Assembly: GCA_028716565.1 (NCBI GenBank)
Contig: JAQUPL010000001.1
Coordinates: 211,545 to 275,544 of the forward strand
Length of the DNA stretch: 64,000 nucleotides
Origin: Candidatus Omnitrophota bacterium
Lineage (GTDB): Bacteria > Omnitrophota > Gorgyraeia > Pluralincolimonadales > Pluralincolimonadaceae
Direction of reading: 5' to 3'
The notes below the pieces were generated by a model. The model did not search any database. It saw only the letters and a program-made list of their open reading frames with translations, and was not told the DNA's origin. The translations under genes and the position numbers were made by a program. Numbering within the stretch: the first letter of the stretch is position 1; each line of letters starts with the position of its first letter. Below are positions 1-64,000 of the stretch, in pieces.

Positions 1-225
1 GTAAGCTATGGCGCTGCCGAATATGAAACCCCTCGCCTCTATCGAGACGACTTTGTCTATCTTCTTTCCCTTATATCTTTCAACGAGGCAGTCAATCGCA
101 CCCTGGAATTTCCTGCCGTCTTTGAGGAGAGTGGTGATATCCTTGAATATTATACCCTTCTTCGGGAAGTCGGGTATATCGCGGATCGACTTTTTCAGTT
201 CTTCAACGATCTTGGGATCATTCAT
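1..225 (-). CDS. apt: adenine phosphoribosyltransferase, partial (N-terminal ~75 codons; gene runs off the window start)
   Basis: Minus-strand translation from the ATG at 225..223 gives [75 protein letters not shown], a type I PRTase / Apt N-terminus. The start overlaps the upstream sigma-factor stop as TAATG. Confidence 0.75.
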
Positions 226-1034
226 TATTGCATCTCCTGGGTCGTCATGTTCTTCCTGAGTTTCCTTAATGCCGCCTCTTCTATCTGCCTTACCCTCTCC
301 CGCGTTATCTTGAATTTGTCCGCCACCTCTTCGAGCGTATGCGGGGCGTCGTCTTTAAGGCCGAACCGCATGTTTAGGATCTCCTGCTCCCTCTTGTTCA
401 TCTTTTTGAAGAGGTCGGTGATCTTCTCTTGGCGGAGGAAGTTGGACATCTCATCGCTGGCTGAGGACGCCTTAGTGTCCTCGATAAGGTCCATCATCGT
501 CCCGCTGTCGTCCTCGCCTACCGGTGACTCGAGCGAAGTAGGCTGCGTCATTACGGTCTCGAGCTCCTGCGCCTTCCTTACGGGTATCTGCATCGACTTC
601 GCTATCTCGGCGGTCGTAGGTTTCCTTCCCAGTTTCTGGGAAAGCTTTTCGATGGTCTTCTTCCACCTCGACGTCAACTCCATCATGTAGACCGGGATCC
701 TGACCGTCTTTCCCTGGTTTGCGACCGCGCGGAGGATGTATTGTTTTATCCACCATGCGGCGTAAGTCGAGAAACGGAACCCCTTCTTGTGGTTGAATTT
801 TTTTACGGCCTTCATCAGGCCGAGGTTGCCTTCTTCTATAAGGTCCAGCAGCGGAACACCGAAGTAGCTGTATTTCTTGGCTATGCTGACGACAAGACGG
901 AGGTTCGATTGTATCATCCTCTTCTCCGCCTTGACGTCGCCTTTTTTAGCCAGTTTAGATAACTCTATCTCTTCTTCGGCGGTCAAAAGCGCTATCTTCT
1001 CTATATCCTTGAGATACGCCTTGATCGGTTCCAT
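225..1034 (-). CDS. RNA polymerase sigma factor, sigma-70 family (RpoD/RpoS-like, 269 aa, no region 1.1)
   Basis: Regions 2-4 are recognisable: [43 protein letters not shown] and C-terminal [29 protein letters not shown]. Confidence 0.85.
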
Positions 1035-1043
1035 GGCCGGTCC

Positions 1044-3791
1044 TTATTTTTCCTTAAGTACAGCCTGTGCCGCGGCAAGCCTTGCGATAGGCACGCGGAA
1101 CGGCGAGCAGCTCACGTAGTCCATCCCTACCCTGTGGCAGAACTCCACTGAACGCGGGTCTCCGCCGTGTTCGCCGCAGATGCCGACCTCGAGGTCCTTG
1201 CGGCCTTTCCTGCCCCGTTCGATGCCTATCTTGATTATTTCTCCGATGCCTTCCTGGTCGATCGTCTGGAACGGGTCGTCCGGGAGTATACCCTTCTTCA
1301 GGTAATCCGGGAGGAACCCGCCGATGTCATCGCGCGAGAAACCGAAGCCCATCTGTGTCATGTCGTTGGTCCCGAACGAGAAGAACTGGGCTACAGTCGC
1401 GAGCTTGTCTGCGACTATCGCGGCCCTCGGTATCTCTATCATCGTCCCGAACATGCACTTTATGGCCTTGAGGTTATATTTCGAGACAACCTCGTCGTAT
1501 ACCTTCTTATATATTGCCATCTGGTCGTTGAGCTCTTTGACGTCGCATACGACCGGTATCATTATCTCAGGATAGGGCTTCTTGCCTTCCTTTATAAGCT
1601 CGGCGGCAGATTCGAATATCGCGCGGATCTGCATCTCGCTAACCTCGGGATAGGTCACCCCTAAACGGACGCCGCGATGGCCCATCATCGGGTTCGACTC
1701 ATGCAGGTTCTCGGCGCGCTTTGAAAGCTCGTCCATGGATATGTTCAAGTCCTTGGCGAGCTGTTCGAGCTTTTCTTTTTCGCGCGGCACGAACTCGTGC
1801 AGCGGCGGGTCGAGCAGCCTGATGACGACAGGGTAGCCGTCCATCGCCTCGATCGTGCCCTTGATGTCCTTCTTGACGTACGGGAAGAGCTCATTTATCG
1901 CTTTCTTCCTCTCATCCAGGGTCTTCGAGACTATCATCTTCCTTAATAAGAAGAGAGGCTCGTCAGAACCCTTTCCGTAGAACATATGCTCTGTCCTGAA
2001 GAGGCCGATGCCCTCTGCGCCGAACTGGCGCGCCCTTGTAGCGTCATCCGGTGTATCGGCATTGGTCCTGACCCCAAGCTTCTTTATGGTGTCGCAGACC
2101 TTGAGGAAATCGTTGAGCAATTGGTTTTCCGAGGAAGCGTCCATCATCGGCAGCTTACCTTCGTAGACGTTGCCTTTTGTGCCGTTCAAGGTTATCCAAT
2201 CGCCTTCCTTAAGGGTCTTGCCTTCGGCCCTCATCTCTTTTTTATCGTAATCGACGTGCAGCGCACCGCATCCTACGACGCAGCATTTGCCCCATCCGCG
2301 CGCGACAAGCGCCGCGTGCGAAGTCATGCCGCCGCGCGCCGTAAGTATGGCCTCCGCAGCCCTCATGCCTTCGACGTCCTCGGGATTGGTCTCCTCGCGG
2401 ACGAGGATGACTTTCTTTCCCTGCTTCCTCCATTCTACTGCGTCATGCGCGGAAAACACTATCTGGCCGCACGCGCCGCCCGGCCCGGCCGGAAGGCCTT
2501 TTGCCATGGGCTTGTGCGCCAATTCGACTTTCGGGTCGATGATAGGATGCAAAAGCTCATCGAGCTGCGCCGGTGTCACGCGCATCACCGCGGTCTGCTT
2601 ATCTATCAATTTTTCCTTGAGCATATCGACAGCCATGCGGACAGCGGCCGGGCCGTTGCGTTTACCGGAACGGCACTGGAGCATGAAAAGCCTGTCCTTC
2701 TCTATCGTGAACTCGATGTCCTGCATGTCATGGTAATGTTTTTCGAGGCGCTTGCGGAAATCGACAAGCTCCTTGTATATCTTAGGCATCACCTCTTCGA
2801 GCGTCTTCAGGGACTTGTTATGTTCCGATTTCGAATACCCGTTTATCGGGCCGGGCGTGCGGATACCCGCGACGACATCTTCGCCCTGCGCGTTAATAAG
2901 GTATTCCCCGTAGAAACCGTTCTCGCCGTTTCCGGGATTACGGGTGAAGGCGACGCCCGTAGCAGAATCCTCACCCATGTTGCCGAAGACCATCGTCTGG
3001 ACGTTTACGGCCGTGCCCCATTCATCGGGTATCCCCTCGATGCGGCGGTAGCTGATCGCGCGCTTGCCGTTCCATGAAGCGAATACAGCGCCGATCCCGC
3101 CCCACATCTGTTCCATCGGGTCGTCCGGGAATTCCTTCTTCAAGACTTCCTTTATCTTTGCCTTGTACTGGTTGCAGATCACCTTGAGGTCGTCGGCGGT
3201 CATATCTGTATCGCTGGAATATCCTTTTTCCCTCTTTAATTTGTCCATTATCCTTTCGAGCTGCTTGCGGATACCCATGTCATCCGCCGGCTCGATGCCC
3301 GCGGCTTTTTCCATTACGACGTCCGAATACATTGTTATTAACCTGCGGTACGCGTCGTATACAAAACGGGTATTCCCGCCGCTCTGCTTGATGAGGCCGG
3401 GGATAGTCTTCTCGGTGAGGCCGACGTTCAATACCGTCTCCATCATGCCGGGCATCGATTTGCGCGCGCCGGAACGGACCGAGACCAATAGAGGATTCGC
3501 CGGGTCGCCGAACTTCCTGCCCATCAATTTTTCGACCTGCGCCAGCGCCTTGTTGACCTGGTCTTTAAGCGCCGCGGGATACGTCCTCTTGTTATCGTAA
3601 TAATATGTGCAGACTTCGGTGGTTATTGTGAACCCCGGAGGGACAGGCAGTTTTAAGTCCCTATGGCCCGCCATCTCCGCAAGGTTGGCGCCTTTGCCAC
3701 CCAGGAGATTTTTCATGCTTTCGTTGCCGTCGGCTTTGCCGCCGCCGAAAGAATAAACGTATTTTTTACTGCCCTTTGACTTTGTTGCCAT
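1044..3791 (-). CDS. ppdK: pyruvate, phosphate dikinase
   Basis: 915 aa with a GGKGANLAEM ATP-grasp N-terminus, a central phosphohistidine region (GGMTSHAALVARGWGKCCV) and a PEP-utilising C-terminus (GEHGGDP). Confidence 0.95.
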   Translation of the reverse strand: MATKSKGSKKYVYSFGGGKADGNESMKNLLGGKGANLAEMAGHRDLKLPVPPGFTITTEVCTYYYDNKRTYPAALKDQVNKALAQVEKLMGRKFGDPANPLLVSVRSGARKSMPGMMETVLNVGLTEKTIPGLIKQSGGNTRFVYDAYRRLITMYSDVVMEKAAGIEPADDMGIRKQLERIMDKLKREKGYSSDTDMTADDLKVICNQYKAKIKEVLKKEFPDDPMEQMWGGIGAVFASWNGKRAISYRRIEGIPDEWGTAVNVQTMVFGNMGEDSATGVAFTRNPGNGENGFYGEYLINAQGEDVVAGIRTPGPINGYSKSEHNKSLKTLEEVMPKIYKELVDFRKRLEKHYHDMQDIEFTIEKDRLFMLQCRSGKRNGPAAVRMAVDMLKEKLIDKQTAVMRVTPAQLDELLHPIIDPKVELAHKPMAKGLPAGPGGACGQIVFSAHDAVEWRKQGKKVILVREETNPEDVEGMRAAEAILTARGGMTSHAALVARGWGKCCVVGCGALHVDYDKKEMRAEGKTLKEGDWITLNGTKGNVYEGKLPMMDASSENQLLNDFLKVCDTIKKLGVRTNADTPDDATRARQFGAEGIGLFRTEHMFYGKGSDEPLFLLRKMIVSKTLDERKKAINELFPYVKKDIKGTIEAMDGYPVVIRLLDPPLHEFVPREKEKLEQLAKDLNISMDELSKRAENLHESNPMMGHRGVRLGVTYPEVSEMQIRAIFESAAELIKEGKKPYPEIMIPVVCDVKELNDQMAIYKKVYDEVVSKYNLKAIKCMFGTMIEIPRAAIVADKLATVAQFFSFGTNDMTQMGFGFSRDDIGGFLPDYLKKGILPDDPFQTIDQEGIGEIIKIGIERGRKGRKDLEVGICGEHGGDPRSVEFCHRVGMDYVSCSPFRVPIARLAAAQAVLKEK

Positions 3792-3819
3792 TGCTTTACA
3801 ACCCCCTTTTCTTAGTTGC

Positions 3820-5124
3820 CTACCTTAGCTTTTCTTCCAAATAGTTATTTAAATTATCTATAGGAACCCGTTCCTGCTGCATCGTATCCCTTTGGCGCAC
3901 CGTCACCTGTTTATCTTCCAGCGATTGCACGTCCACGGTCACGCAGTAAAGCGTGCCTACTTCGTCCTGCCTGCGGTAAAGCTTGCCGATCGCGCCTGTA
4001 TCGTCGTATATCGCGACCATGCTCTTCTTGAGGTCCTTCGTGATCCTTTTTGCCAGCTCCACAATTTCCGGCCGGTTCCTTAAAAGCGGGAATACCGCAA
4101 CCTTTACAGGAGCCAGGTCTTTATCCAGTTTTAAGACTACCCGCATATCATCTTTGACCTTCTCTTCGTTATAGGCATCCACCAGTAACGCCAGGACGCT
4201 CCTGTCTACTCCGCCGGAAGGTTCGATGATATAGGGATAGAATTTTTCTTTTGTCGCAGCGTCAAAATATTGGAGCTCCTGGCCGCTTGCCTTGCTGTGC
4301 TGCTTCAGGTCGAAATCCGTGCGGTTAGCAACGCCCTCCAGTTCGCTCCAGCCGAAAGGAAAATTATATTCTATATCGGTGCAGGCCTTGGCGTAATGAG
4401 CCAGCTCTTCCTTGCCGTGGGGACGCAGGCGTAAATTGTCTTTCTTGATGCCTAAGCCGAGGTACCAGTTAAAACGCGCCTCGACCCATTCATCCAGTTT
4501 TTTATCCGCTTCTTCGGGCCGGACAAAATATTCTATCTCCATCTGTTCGAACTCGCGCGTGCGGAAAGTGAAGTTGCCGGGCGTTATCTCGTTGCGGAAC
4601 GCCTTGCCGATCTGCGCCAGGCCGAAAGGCAGTTTCGGATGCCTTGTGTCCAGGATATTCATGAAATTCACGAACATCCCCTGCGCTGTCTCGGGCCGGA
4701 GATATATGGCGTTCGCCGAGTCTTCCACCACGCCCTGGTATGTCTTGAACATCAGGTTGAACGGCCGTGCCTCGGTCAATTCGCCGCCGCATTCCGGGCA
4801 TTTTCTGCTCTCTTTAAGGTCCTCGGCCTTAAACCTTTTCTTGCACGACTTACAGTCGCTCTTCATGTCAAAGAAATTCTCTACGTGGCCTGAAGCCTGC
4901 CAAACCCTGGGATTCATGAGGATCGCCGCGTCCATTCCGTATACGTCATCCCGTCCGTGAACGACGGACTTCCACCAGGAGCGCTTAAGGTTATTCTTCA
5001 GCTCGGCGCCGTAGGGGCCGTAGTCCCAGGTATTGCTCAAGCCGCCGTAGATCTCGGATGATTGGAAGATGAAACCCCGGCGCTTGCATAGCGAAACGAC
5101 TTTGTCCATCAGGTTTTCGTTCAT
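3820..5124 (-). CDS. glyQS: glycine--tRNA ligase (dimeric class II GlyQS type)
   Basis: 434 aa; MNENLMDKVVSLCKRRGFIFQSSEIYGGLSNTWDYGPYG is the typical GlyRS N-terminus, followed by a C-terminal anticodon-binding domain. Confidence 0.93.
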   Translation of the reverse strand: MNENLMDKVVSLCKRRGFIFQSSEIYGGLSNTWDYGPYGAELKNNLKRSWWKSVVHGRDDVYGMDAAILMNPRVWQASGHVENFFDMKSDCKSCKKRFKAEDLKESRKCPECGGELTEARPFNLMFKTYQGVVEDSANAIYLRPETAQGMFVNFMNILDTRHPKLPFGLAQIGKAFRNEITPGNFTFRTREFEQMEIEYFVRPEEADKKLDEWVEARFNWYLGLGIKKDNLRLRPHGKEELAHYAKACTDIEYNFPFGWSELEGVANRTDFDLKQHSKASGQELQYFDAATKEKFYPYIIEPSGGVDRSVLALLVDAYNEEKVKDDMRVVLKLDKDLAPVKVAVFPLLRNRPEIVELAKRITKDLKKSMVAIYDDTGAIGKLYRRQDEVGTLYCVTVDVQSLEDKQVTVRQRDTMQQERVPIDNLNNYLEEKLR

Positions 5125-5196
5125 GGTTTTTTTAATTTAAGCATAGGTTAAGTAAAGTATCACAGATCGGATAAAATATCAAGTAGTTCCCGGACT

Positions 5197-5877
5197 TTAC
5201 TCCCGTTTATTCAGCCTTTTTATTTCGTTAAGGAATTTTTTTGACCTTAGCGGCCTATCGAGGTGCGACGCCAGGAGCTTTTCCACAAGCGAACCGAGCT
5301 CCTGCTCTATCGACTTCGATATCCTGAACTTCAACAGCGAATCCCACGCCGCGTTCTTAAGCCGGTTGAAGGTCTGGGCTGTCCCCGGCGATACCTTGAT
5401 CCCGCCGACGTTGCTGCCTTCGGCGGCCGGGCCGAAACCCAAAAGCGTCAGCAGGCGGATCTCGAATACGCGGGTTATCTTCGTCGGCTCAGATCCCTTT
5501 GACAACAGCCTCAGCGAGTTAAGGAGCAGCCCGTATATATCGCCGTTCTTTTCGGCCGGCTCGGTCAGCTCATCGACCAACTCGACCAGATACGTCGCGT
5601 GCGCTATCGCACCCAGGCTTTTGCGTATGCCGAAGAACCCGTCTTCCAGGTCGCACTGGGTTATGTTCTGGAATTCGCTCTTCGTTTTTTCATAGAACAC
5701 TATCTTGTTCAGGGTGAATAATTCGGCGAAACTCCCGTATTTCGACCTGTCGCCGCGGATCCCCTTAAGGATCCCTTTTATCTTTCCGAAATCTTTGGAA
5801 TAAAAAGTCGCTAATATGCTGGTCTCTCTGAGGTCCCGCCTGTTCAGGACGATGGCCTCAGTTGTCTGTATCGCCAT
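5197..5877 (-). CDS. recO: DNA repair protein RecO
   Basis: 226 aa; N-terminal OB fold (TEAIVLNRRDLRETSILATFYSKDFGKIKGILKG) and RecO C-terminal domain. Lies downstream of the ybeY/dgkA block, as is common. Confidence 0.88.
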   Translation of the reverse strand: MAIQTTEAIVLNRRDLRETSILATFYSKDFGKIKGILKGIRGDRSKYGSFAELFTLNKIVFYEKTKSEFQNITQCDLEDGFFGIRKSLGAIAHATYLVELVDELTEPAEKNGDIYGLLLNSLRLLSKGSEPTKITRVFEIRLLTLLGFGPAAEGSNVGGIKVSPGTAQTFNRLKNAAWDSLLKFRISKSIEQELGSLVEKLLASHLDRPLRSKKFLNEIKRLNKRE

Positions 5878-6514
5878 CCTTCTTCTTTATTTTGACCCTT
5901 TCGGGCAGCGGGACGATTCCTCCCGAGATGACCAGTTTAAGCCCTTCCTCCACGCTCATGTCCAGCTTTATCATCTCCTTTTCCGGCACAAGAAGTAAAA
6001 ATCCCGAAGTAGGATTAGGCGAGGTTGGGACAAAGACGTTTGTTACCCTTGTCACGGTCTTGTCCTGGAGCTCTCCCTTGCCTTCATATGTCACGAACCC
6101 TATGGCGTAGATGCCCGGCCTGGGGAACGCGACAAGCACGACCCTGGTAAATATGCTCTTCGACTGGCCGAGGATGGCATGGCTCATCTCTTTTATGGCG
6201 CCGTAGATCTTGCCTATCATTGGCAGTTGGGAGATATTTTTTTCCCAAAAAGAGAAGAACTTCCTTAAAAATAAGATCCTGGTGCCGAAGCCTATGAGTG
6301 AAATTATGACGACAAGAAAGACAAGAGTAAGGACCTTCGCTATGTATTCGAGGATAGTGCTGTCAAGGATGAACGGCCGCAGGAAGTCCGCTATGGGCTC
6401 AAGCAGGAAATAGTTGGTTTTAACAACAGCGAATTTTACCAGCCAGATGGTTATTAAGGCCGGAAGTATTACCGCGACGCCCGTGATAAAATTCTTTCTG
6501 ATGCTTGTGAACAT
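5858..6514 (-). CDS. DUF502 family membrane protein
   Basis: 218 aa; two N-terminal TM helices followed by a conserved DUF502-like core (IGKIYGAIKEM...RVVLVAFPRPGIYAIGFVT...VFVPTSPNPTSGFLLLVP). Confidence 0.7.
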   Translation of the reverse strand: MFTSIRKNFITGVAVILPALITIWLVKFAVVKTNYFLLEPIADFLRPFILDSTILEYIAKVLTLVFLVVIISLIGFGTRILFLRKFFSFWEKNISQLPMIGKIYGAIKEMSHAILGQSKSIFTRVVLVAFPRPGIYAIGFVTYEGKGELQDKTVTRVTNVFVPTSPNPTSGFLLLVPEKEMIKLDMSVEEGLKLVISGGIVPLPERVKIKKKDGDTDN

Positions 6515-6515
6515 A

Positions 6516-7223
6516 TCAGCCCCTGTATAAAAGTTCGAATATCAGAAGCGTGGCGAGTATGCCGACCACAGATCCGGCTATCGCCTCCCATACCGTATGC
6601 AGCCCTTTCCTTACCCTCGATATGGCCAACAGTATCGCCATCAGGAAGGCAAGCGCGGAGGCCACGCCGTTGAGGGTAAGCAGTGTTATCACGGTAAAGA
6701 CAGAGAAACCGAGCGCCGAATGGCCGCTGGGCCAGCCGCCCCTTAGCGGCGTCCCCCTCCTCAAAAGTATCTTGATTATTATCACCAGGGAAATTACCGC
6801 GACGAGCGCGATGAAAGTGATGTGCCAGGGCGATTGCCTTATGCGGGAGATGCCCTCAGAGAGGTCTATTAGTTTTACCGTCTTGAAGAAGATCAAGTAT
6901 CCGACTATGACAGCGTAAACGGACGTGACGAAGACGCACCCTGCCGCGATATCCTTCGCCAGCTTGGCCATATGGTGGAATTCCTTGGTGAACATATCTA
7001 CGGCCAGTTCGAGGGCAGTATTGAACATCTCGGCTACGATCACCAGGGTGACCGCGCTTAAAAGCAGGATGAATTCCACGGGCGGCAGTCCCGCGACCAG
7101 GCCGAGTATTATGACCGCCGCGCCTATCACAAAATGGATGCGCATGTTCCGTTGGGTCTTGAGCGTATGCTTAAGCCCCTCTATCGCGTAATTGAAAGAC
7201 TCTGTAAGGCCGCGTTTTTTCAT
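6516..7223 (-). CDS. dgkA: fusion protein: prokaryotic diacylglycerol/undecaprenol kinase (DgkA) domain + PAP2 lipid-phosphate phosphatase domain
   Basis: The N-terminal 120 aa match DAGK_prokar (SFNYAIEGLKH...VAEMFNTALE). The C-terminal half carries PAP2 motifs K-x7-P (KILLRRGTP), PSGH and SR-x5-H-x3-E (SRVRKGLHTVWE). Confidence 0.8.
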   Translation of the reverse strand: MKKRGLTESFNYAIEGLKHTLKTQRNMRIHFVIGAAVIILGLVAGLPPVEFILLLSAVTLVIVAEMFNTALELAVDMFTKEFHHMAKLAKDIAAGCVFVTSVYAVIVGYLIFFKTVKLIDLSEGISRIRQSPWHITFIALVAVISLVIIIKILLRRGTPLRGGWPSGHSALGFSVFTVITLLTLNGVASALAFLMAILLAISRVRKGLHTVWEAIAGSVVGILATLLIFELLYRG

Positions 7224-7621
7224 AATCCCCGGAGGATCCTTCCTTCCGCTCTTCTCATCTCTTTCCTTTTCGACGAAGAGGTATCGTCGTATCCGGAGAG
7301 ATGGAGTATCCCGTGCACGATGTATAATCTCAATTCTTCCGCCGCCGTGGACCCGAAACGCCTGGAATTTTTTGCGGCCGTTTGCGCCGATATGGCGATA
7401 TCCCCGCTCTCGAAGGCTATCACGTCGGTGCTCTTATCCCTCTTCCTGTATTTTTTATTCAACCTTCTTATTCCCGCGTCATCCGTAAAGAGTATGCAGA
7501 TACGGTCCCTGTTTCCCCCGGCCATCGACAATATCTTTTCAGCGCACTTTACGGCTGCCTTTTTAGGGAACGGCAGCTTTACGCCTTCGGTCAATACGGC
7601 AACGCGGCCCGGCTTAGGCAC
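7220..7621 (-). CDS. ybeY: rRNA maturation endoribonuclease YbeY
   Basis: 133 aa; metal-binding motif HGILHLSGYDD (HxxxHxxGxxH family). Confidence 0.9.
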   Translation of the reverse strand: MPKPGRVAVLTEGVKLPFPKKAAVKCAEKILSMAGGNRDRICILFTDDAGIRRLNKKYRKRDKSTDVIAFESGDIAISAQTAAKNSRRFGSTAAEELRLYIVHGILHLSGYDDTSSSKRKEMRRAEGRILRGL

Positions 7622-7624
7622 CCC

Positions 7625-9808
7625 TTATTCCTTGCCGTTCGGGTACTGGACCCTGGTGTGGTATACGCCTGTCAGGACCTTGGTGAAGGTGACCGCTATT
7701 ATATTCAGGTCCTTTAAGGTAAGGTCGCACTCGTCCAGCTGGCCGTCGATGAATTTATTGTTTATTATCCTGCGGACAAGTTCCTCGAGGTTCGCCGGGG
7801 TCGGGTTTTGAAGGGTGCGCGACGCGGCCTCGACCGAGTCCGCCAAATGGACTATCGCGGTCTCCTTGGTCTGGGGTTTCGGGCCGGGATAGCGGAACCC
7901 CTCTTCCTCAAGCTTGTTGAGGTCCTCAACCGATTCCAAAGCCCTCTGGTAGAAATAATATATGAGCCCGGTCCCGTGATGCTGTTCGATGAAATCCATC
8001 AGGGCGCTGTTCAGGCCGGCCTTCTTCGCCTTTTCGAGGCCGTCTTTCACGTGGTTTATTATTATGAGGCTCGACATCGTCGGCGCGAGCTTGTCGTGCT
8101 GGCTTTCGGTTATGGGCTGGTTCTCGGCGAAATATTCGGACTTCTCCACTTTTCCGATATCGTGGTAGTAAGACCCGACCCTTGCCAGGAGGCCGTTCGC
8201 GCCTATCGCGTCGCAGGCAGACTCGGCGAGGTTTCCCACTATCAGGCTGTGGTGGTAGGTGCCCGGCGCCTTGAGTATCAGTTCCTTTAGCAGCGGGTTA
8301 TTCGGGTCGGCCAATTCTAGCAGGGAGATGTTCGTCGTCATCTTGAATAGCGATTCGAATATATGGAGCGTGCCCACGATGATTATCCCGACCGCGATGC
8401 CGTTCATCAGGAACATGGACGCGTCCTTGAATATTACGCTGCTTTCGAGGTTATTAAGTATGCCGAGGCCGATGACGCAGACGGCGTTAGTGACGCCCAC
8501 GACCATGCCGGCCTTGAAGAGCTCAGATCTTTTCCTTACCGCCCTTACCGTGTATATGCCTACCACGCTGCCGGCGATGAATACCAGCGTCGAATCGAAC
8601 CTTTCGCCGCCCACCAGCCCGGCGAGTATGCTCAATGCCATGGCGATGATTATGGCCGGCCTCACGCCCAACAAAAGGCCGATCAATATCGGCACTATCG
8701 CGACCGGCACGAAATACGCGGGGCCGTTCGAAAGGGAGATGGCCTTGCCTATCGCCGTGATCACTACGGCCATGGCCGCCATAAGTACGAGATGCCTGTT
8801 GTTTGAGTAGATCGAGGGTTCGTAATATTTTAAATAAAGGCCTGTTATGATGACAAGTATGATCACGATGAAAAAGATGCCGAGTATCGACAGCGCGAAC
8901 CTTTGTTCGGATACCGAGGCCGCGCGCAGGGCCTCGAATTTCGCGAGATGGAACGGCGTTATCCTCTCTCCCCTGTTGGCTATCAGCTCGCCTTGGACGA
9001 CATCTACGGATTTTTCCTGGGCAGGCACACCGGTTATAGCTTCCTCGCGCCGTCTGGAGGTTTCGACCGCATTCGATTTCAGATTGGCGGATACTGTTGC
9101 CGAGATGATAGCCCTCATAACGGATTTAAGTTTATTGTCGGCCAGGGTTGAGTCGGCGAACAAAGGCTGTGAGGGATTCTGGAAGTCGGAGGCGGCCTTA
9201 AGGTTCTTGACCTCGGCGCCATATTCTGTTTTTCCGGAAATGTTCCTGACCGTTATGGAGGGCTTGTCCTGTTTTTTCAGGTTTTCTTTATCTTCGGCCG
9301 GGATGACGCCCTGCGAAAAGATAACCTCCAGCTGGCCAAGGATAGGCGCCTCCGCCTTTTCGGATTCCGGGGAAGCCAGCAGCGCCTTGAAGTCGTTATC
9401 TGAAAGTTCGATCTTGCTAGCGGACTTGAGCTTTGCGATCCGGTCCTCAGGTCCGGCATCTCCCGCCGCTTTCAGCTCTTTGAGCGCGGAGAAGAGGGCC
9501 TTGATATTTTGCGCGGACTTATCGTATACGGCCGGGTCGATGTCGTAGACATCTTTTACGGAGAGCGCCGCCTCATTTTTAAGCCTCGCGGTCTTTTCCG
9601 CATCTAATCCGGCATTGAACGAGAAATCGACCGGGGCGTATATATTCCTGTCCGCGACCTTGCCTACCTGCGGCTGGCCGCCGTAAGGGGTCTTGCCTAT
9701 GTATATGACCGATACGAGCGCCACGCAGGTCGCGGCTGCAATAAGCCACCTCACCGTTATCTCACGCGGCATAGGTTCAGGTCTTTTGAATATATCCATG
9801 CTATGCAC
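7625..9808 (-). CDS. 7TM-receptor-coupled HD phosphohydrolase (YqfF/PgpH-like, candidate cyclic-dinucleotide phosphodiesterase)
   Basis: 727 aa; N-terminal extracytoplasmic region, 7 TM helices, then a C-terminal HD domain (YHHSLIVGNLAESAC...SYYHDIGKVEKSEYF...). Sits between phoH and ybeY as yqfF does. Confidence 0.85.
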   Translation of the reverse strand: MHSMDIFKRPEPMPREITVRWLIAAATCVALVSVIYIGKTPYGGQPQVGKVADRNIYAPVDFSFNAGLDAEKTARLKNEAALSVKDVYDIDPAVYDKSAQNIKALFSALKELKAAGDAGPEDRIAKLKSASKIELSDNDFKALLASPESEKAEAPILGQLEVIFSQGVIPAEDKENLKKQDKPSITVRNISGKTEYGAEVKNLKAASDFQNPSQPLFADSTLADNKLKSVMRAIISATVSANLKSNAVETSRRREEAITGVPAQEKSVDVVQGELIANRGERITPFHLAKFEALRAASVSEQRFALSILGIFFIVIILVIITGLYLKYYEPSIYSNNRHLVLMAAMAVVITAIGKAISLSNGPAYFVPVAIVPILIGLLLGVRPAIIIAMALSILAGLVGGERFDSTLVFIAGSVVGIYTVRAVRKRSELFKAGMVVGVTNAVCVIGLGILNNLESSVIFKDASMFLMNGIAVGIIIVGTLHIFESLFKMTTNISLLELADPNNPLLKELILKAPGTYHHSLIVGNLAESACDAIGANGLLARVGSYYHDIGKVEKSEYFAENQPITESQHDKLAPTMSSLIIINHVKDGLEKAKKAGLNSALMDFIEQHHGTGLIYYFYQRALESVEDLNKLEEEGFRYPGPKPQTKETAIVHLADSVEAASRTLQNPTPANLEELVRRIINNKFIDGQLDECDLTLKDLNIIAVTFTKVLTGVYHTRVQYPNGKE

Positions 9809-9809
9809 C

Positions 9810-10760
<951 letters not shown>

Positions 10761-10766
10761 ATGCCC

Positions 10767-11309
10767 TTATTTTGTATATTCATTCCCTTCTGTTTCCGCG
10801 CCGACGTTTGTCTTTGGGACTTTGATCGTCATTCCGGGACGGATCTTATCGGGTGACTTAAGGACGTCTTTGTTGATGTCGTAAAGCTTTTTCCACTTCT
10901 TGGTAGTCCCGTATAGCTTCTGCGATATCTTCTGCAGCGTCTCGCCCTTTTGGACCTTATAATTGACCAGTTCTTCTTTCTTCTCTATTGAGGTGATAGG
11001 TCCTTCATCGGGCTCTGTCCCGAAATTCGTTGCAGGTTCCGGGGCCGGCGCGGATGTTTCCATTGCTTTTTTCGGCGCCCTGTTCTCCCTCTCTATTGCC
11101 GGCGTCTCTACCTGGACTTCTATATAGGTCTTTGTGGGTTTCCTCTCGCCTACAGCAGGCGCGGTTCCCATTAGATATCCCTGGTTACCCGCTGAACTTG
11201 ACAGTTCCTGGTCGACCCTCTCCCTCGTAACCATCTTTGTCGTGACCGAGCATCCGGTCAACGCCGTGATCATGACCGCCAAAGCCAAAAACACAAATAA
11301 CTTCTTCAT
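10767..11309 (-). CDS. lipoprotein with C-terminal LysM domain
   Basis: Signal peptide plus lipobox (LTGCS); LysM at the C-terminus (YKVQKGETLQKISQKLYGTTKKWKKLYDINKDVLKSPDKIRPGMTIKVP). Confidence 0.75.
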   Translation of the reverse strand: MKKLFVFLALAVMITALTGCSVTTKMVTRERVDQELSSSAGNQGYLMGTAPAVGERKPTKTYIEVQVETPAIERENRAPKKAMETSAPAPEPATNFGTEPDEGPITSIEKKEELVNYKVQKGETLQKISQKLYGTTKKWKKLYDINKDVLKSPDKIRPGMTIKVPKTNVGAETEGNEYTK

Positions 11310-11335
11310 TCCCCTCCTCCTTTATTTTTTGAGGT

Positions 11336-13123
11336 TTAGCTCCTTCGCTTAGTGGACTGCGAAGGGCTATCCTTTAGGATTAATCCCAGCTCCTTCAATT
11401 GTTTTTCCGATACGTCTGAAGGCGCGCCGGTCATGAAACAGACTGCCTTCTGTGTCTTCGGGAACGCTATCACATCCCTGATGCTTTCAGAGCCGGTCAT
11501 CATGGCTATCAGCCTGTCGAGGCCGGGAGCTATGCCGCCGTGGGGCGGTGCGCCGTACGAAAAGGCCTCGAGAAGGAAACCGAACCTCGCCTTTATTTCC
11601 TCTTCGCTAAGGCCTATCGCCTTGAATATCTTCAACTGGGTCTCCCTGTTGTGTATCCTTATCGAGCCCGAGCTTATCTCGGTGCCGTTCAATACCAAGT
11701 CATACGCCTTAGCCCTGACTTTTTCCGGATGCGTATCAATGATCCCGATGTCCTCATCATACGGCGCCGTAAAAGGATGGTGTTCCGCTTCCCATCGCTT
11801 CTCCTCGTCGTTATATTTAAACCACGGGAATTCCACGACCCAGAGGAAATCGAATTTATTTTTATCTATCGGGCCGTATTTTTTCGCGAGCGCCGTCCTG
11901 AGGTGAGCGAGGACGTCATTTACGGTCTCCTTCTTGTCGGCGACAGCCAGGATCAGATCGCCTTTCGCGGCGTCCATTTTCTTTAACATCGCCTTCACGC
12001 GCCCCTCATCGAAAAATTTCGCGATCGGGCAATCGACGGCTCCCTCCCCTGCCTTGAAATATGCGAGCCCCTTCGCCCCGAACTTAATAGCCAGCTCTGT
12101 AAGCCCGTCTATCTCGCTCCTTGAGATGTCCGCCTTGCCTTTTAAATTCAGCGCCTTTATTATCCCGCCTCCGGCGGTGACTTTTTCAAAGGTCTGGAAT
12201 TGGCTGCCCTTTAATGTATCCGTGAGGTCCGAGAGTTCCATGCCGAACCTGGTATCCGGCTTATCGGTGCCGAACCTCTCTATCGACTCGCTGTGCTTTA
12301 TCCTCGGGAACGGCGTCTTTAGCTCTACGCCTATCCCTTCTTTGAATATAGCCTTTATGAGTCGTTCGGTCAGGCCGAGGATGTCATCGACATCCACAAA
12401 AGACATCTCGATATCGAGCTGGGTGAACTCGGGCTGCCTGTCGGCCCTGAGGTCCTCGTCCCTGAAACATTTCGCGATCTGGAAATACCTGTCCATCCCC
12501 GCGACCATTAGGATCTGCTTGAATAATTGCGGCGACTGCGGCAGGGCGAAGAATTTCCCTTGGCTTAGCCTGCTAGGCACAAGGTAGTCCCTGGCGCCTT
12601 CCGGGGTGGATTTCGTCAATATCGGCGTCTCAACCTCGATAAATCCCTCCGATTCGAGAAAGTTCCTTGTTGCGTGGCAGACCTTGTGCCGTATTATCAG
12701 CTTATCGCGCGAGGACTTGCGCCTTAGGTCGACGAACCTATATGTGAACCTCATCTCCTCGGATATCTGCCCCTCGTCATCTATCTCGAACGGCGGGGTC
12801 TGCGCGGTGTTTAGTATCGTAAGTTTGGAAACGGCTATCTCGATCTCCCCGGTCTTTAATTTGGGATTCTCGGTGCCTTTTGGACGGCTCGCGACTTCTC
12901 CCTCGACCATTATGACGTATTCGCCGCGCAAAGATTCGGCCGCGTCGTGGAGTTCCTTTGATTTAGAGGGATTGAATACGATCTGGGTCAGGCCGTACCT
13001 GTCGCGCAGGTCAATGAAGATAAGGCCGCCGTGATCGCGCCTCCTGTGCACCCAACCGGCCAGGGTGACTTTATCACCGAGGTTTTTGGCTGTCAATTCA
13101 CCGCAGGTGTGCGTCCTGTACAT
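11336..13123 (-). CDS. aspS: aspartate--tRNA ligase
   Basis: 595 aa; N-terminal OB anticodon-binding domain (HTCGELTAKNLGDKVTLAGWVHRRRDHGGLIFIDLRDRYG) and class II core with the GAD insertion. Confidence 0.95.
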   Translation of the reverse strand: MYRTHTCGELTAKNLGDKVTLAGWVHRRRDHGGLIFIDLRDRYGLTQIVFNPSKSKELHDAAESLRGEYVIMVEGEVASRPKGTENPKLKTGEIEIAVSKLTILNTAQTPPFEIDDEGQISEEMRFTYRFVDLRRKSSRDKLIIRHKVCHATRNFLESEGFIEVETPILTKSTPEGARDYLVPSRLSQGKFFALPQSPQLFKQILMVAGMDRYFQIAKCFRDEDLRADRQPEFTQLDIEMSFVDVDDILGLTERLIKAIFKEGIGVELKTPFPRIKHSESIERFGTDKPDTRFGMELSDLTDTLKGSQFQTFEKVTAGGGIIKALNLKGKADISRSEIDGLTELAIKFGAKGLAYFKAGEGAVDCPIAKFFDEGRVKAMLKKMDAAKGDLILAVADKKETVNDVLAHLRTALAKKYGPIDKNKFDFLWVVEFPWFKYNDEEKRWEAEHHPFTAPYDEDIGIIDTHPEKVRAKAYDLVLNGTEISSGSIRIHNRETQLKIFKAIGLSEEEIKARFGFLLEAFSYGAPPHGGIAPGLDRLIAMMTGSESIRDVIAFPKTQKAVCFMTGAPSDVSEKQLKELGLILKDSPSQSTKRRS

Positions 13124-14389
13124 TTATTTGATGAATATCCTTTCCATTTCCGAGGCGAAGCTGCGTTCCGGTACCGCGGTCTGTTCCTTGGTCGACATGT
13201 TCCTTAAAGTTATCGTGTGGTTCTTTATCTCGTCCTCGCCTATGATAGCGACATATTTCGCGCCGAGCCTGTCCGCCGACCGCATCTGCGCCTTCAGCGA
13301 TTTGCCTTCAAAGTCCGCTTCCGCCGAGATGCCCTGCCCGCGCAAGGACATGGCGAGGGAGAATCCTAATTTATATGCCTCTTCCCCCATCGTGGCGATG
13401 TAAATATTCAAGCCCCCGTCAAGTTCCGGGATATCCTGGAGGGACATGACGGACCGTTCCATCCCGATAGCGAAACCACAGGCGCCTTTCGGCTGCCCGC
13501 CGAGGTCTGAGACAAGGTTGTCATACCTGCCGCCTGCGCCGATGGCGTCCTGGGCGCCGAGTTTTTTATGGACCACCTCAAAGGTCGTTTTGGTGTAATA
13601 GTCGAGGCCCCTTACCAGATACGGCTCTAAATTGTAATTAATCTTAAGGCCATCGAGCGCCTTCTTTACCGTCTCGAAATGCGTGCGGCAATCGGGACAG
13701 AGGTATTCCCCGGTCCCTTTGAATATCTTTTTTATCTCGCTCCTGCAGGCATCATTCTTGCAATCGAGGACGCGCAGGATATTTTTTTCGTAACGGGCCT
13801 TGCAGTCATCGCAAAGGTTATTTATGCGGCTCCCGAGCGCCTGACGCAGCCCGTTAGAGAGGGCTTCCTTGTCCTTAACGCAGCCCAGGGAGTTTATCTT
13901 GATCTCGTAGTTCCTGATATTGAAAGAATCCAGCAATGAGGCCAGCAGGGCTATCACTTCCGCATCGAGGTAAGGACTGTATGAACCTATCGCCTCAACG
14001 CCTATCTGGTGGAATTGGCGCATCCTTCCGGCCTGCGGCCTTTCTGCCCTGAACATCGGGCCCATATAGAAAAGCTTAGCGAACCCCATCTCGTTCTCAA
14101 GATTGTTCTCGAGATACGCCCTTACCACCGAAGCCGTAGCCTCGGGTCTCAGCGTAATGGAACGCTCGCCCCTGTCGAGGAAGGTGAACATCTGTTTCTC
14201 GACGATATCCGTCCCCTGTCCCAGCGATCTCACGAACAGGGCAGACTCTTCTATTACAGGCGTGCGGACCTCGCTGTAGCCGAAATGATAGAAGACGGCC
14301 CTGGCCTTCTCCTCCAGGATCGTCCATAATCTCGCATCTTTTGGCAGGAGATCTTTAGTCCCCCGCAATGCTTTTAATTGTTCTTTCAT
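13124..14389 (-). CDS. hisS: histidine--tRNA ligase
   Basis: 421 aa; KALRGTKDLLPKD N-terminus, class II motifs, and a C-terminal anticodon-binding domain. Confidence 0.93.
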   Translation of the reverse strand: MKEQLKALRGTKDLLPKDARLWTILEEKARAVFYHFGYSEVRTPVIEESALFVRSLGQGTDIVEKQMFTFLDRGERSITLRPEATASVVRAYLENNLENEMGFAKLFYMGPMFRAERPQAGRMRQFHQIGVEAIGSYSPYLDAEVIALLASLLDSFNIRNYEIKINSLGCVKDKEALSNGLRQALGSRINNLCDDCKARYEKNILRVLDCKNDACRSEIKKIFKGTGEYLCPDCRTHFETVKKALDGLKINYNLEPYLVRGLDYYTKTTFEVVHKKLGAQDAIGAGGRYDNLVSDLGGQPKGACGFAIGMERSVMSLQDIPELDGGLNIYIATMGEEAYKLGFSLAMSLRGQGISAEADFEGKSLKAQMRSADRLGAKYVAIIGEDEIKNHTITLRNMSTKEQTAVPERSFASEMERIFIK

Positions 14390-14409
14390 AAGGGGTATTT
14401 AAGGTAGGT

Positions 14410-14682
14410 TTATTTAACCTTTTGTTTCATTATGAGCCCCGGCTTGAATACCGCAACCTTCTTTGGCGGAACAGGTACGGTGACGCCGGTCCGCGGATTC
14501 CTGCCTGTCCTCCCGCGGCGGGATTTGACCTTGAATATCCCGAAATTCCTCAGTTCAACGGTTTCGGCGTTCGCCAGGGCACCTACAATGATGTCGAGGG
14601 TGCGCTGGACCACAAGCTTTACGTCCACTTGTTTAAGGCCGGATTCGTTGGCTATTTGCAGCACTATCTCCTTCTTTGTCAT
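14410..14682 (-). CDS. hup: HU/IHF family nucleoid-associated DNA-binding protein
   Basis: 90 aa; MTKKEIV...RNFGIFKVKSRRGRTGRNPRTGVTVPVPPKKVAVFKPG matches the HU arm motif. Confidence 0.9.
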   Translation of the reverse strand: MTKKEIVLQIANESGLKQVDVKLVVQRTLDIIVGALANAETVELRNFGIFKVKSRRGRTGRNPRTGVTVPVPPKKVAVFKPGLIMKQKVK

Positions 14683-14724
14683 GCTTTCCTCCTGACGTAA
14701 ATTATTATATCCATTATAGTTAGT

Positions 14725-14753
14725 AAATTATCATTTTTGGCTGGGTTTGTCAA
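14725..14753 (-). promoter_or_regulatory. putative sigma-70 promoter for the HU gene (-35 TTGACA, 17-nt spacer, -10 TAATTT)
   Basis: Minus-strand TTGACA at 14753..14748 overlaps the dnaE stop. A 17-nt spacer leads to TAATTT at 14730..14725. A strong SD (CAGGAGGAAAGC) precedes the HU ATG. Confidence 0.4.
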
Positions 14754-17700
14754 GTCTTAAACGAGACGACTCCGTCCCCTAGGAGGCCTTCTATCTCCAT
14801 GGTGAGGGAATCCGAAGGCTCTACCTTCAGTTTTTCCTCCACGGATATCTCAAACCGCTTTCCGTCGGACATCTTGAAATGGAGGTATACCGGGGCGGTG
14901 CCGGGATGGGATTCAAGGACAGACTTCAGTTTTGTCAGGGCCTGTTCGTTTATGCCCGTATCCAGGTTTATGATAAGTGCTTGTGTGTATTTCTTTTGCA
15001 GCTCTTCCAGGGGCATTATGTCGTTAGCCATTATCTTCGGCCGGTCTTCCCTGAGGCTGACCTTGCCTTTGACGCAGACTATGGCGTCCTTCCTGATAAA
15101 TCTCTCGGTATTCGCGAAAGTCTTCGGGAATACGAGGACTTCCGTCTCCCCGGTGAGGTCCTCGATGCTCATTATTGCCATTTTTTCGCTCTTTGCCTTG
15201 GTGATGGTGAACTTAAGCTTCGAGATTATCCCGCCCACGTTCACCTCCTCATCCGGCCTCCTCTTTCCCAGGTCTTTTACCTGGCAGGTGGAGTAAGCCC
15301 TGATGAGTTTCTCGTATTTCGCGAGCGGGTGGCCGGTTATATAGAAACCCAGCATCTCCTTTTCGAAAGCCAGAAGTTGGCTCTCGTGCCATTCGGGTAT
15401 CTTCGGGATCTCGTGGTGCTGCCTGCCGGGACGGCCTTTAACATGGGCGCCGAATTCCTCGAAGAACGTCGATTGCCCGCTCAGGCGCTCCTTGTGCGAG
15501 TTCGCGCCGCACTCAAGGCAGTCATCGACCTGTGTAAAGAGCTGGGACCTGTGCAATTTGAATTCGTCGAACGCCCCGCATTTAATGAGGCTTTCGAGGA
15601 CCTTCCTGTTGGTGAGCCTCAGGTCGACGCGTTCGCAGAAATCGTAGAGGTCCTTGAAATTCCCGCCGTTGTTCCTGGCTGTGACTATCGAATCGATAGC
15701 CCCCTGTCCCACGTTCTTTACCGCGCCCAGCCCGAACCTTATGCCGTCGCCGGCGACCGTGAATTTTGAGAAGCTCTCGTTTATGCTCGGCGGGAGTATC
15801 CGTATCCCCATCTTTTCCGACTCGTCTATGTAGAAGGCGACCTTGTCGATATTGTCGTGCTCCGAGGTCATCAACGCGGTCATGAATTCGACCGGGTAAT
15901 TCGCCTTGAGATAGGCGGTCCGGTAAGAGATGAGCGCGTAAGCCGTCGAGTGCGACTTGTTAAAACCGTAACCCGCGAAATATTCGATGAAGTTGAATAT
16001 CTTCTCGGCGGTCCTCTTGTCGATGCCTTTCTTAGTCGAACCCTCGAGGAACTTGGATTTCGCCTGCTCCATCTCCTCGGGGATCTTCTTTCCCATCGCG
16101 CGCCGGAGAGAATCGGCCTGTGACATCGTGAACCCGGCGAGGTCCGAGGCGATGCGCATGACCTGTTCCTGGTATACTATCGTGCCGTATGTCTCCTTGA
16201 GGATCGGCTCGAGGAGTATATGGTCGTATTTTATCGCCGCGAGGCCGTGTTTCCTTTTTATGAAATCCTCTACCATGCCCGTGCCTATGGGCCCCGGCCG
16301 GTAAAGCGCCAGTATGGCTATTATATCCTCGAAATTCGTGGGCTTGAGCTTCCTGAGGATGTCGCGCATCCCCGAGCTCTCAAGCTGGAAGATGCCGAGC
16401 GACTCCGCGTTCGAGAGTAGCTCGTACGTCTTGGGGTCGTCGAGCGGCATGTTGTTGAAATCGATCGTGACGCCCTTGGTCCTCTTGATTATCTTCACGG
16501 TCTCGTCGATGACCGTTAGCGTTCGCAGCCCGAGGAAGTCCATCTTCAGCAGGCCTATTTTTTCGAGCGACTTCATCTCGAAGCCGGTCGATATCTGGCC
16601 TTCATTCGCCTTGAACAGCGGTATATAGTCGGTCAGCGGCCGGTCCGATATCACTACGCCGGCGGCATGCGTAGACGCGTGGCGGGTCAGCCCCTCGAGT
16701 TCCGTGGATACCTCGATCAGCTGCCGTATCTGCGGGTCGCTCTTGTAGAGGTTGCGCAGTTCGGGTTCGAGTTTCAGCGCCCGCTCAAGGGTTATGTCCA
16801 ATTCCTGCGGGACGAGTTTAGCTATCCGGTCGACATCGCCGTAGCTTATGCCCATGACCCGGCCGACGTCCCTTATGACGGCGCGCGCCTGCATCGTCCC
16901 GAAAGTTATGACCTGCGCCACGTTCTCCTTGGAATATTTCTGCGTGACGTAATCGATGACCTCGCTCCTTCTCTCGTAGCAGAAGTCTATATCTATATCC
17001 GGCAGGCTCACGCGGTCCGGGTTAAGGAAACGCTCGAAGATAAGGTCGTATTTTATCGGGTCGAGGTCGGTTATCCCGAGGGAATAGCTGACGACGCTTC
17101 CCGCCGCGGAACCCCTTCCCGGGCCTACGGGTATGCCTTTCGATTTCGCGTAATTTATAAAATCCCACGCGATCAGGAAGTAGCTGGTGAAGCCGGTCTT
17201 TTTTATGATGTTGAGTTCGTGTTCGACCCTGTCCTCTATGGCCTTGTCTACGGCGGGGTAGCGCCTCTTTAGCCCGGCCTCCACGAGTTCCCTCAGGTAT
17301 TCCTCTCGGTTCTTCCCCTCGGGCGGGTCAAACTGCGGCAGGTGCGTCTTGTTAAAATCGAGCTCGAGGTTGCATTTCTCGGCTATCTCTATCGTGGAAT
17401 TTACCGCCTGGGGGACATCCTCGAACATCTCCTTGAAGTCCTCGGTTGATTTGAAATAGAATTCGTCCGTCGAGAACTTCATGTGGTCGGGGTCGTTTAA
17501 AGTCGATTGGGTCTGGATGCAGAGCAGGCCTTCGTGCGCGCGCGCAGATTTTTTCCGAAGGTAATGGACGTCGCCGGTGGCGACAAGCGGGATCTCGAGC
17601 TCTTTCGCGAGCTTCAATAACCCTGCGTTCGCGATCTCCTGTTCAGGGATCAGGTTCTTCTGGATCTCGAGATAATAATTTCCCGCTCCGAACATCTCTT

Positions 17701-18196
17701 TATACTGCGCGGCGACGAGCTTCGCCTCCTCGAACTTGCCCTTTACTATGAGGTACGGGACCTCGCCCTGGAGGCAGGCCGATTGGGCGATGAGGCCTTT
17801 GGAATATTTGGCGAGGAGTTCCTTGTCGACGCGCGGCTTGTAATAGAAACCTTCGAGATAACCGGCCGAGACGAGTTTCATCAGGTTGCGATAGCCTTCC
17901 TCGTCCTTTGCCAGGAGTATCAAGTGATACGACGCCTCTTGGTTTGCCGGAGTCGACCTGTCGAAACGCGAGCCCGGCGCGACATAGACCTCGCACCCGA
18001 TTATCGGCTTTATCCCGTTCTTCATAGCCTCGGAATAGAATTCTATCGCGCCGAACATATTGCCATGGTCGGTGATGGCCACCGCCGGCATCTTATATTC
18101 CTTGGCTAACGCGATGAGTTCAGGGATCTTGCAGGCGCCGTCAAGAAGGCTGAATTGAGTGTGGACATGAAGATGGACAAAGTGTGAATGCTGCAC
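14750..18196 (-). CDS. dnaE: DNA polymerase III alpha subunit
   Basis: 1148 aa; N-terminal PHP domain (HLHVHTQFSLLDGA), polymerase core and OB fold. GTG start preceded by GGAG. Confidence 0.95.
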   Translation of the reverse strand: MQHSHFVHLHVHTQFSLLDGACKIPELIALAKEYKMPAVAITDHGNMFGAIEFYSEAMKNGIKPIIGCEVYVAPGSRFDRSTPANQEASYHLILLAKDEEGYRNLMKLVSAGYLEGFYYKPRVDKELLAKYSKGLIAQSACLQGEVPYLIVKGKFEEAKLVAAQYKEMFGAGNYYLEIQKNLIPEQEIANAGLLKLAKELEIPLVATGDVHYLRKKSARAHEGLLCIQTQSTLNDPDHMKFSTDEFYFKSTEDFKEMFEDVPQAVNSTIEIAEKCNLELDFNKTHLPQFDPPEGKNREEYLRELVEAGLKRRYPAVDKAIEDRVEHELNIIKKTGFTSYFLIAWDFINYAKSKGIPVGPGRGSAAGSVVSYSLGITDLDPIKYDLIFERFLNPDRVSLPDIDIDFCYERRSEVIDYVTQKYSKENVAQVITFGTMQARAVIRDVGRVMGISYGDVDRIAKLVPQELDITLERALKLEPELRNLYKSDPQIRQLIEVSTELEGLTRHASTHAAGVVISDRPLTDYIPLFKANEGQISTGFEMKSLEKIGLLKMDFLGLRTLTVIDETVKIIKRTKGVTIDFNNMPLDDPKTYELLSNAESLGIFQLESSGMRDILRKLKPTNFEDIIAILALYRPGPIGTGMVEDFIKRKHGLAAIKYDHILLEPILKETYGTIVYQEQVMRIASDLAGFTMSQADSLRRAMGKKIPEEMEQAKSKFLEGSTKKGIDKRTAEKIFNFIEYFAGYGFNKSHSTAYALISYRTAYLKANYPVEFMTALMTSEHDNIDKVAFYIDESEKMGIRILPPSINESFSKFTVAGDGIRFGLGAVKNVGQGAIDSIVTARNNGGNFKDLYDFCERVDLRLTNRKVLESLIKCGAFDEFKLHRSQLFTQVDDCLECGANSHKERLSGQSTFFEEFGAHVKGRPGRQHHEIPKIPEWHESQLLAFEKEMLGFYITGHPLAKYEKLIRAYSTCQVKDLGKRRPDEEVNVGGIISKLKFTITKAKSEKMAIMSIEDLTGETEVLVFPKTFANTERFIRKDAIVCVKGKVSLREDRPKIMANDIMPLEELQKKYTQALIINLDTGINEQALTKLKSVLESHPGTAPVYLHFKMSDGKRFEISVEEKLKVEPSDSLTMEIEGLLGDGVVSFKT

Positions 18197-18224
18197 TTAT
18201 GACTCCAATAAATGAATTATTGTA

Positions 18225-18319
18225 TGAGATTTAAGTCTCGCTCGGCTTTATTTATTACTCGCAATGGCTATTATCCTGCTGCGTCATAAACCGGCTCTGC
18301 GCGAGACGTTAAATTTCAT
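18225..18319. repeat. 95-bp palindromic intergenic repeat (MITE/ERIC-like), copy 1 of 3
   Basis: Shares the termini ..ATTTAAGTCTCGC... and ...GGCTCTGCGCGAGAC(A/G)TTAAATTTCA with the copies at 21122 and 23720. The ends are inverted repeats (about 18 bp stem with one bulge) and the central ~25 bp diverges. Sits between the guaA stop and the dnaE start. Confidence 0.85.
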
Positions 18320-18335
18320 ATGATCAAATCTTTTC

Positions 18336-19880
18336 CTACTCCCATTCTATAGTAGAAGGCGGCTTGGAGCTTATGTCGTAGACGACGCGGTTGACGCCCC
18401 TCACCTCGTTTATTATCCTGTTGGAGATCTTCTCTAGCAGGTCATAAGGCAGCCGCGCCCAATCGGCGGTCATCCCGTCGGCACTCGTCACGGCCCGGAG
18501 GGCGATGACGTTCTCGTAAGTCCTCTCATCCCCCATTACTCCCACCGTCTTTATCGGGAGCAGCACGGCGAACGATTGCCATACCTCCCTGTAAAATCCC
18601 GCCTTCTTGATCTCTTCTATCACCGCGACGTCGGCCTCGCGCAAGATATTGAGGCGTTCCTTCGTGACGTCGCCTATGATCCTTATGGCCAGTCCGGGCC
18701 CGGGGAACGGCTGGCGCAAGACAATCTCGTCCGAAAGCCCCATCGCCTTCCCGACCTGCCTCACCTCGTCTTTGAATAATTCGCGCAGCGGTTCGACAAG
18801 CTTTAGTTTCATCTTCAGCGGCAGACCGCCGACATTGTGGTGCGACTTGATGGTCGCCGAAGGGCCGCCGAACGCGGACTTTGATTCGATGACGTCGGGA
18901 TACAATGTCCCCTGCGCAAGGAATCCTATCTTCCCGAGCTTCTTCGCCTCTTCTTCGAATACGCGGATGAACTCATGGCCTATTATCTTGCGTTTCTTTT
19001 CAGGGTCGACGACCCCTTTCAGTTTATTGAGGAACCGCGACTCGGCGTTCACGTATTTCAGGTTGATATGGAAATGCTTTTTGAAAGTCTTGACTACGCG
19101 TTCGGCCTCGCCCTTCCTCAGGACGCCGTTATTGATGAATATGCAAAATAGCCGCTTGCCTATCGCCTTATTGATGAGGACGGCGGCGACGGACGAATCT
19201 ACTCCGCCGGAGAGGCCGCAGACGACCTTTTCTTTTCCCGCCACATCCCTTATATTTTTGACGGTATCGTCTATGAAGGACTGCATCGTCCAATTCCCCC
19301 GGCACCTGCAGATATTACACAGAAAATTCGCGATTATCCTGCTGCCCTTGGGGGTGTGGGCGACCTCGGGATGGAACTGGACGCCGTAGAGGCGCCTTGC
19401 CTTGTCAGCTATAGAGGCAAATTCGGTATTATAGGTATGGCCGATCTTGTTGAAGCCGGGGGGCAAACGCGAGACATAATCGCCATGGCTCATCCAGCTG
19501 ATTATTTTATTATCGAGCCCGGCGCAGAGGCCCTCGAAATCATCTATAAGGAATTCGGCGTGCCCGTATTCGCGTTTCCCGGCCTTGGTAACTTTGCCGC
19601 CGAGCATATGAGCCATAGCCTGCATGCCGTAGCAGATGCCCAGGACAGGGATCCCCAGTTCGAATATCTCTTTCTTAGGTTTGGGCGCGCGGGCGCCGTA
19701 GATCGAGGCGGGGCCTCCGGAAAGGATAAGCCCTTTCGGGTTCAGTTTCCGGATCTCTTCGGCCGTGATGTCATGCGGGACTATCATGGAGAACACTTTA
19801 TTCTCCCTGACACGGCGGGCTATCAACTGGTTGTATTGCGAGCCGAAGTCTAAAACAAGGATAACCTCATGCTGCGGCAT
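18336..19880 (-). CDS. guaA: GMP synthase (glutamine-hydrolysing)
   Basis: 514 aa; class I amidotransferase N-terminus (GICYGMQ), ATP-PPase motif SGGVDSSV, and a C-terminal GMP synthase dimerisation domain. Confidence 0.95.
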
Positions 19881-21041
19881 CTATTTGCCCATTCCGACCC
19901 TTTGTACCTGTTGGAATATCTTACCTTCCGTCCTGATCGACGGGGCTATGATGATCTCTGTCTTCTGGAATTCTTTTATGCTCGAGGCTCCCACCGAACC
20001 CATCGATGTCTGTAACGCGCCCATTAAGTTCTGCGAGCCGTCGTCGAACCTCGCCGGCCCGAATAGTATCTCTTCGAGCAAACCGGTCGTTCCGACATGG
20101 ATCCTCGTGCCGCGCGGAAGGTTCGCGTGCGGCGTGGCCATTCCCCAATGGTAACCGCGCCCCGGCGCCTCTATCGCGCGGGCGAACGCCGAGCCGACCA
20201 TGACCGCGTCAGAGCCGCAGGCGAACGCCTTGCAGATATCGCCGCCTGTCCTCATACCGCCGTCTGTTATTATGGGGATGTATTTCTTGGTCTTCTTGAA
20301 AAAAGCGTCCCTTGCCGCGGCGCAATCCACAGTCGCGGTGACCTGCGGTACGCCGATGCCTAAGACGCCTCTTGTCGTGCAGGCCGCGCCGGGGCCGATG
20401 CCGACCAATATACCTGCGGCGCCTGCGGCCATCAGTTCATACGCGACCTCGTATCCGACGCAATTGCCTACGATGACGGGTATCTTCGACGCCCTGGCGA
20501 ACCTCTTGATATCCAGGGCCTGGTATTCTTTGGATATATGCTTGACCGTGCTGACCGTCGATTGTATGACGAATATGTCCGCGCCGGACTCCTGCGCGAT
20601 CTTCCCGAACCTCTCGGCGCGCTGCGGGATAGCGCTCACCGCCGCCGGGACATCTGCGTCCTTGATTTGGCGGATGCGCTTTTCGATAAGTTTTTCCTGG
20701 ATCGGTTTTGTGTAGATCGATTGGATTATTTCCGTGGCTTTTTCGGGATCGGCTTTTACGAGCTGTTCAAGGACCTCATCGGGGTCCTCGTATCTTGTCT
20801 GGACGCCCTCTAGGTTCAAGACGGCGATGCCGCCGAGCTTTCCCATGGCGATGGCGAATTTAACGTCTACCACGCCGTCCATGGCAGCTGCCAGGATCGG
20901 GACGTTGAATTTTTTTCCGTCAATTTTCCAGCTTGTGTCCACTTCGGCGGGGTTGATCGTCACTCTTCCGGGGGCTAACGCGATTTCATCGAAACCATAA
21001 CAGCGGCGGGCCTTACGTTTGATGCCTATATATTCACCCAT
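19881..21041 (-). CDS. IMP dehydrogenase family protein lacking the CBS subdomain (GuaB3-like; IMPDH or GMP reductase)
   Basis: 386 aa TIM-barrel protein with an IMPDH-type catalytic loop including the Cys (GIGPGAACTTRGVLGIGVPQ). There is no ~120-aa CBS pair. It directly abuts guaA. Confidence 0.75.
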   Translation of the reverse strand: MGEYIGIKRKARRCYGFDEIALAPGRVTINPAEVDTSWKIDGKKFNVPILAAAMDGVVDVKFAIAMGKLGGIAVLNLEGVQTRYEDPDEVLEQLVKADPEKATEIIQSIYTKPIQEKLIEKRIRQIKDADVPAAVSAIPQRAERFGKIAQESGADIFVIQSTVSTVKHISKEYQALDIKRFARASKIPVIVGNCVGYEVAYELMAAGAAGILVGIGPGAACTTRGVLGIGVPQVTATVDCAAARDAFFKKTKKYIPIITDGGMRTGGDICKAFACGSDAVMVGSAFARAIEAPGRGYHWGMATPHANLPRGTRIHVGTTGLLEEILFGPARFDDGSQNLMGALQTSMGSVGASSIKEFQKTEIIIAPSIRTEGKIFQQVQRVGMGK

Positions 21042-21071
21042 ATATCAGGAACCTCCTTGAAATAGGGTTAT

Positions 21072-21100
21072 ATGATACAAAAATCACCCGCAAAAGTCAA
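21072..21100 (-). promoter_or_regulatory. putative sigma-70 promoter for guaB-like/guaA (-35 TTGACT, 17-nt spacer, -10 TATCAT)
   Basis: Minus-strand TTGACT at 21100..21095 and TATCAT at 21077..21072. A GGAGG SD lies 9 nt before the ATG at 21041. Confidence 0.45.
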
Positions 21101-21121
21101 GGAAAAGAGCGTTCCGCTTTA

Positions 21122-21216
21122 CTGAAATTTAAGTCTCGCTTGGCCTTATTTATTACTCGCCTCAACCATTAGCAACTGCGTCATAAACCGGCTCTGCGCG
21201 AGACATTAAATTTCAG
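21122..21216. repeat. 95-bp palindromic intergenic repeat (MITE/ERIC-like), copy 2 of 3
   Basis: CTGAAATTTAAGTCTCGCTTGGCCTTATTTATTACTCGCCTCAACCATTAGCAACTGCGTCATAAACCGGCTCTGCGCGAGACATTAAATTTCAG. The 11-bp termini are perfect inverted repeats. About 97% identical to copy 3. Lies 21 bp upstream of the guaB -35. Confidence 0.9.
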
Positions 21217-21276
21217 TAAAAATAATACGCCCCTTAGCTATCAGCATAAGGGGCGTATTTGTATTCAGCAGTTGTA

Positions 21277-21564
21277 TTACTTGACTATCGCGAGGATGTC
21301 GTCCGCGTCGATTATGAGGTATTCCCTCTCATCGACCTTGACTTCGCTTCCGGAATATTTCCCGAAGATGACAATGTCGCCGGTTTTCACCTCCGGCGCA
21401 ACGACCTTGCCGTTCTCGAGCGTCTTGCCAGAACCGACCGCGATGACCTTCGCTTCCTGCGGCTTCTCTTTCGCCGTGTCAGGGAGGATTATCCCGCCCT
21501 TGGTCTTATCCTCGGCCTTAAGCACCTCGACGATCACTTTATCGCCTAACGGTTTCAAGTTCAT
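21277..21564 (-). CDS. groES: co-chaperonin GroES (second copy, downstream of groEL)
   Basis: 95 aa; [14 protein letters not shown]...[16 protein letters not shown]...[14 protein letters not shown].. is typical Cpn10 with an intact mobile loop. About 50% identical to the copy at 23282. Confidence 0.9.
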
Positions 21565-21597
21565 TCAAGTCCTCCTGATGGGTTTATCCTAACAGAT

Positions 21598-21626
21598 AGA
21601 CCTTCCTGATCCTTATAAGGAAAGGT

Positions 21627-21628
<2 letters not shown>
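21598..21628 (-). other. stem-loop (9-10 bp stem, 12-nt loop) overlapping the groEL stop codon, between groEL and the second groES
   Basis: AGACCTTCC (21598-21606) pairs with GGAAAGGTCT (21619-21628). No U tract follows, so it is not a canonical terminator. The 62-bp gap also has a GGAGG SD for the downstream groES. Confidence 0.45.
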
Positions 21629-23264
<1,636 letters not shown>

Positions 23265-23281
23265 CTACCGCCTCCCTTTTG

Positions 23282-23569
23282 TTATTTGACTATCGCCAAA
23301 ACTTCCGATTCCCTTAATATTAGAAGGTCTTCCCCTTTGTAGTTGATCTCGGTGCCGCCGTAACGGCCGTAAAGGACCGTATCTCCGGCTTTCACTTCCA
23401 GTTCTTTTATCTTTCCGTCATCCAGGAGCTTTCCTTTACCAACGGATACTACTTTGCCCTTGGACGGTTTCTCCTGCGCCGTGTCAGGCAGGATTATGCC
23501 GCTTTTTGTCTTACTTTCGCTCTCCGTGGGCTTGACCAAAATCCTGTCACCTAACGGTTGAACCGCCAT
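23282..23569 (-). CDS. groES: co-chaperonin GroES (first copy, upstream of groEL)
   Basis: 95 aa; [49 protein letters not shown] and a promoter lie upstream. Confidence 0.93.
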
Positions 23570-23635
23570 TTAACACCTCCTTAAAGATTGTTTTGGCTTA
23601 AATTTAGCTAGATTTACCTAGGAATTAAGCGGAAA

Positions 23636-23662
23636 TTAGCACTCCATATTGGCGAGTGCCAA
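23636..23662 (-). promoter_or_regulatory. CIRCE element (HrcA operator) in the groES-groEL leader
   Basis: TTAGCACTC-CATATTGGC-GAGTGCCAA matches the CIRCE consensus TTAGCACTC-N9-GAGTGCTAA at 17 of 18 positions. Confidence 0.85.
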
Positions 23663-23673
23663 CTTTGTCATAT

Positions 23674-23701
23674 ATTATAGATTTTCTAGGGAATTTGTCA
23701 A
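23674..23701 (-). promoter_or_regulatory. sigma-70 promoter of the groES-groEL operon (-35 TTGACA, 16-nt spacer, -10 TATAAT)
   Basis: Minus-strand TTGACA at 23701..23696 and TATAAT at 23679..23674; CIRCE lies immediately downstream in the leader. Confidence 0.7.
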
Positions 23702-23719
23702 GAAAAAAATTATTTATCC

Positions 23720-23814
23720 CTGAAATTTAAGTCTCGCTTGGCCTTATTTATTACTAGCCTCAACCATTAGCAACTGCGTCATAAACCGGCTCTGCGCGAG
23801 ACATTAAATTCCAG
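23720..23814. repeat. 95-bp palindromic intergenic repeat (MITE/ERIC-like), copy 3 of 3; overlaps the 3' end of coaX
   Basis: Near-identical to copy 2 (2-3 mismatches). Begins 19 bp upstream of the groES -35. Its distal 36 bp encode the last 12 codons and the stop of coaX. Confidence 0.9.
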
Positions 23815-24555
23815 GTTATATATCATATTTAATCCAAGCAAGGTAAGATTTGGATTTATCTTGTCAATTTCCGTAGAGTATTTTGCCATAAGAGCGGCGT
23901 GTCCGCCGGTGGCGATGACCTTCATAGGGCTGCCCCGCCCCGGAGCGATATGTTCATATTTTGCCTTTAGTTTCGCGATAACTCCGTCACAGAGGGCGCC
24001 GGTGCCGTGAAATACTCCGCTTTTCATGCTGTCGGCTGTGTCGCGGCCGATCAGGCCTTTTGGCGGCGTGAATTTTATCTTAGGAAGGAGCGCAGCTTTC
24101 TGCGAGAGGGCGTTAAGGGAAGTTTCGATCCCGGGGAATATCAGGCCGCCGAGGTACTCCCCTTTCTTTGAGATGACATCAAAAGTGATAGCCGTACCAA
24201 AATCGATGACTATAGCGGGACAACCATAGAGCTCTTTTACGGCCACCGCGTCAACGAGCCTATCCTGCCCAACCTGACCCGGTTTGCGGTAAAGGTTCTT
24301 TATAGGCGCCTTGATGTTCTCTCCCAGGACTAGCGGGCGGATCTTATATTTTTTCTCTATTGCTTTCTTGATAATAGGGGTTGCTTTGGGCACGACGCTC
24401 GATAATATCGCCGTCTTGATACCCTTCGGAAGTTTTATCGTTTTTTTGGATAAGACGCCCTGCGTAGGGATCTTCCAGGATGACCTGAGCCTCTTCCTCC
24501 GGAATACCCCGAATGCGACGGATGTATTTCCTATGTCGATAGCTAATAGCATCAT
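23779..24555 (-). CDS. coaX: type III pantothenate kinase
   Basis: 258 aa; [19 protein letters not shown]-terminus (ASKHA fold), GGLIFPG, and a C-terminal ...LGLNMIYN region. The final LEFNVSRRAGL* tail is encoded by the repeat element. Confidence 0.9.
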   Translation of the reverse strand: MMLLAIDIGNTSVAFGVFRRKRLRSSWKIPTQGVLSKKTIKLPKGIKTAILSSVVPKATPIIKKAIEKKYKIRPLVLGENIKAPIKNLYRKPGQVGQDRLVDAVAVKELYGCPAIVIDFGTAITFDVISKKGEYLGGLIFPGIETSLNALSQKAALLPKIKFTPPKGLIGRDTADSMKSGVFHGTGALCDGVIAKLKAKYEHIAPGRGSPMKVIATGGHAALMAKYSTEIDKINPNLTLLGLNMIYNLEFNVSRRAGL

Positions 24556-25511
24556 CTCACCATCAGCACATCACCGGCGGTGATGTGCTCCGTGAACCCG
24601 TTGTCCATGCGCACGACTAGCGCTCCTCCCGCGTCAAGGTCTACGGCTGTGCCTTCTATCTTCCTGTCCTGGCAGACGATCTTTACCTCTTCGCCGAGGG
24701 TGTGCGAGAGGTCTTTCCACTCCTCTATTATTCTTTTAAAACCCTTTTCCCTGAAAATAAGATATTGCCTCTCGAATTCCCTTAAGACTTCACGCGTAAG
24801 TTCCACGCGCGAAAAATTCCTGCCTGCTTCCGCTTTCAGCGAAGTGGCTTCCCCGGGAAGGTGGTCTTTGTCGGTATTCACATTTATGCCGATGCCGAGG
24901 ACTATATAGTTGACAGTGTTGACCTCGGCGCTCATCTCCGTGAGTATCCCGCAGGCCTTGCGGTCGTTTATCATTATATCATTCGGCCATTTGATCAGGG
25001 CCCCGAGGTGTGTCACTTTCCTTATGGCGAGCGCGACGGCGACCGCAGACATAAGGGTTATTTTCGGCGCTTCCGCCGGCGCGACATCCGGCCTCAGGAT
25101 AGGCGAAAAATATATGCCCTTCCCTTTCGGCGAAACCCAATGCCGTCCCATCCTGCCGCGGCCCTTCGTCTGGCTTTCGCTGAAGACCACCGTCCCGTCA
25201 GGCGATCCGGATAGGGCGAGCTTATGCGCCACATCCATCGTCGAATCGGTCGTCTCGTAGGAGTATATCTTCTTGCCGATTATCTTTGTCCCGAGGCCGT
25301 GGGATATCTCTTCCGGGATGAGTTTATCCGGGGTGCCTGTAAGGCGATATCCCACATGCGGCTCGCCCGTTATCTCATACCCCTCTTTGCGCAGCTGTTC
25401 GATGTGCTTCCATACCGCGGCGCGCGTGATCTTCAGTTTTTCACTTATCTCTTCGCCGGAGATGAACTCGCCGTTCGAGGAGCGGAAGATATTTAAAATT
25501 TTATCATCCAT
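24552..25511 (-). CDS. birA: bifunctional biotin--[acetyl-CoA-carboxylase] ligase / biotin operon repressor
   Basis: 319 aa; N-terminal wHTH ([31 protein letters not shown]), BPL catalytic domain (GRGRMGRHW), and a C-terminal SH3-like domain. Overlaps coaX by 4 bp. Confidence 0.92.
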
Positions 25512-27477
25512 TCAATCTCTTCCTTAATTCCGCGATCTTATCGCGGATGACTGCGGCTTTTTCGAATTGCAGGTTGCGCGCGGCGAGGTCCATCTCGTAT
25601 TCTAGTTCCTCTATGATCTTTTCTGTCTCATACCCGCCGGCCTTGACGCCTACCGCCTCCATCTCGACCTCTTCGGCTTCCTGGAGCATCTCGATACCTT
25701 CACGGATAGCTTTTTGTATCGACTTCGGCGTGATATTATTCTCCTTATTATACTCCAATTGCAGTGCGCGTCTACGGTTTGTTTCACCGATCGCGCGCTT
25801 TAGCGAACCGGTGATGTTATCGGCATACATTATTACCCGGCCGTTTATATGGCGCGCTGCGCGTCCTGAAAGCTGGATAAGCGACGTCTCGGACCGCAGA
25901 AACCCCTCTTTATCCGCGTCCAGTATCGCCACAAGCGTGACCTCGGGAAGGTCCAGCCCTTCCCTCAACAGGTTGACGCCGACAAGGCAGTCGAACTTGC
26001 CCTGGCGCAGTTCCTTAAGTATTTTTACCCTCTCTATCGCGTCGATATCCGAGTGGATATATTTTACGCGCAGGTCGAGGTCCTCCAGGTATGCCGATAG
26101 GTCCTCTGCCATGCGTTTGGTGAGCGTCGTGACGAGGACGCGCTCTTTCTTCTTCGCGCGCTCGCGGACTTGGACGATGATGTCGTCGACCTGGCCTTCG
26201 GTCGGCTTTATTATTATCTCCGGGTCGACAAGCCCTGTCGGCCGTATCAGCTGCTCGACGACTTTCGCGCCGGATTTCAGTATCTCGTATTCGGACGGCG
26301 TTGCTGAGGCAAATATCGCCTCTTTCATCAGCGTCTCGAACTCATCGAAACGCAGAGGCCTGTTGTCGAGGCACGACGGCAGGCGGAAACCGAATTCGAC
26401 GAGGGTCTTTTTGCGCGAGCGGTCGCCCTCATACATCCCCCTCACCTGCGGGATGGTCACGTGCGACTCGTCTATTATCAACAAAAAATCCTTCCGGAAA
26501 TAATCTATGAGGCAGTACGGACGCGCGCCTGCCGGCCTGCCGCCCAGGTGGCGGGAATAATTCTCCACGCCGTGGCAATAGCCTATCTCCTGCAGCATCT
26601 CCATATCGTATTTCGTGCGGCTCTCGAGGCGCTGTGCCTCAAGGAGCTTTCCTTTGGCGCAGAAATATTCCAGCTGCACGGCGAGTTCCTCTTTTATCAT
26701 TTTTATCGCTTCTTCTATCTTCGGCGGCGAGGTGAGGAAATGTTTCGCAGGATAGACAGCCGCGCGGTCGAGCTGGGATATTATCTTCTGCGAGACAGGG
26801 TCGAACTCGGTTATCTTCTCTATCTCGTCGCCGAACATCGATACCCTTATCGCCTTCTCGGAATACGCCGGGAATATCTCTACAGTGTCTCCGCGGACGC
26901 GGACCTTGCCGCGGATGAATTCGATATCGTTGCGCTCATATTGAATACTGAGCAGGCGCCGCAGGACCTCGTCTCGGTCTATCTTTTGGCCTTTATCGAG
27001 CACGACCATCATGTTCGAATAATCCTCCGGCGAACCGAGGTTGTAGATGCAGGATACGCTGGCGACAATGATCACATCGTCCCTGGACATAAGCGAAGAT
27101 GTCGCGGCAAGGCGCAACCGGTCGAGCCGGTCGTTTATTGAAGAGTCTTTTTCTATATAAGTGTCTGTCTGCGGGATATACGCTTCGGGCTGGTAATAAT
27201 CGTAATAACTGACGAAATATTCTACGGCGTTCTCCGGGAAAAACTCCTTGAATTCGCTGTAAAGCTGCGCCGCGAGGGTCTTATTGTGGGAGATGACGAG
27301 GACGGGTTTGCCGGTCTTTTCAATGACATTGGCCATTGTGAAGGTCTTGCCCGAGCCGGTAACGCCCAAGAGCGTCTGGTAGCGCTTTCCGCCCAGGAGC
27401 CCTTCGGACAACTCCTTTATCGCCTGGGGCTGGTCGCCCTCGGGCTTAAAAGATGATACGAGCTTGAACTTCGCCAT
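25504..27477 (-). CDS. uvrB: excinuclease ABC subunit B
   Basis: 657 aa; GVTGSGKTF Walker A, helicase motifs, and a C-terminal UVR domain ([17 protein letters not shown]). Confidence 0.96.
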
Positions 27478-27478
27478 G

Positions 27479-30232
27479 TCAGAACTTTACTTCAAGTTCC
27501 TTTGTGTCCGCGGGAACGCTGATCCTGTTCTTGCCGAGCGTCAGGATATACCCACCCGGAGGCGGCGTCGCGCAATCGGTAGACAGCTTGACAAAGCCCT
27601 TGGCTCGCGAGCTTTCTACTTTGAAAGATACCTTGCCAAAATACGTCGGGGCATCCTTTATCTCTATGACCTTGCCGTCATCGAGCCACGAGTCCGGGAT
27701 GCAGGACAAAAGCACCAGCTTATCGCCGTCCTCGCGAAAAAGCATGTCGCGCAGCAGTAAAATATAATGCGCGGCCGACCAGCCGTGCGGGACGTCGCCT
27801 ACTATCCCTTCGGTGATCTCCCTCAATCCTTTAGAGTTGACCTTGGTCGGCATCGCCTCCATCCATCCGCCGGGGCAGGATTGGTGCTCTATACCCCACT
27901 CGATGCTCTTAAGCGCGACGTCTTCCATTCCAATATATATAAGGGGATGCGCGAGCTTGAAATTATATCCCCAGAAGAGCTGCTCGTATTCAACGAACCA
28001 CCCGCCGTCATAGTCCGAGAACTTCCCGGCGTTCTTCCAATATTGCTCATATGAAGTCTTGAACAGCTCCGCAGGTACCGGGATGCCCATATTCTCTCCC
28101 GGGAATAATGCCGGCCTGTGCGCCCACGCCATCTGCGTATCGCCCAGTATGCGGTGATCCATGTCCTTTATGCGCATCTCTTTGGGCCAGTAATCGGCGA
28201 ACCCGGGCATGAACGACAGCCCGTTCTTCTTCATCGATTTTTCGATGCTCGCGATAGTGGCGGAATGGAGGCTTCCGTATTCGGCTTTCATCCATTTGGC
28301 GTCATCCGGTTTTCCGAGTATCTGCGCCGACTCGTAAGCCGCCTTAAGGCCTATCATCGCCCACCAGTCATCTACGTAAAGGTAGGCAGGTATCTTGAAA
28401 TTGTCCTGGCTCACCCCCTTAGGAAGGAGCCCGTAAGCCACGTCTTCCTTCGGCAGTGACATCTGCGGGGCCCGGACCTTCCTTATGAGTTCGCACGCCG
28501 ACTTCATCCTGGGATATGCGGCCTCCAGGTATTTAACGTCCTTTGTCAGCCGGTAATGCTCGTAAGGCGCGAAGATGCTGCCGCCGAGCTCGTCTACGTA
28601 GCCGCCGCCTTCCTTGTAATTGAAGTGTTCGGTTGAGGCGCGCGCCTCTTCGGTAAGCCCTGCCTTGTCGAGCGCGTTGTCCATATCTATCGCGTCATGC
28701 ATGAAGAACGATGTATATTCATACGGGCCCGGGAAAAGTTTATGTTCCTCGTCCATTATCAGGATGTAATAGAGAGATGAATAAAAACAATCACTGTAGC
28801 GCTTATCCGGGATATTCATTACGAGCGGGATGCGGCCTTTCCAGTATTTGAACGTCAGCGCGAGCGCTTCGTCGAAACCTTTATCCTTGATGTCGTTAAA
28901 TGACAACTCCGCTCCTGTGCCTGATGGTACGATAAAATCAAGGGATTCTGTAGTACCGGCAGGTATCTTTTTCCTGTAAGATAGCGAATCCCTCAGGTCT
29001 TTGCCTAGAGGGCCTTCCGCCCTTTCGTCAAGGAAGAGCCGCGGCGCGCCGTTTATCTTTACGGTATGGTCGGCGTCGTATTCGATCGTCTTCATATCCG
29101 TAACTTTCCATTTAGGGTAAAGCGGGTTCGGCCGGATGACTGCCATTATCAACACTTCTTTATCCCGGGCGCTTGTATTTTTGACAGATTCCCTGGCAAA
29201 GGTCAGGACTTTGCCTGCTTTTTCATCGAACCAGGAGAATATCTTCGTCTCGCCTTCGATACCGTTGCCTTTCCACGATACCACCGTCACAGGATACCCG
29301 CCGTCGACCAATTTCCAATCGGTATGGAGCGTTTCCGGGGTATAGAGCCGGTCGTCATCGTTTACCCAGAAACTGACCCTGAACGGGTAAGGATAGACGG
29401 CAAAAGAACCGTCCTTTCCGATGAAAGTCTTGAATTTGGAACCCTCCCACCCGGCGAGGCCGCGGGCCTTGTTCAGGCCTTTGTGTTTGGCGATATCGTC
29501 CCAGTCCTTGAATTCGATCTTCTTCATCACGCTTTCCTTCCCTTTGTTGTCTTCACAGTTGATCTTTATGTGGCGTTTCCCGAATATGTTAGCATATATC
29601 CTGTCCTGTCCGCCAGTGCAAACCTCTTTATTATAGACGGTCTTCCGGCGGTTATCCTCTTCGATCTCCACGCGGTACGATCTTGGGAAGTCCTCCCCCC
29701 ATGTTATAAATAAAGCGCCGATATTCCTGTCCTTCTTGAGCTCTATCGAGATCGTAGTCCTGCCGTTATCGCTCGAGGTCTTTATCGGTATCTCGTCATC
29801 GAGCCCTTTGATCCTGATCTCCCAGATCGAATATCCCCACGCCGTGCCGCGCTCCTTTAAGTCCAGTTTTATGAATCGCGCCTTCTTCCTCCCGAAATAT
29901 ACGTCGTCGACTACCCCTTCGCCTTCGGACGTGGAATAGGCGTTCTCCCAATTTTTCCCGTCCTCTGATATGAGTACGTCGTAGGATCTCGCGTAAGCGG
30001 CCTCCCAGTTTATGATCAGGCCGACCAGGTCCTCGGTCCTCCCGAGGTCTATCTGGAGCCATTGCCTGTCGGAGAACCCGCTCGACCATCTCGACTGCAG
30101 GTTATTGTCGAACGCGTAAGAGGGCCCGGTGGAATCGTTTTCGGATGATGACGCATTCACCGTTGCGGCGTTTGAAAGATGGGCTATCGCCAAAAATATG
30201 CAAAGGATCATTGCGGTCTTTATCTTTTTCAT
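27479..30232 (-). CDS. secreted protein with two N-terminal F5/8 type C (discoidin) domains and a large C-terminal domain, possibly a carbohydrate-active enzyme
   Basis: 917 aa with a signal peptide ([22 protein letters not shown]). Two discoidin-like modules (..QWLQIDLG...[25 protein letters not shown].. and ..[24 protein letters not shown]..) precede ~600 aa of unassigned, possibly (alpha/alpha)6-like, sequence. Confidence 0.55.
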
Positions 30233-31056
30233 TGCACGATCTCCAGGGAGAAGTCTATCGCCTTTACTGAATGTGTCAGCGCGCCGATAGATATCATCTC
30301 TACGCCGGTTGAAGCGATCTTTTTTACGTTCTTGAGGTTAACGCCGCCCGAGACTTCCAGCCTCAGCCCGTGACGGTATTTGTCGCGCAAAGCTACGGCG
30401 GACTTGATCTCTTTCAAATCCATATTATCCAGCATTATTATGTCGGGGTTGATCTTAAGGGCTTCGTTAAATTGCTTAAGGTCCTGGACCTCTATCTCGG
30501 CCTTTATCTTTTTCCTCTGGCAGGACCTGACGGCTCGAGAGACGGCGTCCCAGTTGTAACCGGCCGCGGCAAGATGGTTATCCTTGATCAATACCTGGTC
30601 GTGGAGGCCTATGCGATGATTGGTGCCGCCGCCGGTCTTGACCGCGTATTTCTCGAGTATGCGCAGTCCCGGCGTGGTTTTGCGGGTGTCCATTATCTTT
30701 GTTCTATAAGGTCTTACCGCTTCAACGAATTCGGCCGTCAAAGTAGATATTCCCGACAGGCGGCTTAGGAAGTTTAAGGCCGTCCTTTCGGCGCTGAGTA
30801 TTGCTTTCGCATCCCCCTCTATATATGCGATCTGCTGTTCCGGCCGTATCGGTTCGCCGTCCATCGCGAGCGGCATGAATTTTATCCCGGAGTTGCGCAT
30901 GACGAATACCGCCATAGCTATCGTGATGCCGCAGAGCACGCCTTCTTCGCCGGATATTATTGCCGCCTGCGCCGTCTTCGGCTTTTGGAAGAGTGCCGCG
31001 GACGTTATGTCCCTGTCTGCGGCGTCCTCATCGAGTGAGCGGCGTATCATCTCCAA
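30229..31056 (-). CDS. nadC: nicotinate-nucleotide diphosphorylase (carboxylating), quinolinate phosphoribosyltransferase
   Basis: 275 aa; TALNFLSRLSGI, DTRKTTPGLR, IGLHDQVLIKDNH and a C-terminal TIM barrel. Confidence 0.93.
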   Translation of the reverse strand: MEMIRRSLDEDAADRDITSAALFQKPKTAQAAIISGEEGVLCGITIAMAVFVMRNSGIKFMPLAMDGEPIRPEQQIAYIEGDAKAILSAERTALNFLSRLSGISTLTAEFVEAVRPYRTKIMDTRKTTPGLRILEKYAVKTGGGTNHRIGLHDQVLIKDNHLAAAGYNWDAVSRAVRSCQRKKIKAEIEVQDLKQFNEALKINPDIIMLDNMDLKEIKSAVALRDKYRHGLRLEVSGGVNLKNVKKIASTGVEMISIGALTHSVKAIDFSLEIVQ

Positions 31057-31070
31057 GATATCCTTGTCGG

Positions 31071-33722
31071 CTAGCTCTCTAATCGTTTTAAGTTCTCCCT
31101 TAATTTTCCCAAAGATACTTTCGCCTCGGAGAGCTTCTCCTTCTCCTTGTCGATGATATCTTTCGGCGCCCGTTCAACGAAGTTCTTGTTATTCAGTTTC
31201 GATTCTATGGATTTAACATATTTTTCAAGTTCTCCGGCCTTCGACATCATCTTCTTCTTTTCCGCCTCGATGTCCACAAGCCCCTCGAGCGGCACGCATA
31301 TCTCGCAATCGCCGAATACGGCTACCGAGGAGGCCTTCGGCCGTTTCAGTTTTTCAGTGACCTCAAGCGATTCGAGCCTTCCCAGGTTCTTTATATAATC
31401 GAGCGACTTGTCGATAGCGGCGCGGCTCTTCGCGCTCCCGGCCGCGACTATCGCTTTGCAGCTCTTCTGCGGCGGGATGTTCACCTCGGCGCGGATATTC
31501 CTGATGACGGTTATTATGCCTATCGCGAGGTCCATCTCCTCTTCGGCTTTTTTATCTATAAGGTCCTTCTGTAGGTGCGGCCACGGTTGGACCATTATCG
31601 AGTCCCTCTTGTGCGGCAGGATGCTCCATATCTCTTCCGTAAGGAACGGCATTATGGGATGCAGCAGCCTTAGGCTTTTCTCCAGCACCTTATATAAGAT
31701 CACCTGCGTATTTTTTTCCTTTATGCGGCTCTTGGCTATCTCCAGGTACCAGTCGCAATATTTATGCCAGATGAAGTCGTAGAGCAGGTTTGCCGCCTCG
31801 CTGAACCTGTACGATCCGAGCGCCTTTTCCAGGCCCTCGAGCGTCGAATAGAGGTTGCTGAGTATCCACCTGTCGGCGAGAGTCAGGTCCGCGTTCTTGT
31901 ATAAGACGCAAAGGTCAGTGTCGACGTCTTCCGAGAGGTTGGCCATAACGAACCTCGACGCGTTCCAGATCTTATTCGCAAAATTCCTGCCGACCTGGAA
32001 TTTTTCTTTCGACAGGAATACGTCCTGGCCCACTGCGGTGATCGAGATTATGCTGAACCTCAGCGCATCGGTGCCGAACTCGTCTATTATTTCGATAGGG
32101 TCGATGATGTTTCCCAGGGATTTGGACATCTTCGCGCCGGTCTCGTCGCGCACCGTGCCGTGGATGTAAATATCCCGGAACGGCGCATCGCCCATGAACT
32201 CATATCCTGCCATTATCATGCGCGCGACCCAAAAGAATATTATCTCCTGCGCCGTTACCAAAGTCGATGTCGGATAGAAATACGCGAGGTCCTTTGTCTT
32301 CTCCGGCCAGCCGAACGTCGAGAACGGCCAGAGCCACGAGGAGAACCAGGTATCGAGGACATCTTCGTCCTGTACGATATCCGTCCCGCCGCAATCCGGG
32401 CATTTCTGAGGTTTTGAGCGCGCTACTATTATTCCCTTCTTTCCCTCGCTCGCTTTTTGGCACTTTCCGCAATAATAGACAGGTATCCTGTGGCCCCACC
32501 ATATTTGCCTCGAGATGCACCAGTCGCGGATGTTCTCCATCCAATCGAGATATACCTTGCTCCAGCGCTCCGGATAGAATTTTATCTTGCCGCTTTTGGC
32601 CGCCTCTATGCCCGGCTTAGCCAAGGGTTTCATCTTCACGAACCACTGTAATGAGAGGTAGGGCTCTACAACGGTGTGGCACCTGTAGCAGTGTCCGACC
32701 GAATGCGCGTGCTGGTCGATCTTCTCGAGAAGGTTCATCTCTTTCAAGTCTTCGATTATCGCCTCGCGCGCCTCGAACCTGTCCATCCCCGCGTAATCCC
32801 CGGTGTTCTTGCTCATGCTGCCGTCAGGGTCCATCACGACTATAGGTTCAAGGCTGTGCCGCCTGCCCATGTCAAAGTCATTGGGGTCGTGGGCAGGGGT
32901 CACTTTGACCGCGCCGGTGCCGAATTCCGGGTCAACGATATCGTCGGCGAAGACCTTTATCTCCCTGTTAATAAGAGGGAGTATCAGTGTCTCGCCCACC
33001 AGGTTCTTATACCTTTCGTCCTTCGGATTTACCGCGACCGCGACATCGCCCAGCATCGTCTCAGGGCGCGTCGTAGCGACGGTGACGTACCTCTTCTCGC
33101 CTTTTACCGGATATTTTATGTAATAGAGCAGGCCGTTGAGGTCTTTGTGCTGGGCCTCCTCATCGCTTAACGCGGTCTGGCACCTGGGGCACCAGTTGAT
33201 GATGTAATTTCCGCGGTAGATAAGCCCCTTTTCGTAAAGGCGTATGAATACTTCATTGACCGCGCTTGAAAGGCCTTCGTCCATCGTGAAACGCGTGCGG
33301 TCCCAGTCGCACGAACAGCCGAGCCGCTTCAACTGCGAGATTATGGTGGTGCCGTACTGCTCGCGCCACTGCCAGACGCGCTCTATGAACTTTTCGCGGC
33401 CGAGGTCCTGCCTCTTCTTCCCTTCTTTCGCGAGCATCTTCTCGACGACGTTCTGTGTCGCGATGCCGGCGTGGTCTGTCCCGGGAAGCCACTCGGCGTT
33501 CCAGCCCTGCATCCTGCGCCACCTTATGATGATATCCTGGATAGTGTCGTTGAGGGCGTGGCCCATATGGAGGATGCCGGTAATATTAGGCGGCGGGATG
33601 ACTATCGTGTAGGGCTTGCGTTCCGAGTCGGGTTCGGCATGGAAGAGTTTCTTCGACTCCCAAAGCTTGTACCACTTGTCTTCCGTCACCTTCGGGTTGT
33701 ATGCAGAAGGTATCTCTGGCAT
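31071..33722 (-). CDS. valS: valine--tRNA ligase
   Basis: 883 aa; HMGHALN (HIGH) and KMSKS motifs, plus a C-terminal coiled-coil. Confidence 0.96.
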   Translation of the reverse strand: MPEIPSAYNPKVTEDKWYKLWESKKLFHAEPDSERKPYTIVIPPPNITGILHMGHALNDTIQDIIIRWRRMQGWNAEWLPGTDHAGIATQNVVEKMLAKEGKKRQDLGREKFIERVWQWREQYGTTIISQLKRLGCSCDWDRTRFTMDEGLSSAVNEVFIRLYEKGLIYRGNYIINWCPRCQTALSDEEAQHKDLNGLLYYIKYPVKGEKRYVTVATTRPETMLGDVAVAVNPKDERYKNLVGETLILPLINREIKVFADDIVDPEFGTGAVKVTPAHDPNDFDMGRRHSLEPIVVMDPDGSMSKNTGDYAGMDRFEAREAIIEDLKEMNLLEKIDQHAHSVGHCYRCHTVVEPYLSLQWFVKMKPLAKPGIEAAKSGKIKFYPERWSKVYLDWMENIRDWCISRQIWWGHRIPVYYCGKCQKASEGKKGIIVARSKPQKCPDCGGTDIVQDEDVLDTWFSSWLWPFSTFGWPEKTKDLAYFYPTSTLVTAQEIIFFWVARMIMAGYEFMGDAPFRDIYIHGTVRDETGAKMSKSLGNIIDPIEIIDEFGTDALRFSIISITAVGQDVFLSKEKFQVGRNFANKIWNASRFVMANLSEDVDTDLCVLYKNADLTLADRWILSNLYSTLEGLEKALGSYRFSEAANLLYDFIWHKYCDWYLEIAKSRIKEKNTQVILYKVLEKSLRLLHPIMPFLTEEIWSILPHKRDSIMVQPWPHLQKDLIDKKAEEEMDLAIGIITVIRNIRAEVNIPPQKSCKAIVAAGSAKSRAAIDKSLDYIKNLGRLESLEVTEKLKRPKASSVAVFGDCEICVPLEGLVDIEAEKKKMMSKAGELEKYVKSIESKLNNKNFVERAPKDIIDKEKEKLSEAKVSLGKLRENLKRLES

Positions 33723-33723
33723 A

Positions 33724-35292
33724 TTATTTTCGGTCTTTGAGCAGTTTATATTCGATGGAATCTACCAGGGCGTTCCAGGACGCCTCGATGATGTTCTCGG
33801 ATACGCCGATAGTCCACCATGAGTCCTTCGCATCTTCCGATTGGATGAGGACGCGGACCTTCGCCGCGGTGCCGGCCTTTTCGTCAAGCACGCGCACCTT
33901 GAAGTCGGAAAGGCGCATCTCCGCCAAAGCAGGGTAGAATTCCAGGAGCGCCTTGCGCAGCGCGTTATCCAGGGCGTTAATAGGGCCGTCTCCCTCGGCC
34001 GCGGTATGCTCCTCGACTTTGTTGACTTTTACCTTTATAGTCGCTTCGGAAAGCAGCTTGTTGCCTTTATGCTCCGTAACGACCTTGAAGCCCTCGAGTT
34101 CGAAGAATCTCTTGTATTTCTTGAACGCCCGCTTCAATAAAAGTTCCAGCGAACCTTCCGCGGCCTCAAAATGATAACCCTCATGCTCAAGTTTCTGCAG
34201 AAGTTTCAGGATCTTCTTGGTCTTGGGCGCCTCTTTTGTAAGGTTGAGGTCCAACTCGAGCGCCTCGGCCTTCAGCAGGATAGAGGTCTTTCCGGAAAGT
34301 TCGGATACCAAAAGCCTCCTCTTGTTCCCGACCAACCGCGGGTCGATATGCTCGTATGTGACCGGGTTTTTCATTATAGCGTTGATGTGCACCCCTGCCT
34401 TATGGGTGAAAGCGCTGTTGCCCACGAACGGCTGGTTCTCCTGCTGTTTTACGTTGCTGATCTCTGCGATAAATCTCGATGTCTCGGTCAGTTCCTTAAG
34501 TTGCGCGTTAGTCACGCAGTTGATCCCTAATTTCAATTTAAGGTTACCGATCACCGCTGCGAGGTCGGCGTTTCCGCAGCGCTCGCCGTAACCGTTAAAT
34601 GTCCCCTGGACCTGCGCGCATCCCGCCTGGACGGCCGCGATAGAATTAGCGACGGCCATGGCGCAGTCGTTGTGGCAATGGATCCCTACCGGGCAGTCAA
34701 GTTTCGCCAACACTTCTTTTACGGTATCGACGAGATCCGATGTAATCGTCCCGCCGTTCGTGTCGCAAAGGATGATGCAGTCCGCTCCGGCGTCGCGCGC
34801 GGCGAACAGCGTTTTCGCGGCGAAATCCGGATCGCTCTTGTAGCCGTCAAAGAAATGCTCGGCGTCGTAAAACACCGTTTTCCCTTTTGACTTTAAGTAC
34901 GAAACGGTCTCTGAGATCATCTTTAAATTCTCTTCGAGCGGGACCTTGAAGACGTCCCTGACATGCATGTCCCATGACTTTCCGAAAATAGTGATATGTT
35001 TTGTGCCGGAATCCAGGAGCCCGCGGACGATGGCATCGCGGCTGATCGCCGTGTTGGCGCGGCGGGTCGATCCGAAAGCGACGATACCGGAATTCTTCAA
35101 TTTAAGTTTCTTCGCGGCCTTGAAGAACTGCATATCCTTCGGGTTGGACCCCGGCCATCCGCCCTCGATATAATGGATGCCCAGGCCGGCAAGCTTCTCC
35201 GTGATGCGCAGCTTATCATTCACCGAATAGGAGATCCCCTCGGTCTGCGCACCGTCGCGAAGCGTCGTGTCGTATAATTTCACATCTTTCAT
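33724..35292 (-). CDS. cimA: LeuA-family citramalate synthase-type protein (CimA-like; 2-isopropylmalate/citramalate synthase family)
   Basis: 522 aa; MKDVKLYDTTLRDGAQTEGISYS...IEGGWPGSNPKDMQFF is the short LeuA-related (citramalate synthase) clade N-terminus. HMGL-like TIM barrel plus a C-terminal regulatory domain. Confidence 0.7.
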   Translation of the reverse strand: MKDVKLYDTTLRDGAQTEGISYSVNDKLRITEKLAGLGIHYIEGGWPGSNPKDMQFFKAAKKLKLKNSGIVAFGSTRRANTAISRDAIVRGLLDSGTKHITIFGKSWDMHVRDVFKVPLEENLKMISETVSYLKSKGKTVFYDAEHFFDGYKSDPDFAAKTLFAARDAGADCIILCDTNGGTITSDLVDTVKEVLAKLDCPVGIHCHNDCAMAVANSIAAVQAGCAQVQGTFNGYGERCGNADLAAVIGNLKLKLGINCVTNAQLKELTETSRFIAEISNVKQQENQPFVGNSAFTHKAGVHINAIMKNPVTYEHIDPRLVGNKRRLLVSELSGKTSILLKAEALELDLNLTKEAPKTKKILKLLQKLEHEGYHFEAAEGSLELLLKRAFKKYKRFFELEGFKVVTEHKGNKLLSEATIKVKVNKVEEHTAAEGDGPINALDNALRKALLEFYPALAEMRLSDFKVRVLDEKAGTAAKVRVLIQSEDAKDSWWTIGVSENIIEASWNALVDSIEYKLLKDRK

Positions 35293-35303
35293 TTTATTCG
35301 CCT

Positions 35304-36530
35304 TTATTTTGCCTTCTTCAGGTCAAATTCGTCATGGAGGGTCTTAAGCGCCAATTCCCCGTGTTTCTTCCCGATGACGCAGGATATCTTTATCTCGGAT
35401 GTAGATATCATCTCGATGTTTATTTTCTTCGAAGCCAGCGCCTTGAACATCCGCGCCGCGATGCCGGCGTGGCTCCTCATTCCGATGCCGACTATCGATA
35501 TCTTCGCTATGTTCTCGTCCTTTACCACCTCTCCGGCGCCTATCTCCCTGGCGACCTTCTTGGCGACCTTCATGGTCTTGGCCAGGTCCTCGGTCAGGAC
35601 GGTAAATGAGACGTCGGTGGTGCCGGTTCGGCTCACGTTCTGGACTATCATGTCTATGACTATGTTATTTACCCCTAATTCCTTGAATATAGTGGCGGCG
35701 ATCCCCGGCTTGTCCGGGACATCACAGATGGTCAGCTTTGCCTCGTCTTTTTGCAGCGCGACACCGCTTACGTCTATTCTCTCCATCGATTTTGCCTCCT
35801 TGCAGATTATAGTCCCTTCGGCGTTCGAGAAACTCGAGCGGACATGTATGGGTATATCGTAACGCTTGCCGTATTCTACGGACCTCGCCTGCATCACCTT
35901 CGCGCCGAGCGAGGCGAGTTCCAGCATCTCGTCATAACTCACCTTCGAAAGTTTTTTGGCGTTCTTGACTATCCTCGGGTCTGCGGTGTAGACCCCGTCG
36001 ACGTCGGTATATATCTCGCATATCTTCGCGCCGAGCGCGCTCGCGAGCGCGACCGCGGTCAGGTCGCTTCCGCCGCGGCCGAGGGTGGTTATTTCCTTCT
36101 TTATGCTCATTCCCTGGAATCCGGCGACTACCACTATCTTGCCTTCCTTAAGCCGTTCCTTTATCCTGTCGGCGGATGATATATTTAAAATACGCGCTTT
36201 GGTATGGGAGGTATCGGTTATGATGCCGACCTGGGCGCCGGTAAAAGATATCGCCGGCTCGCCGAGCTTCTCAACTGCCATAGCCAGTAAAGCGCACGAT
36301 ATCTGTTCGCCGGTAGAGATAAGCATGTCCATCTCGCGTTCGGACGGGTCGTCGGTGACCTTGTATGCAAGTTCGATGAGCTCGTCTGTGGTGTCGCCCA
36401 GCGCCGACACGACGACCACGACGTCATAGCCCTCTTTTTTGTAACGCACAACGCGTTTGGCGACGTTTATGATCCTTTCGGGATTCGCGACAGAAGAGCC
36501 CCCGTATTTTTGGACTATTAGCGATCTCAC
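35304..36530 (-). CDS. lysC: aspartate kinase (with tandem ACT domains)
   Basis: 408 aa; MRSLIVQKYGGSSVANPERI, an amino-acid kinase fold, and two C-terminal ACT domains. Confidence 0.94.
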   Translation of the reverse strand: MRSLIVQKYGGSSVANPERIINVAKRVVRYKKEGYDVVVVVSALGDTTDELIELAYKVTDDPSEREMDMLISTGEQISCALLAMAVEKLGEPAISFTGAQVGIITDTSHTKARILNISSADRIKERLKEGKIVVVAGFQGMSIKKEITTLGRGGSDLTAVALASALGAKICEIYTDVDGVYTADPRIVKNAKKLSKVSYDEMLELASLGAKVMQARSVEYGKRYDIPIHVRSSFSNAEGTIICKEAKSMERIDVSGVALQKDEAKLTICDVPDKPGIAATIFKELGVNNIVIDMIVQNVSRTGTTDVSFTVLTEDLAKTMKVAKKVAREIGAGEVVKDENIAKISIVGIGMRSHAGIAARMFKALASKKINIEMISTSEIKISCVIGKKHGELALKTLHDEFDLKKAK

Positions 36531-36551
36531 TTTTATTCCGCCTTCCTCCTT

Positions 36552-37751
36552 TTAGCTTTTCATGAAGTATTCCATAAGCTCGTGGCCGTGCCCGAAGGCA
36601 AGGCCGGTCGCCTTGGCCGCCGCTTCGCTGTACTCCGCAGTGTTATTAGGCTCGATGCCCTTACCGAATACCGCGAAGGGCACCGGTTCGGCAGTATGGG
36701 TCCGGAGCGATACCGGGGTATTATGGTCCGGCAGGACCATGACCCTGAAATCCTTTTGTTTCTTGAATTTTTCGAGGAGAGCCCCGACGATGAACCTGTC
36801 GAAATTCTCGATCGCAACTATCTTGGCGCGCAGGTCGCCGTTATGTCCGGCCTCATCAGGCGCCTCGACATGCACGAAGACAAAATCCCTGTCTTTGAGC
36901 GAATCTATCGCGTATTTCGCCTTGCCCTGGTAATTTGTATCGTAATAGCCGGTCGCCCCCGGCACGTTTATGACGTTGAGCCCTATTGATTTGCCGATAC
37001 CTTTTATCAGGTCTACGGCGGAGATGACCGAGCCGTCGACGCCGTATTTCTGCCTGAACTTCGGCATGTTAGTCTCGACCCCCTGGCCCCAGAGCCATAT
37101 CATATCGGCCGGGTTCTCTTTCAGGTCTATCCTTACATGGTTTACTTCGTGGTCCGGCAGTATGGCCCTCGAGTCCTCCATGAGCTTTATCAAAAACTTC
37201 GCGCCGTCGCCCTTCGGGAGATGGCTTTTTATCTTCATCCCGGTTATATCGTGCGGCGGCTCGCACGCGGTGGCGCGTAGCGCCTCCTTCAAAGAGCCGT
37301 CCCTGACTATCATCAGGTGCCTGTAGCTTACGCCCGGATAGAACTTTATATTATCCGAACCGAGCTTCTTATCAAGGAATTTAATTAAGGTCGCCGCCTC
37401 TTCGGAGGTTATGTGTCCCGCCGAATAATCGGCCATCCGTTCCTGGTCTATAGTGACCAGGTTGCACCGGAACGCGATGTCATCCGGCCCGAGCTTTATC
37501 CCCATGTTCGCGGCCTCAAGCGGCCCCCGCCCCGAATAATACTTCGACGGGTCATAACCGATGATAGAGAGGTTCGCGACATCCGAAGCCGGCGCGAAAC
37601 CTTCCGGGATGGTATGGACCAGGCCCGACCTCCCGTTCTTGGCTATAAAATCCATGTTCGGGACCTTGGCGGCCTCGAGCGGTGTCTTGTTCCCTAATTC
37701 CTTGATCGGGTAATCCGCCATGCCGTCGCCGACCAGGACGATATATTTCAT
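36552..37751 (-). CDS. cofactor-independent phosphoglycerate mutase family protein (archaeal ApgM type); by context a candidate non-orthologous homoserine kinase
   Basis: 399 aa; MKYIVLVGDGMADYPI...GRSGLVHTIPEGFAPASDVANLSIIGYDP is the iPGM/ApgM metalloenzyme (alkaline-phosphatase superfamily) N-terminus. Sits between lysC and thrC where thrB would be expected. Confidence 0.75.
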   Translation of the reverse strand: MKYIVLVGDGMADYPIKELGNKTPLEAAKVPNMDFIAKNGRSGLVHTIPEGFAPASDVANLSIIGYDPSKYYSGRGPLEAANMGIKLGPDDIAFRCNLVTIDQERMADYSAGHITSEEAATLIKFLDKKLGSDNIKFYPGVSYRHLMIVRDGSLKEALRATACEPPHDITGMKIKSHLPKGDGAKFLIKLMEDSRAILPDHEVNHVRIDLKENPADMIWLWGQGVETNMPKFRQKYGVDGSVISAVDLIKGIGKSIGLNVINVPGATGYYDTNYQGKAKYAIDSLKDRDFVFVHVEAPDEAGHNGDLRAKIVAIENFDRFIVGALLEKFKKQKDFRVMVLPDHNTPVSLRTHTAEPVPFAVFGKGIEPNNTAEYSEAAAKATGLAFGHGHELMEYFMKS

Positions 37752-37754
37752 TTC

Positions 37755-38822
37755 TTATATGCCTATCGCCTTTAGGACCGATCTCATATCGGCCTTGACC
37801 GATTTTGGTTTGCTTAAAGTTGAAATAGCCCTGTCCGGGTCCTTGAGCCCGTGCCCGGTCAGGATGCAGACGATCTTTACCTTTTTAGCCGGGTTTTTCT
37901 TGAAGAAACCCTTGCGCATCATCTTAATAAGGCCGGCCACAGACGCTGCCGAAGCCGGTTCCGCGAATACGCCTTCTTTTAACGCGATGAATTTATAGGC
38001 ATCGAGTATCTCTTTGTCCGAGACCATGCCTATGGTCCCGCCGGATTCATCGCGCGCCGCCTCGGCTTTTTCCCAACTCGCTGGATTGCCTATCCTTATC
38101 GCGGTGGCGATAGTCTCGGGATGCTCTATTATATGCCCCCTCACGATAGGCGCGGCGCCCTCGGCCTGGAAGCCCATCATCTTCGGAAGCGCTTTTATCT
38201 TTCCATGTTGCTTGTATTCTTTGTAGCCCTTCCAGTACGCGGTGATGTTTCCCGCATTGCCGACCGGGATGAAATGGTGGTCCGGCGCGGACTCAAGCGC
38301 CTCGCAGATCTCGAACGCTCCGGTCTTCTGTCCTTCTATCCTGTACGGGTTTAAAGAATTGACGAGGGTTATCGGGTATTTGCCGGTTATATCTTTTACG
38401 AGTTCCAGCGCTTCATCGAAATTCCCTTTAACTGCCAACACTTCGGCCCCGTAGATTATCGCCTGGGCGAGTTTTCCCAACGCTATCTTACCCTCAGGGA
38501 TAAGGACAATGCATTTGATACCCGCGCGCGCCGCATAAGCGGCGGCAGAGGCCGAGGTATTCCCGGTCGAGGCGCACATTATCGCCTTCGAACCCTCCTC
38601 TACGGCTTTCGAGACGGCCATGGTCATACCGCGGTCCTTGAACGAACCGGTCGGGTTCGCCCCGTCGAATTTCAGGTAGACCTCATATCCTTTCCCGATC
38701 TTCTTGCTTAAATTACAGGAATATATAAGCGGTGTATTCCCTTCGTTCAGGGTTATGACCGGGGTCTTGGAAGAAACAGGAAGATATTTCCTGTATTTGT
38801 CTATTAATCCTCGCCACATCAT
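37755..38822 (-). CDS. thrC: threonine synthase
   Basis: 355 aa; [14 protein letters not shown]...[18 protein letters not shown] (PLP lysine in SFKDRG). Confidence 0.93.
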
Positions 38823-38823
38823 A

Positions 38824-40122
38824 TTATCTCTCTACCCTTATCGCGACGGTCTTGCGCCTTATCGCCGCCATCCTGTCTATCTCCTCAAGCGCCTGCCTCA
38901 TATTCTTCTCTTTCGCCTCGTGGGTCATCATAACGACCGGGACGATGCGCGCCGCGCGCCTTTCCTTCTGTCCGACGCTGGCTATCGATATCTTGTGGCG
39001 GCCGAGTATCCCGGCGACCTTGGCGAGCACACCGGGCTTGTCGATGCATGAGATGCGGATATAATAACTCGCCTCGATATCGCCTATCTTCCTTATCTTC
39101 TTTATCGATTTGTTCTTCATGTAGATCGGGACCCTGCCGACGGAATTAAACCTTAAATTCCTGGCGAGGTCGATGATATCGCCTACAACCGAGCTTGCCG
39201 CGGGGTTCTGTCCCGCCCCGCGCCCGTAGAAGAGGGCCCCGCCGACCATGTCGCCGTGGACATAGATGGCGTTATAGACGCCGTTAACATTGGCAAGCAG
39301 GTGCTCTTTCGATAAGAGGGTCGGGTGCACCCTTACCTCTATTTCGCTGTCGCATTTTTTTGCGATCGCGAGGAGTTTTATGGCGTAGCCGAATTCGTCG
39401 GCATACCTGATATCGTTCTGCGATATATCGAGTATCCCTTCAACGTAGATATCCTTGAGTTTTACCGCCTTCCCGAAACCGAGCAGGGTCAGGATAGCGA
39501 GCTTATGGGCGGAGTCATAACCCTCGATATCGAGCGCCGGATTGCGCTCGGCATATCCCTTCTTCTTCGCCTGTTCGAGGGCGTCGGAGAAGCTCAACCC
39601 CTCTTCGGCCATGGCCGAAAGGATGTAGTTCGAGGTACCGTTCACGATGCCGAGTATGGTGTCGATCTCGTTGGCGACGAGCCCTTCACGCAAAGACTTG
39701 ATTATCGGGATGCCGCCGCCTACCGAGGCTTCGTAGAAGATATCTACTCCTGCCTTCTTCGCCGCGTCGAATAGCTCTTCGCCGTGTTCGGTTATAAGCG
39801 CTTTATTGGCGGTGACGACGTGCTGTCCGCTCTTTATCGCCTTAAGCACGAATTCCTTGGCCGGATGGATACCTCCCACGAGCTCAACGACGATATCGAT
39901 GTTTGGATTCCCGAGGACCTTGTTGACGTCGCTGGTCATAAGCTTCCTGTTGATCTTGATGTTCCGCTTGCGCCGCAGATCGTTGTCGCAGATGACCTTA
40001 AGCACGACTCGCGCGCCGACCTGCCGTTCTATCTGGGCGGATTTCTGCAATAACGCCTTCGCGACGCCGACTCCTACGGTCCCGAACCCTATCAGGCCTA
40101 CGTTGATCTTCTCCATTCTCAT
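38824..40122 (-). CDS. hom: homoserine dehydrogenase
   Basis: 432 aa; NAD-binding [12 protein letters not shown], a catalytic domain, and a C-terminal ACT domain. Confidence 0.93.
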
Positions 40123-40154
40123 TACCTCTTGTTATTCAAATAATTATATCAAAA

Positions 40155-40231
40155 ATGGTCGGGGCGAGCGGACTTGAACCGCTGACCACTTGTACCCCAT
40201 ACAAGTGCTCTACCAAACTGAGCCACGCCCC
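40155..40231 (-). tRNA. tRNA-Pro (anticodon GGG)
   Basis: Minus-strand CGGGGCGTGGCTCAGTTTGGTAGAGCACTTGTATGGGGTACAAGTGGTCAGCGGTTCAAGTCCGCTCGCCCCGACCA folds as a cloverleaf: 7-bp acceptor, GCTC/GAGC D stem, CTTGT/ACAAG anticodon stem with loop AUGGGGU, AGCGG/CCGCT T stem, encoded CCA. Confidence 0.9.
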
Positions 40232-40254
40232 GGATTATTCGGATTTAGAAAATA

Positions 40255-40263
40255 AATTATAGC
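40255..40263 (-). promoter_or_regulatory. extended -10 promoter (TGcTATAAT) upstream of tRNA-Pro
   Basis: Minus-strand TGCTATAAT at 40263..40255, 24 nt upstream of the mature tRNA 5' end. No good -35. Confidence 0.35.
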
Positions 40264-40301
40264 AGATTTTTGGGGAGGTGTATAGAGGGAAATTACGCAG
40301 C

Positions 40302-41306
40302 TTAGTTATTGCTTTCCGACTTTTTCTTCCGCGTCATGAGGTCGCGGACTGCGGCCTTGGGGTCTTTGCCGTCATATATGATGGCGTAAATCTCTTCGGC
40401 TATCGGCATCTCGATGCTGTATTTCTTTTGCAGTTCGTGGCAGGATTCGGCGGTGCCGACGCCCTCGACGACCATCTCTGTCGATTTGAGGACCTGCTCC
40501 GGCTTATTGCCTTTACCTATTTCCTCGCCGAACCACCTGTTCCTGCCGTGTGTGCTGACGCAGGTAGTTACGAGGTCGCCCAAACCGCTGATCCCGTAGA
40601 AAGTCTCCTGCTTGGCGCCCATCGCCGTGCCGAGCCGGGCTATCTCGACGATACCTCTTACGAGCATGCCGGACTTCGTATTTACGCCGAAACCCATCCC
40701 GTCGGATATTCCGGCGGCGATAGCGATGACATTCTTTATCGAACCGCCCAGTTCTACGCCTATGATGTCGGTATTCGTATATACCCTGAAAGTTTCGGTC
40801 ATGAAGAGGTCCTGTATCTCCTGCGCGGTCTTTTCATCCTCGGAAGCGGCGACGACCGTCGTGGGAAGCCCGCGCGCGACCTCGTATGATATCGTAGGCC
40901 CGGAAAGGGCGCCGATCCTGACTTTCCCGAGGACGTCACGGACGACCTGTGACATCCTCATCATCGAATGGTTCTCTATTCCTTTTGAAACGCTGACGAT
41001 CAGCTTCCCGTTCAAATTTATGCCTTTCATCCGGTTGGCGACCTCTCTCACGTGCTGCGAAGGTACGGCGAGCACGAGGATATCTGCATCGCGGACCGCG
41101 CCCGCGAGGTCGGAGGTAAGCAATATTGGATCCGGTATTTTAATTCCGGGCAGGAATTTCACGTTCTCCCTCGCAGACTTCATCGTTTCGATGTAGTCCG
41201 GGAATGCGCCCCACAATGCGACCTTATTTCCCCTGGCGTTTAACATCATCGCCAGTGTCGTTCCCCACCCTCCGTCGCCTATTAGCGTTATTTTTTTAGT
41301 GTTCAT
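40302..41306 (-). CDS. gpsA: NAD(P)H-dependent glycerol-3-phosphate dehydrogenase
   Basis: 334 aa; ITLIGDGGWGTTLA Rossmann motif plus the GpsA C-terminal domain. Confidence 0.94.
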   Translation of the reverse strand: MNTKKITLIGDGGWGTTLAMMLNARGNKVALWGAFPDYIETMKSARENVKFLPGIKIPDPILLTSDLAGAVRDADILVLAVPSQHVREVANRMKGINLNGKLIVSVSKGIENHSMMRMSQVVRDVLGKVRIGALSGPTISYEVARGLPTTVVAASEDEKTAQEIQDLFMTETFRVYTNTDIIGVELGGSIKNVIAIAAGISDGMGFGVNTKSGMLVRGIVEIARLGTAMGAKQETFYGISGLGDLVTTCVSTHGRNRWFGEEIGKGNKPEQVLKSTEMVVEGVGTAESCHELQKKYSIEMPIAEEIYAIIYDGKDPKAAVRDLMTRKKKSESNN

Positions 41307-41922
41307 TTTTTTTCCTGAAAGTAAAGGCGTGTTCTTCGCCCCGCACCAGCCTCTTTATATTAGGATAATGCTTGTGGACGGTGATCCCGCACATGACCGC
41401 GGTTATAAGCACGAATACCGGCGGATACGGCATGACCGCCAGCATTATGGGTATCGAGACCGCGCTTATTATTGAGGCGAGGGAGACGTAGCGTTTCCAC
41501 GCGAAAATGATTATCCATATCGCTAAGGCTACGAGGAATACGTTCGGCGCCACCCCGATGAATACGCCGGATGAGGTCGCGATCCCCTTCCCTCCCTTGA
41601 AACCCAAAAAGACCGTCCAGATGTGCCCGATGATCGCCATGCAGCCGAGCATTAGCGCGTAAGTACCGGGCTCTATAGACGTCACGCCGAGACGGATAAA
41701 CATCTTCGCAACGAGCGCGACGCAGACCCAACCCTTCAGGATATCGATAACGAGCACCAAAAGGCCCGGGAGCTTTCCTACGACCCTGGCCGTATTCGTC
41801 GCACCGACGTTGCCGCTGCCGTGTTCGCGGATATCGATCCCCTTTAAATATTTCGCGACGAGAAAACTCGTCGGGATCGATCCTATGAGATAGCAGAGTA
41901 TAAAAGATGCCGCGATAAGCAT
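41296..41922 (-). CDS. plsY: glycerol-3-phosphate acyltransferase PlsY
   Basis: 208 aa; YLIGSIPTSFLVAKYLKGIDIREHGSGNVGATN. Overlaps gpsA by 11 bp. Confidence 0.93.
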   Translation of the reverse strand: MLIAASFILCYLIGSIPTSFLVAKYLKGIDIREHGSGNVGATNTARVVGKLPGLLVLVIDILKGWVCVALVAKMFIRLGVTSIEPGTYALMLGCMAIIGHIWTVFLGFKGGKGIATSSGVFIGVAPNVFLVALAIWIIIFAWKRYVSLASIISAVSIPIMLAVMPYPPVFVLITAVMCGITVHKHYPNIKRLVRGEEHAFTFRKKNEH

Positions 41923-41923
41923 G

Positions 41924-42475
41924 TTATTTTTTCCCGTGCGTCCCGTTCAAGAGCCTTGCCCCGCGCAATATGTAACCGATGCCCGACGCAAGGGTAAATA
42001 TCACCGCGAGGTACCATATATATTCTGAATGCTTGTATAGCAAAAGGACGCTGATTATCGCCATCATCTGGAAGAAAGTGGTCAGCTTCCCGAGCACGCT
42101 GGGCGCTATCTTGATTTCGCCATTGGTCAGGAAAATTACGATGACGCCTATGGCTATAATTATATCGCGGCTGACAACGATTATTGGCACCCAGAGCGGC
42201 AGCCTTATGCTCCCGCTCCAGACCGTGAGCGCGATAAATGACGTTATGAGCAGGAACTTGTCGGCTATCGGGTCCATTATCGTGCCTAAGGGCGTCTTTT
42301 GTTTGAGGACGCGCGCCAGGAAACCGTCTATGGCGTCGGTAAGCACGGCTATCACGAATATCGTGAGCGCTATGAATCTCAGATGGTCCTGTTCCGGCTT
42401 ATAATAGAGGATGAGGCCTAAAAAAACCGGCGTCAAGAGGATCCTGAGTATCGTTATCTTGTTTGCGATGTTCAT
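41924..42475 (-). CDS. pgsA: CDP-diacylglycerol--glycerol-3-phosphate 3-phosphatidyltransferase
   Basis: 183 aa; CDP-alcohol phosphatidyltransferase motif DAIDGFLAR...GTIMDPIADK. Confidence 0.88.
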   Translation of the reverse strand: MNIANKITILRILLTPVFLGLILYYKPEQDHLRFIALTIFVIAVLTDAIDGFLARVLKQKTPLGTIMDPIADKFLLITSFIALTVWSGSIRLPLWVPIIVVSRDIIIAIGVIVIFLTNGEIKIAPSVLGKLTTFFQMMAIISVLLLYKHSEYIWYLAVIFTLASGIGYILRGARLLNGTHGKK

Positions 42476-42478
42476 ACC

Positions 42479-43078
42479 CTATTTGTCGGTTATGATCTGC
42501 ATCCTGTTGAACGGCATCAGGACGAAGACCGCCTTTCCTATAAGGCCGCTTTTCGGCACGAACCCCCAATACCTGCTGTCTTTACTGTTTGCGGAATTAT
42601 CGCCCAGGACAAGGTAGGAATCATTCGGCACGGTTATGGGCTTATCCCCCTGCCAGACATCACCCCTATTGTAATAATAGATGCGCCTGAACGCGGGAGG
42701 GTCTTCCACTACTTTGCCGTTCAGGACGATCTTGCCGTCCTTGATCTCGACTGTGTCTCCCGGGCCGGCGATGAACCTTTTTATGAACGAGACCTCGGGG
42801 TTCGGCGGCGGCGCCTTGAAGACTACTATGTCGCCGGTCTTCGGCTCCCTGAATCCCGGGAGGCGGAAGTTTACGAACGGCAGGCGCGGCCCGTAAATGA
42901 ATTTTACTACGACGATCCTGTCGCCGATAAGGAGGGTCGGTATCATCGAGCCGGACGGGATCTTATAGAACTCGAATATGAAGATCTTGATCACGAACGC
43001 CAGGAGAACGGCGACGACGATTATCTCGACCGTCTCCCTGAACCAGGATTTCTTTTTCTTGGCCTCTTTATCAGTCAT
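42479..43078 (-). CDS. lepB: signal peptidase I
   Basis: 199 aa; catalytic Ser in PSGSMIPTL, Lys box GDRIVVVKF, and GDNSANSKDSRYWGFVP. Confidence 0.93.
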   Translation of the reverse strand: MTDKEAKKKKSWFRETVEIIVVAVLLAFVIKIFIFEFYKIPSGSMIPTLLIGDRIVVVKFIYGPRLPFVNFRLPGFREPKTGDIVVFKAPPPNPEVSFIKRFIAGPGDTVEIKDGKIVLNGKVVEDPPAFRRIYYYNRGDVWQGDKPITVPNDSYLVLGDNSANSKDSRYWGFVPKSGLIGKAVFVLMPFNRMQIITDK

Positions 43079-43088
43079 TTTTCTCCCT

Positions 43089-44879
43089 TTAGAGTTTAAG
43101 GACCGCCATAAAGGCTTCCTGCGGTATCTCGACTTTTCCGAACTGCTTCATGCGTTTCTTGCCTTCTTTTTGCTTCTCCCAGAGTTTGCGTTTTCTCGAT
43201 ATGTCGCCGCCGTAGCACTTCGCGGTGACGTTTTTTCCGACCGGCCTGACCGTCTCCCTGGCGATTATCTTGCTTCCTATCGCCGCCTGGAGCGCTACCT
43301 CGAACAACTGCCTGGGGATAAGCTCCTTCAATTTAGTGACGAGCTGGTTGCCCTTCGTATGCGCGTTGTCCTTATGGATAATGAACGAGAGCGCGTCGCA
43401 CGGTTTGCCGTTTATAAGTATGTCGAGCTTCACGAGGTCGCTCGCTATATATTCCTTGAACTCGTAATCCAGCGAGCCGTAGCCCCGGGTCATCGATTTT
43501 ATTTTATCATAAAAATCCACAATAATCTCGGATAAAGGGAACTCATAGATGAGCATCGCCCTTGTCGGGTCGAGATACTCGGTCGATTTGTATATCCCCC
43601 TTCTCTCCTGGCATAACTGCATCACGTTCCCGAGCGAATCCGATGGCGATATGACGAACGCCCTTATGAACGGCTCCTCGATCTCGTCGATCTCCTGCGG
43701 GGCCGGGAGCTTGCTCGGGTTCTCGATCTCGACCGTCTCGCCATTGGTCTTTATGACTTTATATACGACGCTAGGCGTGGTCGCGATGAGGTTAAGGTTA
43801 TATTCCCTTTCAAGGCGTTCCTGTATGATCTCCATGTGAAGAAGGCCGAGGAAACCGCAGCGGAATCCGAACCCGAAAGATACGGAGGACTCGACTTCAT
43901 ATATAAAGGAAGCGTCGCTCAGTTCCATCTTTTCCAGCGCGTCCCTGAGGAACGGGAAGTCCTTTGCGTTTACCGGGTAGAGGCCGCAGAAGACGAGAGG
44001 CCTTACTTTCTTATATCCGGGGAGCGCATCGGCCGCCGGCCTCCTGAAATCAGTTACCGTATCACCGACATGGACCTCTTTTGGCACCTTGATATTACAG
44101 GTGATGTAGCCGACCTCTCCGACCGAGAGTTCATCGACAGCGACAGGCGCAGGCTTGAATACGCCCACCTCTTCTATGTCGTAGACGCGGCCGGTGCCCA
44201 TCATCTTGATCTTCATTCCCTTCCTGATCGTCCCGTTCTTGAGCCTTATATATACGACGACGCCCTTGAACGTATCGAACGCCGAGTCGATTATAAGCGC
44301 CTGCAGGGGGTTTTCTGTTTCGCCCTTCGGAGCCGGTATTTTGTCGACGATCGCCTGTATTATCTCGTCTACGCCTATCCCCGATTTAGCGCTGGCCATT
44401 ATCGGCTCTATCTCAGTCAAATGGAGCGTATCCTTGAGTTGCTGGACCACCCTATCCGGTTCGGCGCTCGGCAGGTCTATCTTGTTTATTACGGGGATGA
44501 TGACGAGGTTGTGTTCCCGCGCGAGATAGAGGTTGGCGACTGTCTGGGCCTCGACGCCCTGCGCCGCGTCGACGACGAGAAGCACACCCTCGCATGCGGC
44601 AAGCGCTTTTGAGACTTCGTAGGTGAAATCGACGTGGCCGGGCGTATCGATGAGGTTGAGGATGTAATCCTTCCCTCCGGCCGAATGGTTTAACCTTACG
44701 GCTTTGGCCTTGATGGTGATGCCGCGCTCCCTCTCAAGGTCCATACCGTCGAGCATCTGGTCGTGGAATTCCCTCTGGGAGATAGCCCCTGTCTTCAGGA
44801 GCAGCCTGTCGGCTAAGGTCGATTTCCCGTGGTCTATATGCGCGATGATGCAGAAATTGCGGATTAACGACTTATCCAT
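43089..44879 (-). CDS. lepA: translation elongation factor 4 (LepA)
   Basis: 596 aa; [23 protein letters not shown]-domain and the LepA C-terminal domain. Confidence 0.96.
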
Positions 44880-46342
44880 TATTTGATCGTTTTGGACATC
44901 CTGTCGACTATGGCGATGAGGTCCTTGGCTTCCTTGTCGGTATGAGCCTCGCTGTAGACCCTGAGGATCGGTTCTGTGCCCGAAGGCCTTATCAGGAGCC
45001 AGCTCTCGTCGTCGAAGATGAATTTCAGGCCGTCGTAGGTCTTTATGTCGACGATCTTACGCTTGAATATCTTTTCTGAGCTTTTTCCCCGCTGATGCGG
45101 GACTTCGCCCTGCAGTTTCGAGAAGAGGACCTTGACGACTTTTTCCCTGGTCTTAAGCGGTATCTCGACGTCCTGCCTGTGATACCTGAATTTGCCGAAC
45201 TTCTTTTCCATATTTTCTATAAGTTCGAGTATGGGCTTCTTCTCCTGCTGCATCATCTCGACGAGCAAGAGCCCGGTCAATATGCCGTCCCTTTCCGGGA
45301 TGTAGTTCTTCACGCCTATGCCGCCCGATTCCTCCCCGCCGACCAGGACGTTCTCGCGCTGCATCAGTTTCGCGATGTGCTTGAAGCCGACCGGCGTCTC
45401 GAAGAATTTCAGGTTATAATACTTCGCTATCTTGTTCATGAGCATCGGTCCGGCTATATTCTTGACGAGCGCCCCTCTCCAACGCCTGTTCTCTATGAAA
45501 TGCAGGGCGATAAGGCACATTATCTCTCCCGGGTTAATGAACCTTCCGCCCGGGGCGACCGCGCCTACCCTATCTGCGTCGCCGTCGGTGGCCAGGCCTA
45601 TGTCGTACCTGCCCCTCTTCATGATCTCCATCAGTTTTGGCATGTTATGCGGGAGTGGCTCAGGCTTCAGCCCTTCGAATGAAGGGTTCGGCTCGGCATT
45701 GATAGTATCTATTTTTACCTTAGTGCCTTTTAAGACGGCCGCGTGATAACTGTTCCCGGCCCCGTGCATCGCCTCCGCCACCACTTTGAGGCCGCAGTTC
45801 TTCAAAAGGTCCAGGTCGAGATATTTCCGGACCGCGTCGAGATATTTCGGCATCGGGTTTATCACCTCGACCTTCTTTGTCCTGACGGCCTCTTCGAGCG
45901 ATACGGTCTTTACCTTATTCTTGTATAGGAAGGCCTCGACCTTATGGGTCACGGTCTGGTCCGCAGGAGAGCCGAACGGCGTCTTTATCTTGAGCCCGCT
46001 GAACCTTCCCGGGTTATGGCTCGCGGTGATGATGAGCCCTCCGTTCAAACCCAGCAGCCTTATATTGTAGCTTGTCGTCGGCGTAGGCGACGGCCTGTCA
46101 GAGAGATATGTCTTTATGCCGTTGGCGGCCAAAACCTCTGCTACGGCCTGGGCGAATTTATCGGATATGAAACGGGTATCGTAGCCGATTATGATACGGC
46201 GCGGGGCCTTGAATTCCTTATTGAAATGATCTGCGCATGCCTGCGCCACTATCCGCACATTCTCAAAAGTGAAATCCTCGGCTATCAGGCCTCTCCAGCC
46301 GTCTGTCCCGAATTTGATCTTCGATTCCTCTGCCTTCTTCAT
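44879..46342 (-). CDS. phosphoglucomutase/phosphomannomutase family protein
   Basis: 487 aa; KFGTDGWRG, active-site [13 protein letters not shown], and metal-binding DGDADR. Confidence 0.85.
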
Positions 46343-46366
46343 CTTATCTCCTATTTTGTTTGCTGC

Positions 46367-47638
46367 TCACCCGATATGCAGGACTTCAGAAATATTTTTT
46401 TCCCCGGACTTGTCCGCGGTCCCTATGACGGCCATATTCAGGCGCCGGTCAACGAATACGCGCCCGGCGACCCGCCTGACGTCATCAGGAGTTATTTTTT
46501 CGATCTCGGCGACGACTTCCTGCGGCGCGGGGATCTTACTTTCCGCCGAAAGATGCTCGCCCATCCATAACATCTGGTCAAGCGTATCCTCCAACCCCAG
46601 GAGAAGCTGGCCTTTATAGAACTCGCGGGCGCGCTCGAACTCATCCTTGCCCACGGTCTTCTCTTTTATCTTTTTAAGTTCCTTCATTATAAGTTCGGTG
46701 GCTTTTATCACATTTTTGTTGTCGAGCCCGGCTGAGATGAGAAAAGCGCCGGTATCGTTCAATTTTTTGGTGTGGGTATTTATTTCGTATGCCAGGCCCC
46801 GTTTCTCGCGGATCTCCTTAAAGAGCCTGCTCGACATATTGCCGCCCAGGATAATATTCAGTATCGTCAGGGCGTATTTATCGGGATCGCCGCGGCCGAA
46901 AGCGCGGATCCCTATCGCGAGGTGCGCCTGCTCTGTTTCTTTCGAGAGCGACTTAAAATTCGGCCTCTTCTGCGCCTCCGAGGCATTTTTATATGAGGAT
47001 TTTATTCCGGGCCGCGCGGCAGCCAGGTATTTTTCGCAGGATGAGAAGAACCTGTCCGAATCAAGGTTCCCGGAGGCTGAGACTACTATATTTGCGGGAT
47101 TATAATATTTATTTTTATAACCGGATATATCGGTTCTCTTCATATCCGAGACGGTCTCGACCGTGCCGGCGAGGTTCCTGCCGAGAGGCTGGTCCGGCCA
47201 GAGCAATTCCACAAGCATCTCCTGGACGTGGTGGTTCGGAAGGTCCATGTAAAGTTTGATCTCTTCCTTGATCACCGTCTTTTCCTTTTTAATATCGCCG
47301 GGATCGAGTTTTGCGTTCAGGACCATGTCCGAGAGGATGTCGAGGGCAATGTCCATATCCCTGCTTAAGACCTTGACGAGATAGCAGGTGAATTCCTCGG
47401 AGGTGAAGCCGTTCATCGCCCCGCCTCTACCTTCGATAGCCTCTTTTATATCGTCATTCGTCCTCTTCTTGGTCCCCTTGAAAAGAAGGTGCTCCAGGAA
47501 ATGAGATACGCCGCTTACCGCCTTCGTCTCGTAACGCGCCCCGACGTTAAGCCAGATGCCTATAGAGATAGAATCCCTGTTAGAGATCTCCTTGACCACG
47601 AACCGCGCGCCGTTGTCGAGGGTCTTGAATTTATACAT
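46367..47638 (-). CDS. M16 family zinc metallopeptidase (insulinase-like)
   Basis: 423 aa; inverted zinc motif HFLEHLLFKGT (HxxEH). Confidence 0.88.
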   Translation of the reverse strand: MYKFKTLDNGARFVVKEISNRDSISIGIWLNVGARYETKAVSGVSHFLEHLLFKGTKKRTNDDIKEAIEGRGGAMNGFTSEEFTCYLVKVLSRDMDIALDILSDMVLNAKLDPGDIKKEKTVIKEEIKLYMDLPNHHVQEMLVELLWPDQPLGRNLAGTVETVSDMKRTDISGYKNKYYNPANIVVSASGNLDSDRFFSSCEKYLAAARPGIKSSYKNASEAQKRPNFKSLSKETEQAHLAIGIRAFGRGDPDKYALTILNIILGGNMSSRLFKEIREKRGLAYEINTHTKKLNDTGAFLISAGLDNKNVIKATELIMKELKKIKEKTVGKDEFERAREFYKGQLLLGLEDTLDQMLWMGEHLSAESKIPAPQEVVAEIEKITPDDVRRVAGRVFVDRRLNMAVIGTADKSGEKNISEVLHIG

Positions 47639-48056
47639 TATGCTTCAGCCTTTCGAGGTATGATTCGAGGATCAGTTGCGCGGCCATCTTGTCTATGACG
47701 CTCTTCCGTTTCTTTCTCGATACATCGGCGGATATCAGGAATTTTTCGCTCTCTTTAGTGGAAAGCCTCTCGTCGTAGGTATAGACCGGGATCGAGAGGC
47801 GGCCCTTGAGGGTCTCGACGAATTCGTTCACCTTTTCGGCGCTCTTTCCTTTAGTCCCGTCCATATTTATCGGCATGCCCACGACCACCGACTCGGCCTT
47901 GTATTCCCCGACGATCTTCTCTATCTCTTTCAGGTCGGTCTCAGGGTCTTTCCTTGTTATGACGGTCACACCCTGGGCTATTATGCCGAGCGGGTCGCTT
48001 ACCGCAACCCCTATCCTTTTCTCTCCGGCGTCCAGCGCCAACACTCTCATAGGCAT
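47631..48056 (-). CDS. ruvX: Holliday junction resolvase-like nuclease RuvX/YqgF
   Basis: 141 aa; MRVLALDAGEKRIGVAVSD RNase H-like fold. Confidence 0.9.
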   Translation of the reverse strand: MPMRVLALDAGEKRIGVAVSDPLGIIAQGVTVITRKDPETDLKEIEKIVGEYKAESVVVGMPINMDGTKGKSAEKVNEFVETLKGRLSIPVYTYDERLSTKESEKFLISADVSRKKRKSVIDKMAAQLILESYLERLKHNV

Positions 48057-49141
48057 TTCTTAAGGTCCTTGTCCGATTTCATGAGCCCGACAAGCCTCTT
48101 GACGTCCTGCGCCCTGTCGCGGCTGCAGACGAGCACGCAGTCGCCGTCGCGGACCACTATAATATCGGATACGCCTATTGTCCCGATTATGCCCTGCGAG
48201 GATACTATCACCGAATTTTTAGTGTCTATCTCCTTGTGGGACCCGATCGTGAAATTGCCGTCCTTGTCTGTCGTGAGATGGCGCGCGAGCGAATCCCAGG
48301 AGCCGAGGTCGTCCCAGTAGAACTTCCCTTCGACCGCGAATATCCTCTTCTCTTTTTCAAGGACGCCGTAGTCTATCGAGATCTCCTCGAGGTTGGGATA
48401 GACGCTGTTAAGTTTCCCGTAAAAGCTGAAATGGCCGATGCTCGGTTCCAATAGCTGCAGTCCGAGATACAGCCTCGGCAGGTTCTCCTTTATCGCGTCG
48501 AGGATGCTCGTCGCTTTCCATATGAACATGCCGCTGTTCCAATAATACCTCTTCTCCTTCAGGAATTTCATCGCGTTCCGGAGGCTGGGTTTTTCGACGA
48601 ACGCCATTACCCTGTGGACCTTCGCCTTCAGGCCCGGGCCTTTTATCCTGAACTGGCCGCTTGTGTCTATCCTCAGGTAGCCGTATCCTGTCGCCGGGAA
48701 AGTAGGTTTTACGCCGATCGTCACAAGGCCGTTAGATGCCTCGGCGACCTTCACTCCGGTCAAAAGCGCGTCTATGAATTTATCCTTATCCTTTATGAGG
48801 TGGTCCGAAGGCAGGACGATCATCGTCGCCTGGGGATCAAGTTTCTTAATTATCATCGCGGCGAGCCCGCATGCCGCCGCGGTATTTTTCGCGGCCGGCT
48901 CGGCGATTATGTTCTTTATGGACGGCAGGTCGGCTTTTATCGAGCCCAATTGCTCCTTGTTCGTTATGACGTATATCCTCTCATTGGGCACTATGGACCC
49001 TATCCTGTCTACAGTCTCCTGGATAAGGGAACGCCTGCCCATGAGCTTAAGCGTCTGCTTCGGGGTCTTTGCCCTGCTCTTAGGCCAGAACCTCTCTCCT
49101 CTTCCGCCGGCGATAATTACCGCATAGATATTTTTATTAAT
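48047..49141 (-). CDS. manC: mannose-1-phosphate guanylyltransferase (nucleotidyltransferase-only form); proposed non-canonical ATT start at 49141
   Basis: The six-frame ORF begins at the internal Met at 49042. The 33 codons immediately upstream and in frame encode the family's N-terminal motif (NKNIYAVIIAGGRGERFWPKSRAKTPKQTLKL). There is no ATG/GTG/TTG between the in-frame TAG (49156..49154) and that Met. ATT at 49141..49139 is preceded by GGAGG at a 6-nt spacing and overlaps the trpA stop (ATTAA). Confidence 0.75.
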   Translation of the reverse strand: MNKNIYAVIIAGGRGERFWPKSRAKTPKQTLKLMGRRSLIQETVDRIGSIVPNERIYVITNKEQLGSIKADLPSIKNIIAEPAAKNTAAACGLAAMIIKKLDPQATMIVLPSDHLIKDKDKFIDALLTGVKVAEASNGLVTIGVKPTFPATGYGYLRIDTSGQFRIKGPGLKAKVHRVMAFVEKPSLRNAMKFLKEKRYYWNSGMFIWKATSILDAIKENLPRLYLGLQLLEPSIGHFSFYGKLNSVYPNLEEISIDYGVLEKEKRIFAVEGKFYWDDLGSWDSLARHLTTDKDGNFTIGSHKEIDTKNSVIVSSQGIIGTIGVSDIIVVRDGDCVLVCSRDRAQDVKRLVGLMKSDKDLKKCL

Positions 49142-49931
49142 GGGAGGCCTCCGCTAATTTTTGGACGTAGTCGCCTACGCGTATTATGAAATCCTTGCGT
49201 TTAGAGTCCTTCTCTATCTCTTTAACGATCGCCGAGCCGACGATGACGCCGTCGGCGACCCTGGCTATCTCGCGGACCTGCCCAGGCCTGGAGACGCCGA
49301 ACCCGACGCAGACAGGTTTATCCGAATACCTTTTTATCAGGCGGACGCGGGATGCGAGCTCTTTCGGGAGGTTCGCCCGCGCGCCGGTGATACCGGTGAG
49401 TGAGACGTAATAAATGAAACCTTTCGATCCCTTCGAGACTAGCCTGATCCTGTCGGGCGTGCTCGTCGGGCTTAATAAAAATATCGTGGCGAAATCCCTC
49501 TTCTTGGCTTCAGCTACCAGGTCTTCCGCCTCATCCGGCGGCAGGTCCGGGATGATGACACCGTCGACGCCGTTTCCCGAGCAATCCGAGACGAATTTCT
49601 TCAATCCGTATTTCAGGACCGGGTTATAGTATCCCATGAGGATTACAGGTATCTCCGTGGAGTTCCTTAACCCTTTGACGAGCTTGATTATATCTTTTAG
49701 CTTTGTGCCGCGTTTCAGGGCGCGCTCGGACGAGGCTTGTATAACCTGGCCGTCGGCGACCGGGTCGGAGAAAGGCACGCCGAGCTCTATGATGTCGACC
49801 CCGCGCTTATCGAATTCAAGCACGAGTTTTTTCGTAGTCGAAAGGCCGAAATCCCCGGCCGTAAAGAACGCGACCAGCGCCTTTTGCTTTTTCTTTCTAA
49901 GTTCCCTGAATTTTTTATCTATTCTGTTCAC
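49137..49931 (-). CDS. trpA: tryptophan synthase alpha chain
   Basis: 264 aa; VAFFTAGDFG...ELGVPFSDPVADGQVIQ. Confidence 0.94.
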   Translation of the reverse strand: MNRIDKKFRELRKKKQKALVAFFTAGDFGLSTTKKLVLEFDKRGVDIIELGVPFSDPVADGQVIQASSERALKRGTKLKDIIKLVKGLRNSTEIPVILMGYYNPVLKYGLKKFVSDCSGNGVDGVIIPDLPPDEAEDLVAEAKKRDFATIFLLSPTSTPDRIRLVSKGSKGFIYYVSLTGITGARANLPKELASRVRLIKRYSDKPVCVGFGVSRPGQVREIARVADGVIVGSAIVKEIEKDSKRKDFIIRVGDYVQKLAEASH

Positions 49932-49989
49932 CCCGCAACCTCTCTATTATTCAAAATTTATTCTCCCGCACTTTATATGAATGCGGGGT

Positions 49990-51180
<1,191 letters not shown>

Positions 51181-51215
51181 GTCATAACCCCTTTATTTTA
51201 AGTAAGTAAACTTAA

Positions 51216-51244
51216 ATATTAGCACAGAGTCCAAGAGTAGTCAA
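51216..51244 (-). promoter_or_regulatory. putative sigma-70 promoter for trpBA (-35 TTGACT, 17-nt spacer, -10 TAATAT)
   Basis: Minus-strand TTGACT at 51244..51239 and TAATAT at 51221..51216. Confidence 0.45.
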
Positions 51245-51263
51245 TTTATAATTAGGGCGGGAC

Positions 51264-51578
51264 CTACTTTGATTTGAGGTTTTTGTCGAGGATCTCTATC
51301 CGCGAATCGGCCTTTTTCTTGTGCTGCAGCGCGAGGCGTTCTTCTATAACAAGGTCAAGCTGTTCTTTCAGCGTATTAGGAGTGATCTTTAATGAAGGAT
51401 TTTCACTGATGCGCAGCGCGAGAGCCATCTTCAGGTCTTTATTGGTAATAGGCTCGCCGTTGACCGTCGCTATGACTTTTTCGACCGGCTGGACGGCAGC
51501 CGGTTTTTCAGCCGGCCTGCCGCAGCCTAACAATAAGAAAGTAGCTAAAAGTAAGAGTATTTTTTTCATTAAATTCAT
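51264..51578 (-). CDS. small lipoprotein with a SurA N-terminal-like chaperone domain
   Basis: 104 aa; lipobox LLGC. VIATVNGEPITNKDLKMALALRI...LKEQLDLVIEERLALQ resembles the SurA_N / PpiD N-terminal helical chaperone module (compare the SurA motif pattern AAVVNNGVVL..L...IMERLIMDQIILQ). Start overlaps the stop of the giant gene by 4 bp. Confidence 0.6.
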   Translation of the reverse strand: MNLMKKILLLLATFLLLGCGRPAEKPAAVQPVEKVIATVNGEPITNKDLKMALALRISENPSLKITPNTLKEQLDLVIEERLALQHKKKADSRIEILDKNLKSK

Positions 51579-54500
51579 GGTGTTAAAACTCCGGCTACCA
51601 CTTCATCAAGTATATACGAGGTTCCATCGTAAGTTATTGAACCGGCGGCTTGACCTGTGGCCGTTGAGCCATTTATCTGACCAAGGATATCTGCAGTATA
51701 TGTGGTTTCAGTTATGTTGGTATATGTATGGTTGAGATAATCGGAAAGGTTAGAAATAGTATCTATCTCTCCTATGACAGGAAGTGCCGACCGAATTAGC
51801 TGACCATAACCGACAAATATTCCAGTATCATATACGCTTAAATCAATACTGCCAGCAATCAAGTTGGCATTTCCGGATACGTCGGTAAGTAATGCGGTAT
51901 AGGTTTCGGTTATCGGGACCTGGACCATATCGGCTAACGCGACTTGGTCAAAACCTAGCGCGCTTGTCGCGATCTCGGCCAAGTCTACCCAATCGCCCTC
52001 CACTTTGGCGTTCCAGGTCGTATCTACATTAGTAATGTCGGAGATGGTGCCGTCTACCATGCCTACCCATAACGTATCTTCTCCCTCCGTGTGCATCCCG
52101 AAAGAAACGCCGTGGAAACCATTTGAGCTCGCGGTCCCAAGTAAATATCCATCGACCACGCCGTCATCATAAGACTTGATGCCTAATGCCAGCCGCCAGT
52201 TTGAATTCTCCTCTATATTTCCTGTGCCTGCCAGCATACCACTGTATGTACCCGTATCAGGCATGCCTTCGGGGATCCCCAGGTTTGTAACCGCTTCTCC
52301 TCCGAACAGGCCGGCCATAAGGACGCCGTTAATATTGCCCCATCCGCTCCCTGCGACATCGATCTCGTTTGTTATTATATGTTCCTCTTTCAGATCGATT
52401 ATCTGTTCATATCTTCCGATGGCGAGCGCCTCCCATCCATCGGTGTCATTATATACGCCGGCGATATTTCCGGATATCTCGCCTAACCTGGTGCCGTAGA
52501 GAGTGACGCCGTTCATCGTCGCCAGGAATCCGTTGTCCGTCCATTCCGACCCTGATATCACAGCGACCCAGGGGCTGCGCCCGTAGATCCTGTCGCCTTC
52601 ACCGGCCAAGACCGAATTCCACGCGCCGGTTGGCAGAGACGCGTAGGCACCGCCCGCCGACGCGCGCCACAGACCCCAGTTTTGGTCACGAAGCTGAATA
52701 TGTTCGCCGCTGACAAAGCCGCTGACGTTGCCGTTTATAACGGCGTCTAAATCGCCGTATTCAAATACTACGTCTATATCATCATTCATCACGTCCATTA
52801 AAAAGAGCTCAGGCGATATATCAGTCTGCTGGCCGGGATAAGCGGTCATATTTCCGTAAGCGTCAAACATGCTTATCGACGGATAGAAAGCGCCGTTGAC
52901 GTAGGCGGGATTACCTGTCCCGTCGGAAGATAACACATACCCGGCGAGATAATCGTCATCGCCGTCGGCGTCAAGATCGCCGGCATTACGGACATAAATG
53001 GCTGCCAGCATGCCTTTAAGCGAGTTATTTAATGTTGTGCCTCCCACAGAACCGTATAGCACAGAGTTCCCGTTGGTGACCGCAACAAAATCCGAACCCC
53101 AGAGATTGTAGTAACCCGCGCCGTCTTCATTGATATCCGGATTATCGTAATTGCCGAGTATCGTGAACTCCGGCGAATTATCCCAGAGCACCCCAGTACT
53201 GCCTAGGACGCCGTTGACATATCCGTAATCGAGCATATCGTAATCGCCGAAATATCCGTCGATCATCATTCCGCCGGTCACAAGCGGTTTCTCCACCCAC
53301 CCGCCTATAGCCGAAAGGGCGAACGTCGAATACCCCTCGCGGTCGTTATATATGCCGCGGGCGTCTCCGAATATCGTCGACATCACGTTTCTTTCAAGGT
53401 CTATGGCGGTGCCGAATACGTCGCCCACTATCTTGTTACCGGAAACGCTGCTGTTCGAGATAGTGACGAGCTCATAATAGTTGTAGTAAGGTTCGTCACC
53501 GTCGTAATAGCCAAGCACAACCGCGCCTTCTTTTGCGTTCCCTTCATACCACGGTTCTCCCCATTCTCCGGCGAGGGTGATGTTGAACAGGCCCCACGGG
53601 TTATTCGCGATATAGTATGAACTTTCGCTCGCTGAGCCATAAACTAAATTAATGCCGTCGAACGATCCTCCGACCATATATTCCGCGTGATAGCCGTCTT
53701 CGGCAAATCTTTCGAAGAGGTCTTCAGGAGAGACTACGGTGCCGCCCATCGCCTGCCGGTATAGCGCGCCTTCAGCCTGCCACATCTCTATTTCATCGTT
53801 GTACCTTCCGTTGATATCGCCGTGAAGCAGGCCGACAGCCCCGTTCGCCGCATAAATGGCCCACATGCTGCCGTCGGACATTGATCCGTCCTTCCAGATG
53901 CCGGCGGAGAAGCCTTTAAAAGCGCCGCCGTCGAGAGTAGTCGAATTATCCAGTTCGGCATTATAGCTTTCTATGGGAGTGTTCCACAACAACGGGTTTT
54001 CTTCCGCGTAATTGTAGAATTTACCCATCGCCAATACCGGGAATGAAGCCTCATTCCACCACTGCTCGACTGTCGAGCCGATCAACCCCCATTCCTCGCC
54101 CGCTTTATCTATATAGCCGTAATTGTCATAGTATAAGCTGCGGACCTCATAACCCCACAGGCCGCTTAGGGTAAGCCGTCCGCCGTTCCAGACACCGGCA
54201 CCGACTCCCAGCCAGTCGCCCTCGCCTTCCCCTTCATATATTCCGAGTATCTTGCCGTCAATATTGCCCATCTTTGTATAGGTGATGAATTTCCCGTGCA
54301 GTTCGGCATCCACATCTTCTATGTAGTCGGATACCTCATCCCACGTCCCGGTCAAATCGGCCATCCAGTATCCGTAATCGTCGTTGAGGTAACCTTCACC
54401 TTCTCCGTCTCCATATTTAAAATAATAGGCGCCGAACGGATCATCCCCGCCCATAACGCCGGACCACGTAGTTTCGGATCCGGGGTCATCGTTTTCAAAC

Positions 54501-57376
54501 CAGCCGGTGATCGTCTGCCCGTAGACGCCCCAGTTCTGCGCTATTCCGCGTTCGTGATCGACTATCGATAATGTCCGGAAGTCATCTTGACCGTATATGT
54601 ATCCGCCCGTCGTTAAGGTGCCGGAAAGATAACCGTACCCTTCGGTATTCCATATGGGGAGCTCTTCCGCGGGGATGCCCAATTCCCCGGCCGAGACCAT
54701 TTGGGTCTTTGTCATCTCTCCCTGCAGGAGGTACATCCCGATATCCGTCGAATACGCGCCCTTCAGGTCGCCTGACATCACTCCGGCATTGCCGGCCGGG
54801 TCTATATACAACAGCCTCGCAAGTCCGAGTAATTTTGCATCCTGTCCGTCGCCGGCTGTGAAGCCGAAAAACGCGCCGCCGTCATATGTAGTATATGGTC
54901 TGGTTTCATCGCGCGGATTATCGCTGCCCATATTCTCAAACCAGATAAACGGTTCGTAAAATTCTCCCTCATAGCCTTCGCCGTACTCAGGGTTGACGTC
55001 CGGTTCCACGTACCCTATGGAAGTGACATTGAAGGATCCCGCGCCCCAGAGGTCTCCGGTAGTGCCGAATAATCCGCGGAAATCGCCGTCATGGAAGTAA
55101 TCGCCGTAATTATAAGTATATAAACATATGTCAAAGTCTCCGCTGGAGGTCAGGGGTTCTTCTCTGAAGCCGCCCAGCCCTATCCCTTCGAAACCTTCTC
55201 CCTCAATGTTGCCCAGTATCGTACCGTAGTATGTACCTAACTTATCGTAATCAAGGTAGGTTCTGAGTATGTCTATTCTTACGGCGCCCGAGCCATCGTC
55301 AACGCCCTCAAGCGAGACGAAAAATCTTCCGCCGGCATCACCGTAGTACCCGCCTGCCGCTCCGAGCCAATTATTCAGGTTATGCGAGTTAGAATATCCG
55401 CCGTTATATACGTCTCTCCATATACCCCAGTTCTCTCCGGCGATCGTTTTTATGTCCTCGTCGAAGACGACGTCGAACTGACCGCTGCCATTACCGAAAT
55501 AGGCGTTCAACCAGCCGTTGCCGGTACCGTCCTCCCACCCGTATTCCTTGCCGGGCTCAAGCTGGGCCATGGGTATTGTATAGAGGTCCCCGGTGCCGCT
55601 CAAAGTGCCTGCCCCGGCTAGCGAGACGCTATTCGTACCGGAAAAATATCCGAAAAGGTTACCCGCTAAACCGGAAGGATCTATATATATAGAAGATACA
55701 ACGCCTTCCCAACTGTGCCAGCTTCCTCCGGCCCAGCCCGTAAAAGCTCCGCCGTCTGTGCTGGTGCCGTACACTTCTCCGTGCCAGAGGCTGTAGCCGG
55801 GATTTTCATATGAACCGGCAGCGTTAGTGGAGAAGATCCCTGACCATGGGACGGCAAGGGCTGTCGTGTTTGAAAGGTCTATCTCGATACTATTAGGACC
55901 TTCTAGCCCCTCATCGGGCCCGAAAGCGCCTTCGATCCTTCCTGAAAGATAAACGGGTAAAGTCGCAGAGCCGCCGCCTTCGCCGCCGGTCGTACCGCCG
56001 CCCACTCCCGTATTGTCGGTAAATATCTTGTCGCTGAAAGGATTCTGGTTCCAGTTGGTGTCGGGGTTATCACCTGTACCTCCTCCAGTACCTTCAGAAT
56101 ATCCCTCAGGGGCGGAATAACCTTCAGCCCCTCCTTCGACATCCCATCCCTGGTTCCATTGTGAACGTTGCTCATCGGTGACATGGATCGGGTTCGATAC
56201 ATTACCGTTCCCGTCGGCGCCGGATGAGGTTCCAGCTGCCACATTTTGGATGATTCCGGATATCATGCTTTTCAAGACACCGTTACCGTCTTCGAAATAT
56301 GCGCTTGTAAGATTAGGCAGGATGTTAAGGAAAAGGATCGTGCCGCGGACGGAAGCGACGGCTGTCGGGGTCTTGACTTCAAATTTGGAATTGCCTTTAA
56401 GTTTCTCTACTTTGGCGCGGAGTTTGCCCTTCTTCGACTCAAAGAGGCTCTCATGCTCTCCGCTCCCGGTCTCCTTGAGGCGTGTTATAGTGAAATTCGA
56501 GTCCTGTTGTAAAGTGATGACATCACCGTTCTCGACCCTGAATTCCACTTTTCCGTTCTTGTTCGTCTCTATTGTATCGCCGCCTCTGAGGGTCTCGTTC
56601 ACTTTAGCGTCGTGCCATACGGCCGAGCCGCCGTTCTTGACTTTAACGCTTCCGGAGAGTTTGACGATGACCGCCTTCATCTCGCCGGGTTCGCTGTAAC
56701 CCTCGGCCGCCGCGGATTCCCCGGCAGGGGCTTTCGCTATCAGAGTATCTTTTTCGTGCGCGGTTCTCTCCATGGCAAGGATCGTCCTGGGAGAGGTAGG
56801 CCCGCTGTCCGCGAGTATTACCGATGACTCCCCGCTCTTTATCTCGACCTTCTTTTCGGGAGCGGCGGAGCTTGAGAATGACAAGCTGCCGTTCAGGACC
56901 GTCGCCGAGGTCGCCGATTTCTGGTAGGCCACTACGACATCGGTCCCTTTTATGCTTCCGGAGGCGTTAGGGGTATTGATGAGGAAATTATCTTTGCCCG
57001 GAGCTTTGGAGACAACCGCTCTTATCTTCCCGCGTTCTATGTTCAAAACGGCCGCTATACGTTTTCCGTCGAGGCCTACCCTGTAATCCTTGATCTCAAG
57101 CCTGGTTTTTTCCGAGAGGGTGACGACAGACTTGTCAGAGAACGTTAACTCCGCCTTAGAGATGCTCTTCGTTCTCAGGATGTCTCCCGCAGATACATCC
57201 TCTCCGCCTTTTACCGGCACCGCTTCGGTCCTACCCGGGCTAAGCAGGTCTACATTACCCTCGGCGGCGGATACCCTGCCTATCACTTCGGCGCTCGCCG
57301 TGACGGCGAAAGCAAGGGACGCCGCGGTAAGTATAAATACTCCCGCCGTTAATAGTTTTGCGGTCCGGCTTTTCAT
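51575..57376 (-). CDS. giant secreted protein (1933 aa): signal peptide, two tandem FecR domains, ~1500 aa repetitive Gly/Tyr/Asp/Asn/Trp-rich region
   Basis: SPI signal peptide (..LAFAVTASA) with no lipobox. FecR domain 1 (GDILRTKSISKAELTFSDKSVVTLSEKTRLEI...FLINTPNASGSIKGTDVVV) and domain 2 (GDTIETNKNGKVEFRVENGDVITLQQDSNFTI...FEVKTPTAVASVRGTILFL). The remainder has almost no Lys or Arg and shows a recurring motif h-x-G-[DN]-h-x-G-x-Y-[NS]-[DT] (LHGDINGRYNDE, MSGDLKGAYSTD, FGDARGIYNDRE, SGNIAGVYNDTD). Confidence 0.85.
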   Translation of the reverse strand: MKSRTAKLLTAGVFILTAASLAFAVTASAEVIGRVSAAEGNVDLLSPGRTEAVPVKGGEDVSAGDILRTKSISKAELTFSDKSVVTLSEKTRLEIKDYRVGLDGKRIAAVLNIERGKIRAVVSKAPGKDNFLINTPNASGSIKGTDVVVAYQKSATSATVLNGSLSFSSSAAPEKKVEIKSGESSVILADSGPTSPRTILAMERTAHEKDTLIAKAPAGESAAAEGYSEPGEMKAVIVKLSGSVKVKNGGSAVWHDAKVNETLRGGDTIETNKNGKVEFRVENGDVITLQQDSNFTITRLKETGSGEHESLFESKKGKLRAKVEKLKGNSKFEVKTPTAVASVRGTILFLNILPNLTSAYFEDGNGVLKSMISGIIQNVAAGTSSGADGNGNVSNPIHVTDEQRSQWNQGWDVEGGAEGYSAPEGYSEGTGGGTGDNPDTNWNQNPFSDKIFTDNTGVGGGTTGGEGGGSATLPVYLSGRIEGAFGPDEGLEGPNSIEIDLSNTTALAVPWSGIFSTNAAGSYENPGYSLWHGEVYGTSTDGGAFTGWAGGSWHSWEGVVSSIYIDPSGLAGNLFGYFSGTNSVSLAGAGTLSGTGDLYTIPMAQLEPGKEYGWEDGTGNGWLNAYFGNGSGQFDVVFDEDIKTIAGENWGIWRDVYNGGYSNSHNLNNWLGAAGGYYGDAGGRFFVSLEGVDDGSGAVRIDILRTYLDYDKLGTYYGTILGNIEGEGFEGIGLGGFREEPLTSSGDFDICLYTYNYGDYFHDGDFRGLFGTTGDLWGAGSFNVTSIGYVEPDVNPEYGEGYEGEFYEPFIWFENMGSDNPRDETRPYTTYDGGAFFGFTAGDGQDAKLLGLARLLYIDPAGNAGVMSGDLKGAYSTDIGMYLLQGEMTKTQMVSAGELGIPAEELPIWNTEGYGYLSGTLTTGGYIYGQDDFRTLSIVDHERGIAQNWGVYGQTITGWFENDDPGSETTWSGVMGGDDPFGAYYFKYGDGEGEGYLNDDYGYWMADLTGTWDEVSDYIEDVDAELHGKFITYTKMGNIDGKILGIYEGEGEGDWLGVGAGVWNGGRLTLSGLWGYEVRSLYYDNYGYIDKAGEEWGLIGSTVEQWWNEASFPVLAMGKFYNYAEENPLLWNTPIESYNAELDNSTTLDGGAFKGFSAGIWKDGSMSDGSMWAIYAANGAVGLLHGDINGRYNDEIEMWQAEGALYRQAMGGTVVSPEDLFERFAEDGYHAEYMVGGSFDGINLVYGSASESSYYIANNPWGLFNITLAGEWGEPWYEGNAKEGAVVLGYYDGDEPYYNYYELVTISNSSVSGNKIVGDVFGTAIDLERNVMSTIFGDARGIYNDREGYSTFALSAIGGWVEKPLVTGGMMIDGYFGDYDMLDYGYVNGVLGSTGVLWDNSPEFTILGNYDNPDINEDGAGYYNLWGSDFVAVTNGNSVLYGSVGGTTLNNSLKGMLAAIYVRNAGDLDADGDDDYLAGYVLSSDGTGNPAYVNGAFYPSISMFDAYGNMTAYPGQQTDISPELFLMDVMNDDIDVVFEYGDLDAVINGNVSGFVSGEHIQLRDQNWGLWRASAGGAYASLPTGAWNSVLAGEGDRIYGRSPWVAVISGSEWTDNGFLATMNGVTLYGTRLGEISGNIAGVYNDTDGWEALAIGRYEQIIDLKEEHIITNEIDVAGSGWGNINGVLMAGLFGGEAVTNLGIPEGMPDTGTYSGMLAGTGNIEENSNWRLALGIKSYDDGVVDGYLLGTASSNGFHGVSFGMHTEGEDTLWVGMVDGTISDITNVDTTWNAKVEGDWVDLAEIATSALGFDQVALADMVQVPITETYTALLTDVSGNANLIAGSIDLSVYDTGIFVGYGQLIRSALPVIGEIDTISNLSDYLNHTYTNITETTYTADILGQINGSTATGQAAGSITYDGTSYILDEVVAGVLTP

Positions 57377-57394
57377 CTTACATATCTCCTCATT

Positions 57395-58897
57395 TTAGAA
57401 TTTGTATTGTATCCCTAAACCGTAAATGCTTCTGTCGTAATCGTAGACCGCTATATTCGAATGGTCCTTCACGTAGGTGTACCTGAACTGCAGCTCCGCT
57501 TCCTTCCAGAAGTTATACGCGAGCATGGAAGAGACCGTATAGACCTGGTCATCCCGCTTTTTCCCGAATATTGTGTTCGTATCGGCGAAGTCCTGGAGGA
57601 AAGCGTCGCCTGCGATGCTTAGCTTAAATTTTTTAAAGAAAGGATAGAGGATCGTCGCGGTGAACCTGTTGCCGAGATAGTTCCAGTTCACGCCTTGTGT
57701 ATATTCCCTATTCAGCCCGTAATGGAGCCCGAAGAAACCTTTATTCTCCGCGAAGAAGAAAAAGTAACCCAGGCCACCGCCGAAATCATTCGAGTTCCTG
57801 TTCTCGTCGGGTATGAAGGGGTCGCGGGCAAAAGCCTTCTTCTGATACTTAAAATTAGCCTGAAGCATGTGCCTTCCGCCGATTATGTAATTGACAACGG
57901 GGCTGGCGCTGACCGTCGTCATATATTTGGTCCTTCCTACATCGGTATAGTTATATCCCGCGGCGATGCCCAAAGTCCCATTCTTGAAATAATAATTCGG
58001 CGTTACCACGACGGTCTGGCTCAGGACATCGTAAATGCCGAGGTCATTCTGGTGCGCGAAGTACAGGGAATACTGGCCGTCGAGTCCCAGCTTATCATTT
58101 AACTTCAGCCTGCCCTGGCCCATGAAGTTCACGACTTCCCTCCAGTCAGCCTCATCGCTGATGCCGGTCGCGACAGTATCGTCGCCGGGCTTAAGCAGGA
58201 CGTTCGTGTCGTATTCCCCTCCGATGCTGACAGTCGCCCTTAGGGGCCTCTCAGCCTCCTCTTTTCTCTTAAGGGCCTCCATATATTCGCTGGAAAATGA
58301 CGCGAGGTCGGAGTTGGGGTCGAGGATTATTATCTCGTGAAATACCTTTTTAGCCTCGGCGAACCTCTTCTCCTTTAGGTGCGCGATGCCTATCTGGTAA
58401 TCGGCGGCCCGGGCGAGCGTCGGGTCGATAGCTTTTGCGTTCTCGAAGGCTGTTATCGAGTCCATATTTTCGCCGGCCTTCAAGAGCACAAGGCCTTTCA
58501 GGAAAGCTGTCTGCGAGGGCTTGATATTTTCCTTTTCCGCCGTCGCTATATAAGACTTCGCCTCGTTTGTCTCTCCCAGTTGATAGAGCACTTCAACAAG
58601 CTCGACAAGCGCTTCCTTGATCTTCGGCGTAAGCGTAACCGCGTCGGTTAACTGTTCTTTCGCGAGCTTATAGTCCTGCAGCTGCTTATAAGTTATACCG
58701 AGGTAATAGGCGGCCAGGCACGAATTCGGGTCCTCCTGCCTTGCCTTCTTAAGGAGAACGACCGCTTCATCGAAGTTCTCTCTTTTATACTGACTCATGC
58801 CTTGCTCAAGAGACGTATCAGCGGTTGCGGTATTGAAGATAAAAAAAGAAGATATAAAGACGGAAAATATCATTACCAGGAGGGCTTTTTGCGGCAT
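57395..58897 (-). CDS. outer-membrane protein: N-terminal periplasmic TPR domain + C-terminal beta-barrel (Slam / type 11 secretion-like architecture)
   Basis: 500 aa with a signal peptide. It has 4-5 TPR-like repeats (residues ~30-200), then ~14 amphipathic beta-strands ending in a C-terminal aromatic (..GLGIQYKF). Size and layout match Slam (DUF560) translocons. It is 18 bp upstream of the giant gene. Confidence 0.6.
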   Translation of the reverse strand: MPQKALLVMIFSVFISSFFIFNTATADTSLEQGMSQYKRENFDEAVVLLKKARQEDPNSCLAAYYLGITYKQLQDYKLAKEQLTDAVTLTPKIKEALVELVEVLYQLGETNEAKSYIATAEKENIKPSQTAFLKGLVLLKAGENMDSITAFENAKAIDPTLARAADYQIGIAHLKEKRFAEAKKVFHEIIILDPNSDLASFSSEYMEALKRKEEAERPLRATVSIGGEYDTNVLLKPGDDTVATGISDEADWREVVNFMGQGRLKLNDKLGLDGQYSLYFAHQNDLGIYDVLSQTVVVTPNYYFKNGTLGIAAGYNYTDVGRTKYMTTVSASPVVNYIIGGRHMLQANFKYQKKAFARDPFIPDENRNSNDFGGGLGYFFFFAENKGFFGLHYGLNREYTQGVNWNYLGNRFTATILYPFFKKFKLSIAGDAFLQDFADTNTIFGKKRDDQVYTVSSMLAYNFWKEAELQFRYTYVKDHSNIAVYDYDRSIYGLGIQYKF

Positions 58898-58969
58898 TTA
58901 TGCTCTTCCTTTTGTTTTACTAGATTTGTTTTTAAAGATATAATACGAAGTATGCCGTAAGATGAAATA

Positions 58970-58998
58970 ACTCTATCATTTCCTTATAATTATGTCAA
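58970..58998 (-). promoter_or_regulatory. putative sigma-70 promoter of the OMP / giant / lipoprotein operon (-35 TTGACA, 17-nt spacer, -10 TAGAGT)
   Basis: Minus-strand TTGACA at 58998..58993 (inside the palindrome) and a weak -10 TAGAGT at 58975..58970. Confidence 0.4.
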
Positions 58999-59016
58999 GA
59001 TAAATATCTTGACATA
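58991..59016. promoter_or_regulatory. perfect 12-2-12 palindrome (candidate operator) in the divergent intergenic region
   Basis: TATGTCAAGATA-AA-TATCTTGACATA. Each arm contains TTGACA, serving as the -35 for the + strand (59009-59014) and the - strand (58998..58993) promoters. Confidence 0.7.
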
Positions 59017-59037
59017 AGGCGCCAAATCGCATATTAT
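59009..59037 (+). promoter_or_regulatory. sigma-70 promoter of the PEP-CTERM protein gene (-35 TTGACA, 17-nt spacer, -10 TATTAT)
   Basis: TTGACA at 59009-59014, a 17-nt spacer, and TATTAT at 59032-59037, 45 nt upstream of the ATG at 59083. Confidence 0.6.
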
Positions 59038-59082
59038 ACTACAAGCGACCAAAATCTAACCGTTGAATCCAAGGGGCTTTAT

Positions 59083-59598
59083 ATGAAAAAACTATCCATT
59101 ATTTTGCTGGTGGTAGCTTTTCTCTCCGTTGCTCACTCTGCATTTCCCGATACTTTCGATACTTTACAGGGTATTGTTTTTTATCCATTTTCCACCGCAG
59201 AACATTATACAGAGATCCATAATTTCGATCTTGGGCAAACCCCCTATCTATATTTAGAGCTTCCGTCGGGAAATTACGGTTTTTATACGTCCTCTATTGA
59301 AACTAACTGGTATCACGGTGACTCAGATGAAGGCGGCTATACTGCATTAGGTATAGAACGACTTGTCTACAATAATAATCCGACCCCGACCTTATCCCGG
59401 GACTGGAGCAACCCGTCTAATATCGGCACCTGGTATATCTCTGCGAATTGCACTATTGTTGGTACTTCGTATTTAACCGGACAAGCCAACACCTGGTTCA
59501 CAATCAGCGACCCGAATGCTGTCCCGGAACCCGTCAGCACTATCCTGTTTTTGGCAGGCGGGGCGACACTCGCGGTAAGACGCCTGCGTAAAAAGTAA
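59083..59598 (+). CDS. PEP-CTERM sorting-signal protein (putative exosortase substrate), secreted
   Basis: 171 aa; N-terminal signal peptide and a C-terminal VPEPVSTILFLAGGATLAVRRLRKK (PEP motif, TM helix, basic tail). The gene is visibly lower-GC than its surroundings and is the only plus-strand gene in the window. Confidence 0.8.
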   Translation: MKKLSIILLVVAFLSVAHSAFPDTFDTLQGIVFYPFSTAEHYTEIHNFDLGQTPYLYLELPSGNYGFYTSSIETNWYHGDSDEGGYTALGIERLVYNNNPTPTLSRDWSNPSNIGTWYISANCTIVGTSYLTGQANTWFTISDPNAVPEPVSTILFLAGGATLAVRRLRKK

Positions 59599-59605
59599 TT
59601 CCCTT

Positions 59606-61516
59606 CTATTCTATTTTCAATATAATCACCGTCATGTCGTCGTGTTGGGGCGTGCCTTGGCTGAATTTCTCGACTTCCCCTACCAGCTTATCGGCCAGGC
59701 CCTGGGCCGAAAGCCGCCTGTTCAATAATGCCGTATCGAGTATTTGTTTCTCGCCGAATTCTCTCTTGTTCTTGTCCCTCGCCTCTGATATGCCGTCCGT
59801 ATACATCACGAATACGTCTCCCGGTGAAACATCGAACTCATCGGCCGTAAACTCCGAGCCGGGGATTATACCTATGGGGCTTCCGACCGATTGCGTCAGC
59901 GCCACCACGTCCCCGGAATCTTTCACCCAGACGAGCGGGTTATGGCCGCCGTTCGAATATTTTATCTTCCTCTCCTTGGGTTTGTAGATGAGGTACTGGA
60001 GGGTGACGAACATCCCGGAGACCCCTTCTTCAACGAGCCTGTCATTTATCGCGGTAAGGGCTTCATCCGGTTCGTTGAAGTCATGGGAAAGACCGCGGAA
60101 ATCCGCCATCGCCTTCGCCATGAACAGGGCTGCCGGGACGCCTTTGCCTGAGACATCTCCGATGACGATCCCCAGCCTGTCTTCCTTCAATTTGACGACA
60201 TCGTAAAACAATTTTATGAAATCGTAAAAATCCCCTCCGACATGTTTTGCCGGAACGAACTTGACCCCTAATTCGACGCCTTTAGTCCCCGGAAGGTTTT
60301 GGGGCAATAGCGACTGCTGTATCCGGCTTGCTATCTGGAGCTCTTTTTCTATAAGGCCCTTCTCGAACCTCGTTATAATGAACTGGTTAAGTGTCACGGC
60401 AGGATACGCGACGCACAGCAATATCAGTATGCTTACATAATCCAACCATATATTAAAAAAAGAAAATGAAATATACGATATAGCCGATATTCCTGCTGCC
60501 AGGACCGCGAAAAAAGCCAGACCCTCGAACGGGGTCCTTTTCGGGAGAGTAAGACCGATGGCTGAGCCGATAATAAGGAGTATAAGTAATATTCCCGGCC
60601 TGTATACCCGATCGATGAAATCCTTTTTAAGGATCGTGTTAATCGCGCTTGCCCTTATGCCTACGCCCGGGTATAAGCTGGACATCGGAGTAGACCAAAA
60701 GTCCTCGCTTCCGGTCGCGGTCAACCCTATGATGACGATCTTGTCCTTCAGCATCTTAAGGTCTATGGCAGGTTTTTCGCCGTCCTGCGCCTGTACGCCG
60801 GCCAATGCCACGGCCGCGTAAGATGCCCTTTTAAATTTGGCGTATTCTCCGGGATAATTTATCCACATCATCCTGTTCGCGTCAGTCCTGACATTGAGTT
60901 TCTCGGGTGTTGTGCCTAAAAAATGCGCGGCCACGAGCGCGTCCAAGGATAAGTATTTTTTTCCTTCATGGGTGAGCTCTACCGGAACCTTCCTGACTTT
61001 CCCGTCCGGCTCTACTAGGATGTTCACGAAACCTACGCCTTTGGCGTTCCGCTGCAGTTCCGGCAACGGCAGGGTAATATCCCTGGGCTTGATGATGTTC
61101 TTCCTCATGTCGTCCTGGCCGAGGTCGAAAAAAGCCGAATAGAATATGTTGCCGGTTATCTTGGTCTGTTTAGATAGTTTTATGTCTTCCTCTGGCTTAT
61201 CCTCCTCCGGTTCGCTGAAGATGATATCGAAGACTATGGTCTTGGGGCCGTAATCATCTATGATATCCAGCAATTCTGCGTGATATCCCCTGTCCCACGG
61301 CCACCTGCCGAAGGCCTTAAGGGCCGCGTCGTCTATCTCTATGATGACTATATCGGGACTTGCCGGCCGCGGGCCGCGCATCTTGAAAAGTAAGTCAAGC
61401 CCCTGGTATTCAGCGAGCTCAAGGATGCCTGTCAGGTAGGCAAAGCCTATGACCGCCGCGCAAATTAGCCCTATTAAAAGCCCGCTTTTCTTTTTCATTC
61501 TATTATTATCTCGCAT
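59606..61516 (-). CDS. CHASE2 sensor domain-containing PP2C/SpoIIE-family serine phosphatase
   Basis: 636 aa; TM helix, periplasmic CHASE2-like region (..IVIIEIDDAALKAFGRWPWDRGYHAELL..), three TM helices, then a PP2C domain (GDVSGKGVPAALFMA...MYTDGISEARD). Confidence 0.75.
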   Translation of the reverse strand: MRDNNRMKKKSGLLIGLICAAVIGFAYLTGILELAEYQGLDLLFKMRGPRPASPDIVIIEIDDAALKAFGRWPWDRGYHAELLDIIDDYGPKTIVFDIIFSEPEEDKPEEDIKLSKQTKITGNIFYSAFFDLGQDDMRKNIIKPRDITLPLPELQRNAKGVGFVNILVEPDGKVRKVPVELTHEGKKYLSLDALVAAHFLGTTPEKLNVRTDANRMMWINYPGEYAKFKRASYAAVALAGVQAQDGEKPAIDLKMLKDKIVIIGLTATGSEDFWSTPMSSLYPGVGIRASAINTILKKDFIDRVYRPGILLILLIIGSAIGLTLPKRTPFEGLAFFAVLAAGISAISYISFSFFNIWLDYVSILILLCVAYPAVTLNQFIITRFEKGLIEKELQIASRIQQSLLPQNLPGTKGVELGVKFVPAKHVGGDFYDFIKLFYDVVKLKEDRLGIVIGDVSGKGVPAALFMAKAMADFRGLSHDFNEPDEALTAINDRLVEEGVSGMFVTLQYLIYKPKERKIKYSNGGHNPLVWVKDSGDVVALTQSVGSPIGIIPGSEFTADEFDVSPGDVFVMYTDGISEARDKNKREFGEKQILDTALLNRRLSAQGLADKLVGEVEKFSQGTPQHDDMTVIILKIE

Positions 61517-63492
61517 TCCGGCAAGGCTGACAAGAATTTCCTGCCGTATGGTTTTTGCAATATCCTGCTGTCCAGGATAACGACGATGCCGGTGTCGTAT
61601 TTCGTGCGCACCAGCCTGCCGAAGCCCTGCTTTAATTTCAATATCGCCTGCGGGAGGCTGTAATCCTGGAACGGGTCCCCGCCTTTATCCTTTATCTTTT
61701 CCATCCTCGCTTCTGCGATCGGGTGGTCAGGCACGGCAAAGGGCAGCCTCGTGATAATAACGTTGCCCAACGCCTCGCCCGGCACGTCGACGCCTGTCCA
61801 GAACGAATCTACGCCGAATATCACCGAGCCGACGTCGCGTTTGAAAGCCTCGAGCATCTTGGTGCGCGGGAGCCCGGCGCCCTGTTTTAATACGGGGATG
61901 CCGAGGTCATGGAGGAAAGGCGCGGTCTCCTCATATACGTCATCCATGAACCTGTAACTCGTGAACAGGACGAACGCCCTCCCCTCGGTCCGTTCGAGGT
62001 AATCTTTCAGTTTATGGACCACTTCCGCCTTGTATTTATCGTAGTCGTTAGGGTCCGGCATCTTTTTCGGGATATGGATCTTCACATTATTTGCGTAATC
62101 GAACGGTGAGCCCAGTAATTTCTCGTCGCACCTCTTTAAGCCGAGGCGGCTTTTTATGTATTCGAAATTCTTCTCGGTCGATAACGTGGCGCTTGTAAGC
62201 ACGACCGTGTCTATCCTCGAAAAGAGCGTCCCGTTGAGCGCCGGGGCGATGTTGATGGGCGCGCACTCGAGCGATATCCTGCGCCTGCTTGCGGCCCGCA
62301 GGCTGCCCGATGCCTCCGCCCAATAGACGTAATCCGGCGCGCCCATCGACAGGGACATTTCCAATGCCTGGATTAGCGCGTCCGTCCTGTTCATGTAATA
62401 CTTGAAATCCATCTCTTCTTCTTTGGAGCGTGCCCGCTCGAACTTGTCCTCGAGCATGCGGGAGAGAGCCTTGAGCGGTTTTGAAAGGCAGTCATCCGTG
62501 AAATCCGGCTCACTGACCCTGCGTATGGTATCCCTGTCGAGCCAATCCGCGACGCCGTCAAAGAAAGTGTCCGAGGCCTTCTTCAGGTCGGAAACAAAGT
62601 CTTTCAGCCCGTCATCGCTGACAGAAGCAAGGAACCCTTTTTTCTTCGACGGGTTATACAGGGAATCGAGGAGGTATTTTACCCTGAAGTTAGATATCTC
62701 ATGACCGAGATGTTCGGTCGCGACATCTTCAATCGTATGCGCTTCGTCGAAGACGACGCACGAGTAATTCGGAAGGAGCGAGTACTCGGATTGGCGCAAG
62801 GCAAGGTCGGAGAAGAAGAGATGATGGTTCACTATCAAAATATCCGCTTCCTGCATATTGCTGCGCGCCTTCATAAGGAAACAATCATTCCTGTAAGGGC
62901 ACTTCTTCCCTAGGCAGGTGTCCGGCTCGCAGCATACCCGCTCCCATACCTTCGGGCTGGGCTCCTCGCTGAAATCCGAACGCGAGCCGTCTGTCGTGAC
63001 CTTGGACCAGGCGAGGATATTCCGCAGGTCGCCGACCTCCTCCTTTGATTCGAAGAGGTCCGTCTTTGAAGAGAAGACCCTGTTGAGCCTCCTGAGGCAG
63101 AGATAATTAGAACGACCCTTTACCAGGCAGTAAGTGAAGTCGAACGGCATGACGGACTTGATGAACGGGATATCTTTTTTTATGAGCTGTTCCTGGAGGC
63201 TGATGGTGTTTGTGGAGATGACCGCTTTTTTACCGGATGAGACCGCGGAATCTATCAGGGGCACGAGATAAGCGAAGGATTTACCGACGCCTGTGCCGGC
63301 CTCGGTTATAAGGTGCCTCTTCTTCCTGATGGCGTCCTCGACGGCCTTTGCCATCTGACCCTGCTGCGGGCGGAATTCGTAATCTTTAAAGGCGTTCGCG
63401 AGCAGCCCGCCCTTGCCGAAAAATCCCTCCGCGTCGATATTAGCGGCCTGATCATTCGTGCCTCTGAGCAACGGGCTGTTAGGTAAGATCAT
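61495..63492 (-). CDS. dinG: ATP-dependent DNA helicase, DinG/XPD (Rad3) family with Fe-S cluster domain
   Basis: 665 aa; Walker A AGTGVGKSFAYLVP, four Cys in the FeS insert (CCEPDTCLGKKCPYRNDC), a DEAH-like VVFDEAHTIED motif, and a C-terminal helicase domain. Confidence 0.85.
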   Translation of the reverse strand: MILPNSPLLRGTNDQAANIDAEGFFGKGGLLANAFKDYEFRPQQGQMAKAVEDAIRKKRHLITEAGTGVGKSFAYLVPLIDSAVSSGKKAVISTNTISLQEQLIKKDIPFIKSVMPFDFTYCLVKGRSNYLCLRRLNRVFSSKTDLFESKEEVGDLRNILAWSKVTTDGSRSDFSEEPSPKVWERVCCEPDTCLGKKCPYRNDCFLMKARSNMQEADILIVNHHLFFSDLALRQSEYSLLPNYSCVVFDEAHTIEDVATEHLGHEISNFRVKYLLDSLYNPSKKKGFLASVSDDGLKDFVSDLKKASDTFFDGVADWLDRDTIRRVSEPDFTDDCLSKPLKALSRMLEDKFERARSKEEEMDFKYYMNRTDALIQALEMSLSMGAPDYVYWAEASGSLRAASRRRISLECAPINIAPALNGTLFSRIDTVVLTSATLSTEKNFEYIKSRLGLKRCDEKLLGSPFDYANNVKIHIPKKMPDPNDYDKYKAEVVHKLKDYLERTEGRAFVLFTSYRFMDDVYEETAPFLHDLGIPVLKQGAGLPRTKMLEAFKRDVGSVIFGVDSFWTGVDVPGEALGNVIITRLPFAVPDHPIAEARMEKIKDKGGDPFQDYSLPQAILKLKQGFGRLVRTKYDTGIVVILDSRILQKPYGRKFLSALPECEIIIE

Positions 63493-64000
63493 CTATCTCG
63501 GGCTTATTGCAAGTTCCTCCAGCCGCGCGATCCTGCGTTCGATAGGAGGATGCGTGCTGAAGAGGTTAGTGAAGCCGCCGCCTGTAAGCGGATTGACGAT
63601 AAATAAATGCGCGGTCGTCGGGTTCGCCTGCATCGGTACCTGGCGGGAGTAATTATAAAGCTTCCTTAACGCGTTCGCCAGCGATAAGGGCCTTCCGCTC
63701 AATTTGGCGCCGGATTCATCGGCCATATACTCCCTCGAACGGGAGATCGCCAATTGTATGAGCGTCGCGACGATGGGAGCGAGAATGGCTATTATCAACA
63801 GGGCGAGCGGGTTTCCGCCTTCCCTGTCGTTATTCCTTCCGCCGATACCTCCGAATATTGCCGCCCATCTCGCTATATTTGAAAGCATGTATATCGCGCC
63901 GGCGACTGTGGCGACTACGGTCATGATCAGGGTATCCCTGTTATGGACGTGGGAAAGCTCGTGGGAGATGACGCCTTCGAGTTCGTCGTCGCTTAATAAA
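63493..64000 (-). CDS. htpX: protease HtpX (M48 family), partial - N-terminus beyond window end
   Basis: The minus strand encodes ..[15 protein letters not shown]...[15 protein letters not shown] with HExxH at the window edge. The gene is truncated by the window. Confidence 0.85.

Follow-up and report, generated by a model that had tools for sequence, protein, structure and literature searches.

The gene homK (also thrB2) of this Candidatus Omnitrophota bacterium very probably encodes HomK/ThrB2, an enzyme that forms O-phosphohomoserine independently of ATP, follows a ping-pong course via phospho-Ser56 and feeds the adjacent threonine synthase ThrC. The assignment draws on membership of the protein in a curated family, an intact catalytic centre, a substituted substrate pocket, a conserved placement of the gene and the absence of ThrB nearby. 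The in vivo function in place of ThrB is known for the family from the literature; that the Omnitrophota ortholog functions likewise, with a ping-pong course and a part for Glu296 in specificity, is a prediction.

The HomK/ThrB2 family

The gene is not novel, since its family has already been curated and genetically validated and the protein scores above the trusted threshold of the family model. The TIGRFAMs curators put forward TIGR02535 as a homoserine kinase replacement. In Bacteroides thetaiotaomicron, BT2402 mutants were found to be threonine auxotrophs, although complementation of Escherichia coli failed at that time (Price et al., 2020, PMC7311316). The family was then named ThrB2. It was found in 300 gut genomes out of 2856, and 278 of these 300 are devoid of thrB; thrB2 and thrB display a complementary occurrence over the 2856 genomes, and thrB2 often shares an operon with thrC and hom or asd (Ashniev et al., 2022, PMC9026213). 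In the 2026 version of the GapMind preprint, BT2402 and the divergent Dehalococcoides mccartyi protein DET_RS08350 are reported to rescue an E. coli thrB::kan mutant, with a weak OD gain of 0.14-0.25 after 47 h. This preprint renames the enzyme HomK, assigns S56 as the nucleophile and proposes E299, which is a Lys in mutases, as specificity residue; the phosphate donor is described as not ATP, probably not phosphoglycerate and possibly phosphoserine (bioRxiv 10.1101/2024.10.14.618325). A literature search for the biochemistry of the family or for threonine synthesis in Omnitrophota returned nothing past the GapMind papers and the study of Ashniev et al. (2022), and published in vitro activity was not found for any TIGR02535/HomK member. 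The initial annotation had referred to a function predicted from operon context in some genomes. This prediction is correct as far as it goes, but the family had already been named and curated as ThrB2/HomK.

Organization of the gene cluster

The window, i.e. the entire 64-kb stretch of DNA that was analyzed, contains homK within a string of genes on the minus strand. The relevant features are:

40256..40284 (minus strand): promoter-like site TATACA-17-TATAAT, TG-extended, upstream of the tRNA gene and hom (consensus scan only)
40156..40232 (minus strand): tRNA-Pro(GGG), between gpsA and hom at the upstream edge of the string (ARAGORN; Rfam 62 bits)
38824..40122 (minus strand): hom, homoserine dehydrogenase with ACT domain, producer of homoserine (NF004976, 538 bits; PF00742, PF03447, PF01842)
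37755..38822 (minus strand): thrC, threonine synthase, consumer of O-phosphohomoserine (TIGR00260, 345.9 bits against a cut-off of 167.1)
36552..37751 (minus strand): homK/thrB2, predicted ApgM-like homoserine phosphotransferase (ORF of 399 aa with ATG start)
35304..36530 (minus strand): lysC, monofunctional aspartate kinase (NF005155, 606 bits)
33724..35292 (minus strand): cimA, citramalate synthase, threonine-independent route to isoleucine (TIGR00977, 749.9 bits against 450)
31071..33722 (minus strand): valS, directly downstream of cimA (ORF, conserved order and Pfam families)

The spacers in hom-thrC-homK-lysC-cimA measure 1, 3, 21 and 11 nt, and hom, thrC, lysC and cimA each score above the cut-offs of their curated NCBIfam models. 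ORF coordinates and curated models thus bear out the contiguous arrangement with gaps of 1-21 nt in which the initial annotation had placed the ORF. The trinucleotide 'gaa' separates the thrC stop codon TAA from the ATG of homK, which therefore begins 3 nt downstream of thrC; homK lies one gene away from hom. The 21-nt spacer between the homK stop codon and lysC harbours an AAGGAGG Shine-Dalgarno sequence. The tight string extends past cimA into valS, after a gap of 1 nt, and nadC. These two genes have no connection to threonine; valS is syntenic in the phylum and stands outside the pathway. The cluster had also been described as containing all threonine steps except homoserine kinase, which goes too far: asd, the gene for aspartate-semialdehyde dehydrogenase, occurs neither in the cluster nor elsewhere in the 64-kb window. 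An Rfam search for riboswitches or leader RNAs around the cluster yielded the tRNA-Pro only. Promoter and terminator scans of the region gave site counts that do not exceed the shuffled background, and the promoter-like site at 40256..40284 is considered weak for this reason.

Family membership of the homK product

The homK protein is composed of the domains PF10143 (1.1e-61) and PF01676 (1.3e-49). With 575.9 bits it passes the trusted cut-off (446.3) of TIGR02535, 'proposed homoserine kinase'. It also scores 593.9 bits (cut-off 426) on NF003242, which carries the name 'cofactor-independent phosphoglycerate mutase', and 551 bits (cut-off 320) on TIGR00306, the model of the apgM subfamily, a value lower than that on TIGR02535. 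On NF003104, the equivalog model of the archaeal mutase, it reaches 338.2 bits against a cut-off of 489 and thus fails by 151 bits. ApgM proteins of Thermococcus, Thermoplasma and Ferroplasma served as controls. All of these pass NF003104 with 542-628 bits and obtain 280-330 bits on TIGR02535 and 286-332 bits on NF003242. NF003242 and TIGR02535 therefore describe one clade under contradictory names, and the homK protein lies inside this clade and outside the mutase equivalog.

These contradictory names lead directly to the reading in which homK would be a genuine cofactor-independent phosphoglycerate mutase of glycolysis or gluconeogenesis that happens to be located in a conserved string. Close homologs in the databases are without exception named 'cofactor-independent phosphoglycerate mutase', and the 593.9 bits on NF003242 seem to agree with them. 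However, NF003242 follows TIGR02535 score for score, so that its name is a label and carries no independent evidence, and the deficit of 151 bits occurs on the very model that every control mutase passes. A need for the activity does exist, because Omnitrophota have been reported to encode Embden-Meyerhof glycolysis (PMC10066038). Against this, members of the same clade rescue thrB mutants (bioRxiv 10.1101/2024.10.14.618325). Taking these points together with the residues and the gene context described below, a glycolytic mutase is considered highly unlikely, and the database name phosphoglycerate mutase is probably wrong for this protein.

Search for canonical enzymes

When 44 further ORFs, which amount to essentially the whole 64-kb window, were scanned against NCBIfam, neither ThrB of the GHMP type nor ThrH, GpmA or GpmI was detected. 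The ORFs found there are housekeeping genes, including ppdK, several aminoacyl-tRNA synthetase genes, dnaE, guaA, groESL and uvrB, as well as gpsA, plsY, pgsA, lepA, lepB and trpAB. In addition, E. coli ThrB (b0003, taken from NC_000913) was used as tblastn query against the window and 80 related loci of ~10 kb, 888 kb overall; a ThrB-like sequence was absent, with no match below an E-value of 0.03. The GHMP motif (PxGSGLGSSA) gave zero matches in the six-frame translation, and no GHMP family appears among the Pfam or NCBIfam matches of the homK product. The earlier statement that the window is free of a GHMP-type thrB is consequently upheld by the model scan, the tblastn search and the motif search alike. 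The scan likewise leaves homK without any other pgm within 64 kb, as would be expected if homK served glycolysis, but a window of this size says little about pgm genes elsewhere.

Structure and active site

The assignment of the protein to the iPGM/ApgM type was equally sound. Of the solved structures, the Pyrococcus horikoshii iPGM 2ZKT matches it best (E 8.5e-65), and the solved ApgM-type mutases 2ZKT and 3KD8/3IDD are matched at E-values from 1e-61 to 1e-65. The AlphaFold2 model has a pLDDT of 90.8 and superimposes on 2zkt_B with TM scores of 0.82-0.86. The two-domain ApgM fold is present in the protein, and so are the Ser nucleophile and the binuclear metal site. Residues were compared across three sets of sequences: 201 Omnitrophota orthologs (120 database proteins, 80 loci and the homK protein itself), 150 diverse representatives with 37-60% identity, and 120 archaeal ApgM mutases that were gathered with a profile from two solved structures. 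The positions of interest are:

37584..37586 (minus strand): codon TCG of Ser56, predicted phospho-enzyme nucleophile (Ser in 201/201 orthologs and 120/120 ApgM)
37413..37430 (minus strand): residues 108-113, D-Y-S-A-G-H, as opposed to D-R-R-A-G-R in true ApgM (alignment)
37089..37091 (minus strand): codon of Trp221, Arg in ApgM (Arg in 120/120 ApgM; Trp in 147/150 representatives and 201/201 orthologs)
36864..36866 (minus strand): codon GAG of Glu296, candidate HomK specificity residue, three residues before the metal ligand D299

The catalytic residues D9, S56, D299, H303, D342, H343 and H352 show no variation across the homK protein, the 201 Omnitrophota orthologs and the 120 ApgM sequences, and R75, R95, R144 and R207 are common to all compared groups. 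This identity with the catalytic centre of 2ZKT is what would be predicted for a mutase. Since the catalytic residues are shared by all groups, it also indicates that phosphoryl-transfer chemistry via phospho-Ser56 is kept in the homK protein.

The two kinds of enzyme differ in the pocket. Here, the homK protein carries other residues at five positions that are basic and without variation in 120/120 archaeal ApgM. Position 109, Arg in 120/120 ApgM, is Tyr in the homK protein and Tyr, Phe or His in 135/150 representatives; position 110, again Arg in 120/120 ApgM, is Ser here and Ser, Thr or Ala in 135/150 representatives; and position 113, Arg in the same 120/120 mutases, is His here and variable among HomK-type proteins. 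Trp221 replaces a further Arg. At position 296, the Lys that is present in 120/120 ApgM as well as in 2ZKT and 3KD8 is exchanged for Glu in 201/201 orthologs and 128/150 representatives. Additionally, the His found at position 143 in 120/120 ApgM is Tyr in the homK protein and in 132/150 representatives. The loss of five positive charges and the gain of one negative charge make the binding of 2- or 3-phosphoglycerate hard to reconcile with this pocket, which fits a zwitterionic amino acid. Position 209 (Lys to Asp) was dropped as a discriminator, being variable in the HomK-type and ApgM groups alike. As a separate observation, a pocket with Glu296 and without the four arginines is suited to amino-acid substrates in both half-reactions.

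Residue numbering allows for a comparison with BT2402. D9 and S56 are numbered identically in both proteins, and D342/H343 correspond to D346/H347 of BT2402. Given this offset of +3/+4 and the presence of Lys at the site in mutases, E296 probably represents E299 of BT2402; no other glutamate lies within the range that this offset allows for E299. The second metal site given in the preprint (D274/H278/H325) could not be mapped onto the canonical ligands conserved here (bioRxiv 10.1101/2024.10.14.618325).

Conservation of the gene context

A profile built from 20 sequences was used to search genome contigs and recovered 80 loci, all of them from Omnitrophota MAGs and with 60-80% identity. Among these, every sufficiently long locus retains the order hom, thrC, homK, lysC and cimA. 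The flanks usually comprise gpsA and tRNA-Pro(GGG) upstream and valS and nadC downstream, with the tRNA-Pro in the same slot in 26/30 related loci. In some lineages, inserted genes without relation to the pathway separate thrC from homK or homK from lysC. Inspection of these inserts for a clue to the phosphate donor revealed nothing relevant (a CoaB-like ligase, LemA-like and TPM-like proteins and a CstA-like transporter). Because gpsA, tRNA-Pro, valS and nadC also share the string, synteny within the phylum is modest evidence, and no proof, of functional coupling, and the company of unrelated genes is a point that the reading as a glycolytic mutase can claim for itself. A stronger context argument is provided by the independent associations that the literature describes for other phyla. 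Long fusions with an N-terminal HomK-like domain were considered as Rosetta-stone evidence and set aside: the partner is a membrane-anchored repeat domain, and the fusions are silent on threonine because this domain has no Pfam family.

The gene context also bears on a different substrate. The protein could be a phosphotransferase or phosphatase acting on another amino acid, either forming L-threonine-O-3-phosphate for cobalamin synthesis or using phosphoserine as a substitute for SerB, and have no role in O-phosphohomoserine formation. Homologs that bear the Glu residue are found beside cobD and have been speculated to make threonine phosphate, and genome reconstructions frequently lack SerB (bioRxiv 10.1101/2024.10.14.618325); the Glu296 pocket, for its part, would suit any small amino acid. 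However, homK is located next to hom and thrC and not next to cobD, both in the window and in all 80 loci, and genes for cobalamin or serine were found neither in the cluster nor in the inserts of the other loci. Furthermore, its TIGR02535 score exceeds the TIGR00306 score, unlike those of the cobD-linked proteins of the preprint. Such a function is therefore regarded as highly unlikely. The assignment as a homoserine phosphotransferase, which the initial annotation had advanced as a non-orthologous homoserine kinase, is supported by the TIGR02535 cut-off, E296, the intact catalytic centre, the adjacency to hom and thrC and the genetics of the family.

Proposed mechanism and phosphate donor

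In the proposed mechanism, HomK would be a two-metal phosphotransferase of the alkaline-phosphatase superfamily that derives from ApgM-type mutases. A phosphate donor other than ATP would phosphorylate Ser56 in the metal centre, which is made up of D9/S56/D342/H343 and D299/H303/H352, and the resulting phospho-enzyme would hand the phosphate to the gamma-hydroxyl group of homoserine. Glu296, in place of the mutase Lys, is predicted to contact the amino group of the substrate, and with the loss of the four arginines (109, 110, 113 and 221) the site that holds the anionic phosphoglycerate would be gone. The product, O-phospho-L-homoserine, would supply the ThrC encoded 3 nt upstream, with HomK standing in for the GHMP-type ThrB. 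As ATP is unlikely to be the donor, the term 'kinase' is probably a misnomer.

A tentative and rather doubtful extension of this mechanism is that HomK acts as a transphosphorylase and obtains its phosphate from the phosphate ester of a different amino acid, with O-phosphoserine as the likeliest candidate. Neither the window nor the 80 related loci contain a pointer for or against a particular donor, and the Omnitrophota locus makes the donor question no easier than the Bacteroides enzyme does. If O-phosphoserine were the donor, a single reaction would yield serine and O-phosphohomoserine, and ThrB and SerB, the two commonest gaps in reconstructions, would be filled in Omnitrophota and in many other phyla.

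Comparison with characterized systems

The homK protein shares with the HomK/ThrB2 proteins BT2402 and DET_RS08350 the same curated family, the D9/S56 numbering, a Glu at the specificity position and hom and thrC as neighbours. The phylum and the partners of the gene differ: here, homK is combined with monofunctional hom and lysC and with cimA, whereas the operon of Bacteroides consists of three genes and includes one for a fused bifunctional enzyme of homoserine synthesis, which is called Asd-Hom in PMC9026213. The ApgM mutases PH0037 (PDB 2ZKT) and those of Thermoplasma (3KD8/3IDD) have ~32% identity to the homK protein and exhibit the same two-domain fold, Ser nucleophile and seven metal ligands; PF1959, MJ1612 and SSO0417 are further characterized relatives of this type. 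In contrast to these, the predicted substrate of the homK protein is a zwitterionic amino acid and not an anionic phosphoglycerate, and the phosphate would be transferred between two molecules and not within one.

E. coli ThrB, an ATP-dependent GHMP enzyme, catalyzes the step predicted for the homK protein, with O-phospho-L-homoserine as the common product, and is encoded in the same operon slot beside thrC. However, the homK protein has an unrelated fold, shows no detectable similarity and lacks the GHMP motif, and its donor is not expected to be ATP. A precedent for ATP-independent O-phosphohomoserine formation by a ThrB substitute is ThrH, the phosphoserine:homoserine phosphotransferase of Pseudomonas aeruginosa, which belongs to the HAD enzymes. 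HAD enzymes use an Asp nucleophile. ThrH thus differs in fold and nucleophile, and a ThrH-like gene is absent from the window; if phosphoserine, the favourite of the preprint, were the donor of HomK, the two enzymes would be functional analogues. Another case in which the ApgM scaffold was recruited for an intermolecular transfer is PhpG (NF038358), the CMP-5'-phosphonoformate--3-phosphoglycerate phosphonoformyl transferase. With 239 bits against a cut-off of 545 on this model, the homK protein is, as judged from its sequence score, not a PhpG member.

Implications for Omnitrophota and the HomK family

Because the homologs and NF003242 carry the name phosphoglycerate mutase, reconstructions of uncultured Omnitrophota would wrongly mark threonine synthesis as incomplete and might miscredit homK to glycolysis. 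To the single specificity residue published so far, the comparison adds the lost arginines at positions 109, 110, 113 and 221 and the exchange H143Y. This extended residue signature allows for a sharper distinction between HomK and true mutases.

Organization of the threonine cluster and its upstream region

Additional genes are common inside the hom-thrC-homK-lysC-cimA cluster among other Omnitrophota lineages, as at the related loci L006, L007, L037, L041 and many further loci. Between thrC and homK, the insert is a CoaB-like gene of approximately 210 aa, at times accompanied by LemA-like and TPM-like genes, and between homK and lysC it is a CstA-like transporter of approximately 529 aa. The cluster in the lineage of the window has no CoaB-like, LemA-like, TPM-like or CstA-like inserts. 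Upstream of hom, the window carries one tRNA gene, immediately preceded by a promoter-like site:

40156-40232, minus strand (as for the threonine cluster), tRNA-Pro(GGG) gene between gpsA and hom

This tRNA occupies the gpsA-hom slot in 26 of the 30 Omnitrophota loci checked, including L003, L004 and L007. Among the same 30 loci, L021 and L033 present a tRNA-Gly in this slot instead, and no tRNA was found there in L069 and L077.

Other open reading frames and strand layout of the window

Five further ORFs of the window were compared with NCBIfam models:

5858-6514 and 6516-7223, minus strand, two ORFs of approximately 220-235 aa, no match at E <= 1e-5
27479-30232, minus strand, 917-aa ORF, no match at E <= 1e-5
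44879-46342, minus strand, phosphohexomutase-family protein, top match the archaeal-type GlmM model (310 bits, well under its cut-off of 439)
51575-57376, minus strand, 1933-aa ORF, weak local matches only, far under the curated cut-offs

The weak matches of the 1933-aa ORF are to the Leptospira surface proteins Lsa33 and LipL45 and cover residues ~215-365. Omnitrophota are noted for encoding large proteins of unknown function. The 917-aa ORF and the two shorter ORFs sit within an otherwise housekeeping gene string. The phosphohexomutase-family protein at 44879-46342 is not a phosphoglycerate mutase. A crude gene call across the window (1-64000) kept 49 ORFs, of which 45 are encoded on the minus strand, and 30 of 32 two-kb windows have a negative GC skew. 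This pattern fits a single replichore with strong gene co-orientation.

Family models, domain architecture and residue variation

The models NF003242 and TIGR02535 yield near-identical scores on the same proteins (the target at 36552-37751 and the collected homologs P0097, P0121 and P0122), and true archaeal mutases fail both. NCBIfam nevertheless names the former, an equivalog, 'cofactor-independent phosphoglycerate mutase' and the latter 'proposed homoserine kinase'. It is probably because of this clash that the mutase label is attached to every Omnitrophota ortholog.

Eight representative clusters from outside the window (P0130, P0137, P0146, P0147, P0162, P0163, P0191 and P0255) consist of proteins of 970-1120 aa, at least one of them from a Clostridia MAG. 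In all eight, a HomK-like N-terminal domain that retains Glu296 is followed by an acidic linker, a single predicted transmembrane helix and a domain of approximately 500 aa that is rich in repeats and has no Pfam match; their C-terminal parts are mutually homologous.

Residues D299, H303 and H352 (target numbering), the canonical second-metal ligands, were invariant in this analysis. For the Bacteroides HomK BT2402, these ligands are listed as D274, H278 and H325 (bioRxiv 10.1101/2024.10.14.618325), which do not correspond to the canonical set when target residues 271, 299, 303 and 352 are compared. By numbering offset, BT2402 D274 would fall on target D271, a residue kept in 200 of 201 Omnitrophota HomK sequences, whereas the two solved mutases carry N or G at this position. 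Position 296, Glu in HomK, is Lys in two representatives from outside the window (P0126 and P0175) that keep W221 and pass the TIGR02535 cut-off, and is A, S, H, D or another residue in about 20 further representatives. The HomK clade may harbor additional substrate specificities.

Follow-up and report, generated by a model that had tools for sequence, protein, structure and literature searches.

Background

[quoted passage not shown] The infC gene uses AUU or AUC across bacteria, near-cognate codons giving some 1-2% of the level obtained with AUG (PMC5499595), and in a reporter AUU was 6-8 fold weaker than AUG or GUG (PMC3592434). Expression of pcnB is reportedly limited by its inefficient AUU start (Binns and Masters 2002, as cited in PMC3592434; bioRxiv 10.1101/063800). 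At short stop-start junctions between genes about half of the translation comes from re-initiation (PMC3592434), and a Shine-Dalgarno (SD) sequence shields re-initiation from IF3 (PMC2268962).

We report a comparative analysis of the trpA-manC junction in a 64,000-nucleotide stretch of DNA from a Candidatus Omnitrophota bacterium (the window). The original prediction held that manC could only be completed from an ATT codon, and that this was either true AUU initiation or the product of an ATG-to-ATT change, by mutation or through a fault in sequencing or assembly. The comparison supports the former, with ATT or ATC behind an SD-like element in orthologues taken from over 15 independent assemblies, and refutes the latter, since no orthologue carries ATG at the homologous codon. 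Judged on sequence, the probability that the ATT at 49141..49139 is the manC initiation codon is, in our estimate, about 0.85.

Results

The trpA-manC junction

The gene trpB (49990..51180, minus strand) is the first of an apparent trpB-trpA-manC-ruvX-M16 peptidase operon. The cistron upstream of manC is trpA (49137..49931, minus strand; listed start GTG at 49931; Pfam Trp_syntA, E = 3.5e-87) and that downstream is ruvX (47631..48056, minus strand; Pfam RuvX, 1.4e-48), whose start overlaps the end of manC by 10 nt. Consensus matching gave only one promoter-like site with a TG extension, upstream of trpB (51244..51216), and between trpA and manC it gave neither a promoter-like nor a terminator-like site. 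A TrpA homologue lies directly upstream of manC in every locus of the clade described below, and the position of a PF00291 gene upstream of trpA is a conserved synteny in relatives.

The ORF listing begins manC at 49042, the first base of an internal ATG (Met34; 49040..49042, minus strand) that is the start of a mechanical ORF call and, in our reading, not the true one. On the minus strand the manC frame reads TAG (49156..49154) CGG AGG CCT CCC ATT (49141..49139), continues with AAT AAA AAT ATC TAT GCG GTA ATT ATC GCC GGC and then GGA AGA GGA GAG AGG TTC TGG CCT, and runs on to CTC ATG (49042..49040). The in-frame TAG shuts the frame upstream and rules out a more distal start, and between it and the internal ATG the window sequence holds no in-frame ATG, GTG or TTG. 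The only nearby ATG (49125..49123) was rejected as a start, being out of frame and followed by TAA after one codon. The 3' end of trpA reads GCC TCC CAT TAA, with CAT at 49142..49140 and TAA at 49139..49137, and T49139 is common to this stop and to the manC ATT, an overlap of 1 nt (ATTAA). A GGAGG SD sequence (49148..49152, minus strand), inside the trpA codons GCG GAG GCC (A-E-A), is separated from the ATT by a spacer of 6 nt (49147..49142). Direct reading thus bears out to the base what had been claimed of the ORF call and the motif encoded in frame upstream of it, the missing canonical codons, the ATT and its GGAGG, and the nucleotide shared with the trpA stop.

The predicted duplex of this GGAGG with the anti-SD sequence amounts to -9.5 kcal/mol, a value equalled by five of the 37 other window genes (median -4.0) and placing manC in the top sixth of window genes for SD strength; the full GGAGG is present in just four of those 37. 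With the two genes on the same strand and a stop-start overlap of 1 nt, trpA and manC have the geometry of a translationally coupled pair. The chance that 37 codons would lack a canonical start is about (61/64)^37 = 0.17, which is not rare, and the significance of the missing start therefore comes from homology and clade conservation rather than from this figure.

The ManC product and its N-terminus

The full manC coding sequence (48047..49141, minus strand) specifies 364 amino acids and a stop, the product being a mannose-1-phosphate guanylyltransferase-type nucleotidyltransferase. Both of its domains, PF00483 and PF22640, exceed the Pfam gathering scores: NTP_transferase matches residues 7-288 of the ATT-started protein (E = 1.4e-34; 120.3 bits, cut-off 21.2), with profile position 2 aligned to residue 7, and ManC_GMP_beta-helix matches with E = 9.9e-17 (61.1 bits, cut-off 27). 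The mannose-1-phosphate guanylyltransferase of Thermotoga maritima (PDB 2x5s) aligns over residues 7-351 (E = 1.7e-65), residue 4 of the crystal structure falling opposite residue 7, and this solved homologue begins 3 residues ahead of the motif. Like this GDP-mannose pyrophosphorylase, the window protein has a two-domain architecture and an N-terminal GGxGERFWP motif, a comparison that bears on the identity of the ManC protein alone. Its similarity to 2x5s and 2cu2, with a PGM/PMM gene nearby in relatives, suggests specificity for GTP and mannose-1-phosphate.

Canonical-start ORF calling drops 33 N-terminal codons (49043..49141, minus strand), and these specify strand beta-1 together with the nucleotide-binding loop GGxGxRFWP. 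The GGxGxR(L/F)WP signature, found here as AGGRGERFWP (49111..49082), is part of the protein only if translation begins at the ATT. From that codon to the AGG of the GGxGxR motif is a distance of 10 codons. For comparison we took an outgroup of manC loci whose frame is closed upstream (149 among the matches listed; relatives at about 40-46% identity). Among these matches the start is canonical in all 149 (ATG 144, GTG 5) and lies 6-14 codons before the motif, and outgroup trpA-manC junctions such as TAATG (L059) and TGAtATG (L057) have the canonical coupled form.

No window gene other than manC has a domain that begins ahead of its first canonical start. The idea that non-canonical starts are habitual across the genome was rejected for the window: in each of the four other genes with a long offset from stop to first start (6516-7433, 27479-30337, 43089-45056 and 59606-61684) the first Pfam domain lies downstream of the first canonical start. 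A 275-aa ORF at 30.2-31.1 kb has a TTG start. Scanning the window for Rfam families and tRNAs returned nothing relevant to the trpA-manC junction. A conserved RNA structure at the junction was rejected (RNAalifold consensus -1.33 kcal/mol, one covarying pair), and no sequestration of the SD was seen, the window junction folding no better than shuffled sequences (z = +1.16).

Conservation of the start codon in related loci

The clade set comprises 16 distinct related loci from many independent assemblies (ENA, JGI, NCBI, Logan), with ManC proteins 73-97% identical; the lineages are phylogenetically related, and the count of 16 overstates their independence. The codon homologous to the manC ATT is ATT in three of the 16 (the window, L089 and L174) and ATC in the other 13 (L082, L085, L086, L087/88, L090, L091, L168-L173 and L175); ATA, ATG, GTG and TTG do not occur. 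A near-cognate start is kept in 16 of 17 sampled clade lineages, the exception, L167, having an ATG two codons upstream. About 6 nt 5' of the AT-pyrimidine (ATY) codon an SD-like element is present in all 16 loci, as GGAGG, GAGG or AGGAGG and in weaker form as GGAAAGG in L085, and in a 12-locus alignment the GAGG core is invariant or nearly so. For 13 of the 16 loci the manC frame is closed by a stop within seven codons upstream of the ATY; in L170 it is the codon but one (TGA CCC ATC). Three sequence features expected of a non-canonical AUU/AUC initiator are found together at manC: no canonical codon before the domain, an SD at functional distance and conservation in orthologues.

The geometry of stop and start differs from locus to locus. 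The window has ATTAA and most relatives an ATC-A/G-ATAA overlap, but the trpA stop lies 1 nt upstream of the ATC in L172 and 17 nt upstream in L085, and L167 has a 35-nt trpA-manC spacer along with its own ATG. What is conserved is therefore the SD with the ATY and not the exact overlap; the original description of a typical coupling overlap stands for the window, while its exact geometry varies among relatives.

Over the 32 codons from the ATY to the internal Met, pairwise comparison of 14 loci gives 1218 synonymous against 296 nonsynonymous codon differences, and for invariant residues (W, P, G, T) in this skipped segment as many as 4-6 codons are in use. Sequence divergence of this kind shows purifying selection at the protein level on the skipped N-terminal codons, that is, it indicates that the upstream segment is translated. 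Alignment of orthologue starts had been proposed as a check, and it reveals that the upstream motif is encoded in the orthologues and that conservation does not extend to the internal Met, whose equivalent is Val in L168 (GTT) and L173 (GTG).

Some loci carry canonical codons further upstream. The in-frame ATG behind the database calls P0001 and P0002 arises incidentally from the trpA codons TAT-GTC; as a manC start it was rejected, an in-frame stop following it before the ATY in L089, L174 and L168. In L082 (and P0001 likewise, by protein sequence) an in-frame ATG and TTG inside trpA open into the manC frame, and L082 may have a longer ManC isoform. In L172 both a TTG and a GTG stand in frame upstream, and in L089 a GTG precedes the AGG motif by two codons.

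Discussion

Alternative readings of the junction

The ATT is one base from ATG and, taken alone, the window would be compatible with a change private to its genome, whether an error of sequencing or assembly or a recent mutation away from ATG; we can practically dismiss this reading given ATT or ATC at the same codon in 16 distinct loci from independent samples and assemblers, none with ATG, the presence of P0002 alone on 21 contigs, and some 13 close homologue clusters independently called at 331 aa with the same truncation. That 331-aa protein, started at the internal ATG, is what the mechanical ORF call and most database entries give, and the upstream similarity would then be a decaying remnant. 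The constraint on the upstream 32 codons, the replacement of the Met by Val in two loci and the lack of an SD before 49042 make this very improbable, and the product would be a protein without beta-1 and the GGxGxR loop, which in the T. maritima crystal structure is already present from residue 4. Two other in-frame ATY sites, the ATC at 49129..49127 and the ATT/ATC pair at 49117..49112, could in principle serve as near-cognate starts downstream, though we think this very unlikely: at the equivalent of 49129, L086 and L170 have GTT or GTA and others have ATA, the pair of isoleucine codons is mostly ATA, the SD spacing would be 18-30 nt, and only at 49141 do all loci combine an invariant AT-pyrimidine with the 6-nt spacing. 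The +1 frameshift site of prfB has an internal SD upstream of a stop, and the overlapping trpA and manC frames, with an internal SD before the trpA stop, resemble it; a TrpA-ManC fusion made by programmed frameshifting near the end of trpA would require no manC start codon. We consider such a fusion exceedingly improbable: CCC-CAT-TAA has no slippery motif (neither X_XXY_YYZ nor a prfB-like re-pairing site), tRNA-His is unable to re-pair on AUU, and the frame is not open across the junction in relatives, L170 having a TGA one codon before the ATC. The variable distance of the trpA stop, including the spacer and separate ATG of L167, against a constant SD and ATY, also speaks against it.

Granted initiation at the ATT, its meaning is a separate matter. 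The weak ATT/ATC start is, on this comparative evidence, a maintained character of an Omnitrophota clade, and it could be selectively neutral, a tolerated degradation of ATG in which trpA coupling and a strong SD yield enough enzyme. L167 functions with ATG, the start is ATG in those outgroups, among the matches listed, that share the trpA-manC coupling, and no regulatory RNA structure was found at the junction; against this, ATG is one substitution away, at a small cost to TrpA (one C-terminal residue added or changed), and never appears at the codon although synonymous sites in the clade are near saturation. The third base is moreover only ever a pyrimidine, even though ATA is the Ile codon that clade manC genes favour (58% of their internal Ile codons, against 0/16 at the start position; the naive probability of 0/16 is <1e-5 if shared ancestry is ignored). 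The absence of ATG and the restriction to pyrimidines point to constraint, an argument weakened by shared ancestry and by the overlap with trpA: the ATY ends on the base that opens a trpA codon (TAA, CAA or CGA), from which part of the constraint could come. We regard neutrality as possible rather than probable, and hold equally tentatively the idea that selection actively maintains the AUU/AUC start as an infC-type regulatory device on a metabolic gene. Were the start such a device, GDP-mannose synthesis would hinge on IF3 activity (growth state) together with the flow of ribosomes through trpA, and there would be selection against both ATG and ATA at the manC start codon.

A model for manC initiation and its implications

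Under our preferred reading, initiation at the ATT, manC would be translated from a polycistronic trpB-trpA-manC-ruvX message, beginning at the near-cognate AUU (49141..49139), read as fMet by initiator tRNA. The strong, unstructured GGAGG in the last trpA codons would set the 30S P site on the AUU; alternatively, a ribosome that had just terminated at the overlapping trpA UAA could be delivered to it. In either case the strong SD and the nearness of the trpA stop would offset the weak start codon, and the product would be the 364-aa mannose-1-phosphate guanylyltransferase-type enzyme with its GGxGxRFWP loop intact. Across the clade the start codon alternates between AUU and AUC, as in infC, and at that position is never AUA or canonical. 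By analogy with work in E. coli, ManC output might be kept low and tied to trpA translation, IF3 activity or both, an extension that we consider doubtful.

Against the small number of confirmed starts of this kind, manC offers a clean and comparatively supported near-cognate case in an uncultured phylum, kept down to about 73% protein identity in an AUU/AUC-only pattern otherwise described for infC. The junction is also a natural test bed for the action of SD strength, stop-start overlap and IF3 proofreading on a weak codon. Most Omnitrophota database entries for ManC are 331 aa long or begin at an arbitrary internal start, lacking the catalytic loop, and this N-terminal truncation could mislead metabolic reconstruction and structure prediction; the same calling artefact probably hides other conserved near-cognate starts.

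Comparison with known systems

The manC start is like that of infC, the gene for IF3, in having an AUU/AUC initiator conserved across species with interchange of U and C at the third base, a functional SD and a position close behind an upstream stop, as in the thrS-infC junction of E. coli (UAA GGU AUU) (PMC5499595, PMC3592434). It differs in that the product is a sugar-nucleotide enzyme and not IF3, with no obvious autoregulatory loop, and in that conservation of the ATY is confined to one Omnitrophota clade, whereas that of infC extends across all bacteria. With pcnB of E. coli, which encodes poly(A) polymerase, manC shares the status of a non-translation-factor gene, but the pcnB start alternates between AUG, GUG and UUG in other phyla (10.1101/063800), while manC has retained its near-cognate start throughout all but one of the sampled lineages and has it embedded in a stop-start overlap. 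In this last respect manC resembles the ATGA and TAATG termination-reinitiation pairs, with both genes on the same strand, a 1-nt overlap of stop and start and the SD within the upstream gene (PMC10666635, PMC3592434); unlike these canonical coupled pairs, its restart codon is AUU or AUC and the overlap reads ATTAA (or ATCAATAA / ATCGATAA).

Results

The trpA-manC junction

On the minus strand of the window, trpA (Pfam Trp_syntA, E = 3.5e-87; stop TAA at 49139..49137) ends ...GCG GAG GCC TCC CAT TAA. The manC frame, one base off, reads TAG (49156..49154) CGG AGG CCT CCC ATT (49141..49139) AAT AAA AAT ATC TAT GCG GTA ATT ATC GCC GGC GGA AGA GGA GAG AGG TTC TGG CCT, and runs uninterrupted from the ATT via an ATG at 49042 (the internal Met, Met34) to its stop at 48047. 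There is no ATG, GTG or TTG in this frame between the TAG and 49042, so that mechanical ORF listing yields a 331-aa product. A Shine-Dalgarno (SD) sequence, GGAGG, lies at 49152..49148, 6 nt ahead of the ATT, and T49139 is common to the ATT and the trpA stop; the original prediction had described this arrangement, down to the 1-nt overlap, exactly. We consider the ATT to be the manC initiation codon, with a probability of roughly 85%.

The surrounding operon is tightly packed, manC overlapping the start of ruvX by 10 nt (48047-48056, minus) and ruvX the start of an M16-peptidase gene by 8 nt (47631-47638, minus), and its gene order is kept in all relatives. For trpA (49931) and trpB (51180), both on the minus strand, GTG is the first canonical start as listed.

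Four other substantial genes of the window show a long gap from the upstream stop to the first canonical start, and in 4/4 of these the first Pfam domain lies after that start; manC is the only gene within the window that needs a non-canonical one. Elsewhere, a 225-codon stop-to-stop frame without any ATG, GTG or TTG (42422-43099, plus strand) could be open by chance, between minus-strand genes or antisense to them, and a TTG-started 275-aa ORF (30229-31056, minus) encodes a product that, judged by eye, we take to resemble nicotinate-nucleotide pyrophosphorylase. ARAGORN and Rfam detect a single RNA gene in the window, a tRNA-Pro (GGG) at 40156-40232 (minus).

The start codon among relatives

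A protein search yields a tight group of Omnitrophota homologues (73-97% identity). We read every junction in the contigs encoding them and in one metagenome scan, obtaining 16 distinct loci, of related lineages, from ENA, JGI, NCBI and Logan assemblies. The homologous codon is ATT in the window, L089 and L174, and ATC in L082, L085, L086, L087/88, L090, L091, L168, L169, L170, L171, L172, L173 and L175; ATA, ATG, GTG and TTG are absent from this position in 16/16 loci. GGAGG, AGGAGG or GAGG stands about 6 nt ahead of the ATT or ATC (ATY) in 15 of the 16, L085 having a weaker GGAAAGG, and an in-frame stop occurs within 7 codons upstream in 13. The proposed check of aligning orthologous starts thus supports non-canonical AUU initiation, the main reading of the original prediction.

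In a single lineage, L167 (protein P0011), an ATG stands two codons ahead of this position and a 35-nt spacer follows trpA; the nesting of L167 beside the ATC-bearing L168 and L170 in a neighbour-joining tree, which carries no support values, suggests that ATG was regained there.

Two further features vary among the junctions. In L085, L087/L088 and L172 some 20 extra nt separate the conserved trpA tail (KKL...) from the SD (alignment A1, columns 60-80); the insertion alters the TrpA C-terminus and shifts its stop, leaving SD and ATC intact. In several loci (L082 3001-3030; also L089, L174 and L168) the trpA codons TAT-GTC (Tyr-Val) form an ATG in the manC frame, followed in most lineages by an in-frame stop (TGA in L089 and L174, TAG in L168); it is open to manC in L082 and, from protein sequence, P0001, where a ManC isoform longer by 9 residues is formally possible.

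Among the matches listed, the 149 more distant manC loci with a closed upstream frame all have a canonical start (144 ATG, 5 GTG), lying 6-14 codons ahead of the GG motif, and the clade's ATY lies 10 codons ahead. Since trpA also directly precedes manC in outgroups L057 (Verrucomicrobiota; junction TGAtATG) and L059 (Kiritimatiellae; TAATG), their junctions lying about 15 codons ahead of the motif, the coupled junction with ATG appears to be the older state, within which the Omnitrophota clade swapped ATG for ATY. The linkage of a tryptophan-synthesis gene and a GDP-mannose gene may thus be ancient in this region of the tree, with no evident functional reason.

Alternative explanations

The original prediction had allowed that the ATT might be an ATG corrupted by sequencing or assembly; this is excluded by the recurrence of ATT or ATC at the same codon in independent assemblies. 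Translation from Met34 is likewise excluded. It would remove strand beta-1 and the entire catalytic GGxGxR loop. The 364-aa protein read from the ATT has both the Pfam NTP_transferase domain, profile position 2 falling on residue 7, and the ManC_GMP beta-helix domain. In the nearest solved structure, 2x5s (T. maritima mannose-1-phosphate guanylyltransferase; E = 1.7e-65), it is residue 4 that aligns with ManC residue 7 (ALILAGGSGERFWP versus AVIIAGGRGERFWP), so the crystallised enzyme starts only three residues ahead of the motif. When 32 codons between the putative start and the internal Met are compared in 14 related loci, pairwise codon changes number 1218 synonymous against 296 nonsynonymous, and residues of the segment that never vary (V, G, P, T and L) use four to six different codons, a pattern that marks a reading frame as translated and under selection. 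The upstream motif, as had been proposed, is therefore real coding sequence, and orthologues do not begin at the internal Met in its place, that position being GTT in L168 and GTG in L173.

A frameshift that fuses TrpA to ManC is excluded as well: the junction lacks a slippery site, and its stop-start geometry is not constant, the trpA stop preceding the ATC by 17 nt in L085 and by 1 nt in L172, with a TGA one codon ahead of the ATC in L170 (TGA CCC ATC). A start at an ATY further downstream is improbable, such codons being without SD spacing and replaced by GTT, GTA or ATA in relatives. The weak start may be selected or merely tolerated. A T49139G change in the window would yield ATG and turn the trpA end from CAT TAA TAA into CAT GAA TAA, and in the ATC lineages a single change to ATG would turn a trpA Gln or Arg into Glu or Gly. 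Neither G nor A was seen at the third base of the ATY in the 16 loci, and ATA is the preferred Ile codon within these manC genes (58%). Constraint on this third base is nevertheless only suggested, because it also belongs to a trpA codon and the lineages share ancestry. The ATY might limit or regulate ManC; a dedicated regulatory role is doubtful.

Discussion

Between trpA and manC there is nothing that resembles a promoter or a terminator, and upstream of trpB the sequence TTGACT-17-TAATAT, which has a TG extension, resembles a promoter (both by consensus match only), from which we infer that manC is read from a trpB-trpA-manC-ruvX message. Through the SD in the trpA tail, a free 30S subunit, or else a ribosome fresh from termination at the overlapping UAA, would be placed on the AUU, which initiator tRNA would then decode. 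In E. coli, re-initiation and de novo initiation contribute about equally at short stop-start junctions, and a reporter with AUU was 6-8 fold weaker than with AUG and GUG (PMC3592434); the summary of Hecht et al. in PMC5499595 puts AUA, AUC, AUU and CUG at about 1-2% of AUG. The manC SD is strong for this genome: its duplex (-9.5 kcal/mol; median -4.0) is equalled by only 5 of 37 other window genes, whose starts are approximate. SD and coupling may compensate for the weak start codon. The initiation region is unstructured: the RNAalifold consensus amounts to -1.33 kcal/mol, and shuffled versions fold at least as well as the window sequence (z = +1.16).

Public N-terminal calls for the clade's ManC are systematically wrong (P0003-P0023; L086 3001-3003). 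Some thirteen clusters (90% identity) from the protein search have a called length of 331 aa, with the same N-terminal loss as in the window; others begin within the motif (MAGG..., MSRAK...), at V, L or M codons of GGxGxR, and P0016, an NCBI call, starts at an ATA inside it. P0001 and P0002 are called from a Met inside trpA, 9 codons extended; their sequences run ...RRRPIKKNIYAV and ...RRLPINKNIYAV, Ile occupying the ATT position. Public protein sets consequently carry mostly N-terminally truncated ManC of this clade.

At the sequence level, manC belongs with the near-cognate starts of the infC and pcnB type: infC has an AUU/AUC start, as does manC, and the start of pcnB is likewise near-cognate, that of manC sitting within a classical stop-start coupling junction. 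To that type it adds a metabolic gene from an uncultured phylum, whose AUU/AUC start extends through the whole clade and has good support from comparison.

Follow-up and report, generated by a model that had tools for sequence, protein, structure and literature searches.

An outer-membrane protein paired with a FecR-domain protein in Omnitrophota and two further phyla: a candidate type-11-like module beside a CHASE2 sensor

How would a 1933-residue FecR-domain protein, encoded directly behind a TPR/beta-barrel outer-membrane protein (OMP), be handled at the cell envelope, and does it reach the surface? The question is raised by a three-gene locus of a Candidatus Omnitrophota MAG, lying in a 64-kb stretch of DNA that was analyzed as a whole (the window). 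All three genes are on the minus strand: the OMP gene (500 aa, 57395..58897), the giant FecR-domain gene (1933 aa, 51575..57376) and a small lipoprotein gene (104 aa, 51264..51578), with an 18 bp gap between the first two and a 4 bp overlap between the last two, just as originally predicted. The genes are real, because an NCBI 'FecR family protein' from an Omnitrophica MAG matches the giant protein at 100% identity and the small ORF is kept at the matching position in five species-level relatives. The original prediction took them for a translocon, its cargo and a dedicated chaperone; its observation is confirmed, and its interpretation is partly supported.

The OMP has an SPase-I-type signal peptide (residues 1–26, cleaved between ..ATA and D) and ends in ..YKF, both read from the sequence and both as first described. 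An AlphaFold2 model (pLDDT 90) contains six TPR-like helix pairs, where four to five repeats had been claimed, and a 14-strand barrel. The periplasmic TPR domain (residues 29–215, 58253..58813, minus strand), in which Pfam TPR repeats cover residues 30–200, is the best-conserved part of the protein, with 66 of 187 positions at least 90% conserved among 72 homologues. CymA and OmpG, both 14-stranded, are the solved barrels nearest to the model, rather than PelB or BcsC, which have 16 strands, in line with the expectation of about 14 strands rather than 16–18 for this region (residues 219–499, 57401..58243, minus strand). The extracellular loops are short and conserved (59 residues over seven loops), and the invariant barrel residues (Y229, D230, N232, D251, R253, E365, R367, W405, R448, D450, Y485, Y487 and R489) sit in these loops and at the outer ends of strands. 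With such loops the barrel could be closed, or filled by a partner, instead of serving as a translocon.

The assignment to Slam proteins draws on the family and not on the window OMP, which has no match to PF04575, the Pfam model of the Slam barrel, at E <=0.01. The only barrel matches of its own are to BBP2_2 (21.5 bits vs. 23.7) and DUF2860, both below threshold, and BBP2_2 is matched by 61 of the 72 OMP family members. Full-length homologues with 36–55% identity, however, do reach PF04575, at 25.5–37 bits vs. a cutoff of 22. The OMP of one such locus, L080, shares 36% identity with the window OMP across residues 4–500; it and seven relatives score 27.9–36.7 bits, with seven of these eight spanning the whole profile (1–288). 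For two members from Omnitrophota the scores are 34.1 and 25.5 bits. By our count, about 99 of 120 hits in one search carry PF04575 as a precomputed annotation. Because full-length homologues pass this cutoff across the barrel, we treat the OMP family as a divergent branch of Slam/DUF560. The TPR_Slam model stayed below its cutoff everywhere (<=27.6 bits vs. 35.2), and the best NCBIfam matches, of the TPR part to PrsT (58 bits vs. 312) and of the barrel to EpsL (E 0.004), were far below theirs.

The giant protein has a Sec signal peptide (cleaved between ..ASA and E) and is not lipidated; as had been described, two FecR stretches are followed by an acidic, Lys/Arg-poor remainder. The two FecR beta-sandwich domains (residues 66–164 and about 235–365; 56282..57181, minus strand; Pfam FecR, 90 bits over the two stretches) each contain a Gly-Thr dipeptide, G144-T145 in one and the invariant R344-G345-T346 in the other. 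NCBIfam matches in this region are to Lsa33, LipL45 and, below threshold, the LapA retention module (E 1.3e-8, 35 bits vs. a cutoff of 50, two stretches). A low-complexity linker of ~80 residues follows, rich in Gly, Ser, Thr and Glu (residues about 400–480, 55937..56179, minus strand), which might conceivably be the segment that crosses the barrel. Motif periodicity and composition then delimit four divergent, acidic repeats of ~300 residues (about 480–1700, 52277..55939, minus strand), rich in Gly, Tyr and Trp, poor in Lys and Arg, and marked by the motif positions GGAF, YIDPxG and NWG[ILV][WYF]; self-BLAST detected no repeats at E 1e-3. Beyond residue 400, each 200 residues hold 1–10 Lys plus Arg and 24–33 Asp plus Glu, and there is one Cys in the entire protein. 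Residues 1400–1700 were modelled as all-beta with low to moderate confidence.

The C-terminal domain (residues 1775–1933, 51578..52054, minus strand) is conserved, and in a model its last ~110 residues form eight antiparallel strands. Among complete partners of at least 380 residues, 43 of 51 have this ~160-residue domain. Partner length ranges from 257 to 2643 residues and the number of repeat units from zero to many; the constant parts are the C-terminal domain and the N-terminal FecR domain, which every partner keeps and which, like the TPR domain of the OMP, is among the best-conserved parts. Giant size, originally seen as a feature of the system, is not conserved, because partners as small as 413 residues share the two ends. 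A short class of 254–310 residues lacks the C-terminal domain and has little beyond the FecR domain. In type 11 secretion, a DUF560 protein with a TPR domain and a 14-strand barrel handles an adjacently encoded cargo, whose C-terminal eight-stranded barrel directs secretion (PMC8406197, PMC12282271). The eight strands modelled here, the very signature that the original prediction had proposed to look for, fit this cargo logic, and we predict that the giant protein is a cargo or partner of the OMP.

For the small lipoprotein (lipobox LLGC, C19, read from the sequence), the proposed role of dedicated SurA_N-like mini-chaperone stands as to homology and falls as to form. Its match to SurA_N_3 (19 bits) is under the Pfam cutoff, and it is 36–46% identical to the N-termini of syntenic lipoproteins of 182–268 residues, one of which (L007) scores 27.8 bits for SurA_N_3 and 25.6 bits for Rotamase_2 (cutoff 27). 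The NCBIfam EpsD-family PPIase model matches at 8e-11, with relatives at 42 bits vs. a cutoff of 109. The small protein is a clade-specific truncated form of SurA_N/EpsD-like PPIase lipoproteins that are longer elsewhere, a family found in 27 of 80 loci. Like SurA, PpiD, PrsA and EpsD, it aligns with SurA_N helices, here those of the longer syntenic lipoproteins, and the L007 relative adds a parvulin-type match just under the Pfam cutoff; unlike them, it is down to ~85 mature residues and lacks both the PPIase domain and the C-terminal helix, and its own Pfam score is sub-cutoff.

A promoter within a perfect palindrome had also been claimed, and a perfect 13-nt inverted repeat (TTATGTCAAGATA at 58990-59002 and TATCTTGACATAA at 59005-59017) does hold, back to back, the TTGACA -35 boxes of the operon (minus strand) and of a divergent PEP-CTERM gene (plus strand). 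Both boxes are invariant in five relatives, while the inner palindrome varies. The putative operon promoter, TTGACA-17-TAGAGT with an upstream TG (58970..58998, minus strand; 10/12 in a consensus scan), has its -35 box and extended -10 conserved in relatives. The PEP-CTERM gene, which shares this promoter region, encodes a secreted 171-aa protein with the sorting signal (59083..59598, plus strand; NCBIfam PEP_CTERM, 20.8 bits vs. 16), and homologues adjoin the module in seven of 80 loci. The upstream flank, described before as housekeeping plus PEP-CTERM, is not solely that, because a CHASE2-SpoIIE (PP2C) membrane sensor phosphatase of 636 aa is encoded there (59606..61516, minus strand; Pfam CHASE2 184 bits, SpoIIE 174 bits). 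The gene is likewise placed in relatives L001, L006 and L009–L014, and it points to a signalling link that the original prediction missed.

We surveyed 80 species-level loci, all from MAGs. By clustering, a FecR-domain gene follows the OMP gene in 71 of them, and of 66 loci with enough sequence, 62 have it no more than 2.5 kb downstream; three of the four misses are overlapping starts. The FecR gene is thus a near-obligate downstream neighbour, bearing out the predicted adjacency of OMP and proposed cargo, and the pair occurs in Omnitrophota, Nitrospirota and Desulfobacterota/Thermodesulfobacteriota, three non-proteobacterial phyla. CHASE2 genes flank it on either side in 23/80 loci, with a phosphatase or a cyclase as output (Guanylate_cyc in L061, L063 and L080); they are missing from the 10-kb flanks of 16 of 26 loci with full flanks. 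RsbW-like kinase and STAS genes lie near the pair in L006, L022, L023, L031 and L051. Other lineages have TM-HAMP genes (23/80) and genes for small HExxH proteins with signal peptides (22/80), neither of which occurs in the window. A PEP-CTERM S8 peptidase is part of the L007 cluster, and Nitrospirota loci contain choice-of-anchor L/CFI-box-CTERM genes. Neither the inspected loci nor the 80-locus clustering showed TonB or TonB-dependent receptor genes with the module. The conserved unit is the OMP-FecR pair rather than the triad first proposed; frequent companions are a CHASE2 sensor, a PPIase lipoprotein of full length, a TM-HAMP protein and an HExxH protein. The recurrence of the pair, often beside CHASE2, points to a surface-display system that has not been described before and could have a signalling function as well.

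There is, in our judgment, an even chance that the module pairs a divergent type-11-like (Slam/DUF560-family) OMP with its cognate substrate. Sec would export the giant protein, and the lipoprotein and the TPR domain may escort it in the periplasm or hold it unfolded. Recognition would use its C-terminal eight-strand domain, as in known type 11 cargo, and the acidic, near-Cys-free, Lys/Arg-poor repeats would pass through or beside the 14-strand barrel to the surface, leaving the FecR domain(s) as a functional 'head' that may link the system to the neighbouring CHASE2-PP2C sensor. Against this stand the profile scores, with the window OMP missed by PF04575 and TPR_Slam below cutoff throughout, the 254–310-aa partners that lack the C-terminal domain, and the absence of TonB-related genes. 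The conserved OMP loops are also short, FecR domains normally act in the periplasm, and signalling would suit the recurrent CHASE2 neighbour at least as well as secretion.

Signalling across the envelope with no secretion at all is a possibility we take seriously but consider somewhat unlikely. The OMP and a periplasmic FecR protein would be the input device of the CHASE2 sensor, acting on a PP2C partner-switching phosphatase here and a class III cyclase elsewhere, and the long C-terminal region would act in the periplasm as a scaffold or as an array for binding ligands. Analogues are FecA-FecR cell-surface signalling and the S. meliloti outer-membrane barrel NsrA, which feeds CHASE2 cyclases. 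Such an arrangement accords with the sensor gene immediately upstream and its recurrence on either side of the pair, the change of output to a cyclase while the OMP and FecR genes remain, the RsbW-like and STAS genes, the high conservation of FecR N-terminus and TPR domain, and the short partners that barely exceed one FecR domain. FecR-CHASE2 adjacency has precedents (PMC5192318, PMC5498481), as does the need for an outer-membrane barrel in CHASE2 cyclase signalling (PMC7529298, PMC13001267), but the S. meliloti FecR protein SMc02177 is dispensable for signal perception (PMC5498481). The 16 full-flank loci without CHASE2 and a barrel family that reaches the Slam model also speak against it. 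Nor does signalling explain a beta domain conserved at the extreme C-terminus or middle repeats that are variable, acidic and near-Cys-free, as is typical of exported proteins. It and the type-11 reading are not mutually exclusive.

The giant protein might instead stay threaded in the barrel as a tether, with its repeats outside and its FecR domains folded in the periplasm to stop further passage, as the retention module of LapA does; the HExxH protease and TM-HAMP protein of other lineages would control its release. LapA is anchored within an outer-membrane pore by its N-terminal module (bioRxiv 10.1101/198937), and the retention-module match, the Gly-rich linker, the short, conserved loops and the TM-HAMP and HExxH genes at 23 and 22 of the 80 loci would suit such a design. 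We hold it to be improbable: that match is sub-cutoff, the type 1 system and TolC-type pore that LapA uses are absent here, the window has neither HAMP nor HExxH gene, and the topology is pure inference. We find it very unlikely that the module is an accessory of an exosortase/PEP-CTERM or exopolysaccharide pathway, with an EpsL/BBP2_2-type porin bearing a PrsT-like TPR domain, an EpsD-type PPIase, and, as the true clients, either a polymer or surface proteins of the PEP-CTERM or CFI-box-CTERM kind. The PrsT, EpsL, EpsD and BBP2_2 matches, the divergent promoter shared with a PEP-CTERM gene in the window's clade, the PEP-CTERM homologues at seven of 80 loci, and the L007 and Nitrospirota neighbours hint at it. 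Yet every such family match is below its curated cutoff, a PEP-CTERM neighbour is occasional whereas a FecR partner is almost always present, and the barrel has 14 strands, not 16–18; consistent with the original prediction, which had noted no polysaccharide synthase or export genes nearby, neither the 64-kb window nor the inspected loci contained an exosortase, glycosyltransferase, Wza/Wzc or synthase gene.

Among known systems, LapA/LapE adhesins resemble the module in a large, acidic, repeat-rich surface protein (here predicted), an adjacent outer-membrane pore gene and an N-terminal beta domain like the retention module. In contrast, LapA has RTX repeats at its C-terminus, carries no Sec signal peptide and is exported by the type 1 (ABC/MFP/TolC) route, and the module lacks LapG and LapD. 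FecA-FecR-FecI systems share a FecR (PF04773) domain paired with an outer-membrane barrel, a link to a cytoplasmic-membrane signalling protein, and the Gly-Thr dipeptide at the position where FoxR cleaves itself (PMC11637429). The partner described here, however, carries a cleavable signal peptide and not the anti-sigma domain and TM helix found at the N-terminus in those systems; the module has neither an ECF sigma factor nor a TonB-dependent transducer with a signalling domain, the outer-membrane protein is a 14-strand TPR barrel, and the inner-membrane part is CHASE2-PP2C or CHASE2-cyclase.

To our knowledge, no mechanism is known for the FecR-CHASE2 pairing. A secreted FecR-domain protein is genomically paired with a CHASE2 receptor in the Burkholderia operon of LysM-FecR and a CHASE2 histidine kinase, and in S. 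meliloti CyaD1 with SMc02177, where the beta-barrel protein NsrA is required to relay the external signal to CHASE2 cyclases. These systems have small FecR proteins and no neighbouring TPR/14-strand Slam-like OMP, and NsrA, whose barrel portion covers residues 600–1200, is much larger than the module's OMP (PMC7529298). Type 11/Slam systems (surface lipoprotein assembly modifier; PF04575, DUF560; Neisseria Slam1/2, Xenorhabdus HrpB/NilB) are known from Proteobacteria, whereas the module occurs in MAGs of Omnitrophota, Nitrospirota and Desulfobacterota. The window OMP is too diverged for a PF04575 match, its partner is a FecR-domain non-lipoprotein of up to about 200–280 kDa with no TbpBBD sequence match, and the neighbours are CHASE2, PPIase lipoprotein, TM-HAMP and HExxH genes instead of TonB and its receptors. 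What the module and Slam systems share is one OMP in which a periplasmic TPR domain at the N-terminus is joined to a barrel of 14 strands, homologues that pass the PF04575 cutoff over the entire barrel, and an adjacent gene for a Sec-dependent partner whose N-terminal and middle parts vary while a C-terminal beta domain, modelled with eight strands, is conserved.

Three minus-strand open reading frames (ORFs) make up the operon, and ORF reading confirmed both their coordinates and their spacing as originally predicted. The gene for a 500-aa outer-membrane protein (OMP; 57395–58897) is followed after an 18-bp gap by that for a giant, 1933-aa FecR-domain protein (51575–57376), which in turn overlaps by 4 bp the gene for a 104-aa small lipoprotein (51264–51578). 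The OMP and the giant protein carry SPase-I type signal peptides, the small lipoprotein has the lipobox LLGC, and no minus-strand terminator-like site was detected within the operon. Upstream of the operon, a perfect 13-nt inverted repeat encloses two back-to-back TTGACA boxes, one predicted to serve the operon and the other a divergent PEP-CTERM gene. The predicted arrangement of a promoter-like site within a perfect palindrome is present in the window; in relatives the two −35 boxes are kept and the inner palindrome arms vary, so the palindrome is only weakly supported as an operator. The 5′ UTR of the OMP gene contains CTTTAAAAAC (58928–58937, minus strand) and, slightly upstream, an ACTTC; six relatives have both without a single change in their own 5′ UTRs, amid otherwise variable sequence. 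This conserved stretch corresponds to no known RNA family, since an Rfam scan of positions 50900–59700 gave zero matches at E ≤ 1.

Housekeeping genes fill the remainder of the 64-kb window, in keeping with the original prediction for the flanks, but a sensor gene had been overlooked: just beyond the PEP-CTERM gene lies a gene for a CHASE2-SpoIIE (PP2C) membrane sensor (59606–61516; CHASE2, 184 bits). Almost all long ORFs with a protein-family match (positions 1–64000) are on the minus strand, and close to the module only the PEP-CTERM gene is clearly on the plus strand. A split trp cluster surrounds the module (49137–51180 and 63493–63999; positions 1–21518 of L001, the locus of a 70%-identical relative). 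In L001 the gene order is trpE-G-D-C-F, PilZ, M48 peptidase, DinG-like helicase, CHASE2-PP2C, PEP-CTERM, OMP, FecR, small lipoprotein, trpB and trpA; the window holds the right-hand part of this order, ending within the M48 gene, and the window's own clade has this same order from trpEGDCF to trpB-trpA. Elsewhere in the window, between uvrB and nadC, a 917-aa protein (27479–30232, minus strand) carries at its N-terminus a sugar-binding F5/8 type C (discoidin) domain, has no further Pfam match and could likewise be a large surface protein.

The OMP has hundreds of homologues of ~500 aa, with Omnitrophota predominating. An AlphaFold2 model built with 72 homologues (pLDDT 90) contains 12 helices forming six TPR-like pairs (aa 29–215), then 14 β-strands (aa 219–499), bearing out the predicted N-terminal periplasmic TPR domain and 14-strand C-terminal barrel. 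Pfam places TPR_1, TPR_2 and related TPR families at aa 30–200, and the TPR_Slam model stays below its cutoff of 35.2 bits in the window OMP and in family members (16–28 bits). Conservation peaks in the TPR domain; the extracellular loops are short, 59 aa over seven loops, and match the strands in conservation. The PDB fold matches of the model included no Slam structure. A reading of the OMP as a polysaccharide porin of the BcsC, PgaA or PelB kind, defined by a 16-strand barrel, a long TPR array and nearby synthase genes, was dismissed from strand count, family scores and gene context.

Placing the OMP in Slam/DUF560 depends on its relatives. PF04575, the Pfam model of the Slam (SlipAM) barrel, was neither among the 22 Pfam families that match the window OMP at E ≤ 0.01 nor among its best 25 at E up to 1; its barrel matches, all sub-threshold, were to BBP2_2 (21.5 bits, cutoff 23.7) and DUF2860 (19.6 bits, cutoff 22.9), the former also being the commonest barrel match among Omnitrophota OMP homologues (61/72). 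The OMP of L080, a locus from a Desulfobacterota metagenome-assembled genome (MAG), shares 36% identity with the window OMP across aa 4–500, and about 99 of its 120 best relatives have a precomputed PF04575 match. Scanned directly, the L080 OMP and seven other homologues (P0142, P0146, P0150, P0174, P0205, P0213 and P0227) scored 27.9–36.7 bits against a gathering score of 22 bits, with the full profile (1–288) covering the barrel in seven of the eight. Two Omnitrophota members, P0033 and P0067, were also above the cutoff, at 34.1 and 25.5 bits. Because these homologues pass PF04575 over the whole barrel, the family forms, as judged from sequence, a divergent branch within the Slam/DUF560 (type 11 secretion) group of outer-membrane proteins. 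The predicted membership thus stands for the family, but the window OMP itself has no match, and it is assigned to the branch through its homologues (transitive homology) rather than on its own score.

We surveyed the neighbourhood of the OMP gene in five annotated contigs and 80 genome loci at species level, drawn from MAGs of Omnitrophota, Nitrospirota and Desulfobacterota/Thermodesulfobacteriota. A FecR-domain gene lies downstream in 62 of the 66 loci with enough downstream sequence, three of the four misses being due to overlapping starts. Clustering found it in 71/80 loci, immediately downstream and with a signal peptide, which agrees with the Sec-dependent gene expected to adjoin the OMP; we infer that this adjacent protein is the cargo. 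Other companions of the OMP-FecR pair recur less often. A SurA_N-type lipoprotein gene is near it in 27/80 loci and a CHASE2 gene beside it in 23/80, with two kinds of output domain, mostly a PP2C phosphatase and in L061, L063 and L080 a class III cyclase. The PEP-CTERM protein of the window has homologues in 7/80 loci. A ~190-aa membrane protein with HAMP as its only domain (TM-HAMP) is found in 23/80, and a ~165-aa signal-peptide protein, which has no Pfam or NCBIfam family and carries a conserved HEMAHAV (HExxH, metalloprotease-like) motif, in 22/80. The last two, both uncharacterised families of other lineages, are exemplified at L006 (16132–17196), L007 (13882–14969) and L073 (16406–17633); no TM-HAMP, HExxH, RsbW-like or STAS companion was found within the 64-kb window. 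The cyclase-output CHASE2 genes of the Desulfobacterota MAGs lie at 6960–9188 in L061, 12811–14832 in L063 and 12359–14317 in L080, and there the partner is minimal (257–945 aa), making these loci good experimental candidates. In two Nitrospirota loci, L067 (13840–15411) and L073 (13856–15466), the cluster includes a secreted choice-of-anchor L protein with a CFI-box-CTERM sorting signal, and a LuxR-type regulator and a small ORF intervene between the OMP gene and a short (about 300 aa) FecR gene.

The giant protein is a 100% match to an NCBI 'FecR family protein' of a Candidatus Omnitrophica MAG. Pfam finds two FecR domains in it; past aa 400 the sequence is acidic and Lys/Arg-poor, and the whole protein has one Cys. 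Four divergent units of ~300 aa each are visible through motif spacing only, a self-BLAST detecting no internal repeats at E 1e-3, and a PDB sequence search returned nothing at E ≤ 1. An HMM built from the last 160 aa, followed by iterative search, located a C-terminal domain at the extreme C-terminus of 43 of the 51 complete partners of at least 380 aa, with partial matches in the middle repeats; among the eight partners lacking a match, four reflect assembly artefacts and three retain the GTW motif at their end. Complete partners range from 257 to 2643 aa: minimal ones of 413–443 aa consist of a FecR domain plus the C-terminal domain, and a short class of 254–310 aa lacks the latter. Such lengths call for caution, because repeat-rich partner genes are prone to assembly and frameshift artefacts. 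One giant gene, seen in two assemblies of the same locus (L002, 11536–18143; L001, 11536–18141), is a single 2201-aa ORF in one of them and three ORFs in the other, and several further loci contain runs of N or a split partner. Modelled with AlphaFold2, aa 1400–1933 are all-β, with pLDDT 72 overall and above 90 in the last ~105 aa, where eight antiparallel strands were counted. Foldseek against the PDB gave no match to this model at E ≤ 1e-3, with TM-scores ≤ 0.18. On these models, the partner's architecture would fit the logic of a type 11 cargo, with a weak likeness to the known cargo domain.

Each FecR domain contains a Gly-Thr dipeptide, K143-G144-T145 in the first (56939–56947) and R344-G345-T346 in the second (56339–56347), the latter tripeptide being invariant in 17 homologues. 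As the dipeptide lies where the anti-sigma factor FoxR self-cleaves (PMC11637429), this analogy suggests possible autoproteolysis of the giant protein. The FecR region also matches the LapA retention module NF033682, below its cutoff (35.1 bits, E 1.3e-8; cutoff 50), and is followed by a ~80-aa Gly-rich linker.

With 19.1 bits on SurA_N_3, the small lipoprotein stays below the cutoff of 27.2, and it lacks a PPIase domain. The homologue at the syntenic position in L007, with which it has 40% identity in the part common to both, reaches the SurA_N_3 cutoff (27.8 bits) and falls just under that of Rotamase_2 (25.6 bits). The N-termini of syntenic lipoproteins of 182–268 aa are 36–46% identical to it, and the best NCBIfam match of these longer proteins, under cutoff, is the EpsD family of PPIases. 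The ~100-aa form is limited to the window's clade, where five species-level genomes keep it. What had been called a SurA_N-like lipoprotein is thus related to SurA_N/EpsD-type lipoproteins, but with its own score below cutoff it is best described from these alignments as a clade-specific, truncated member of a chaperone-like family.

How might these parts work together? The original prediction was a translocon with a giant cargo and a dedicated periplasmic chaperone. The partner would cross the inner membrane by Sec export, be escorted by the lipoprotein and the TPR domain and be recognised through its C-terminal domain, and the Slam-like barrel would then move the acidic repeats to the surface. 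Computed support comes from the family link and fold of the OMP, the obligate pairing, the partner's two conserved ends and the recurrent companions, but the window OMP fails PF04575 and the likeness to known cargo domains is weak; we regard escort, C-terminal recognition and repeat export by the barrel as evenly poised between true and false. The main rival, for which we see a smaller though real chance, is a signalling complex without secretion, where the CHASE2 sensor would receive its input from the OMP together with a FecR protein in the periplasm. The swap of CHASE2 output domains between PP2C and cyclase speaks for it, as does the fact that the FecR and TPR parts are strongly conserved. 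There are precedents too: FecR and CHASE2 genes adjoin each other in Burkholderia and S. meliloti (PMC5192318, PMC5498481), and the outer-membrane barrel NsrA acts upstream of CHASE2 cyclases (PMC7529298, PMC13001267). That the module serves exosortase or polysaccharide export as an accessory is unlikely: the case for it is made up solely of family matches below threshold and PEP-CTERM genes that are now and then nearby, and the 64-kb window contains no exosortase or polysaccharide genes, the lack of the latter nearby having already been pointed out.

Translocon-cargo export and signalling can be combined in an outer-membrane-spanning sensor, a more speculative proposal that we consider improbable. 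The barrel would export the C-terminal domain and the repeats, and the FecR domains, folded in the periplasm and held by the TPR domain, would act as a stopper that touches the CHASE2 domain of the phosphatase (PP2C) or cyclase encoded next door. Given the retention-module match, the Gly-rich linker and the Arg-Gly-Thr, the protein may stay threaded through the barrel, its FecR domains reporting to CHASE2. When the surface array is bound or pulled, as might happen where these very small bacteria touch a host or prey cell, the signal could then pass across the outer membrane into a partner-switching or cNMP pathway, and the protein could be reset or released by self-cleavage at the invariant Gly345-Thr346 or, in other lineages, by an HExxH protease.

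The sequence comparisons point to a divergent Slam-like OMP family outside Proteobacteria, a new predicted class of cargo and a recurrent link to CHASE2. If true, type 11 secretion would extend to Omnitrophota, Nitrospirota and Desulfobacterota, with cargo that combines N-terminal FecR, a variable repeat array and a conserved C-terminal β domain and whose size is pushed towards 200–280 kDa. It would also offer concrete hypotheses for the role of secreted FecR-domain proteins outside the anti-sigma context and for the signal input to CHASE2 receptors, for which we know of no ligands. Omnitrophota are thought to depend on other cells, and contact sensing would be a candidate role for a large, sensor-coupled surface protein, if real. 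Thanks to the minimal 413–443-aa partners known from Desulfobacterota MAGs, the idea could be put to the test in E. coli.

Public annotation calls the OMP a 'tetratricopeptide repeat protein' and its partner a 'FecR family protein'; our literature search returned no paper describing the cluster, and none linking FecR with Omnitrophota or type 11 secretion. The type 11 literature is restricted to Proteobacteria and makes no mention of FecR, CHASE2, Omnitrophota, Nitrospirota or Desulfobacterota. Genes for TonB or TonB-dependent receptors, typical neighbours of cluster 1 type 11 systems, were found neither in the window nor in the annotated related loci. Known type 11 cargos are lipoproteins or small hemophores linked to metal uptake, directed to secretion by a C-terminal eight-stranded barrel (PMC8406197, PMC12282271). 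FecR anti-sigma factors have a cytoplasmic anti-sigma domain and one transmembrane helix, together with an ECF sigma factor and a TonB-dependent transducer; in contrast, the giant protein begins with a cleavable signal peptide and has no sigma or transducer gene nearby. LapA-type adhesins are recognised by at least 50 bits on NF033682, type 1 secretion genes and a LapG site, whereas here NF033682 scores below 50 bits and no ABC, MFP or TolC genes are nearby. With systems that pair CHASE2 with a FecR-domain partner, the cluster shares the adjacency itself: a CHASE2 gene beside that of a secreted FecR-domain protein.

Follow-up and report, generated by a model that had tools for sequence, protein, structure and literature searches.

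Is the long, perfect palindrome between two divergently transcribed gene units of this Omnitrophota bacterium the binding site of a dedicated regulator, or can the promoters on its two sides account for it by themselves? We addressed this question in a stretch of 64,000 nucleotides (64 kb; hereafter the window), in which the first-pass annotation had described a 12-2-12 inverted repeat, TATGTCAAGATA-AA-TATCTTGACATA, at 58991-59016, had interpreted its arms as the -35 boxes of divergent promoters, and had proposed that a dimeric regulator encoded elsewhere co-regulates the units on both sides. The repeat is exact as described and gains one further pair on extension, so that the full element is a perfect 13-2-13 repeat, TTATGTCAAGATA-AA-TATCTTGACATAA, at window positions 58990-59017; as a pattern, the dyad can be written TGTCAAGATA-N2-TATCTTGACA. 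The gene context given in that annotation, an OMP/giant/lipoprotein operon facing away from a PEP-CTERM gene, was also correct, with genes and domains as follows:

51264..51578, minus strand: lipoprotein, 104 aa, lipobox LLLGC; 4-nt overlap with the stop codon of the giant gene
51575..57376, minus strand: FecR-domain giant protein, 1933 aa
57395..58897, minus strand: TPR and C-terminal beta-barrel outer membrane protein (OMP), 500 aa, first gene of the operon
59083..59598, plus strand: secreted protein, 171 aa, with signal peptide and PEP-CTERM sorting tail (TIGR02595, 20.8 bits, cutoff 16)

The palindrome and its genomic setting

The dyad lies inside the 185-bp intergenic region 58898-59082 (31% G+C), and no other perfect inverted repeat of the 64 kb whose loop measures at most 8 nt is as long; when the whole window was subjected to dinucleotide shuffling, arms of 13 nt were reached in one of 60 shuffles. 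Its 22-nt core, searched with up to 3 mismatches, has a single match in the window and none in 100 shuffles. Folded as single-stranded DNA, the dyad yields -9.9 kcal/mol (z = -6.4). A 1406-bp contig from a separate assembly (L080; Logan SRR22315509) is 100% identical across the region, and the palindrome is therefore no artefact of the assembly of the window. The second-longest perfect palindrome of the window is a G+C-rich 12-1-12 repeat, AGCACATCACCG-G-CGGTGATGTGCT, at 24565-24589, which falls within the last codons of a birA-like gene (minus strand, 24552-25511), with the coaX start (24555) 10 nt downstream.

Together with the related loci, window positions 51264-61516 define a conserved Omnitrophota envelope module that consists of a CHASE2 sensor fused to a PP2C/SpoIIE phosphatase, the TPR and beta-barrel OMP, and the FecR-domain giant, with lengths between about 840 and more than 2300 aa; only in the window and probably in L079 does the module include a small gene of about 100 aa. 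The module is flanked by housekeeping genes (DinG/YoaA-type helicase, trpBA), and the loci around eight OMP homologues share the order trpF, PilZ, HtpX, DinG/YoaA-type helicase, CHASE2-PP2C (SpoIIE), TPR-OMP, FecR-domain giant, in which CHASE2-PP2C is a sensor phosphatase. Where present, the PEP-CTERM gene is located between the CHASE2-PP2C and OMP genes on the opposite strand, as an accessory insertion within an otherwise co-directional CHASE2-PP2C/TPR-OMP/FecR-giant array (59083-61516 in the window). It converges on the CHASE2-PP2C gene, with at most 7 nt between the stop codons (7 nt in the window, an overlap in L006). A terminator scan found no terminator between the two genes in the window, and antisense read-through and transcriptional interference between them are conceivable. 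Almost all OMP homologues with a source name are labelled Candidatus Omnitrophota or Omnitrophica. An exact-protein look-up returned no record for the OMP and, for the PEP-CTERM protein, only a 1.4-kb contig of 100% identity; the latter protein is 35% identical to a 175-aa homologue at the same position in L002, which carries the same C-terminal VPEP...LFL.GGA tail. A FecR-domain protein adjoining a CHASE2 sensor also occurs in the 'BiofilmReg' operon of Burkholderia (PMC5192318).

Promoter elements in the arms

Each arm of the palindrome contains an exact TTGACA hexamer, on opposite strands, and each hexamer is followed at 17 nt by a -10-like element:

58970..58978, minus strand: extended -10 element TG-a-TAGAGT of the OMP promoter, 17 nt from its -35 box (TG at 58978-58977, one base before TAGAGT at 58975-58970)
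58993..58998, minus strand: -35 box TTGACA of the OMP/giant/lipoprotein operon promoter, in the left arm
58999..59008, no strand: A+T-rich 10-nt spacer between the -35 boxes, GATAAATATC, at about -36 to -45 of each promoter
59009..59014, plus strand: -35 box TTGACA of the PEP-CTERM promoter, in the right arm
59032..59037, plus strand: -10 box TATTAT of the PEP-CTERM promoter, 17 nt from its -35 box
59071-59076, plus strand: Shine-Dalgarno sequence AAGGGG of the PEP-CTERM gene

Scored against the sigma-70 consensus, which may not be that of the Omnitrophota themselves, the plus-strand TTGACA-17-TATTAT matches at 11 of 12 positions and the minus-strand TTGACA-17-TAGAGT at 10 of 12, with the TG of an extended -10 in addition. 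The hexamer positions and the 17-nt spacers had been placed correctly on both strands by the first-pass annotation; the TG is an addition to it. The pair has the makings of divergent promoters, with spacing in the range of 16-18 nt on each strand and each promoter upstream of an outward-transcribed gene. Since both promoters are near consensus, they are predicted to be active without an activator. Their -35 centres are 16 bp apart, so that the A+T-rich 10 bp fall in the UP-proximal zone of both promoters and may play an UP-like role; the -10 boxes are separated by about 57 bp and the predicted transcription starts by about 81 bp. Between the end of the -10 box and the ATG lie 45 nt on the PEP-CTERM side and 72 nt on the OMP side, and transcription is predicted to start near 59043-59045 for the PEP-CTERM gene (leader of about 40 nt) and near 58963 for the OMP operon (leader of about 66 nt). 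Further consensus promoters of the same form are found elsewhere in the window, for example one with a 12/12 match upstream of the groEL region.

Conservation across orthologous loci

The OMP upstream region was compared among nine lineages (the window, L001, L002, L003-5, L006-8, L009, L075/76, L078, and L077/L079), in which OMP identity spans 85% down to 60% among the relatives and the intergenic DNA is otherwise diverged. The lineages are listed below with OMP identity, presence of the small PEP-CTERM-type gene and the sequence upstream of the OMP gene in OMP orientation:

Window: 100%; gene present; TGTCAA-GATATTTATC-TTGACA-17-TAGAGT
L002: 81%; gene present; TGTCAA-GCATTATTTTC-TTGACT-17-TAAACT
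L003-5: 71%; gene present; TGTCAA-CAAATATTTAC-TTGACA-17-TATATT (L003)
L006-8: 70%; gene present; TGTCAA-GTTATTTTACC-TTGACA-17-TATACT (L006)
L001: 85%; gene absent; TGGTAA-GAAATTATTC-TTGACA-17-TATACT
L009: 71%; gene absent; only TTGACA-17-TATATT
L075/76: 68%; gene absent; only TTGACA-17-TACAAT (L075)
L078: 62%; gene absent; only TTGACA-17-TATCCT
L079: a different divergent gene of 425 aa; TGTCAA...36 nt...TTGACA (the same divergent gene and the same TGTCAA on the L077 contig)

A uniform promoter scan recovered the OMP promoter, TTGACA-17-(TG)nTAnnnT, in all nine lineages, the left-arm -35 box being kept in 9/9 and the extended TG in 8/9. With the same scan, the PEP-side promoter was found in all four gene-carrying lineages: L002, L003 and L006 keep the exact TTGACA, followed at 16-18 nt by TATCAT, TATAAT or TACTAT in place of the TATTAT of the window. 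Exact TGTCAA at 10-11 nt from the OMP -35 box occurs only in the four lineages with a divergent PEP-CTERM-type gene of 171-175 aa, whereas the second -35 box is decayed (TGGTAA) or missing in 4/4 lineages without a divergent gene; in L009, L075/76 and L078, which have no second arm, the OMP -35 box starts 5-11 nt after the CHASE2-PP2C stop codon. The co-occurrence of the second arm with the divergent gene (4/4 versus 0/4) is suggestive; because the lineages are few and phylogenetically related, these counts do not amount to a strong statistic. In a five-way alignment (A1), the invariant blocks are TGTCAA, CTTGAC, TG-TA-A-TT (TGnTAnnnT being invariant) and a block in the OMP leader, and the remainder has diverged. 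The spacer between the -35 boxes is A+T-rich in the relatives too, with a length of 10 or 11 nt and no conserved sequence. The hexamer-to-hexamer distance is 11 nt in L002, L003 and L006 compared to 10 nt in the window, so that no dyad geometry is conserved.

The closest relative, L001, which has no PEP-CTERM gene, is recognisably homologous right through the dyad region. At L001 2258-2305, 3' of CHASE2-PP2C, a stem-loop, GGCCTGCTAAGAATAGGCC, followed by TTTT, resembles by eye a canonical intrinsic terminator and abuts a decayed remnant of the left arm, TGGTAAGAA. This arrangement suggests that the PEP-CTERM gene of L001 was lost by deletion, with a terminator created or retained at the junction.

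Back-to-back promoters as the probable source of the palindrome

Taken together, these comparisons lead us to propose, with a probability of roughly 0.7, that the palindrome consists of the -35 boxes of two divergent sigma-70-type promoters placed back to back, without a separate operator. The assignment of the arms to -35 boxes, already made in the first-pass annotation, is borne out by the canonical spacing and by conservation across the orthologous loci: arm conservation follows the -35/-10 pattern, and the second arm is confined to loci that offer it a gene to drive, which indicates that the arms are promoter elements. Under the proposed mechanism, the right arm, tc-TTGACA-t, together with TATTAT 17 nt downstream, would drive the small PEP-CTERM gene rightwards, and the left arm, an extended -35 element on the minus strand, together with TG-n-TAGAGT 17 nt downstream, would drive the TPR-OMP/FecR-giant/lipoprotein operon leftwards. 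Two RNA polymerase holoenzymes would thus initiate in opposite directions, near 59044 on the plus strand and near 58963 on the minus strand, and no binding protein beyond the holoenzyme would be necessary for the dyad, whose symmetry would arise because near-identical consensus extended -35 elements face apart across an A+T-rich spacer. Conceivably, on general grounds, the two promoters could be coupled through upstream contacts of the alpha subunit or through transcription-induced negative supercoiling. The feature is, in these terms, an ordinary one, one more case of divergent promoters set back to back, in which a perfect palindrome happens to result.

How much of the symmetry do promoters explain? 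Beyond the hexamers, the dyad contains seven further complementary pairs, for which intergenic base composition gives a probability of about 1.6e-4. The sequences flanking TTGACA are not random, however: promoter-like sites with this hexamer prefer T at -4, C at -1, T at +1 and A at +2, as estimated from 17 sites in the window and related loci that are non-independent, partly orthologous and inclusive of the window's own. The extended consensus tcTTGACAt is known from Escherichia coli, and the preference in the region agrees with it. With the flank frequencies of the 17 sites, agreement of two promoters across the seven flank positions has a probability of about 0.002; the estimate is rough, given the small number of sites, their partial orthology and the inclusion of the window's own. 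The flank preference accounts partly for the extra symmetric bases; promoters do not fully explain the perfect symmetry of the seven pairs, and the chance value, which is low though not extreme, leaves some room for a lineage-specific additional function. At the same time, the dyad was picked for its symmetry, so that a chance event at the 0.2-1% level is unsurprising.

Does the palindrome also serve as an operator?

The principal rival is the proposal that the 13-2-13 dyad is, in addition, the operator of an unlinked dimeric transcription factor that, when bound, would occlude both -35 boxes and co-repress both units. Several properties of the locus speak for it. The perfect dyad over 26-28 bp, the longest short-loop repeat in the 64 kb, exceeds what the hexamers require, with the conditional chance of the seven extra pairs given above, and half-sites such as GTCAAGAT and ATCTTGAC, whose centres are separated by about 11 bp, could accommodate a helix-turn-helix dimer. 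Moreover, genuine palindromic operators do occur at consensus promoters in this genome. An example is the CIRCE element, the operator of HrcA, at 23636-23662 (TTAGCACTC-N9-GAGTGCCAA, one mismatch), which serves as a positive control for operator recognition. It lies just downstream of a 12/12 promoter, TTGACA-16-TATAAT (about 23672-23705), in a 517-bp gap upstream of groEL (21627-23261, minus strand) that probably also holds groES.

The comparative evidence nevertheless makes an operator unlikely. The symmetric bases beyond the hexamers, namely the inner GATA/TATC (ATA/TAT beyond CTTGACA) and the outer TTA/TAA, vary among L001, L002, L003 and L006 and are conserved in no orthologous locus, and the half-site spacing changes in three relatives, as described above. 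Furthermore, four lineages keep the OMP promoter without a second half-site, and the OMP operon thus needs none.

The search for further copies that was to define a regulon also came out negative in the 64-kb window, where no other copy of the core exists even at 3 mismatches and half-site matches are at the chance level. The 12-nt arm, with up to 2 mismatches, has 6 matches against 3.2 expected, and two of these are the arms themselves; one intergenic match, TTTCTTGACAAA (23694-23705), corresponds to the -35 region of the promoter on the groEL side, and the remaining three are inside genes and lack TTGACA. In public data, matches are scattered, and none was recognised as related. The pattern TGTCAAGAT-N4-ATCTTGACA has 14 matches in scattered taxa among 185,579 species genomes, with roughly 9 expected by chance; no contig among the 14 bears an Omnitrophota title (one title gives no phylum), and the only one compared with the window by BLAST, L021 ("uncultured bacterium"), showed no similarity. 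The same pattern in metagenome contigs returned 50 stretches, mostly from one coding site of a gut bacterium, none with BLAST similarity to the window. A 1.4-kb metagenome contig (L051, Ga0180430_10174614) carries an identical 22-nt core, TGTCAAGATATTTATCTTGACA, at 1275-1296, within wholly different flanks.

No candidate for the binding protein emerges from the gene neighborhoods either. The first-pass annotation had noted that no regulator gene is adjacent, and we found no gene for a DNA-binding regulator in the conserved neighborhood; just two helix-turn-helix proteins, BirA and a sigma factor, were found in the window, encoded at distances of 34-58 kb. Known BirA sites lie upstream of biotin genes and have TGT(A/T)AAC arms separated by 14-16 nt. 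As judged informally, neither spacing nor targets fit the BirA encoded at 24552-25511, and resemblance to a Fur box or to the LysR motif T-N11-A is poor by eye. The sigma-70-family protein (269 aa, window 225-1034, minus strand) has regions 1.2, 2, 3 and 4, and its size is that of an alternative, group-3-like sigma factor; it might in principle act as an output of a PP2C partner-switching pathway of the kind that CHASE2-PP2C suggests. On balance, co-regulation of the two units by a dimeric regulator, as put forward in the first-pass annotation, finds no support, given that the extra symmetry, the spacing and the second arm are all not conserved.

A narrower variant would restrict the extra function to the lineage of the window, with the -35 pair sharpened into a perfect 28-bp dyad that acts as the operator of an unlinked dimeric repressor or as a site of RNA polymerase competition. 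We regard such a lineage-specific switch as distinctly unlikely; if real, it would couple an accessory PEP-CTERM surface protein to the CHASE2-PP2C/TPR-OMP/FecR-giant/lipoprotein module.

Hairpin and scar interpretations

It is very improbable that the dyad acts as a nucleic-acid hairpin, either as an RNA stem-loop that stops or pauses CHASE2-PP2C read-through across the antisense PEP-CTERM gene or as a DNA cruciform. The computed DNA fold is strong, and the convergence of the two genes at 7 nt, with no terminator-like site found, makes read-through into the dyad region conceivable; in L001, moreover, the terminator-like stem-loop occupies a neighboring position. Yet the stem is A+U-rich, with a loop of 2-4 nt, and is followed by UUAUAAGG instead of a U-tract. 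It is also not maintained in relatives, where no compensatory pattern is seen and the hexamers alone persist while the spacer length changes, and the dyad is upstream of both predicted start sites. An intrinsic terminator at the dyad was among the rejected elements: the terminator scan did not call it, and the A+T-rich stem leads into TTATAAGG with no T-run. No Rfam family was identified: the best scores, 15.3 and 12.8 bits, are far below the respective gathering thresholds of 60 and 50.

That recombination or a mobile element left the dyad as a scar, for example at a site of insertion or excision tied to gain or loss of the PEP-CTERM gene, is scarcely credible even though this gene is present or absent among close relatives and the junction of L001 with window sequence is only about 8-10 nt from the dyad, given that the sole other intergenic 2-mismatch match to an arm is the -35 region of the groEL-side promoter, that no integrase or transposase is nearby, that on either side the position of the arms is exactly what functional promoter spacing requires, and that L001 retains remnants of both arms, so that the dyad itself is not the deletion boundary.

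Comparison with known systems

Beck and Warren, in 1988, reportedly provided the classical classification of divergent bacterial promoters, which is said to include a back-to-back class. The locus resembles sigma-70 promoters of that class in having two core promoters on opposite strands, with adjoining -35 boxes, shared upstream regions and a transcription unit of its own for each. It differs from the usual members in that both -35 boxes are exact consensus, are 10 bp apart and have matching flanks, which together yield the perfect 13-2-13 repeat, and in that the promoters are predicted from sequence.

The symmetric bidirectional promoters of the Grainger laboratory have a shared pseudo-symmetric -10 region at which binding of one polymerase excludes the other (PMC10268837, PMC12825309). 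Both cases derive divergent transcription from symmetry of the DNA sequence in promoter elements; unlike those promoters, in which the -10 element is symmetric, the symmetric element here is the -35 pair, with the -10 boxes far apart.

A region with a PrsR/sigma-54 arrangement has been described upstream of proteobacterial PEP-CTERM genes, in Proteobacteria only (Haft et al., 2006; PMC1569441); it comprises a 17-nt motif ending in TTTACA, an interval of about 63 nt and then, at a distance of about 71 nt from the start codon, a sigma-54 site of the -24/-12 type. The two cases share a conserved DNA element upstream of a single-gene PEP-CTERM unit. The layout in the window, by contrast, is of the sigma-70 type with -35 and -10 boxes: no GG-N10-GC core is present on either strand of 58898-59082, the nearest look-alike, GGCGCCAAATCGC, having N9 and no conservation in relatives, and with only 68 nt between the dyad and the ATG the layout of PrsR motif 1 does not fit. 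We therefore rejected a sigma-54/PrsR model.

With CIRCE/HrcA operators, the dyad shares perfect or near-perfect symmetry at a promoter. Both the sequence and the spacing of CIRCE are conserved across phyla, and its regulator is known, whereas at the dyad only the promoter hexamers are conserved and the spacing changes among relatives.

A conserved block in the OMP leader

Promoters aside, the best-conserved sequence of the intergenic region lies outside the palindrome, in the 5' leader of the OMP gene:

58921..58951, minus strand: leader block ACTTC-N8-TCTTTAAAAAC-AA(C/T)CTA

Within this block, TCTTTAAAAA does not vary, and in six lineages with otherwise diverged intergenic DNA the CTTTAAAAA core begins 35-43 nt ahead of the ATG; in the relatives, the block is found near position 2377 of L001, 5961 of L002, 5962 of L003, 5960 of L006 and 2963 of L078. 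No consensus RNA structure was predicted for the conserved OMP leader, and the window contains no further exact copy of TCTTTAAAAAC. The block may bind a protein, be targeted by an sRNA or enhance translation.

Implications

To our knowledge, the Omnitrophota are a phylum without experimental promoter data. The present comparison offers a phylogenetically supported sigma-70-type consensus for these uncultured bacteria, tcTTGACAta-N-TGnTAnnnT. It also provides a caution for the automated prediction of operators and regulons, in that promoters alone can explain dyad symmetry at divergent promoters. The palindrome itself carries little weight, and the conserved envelope module and the leader block of its OMP gene are more likely to reward study.
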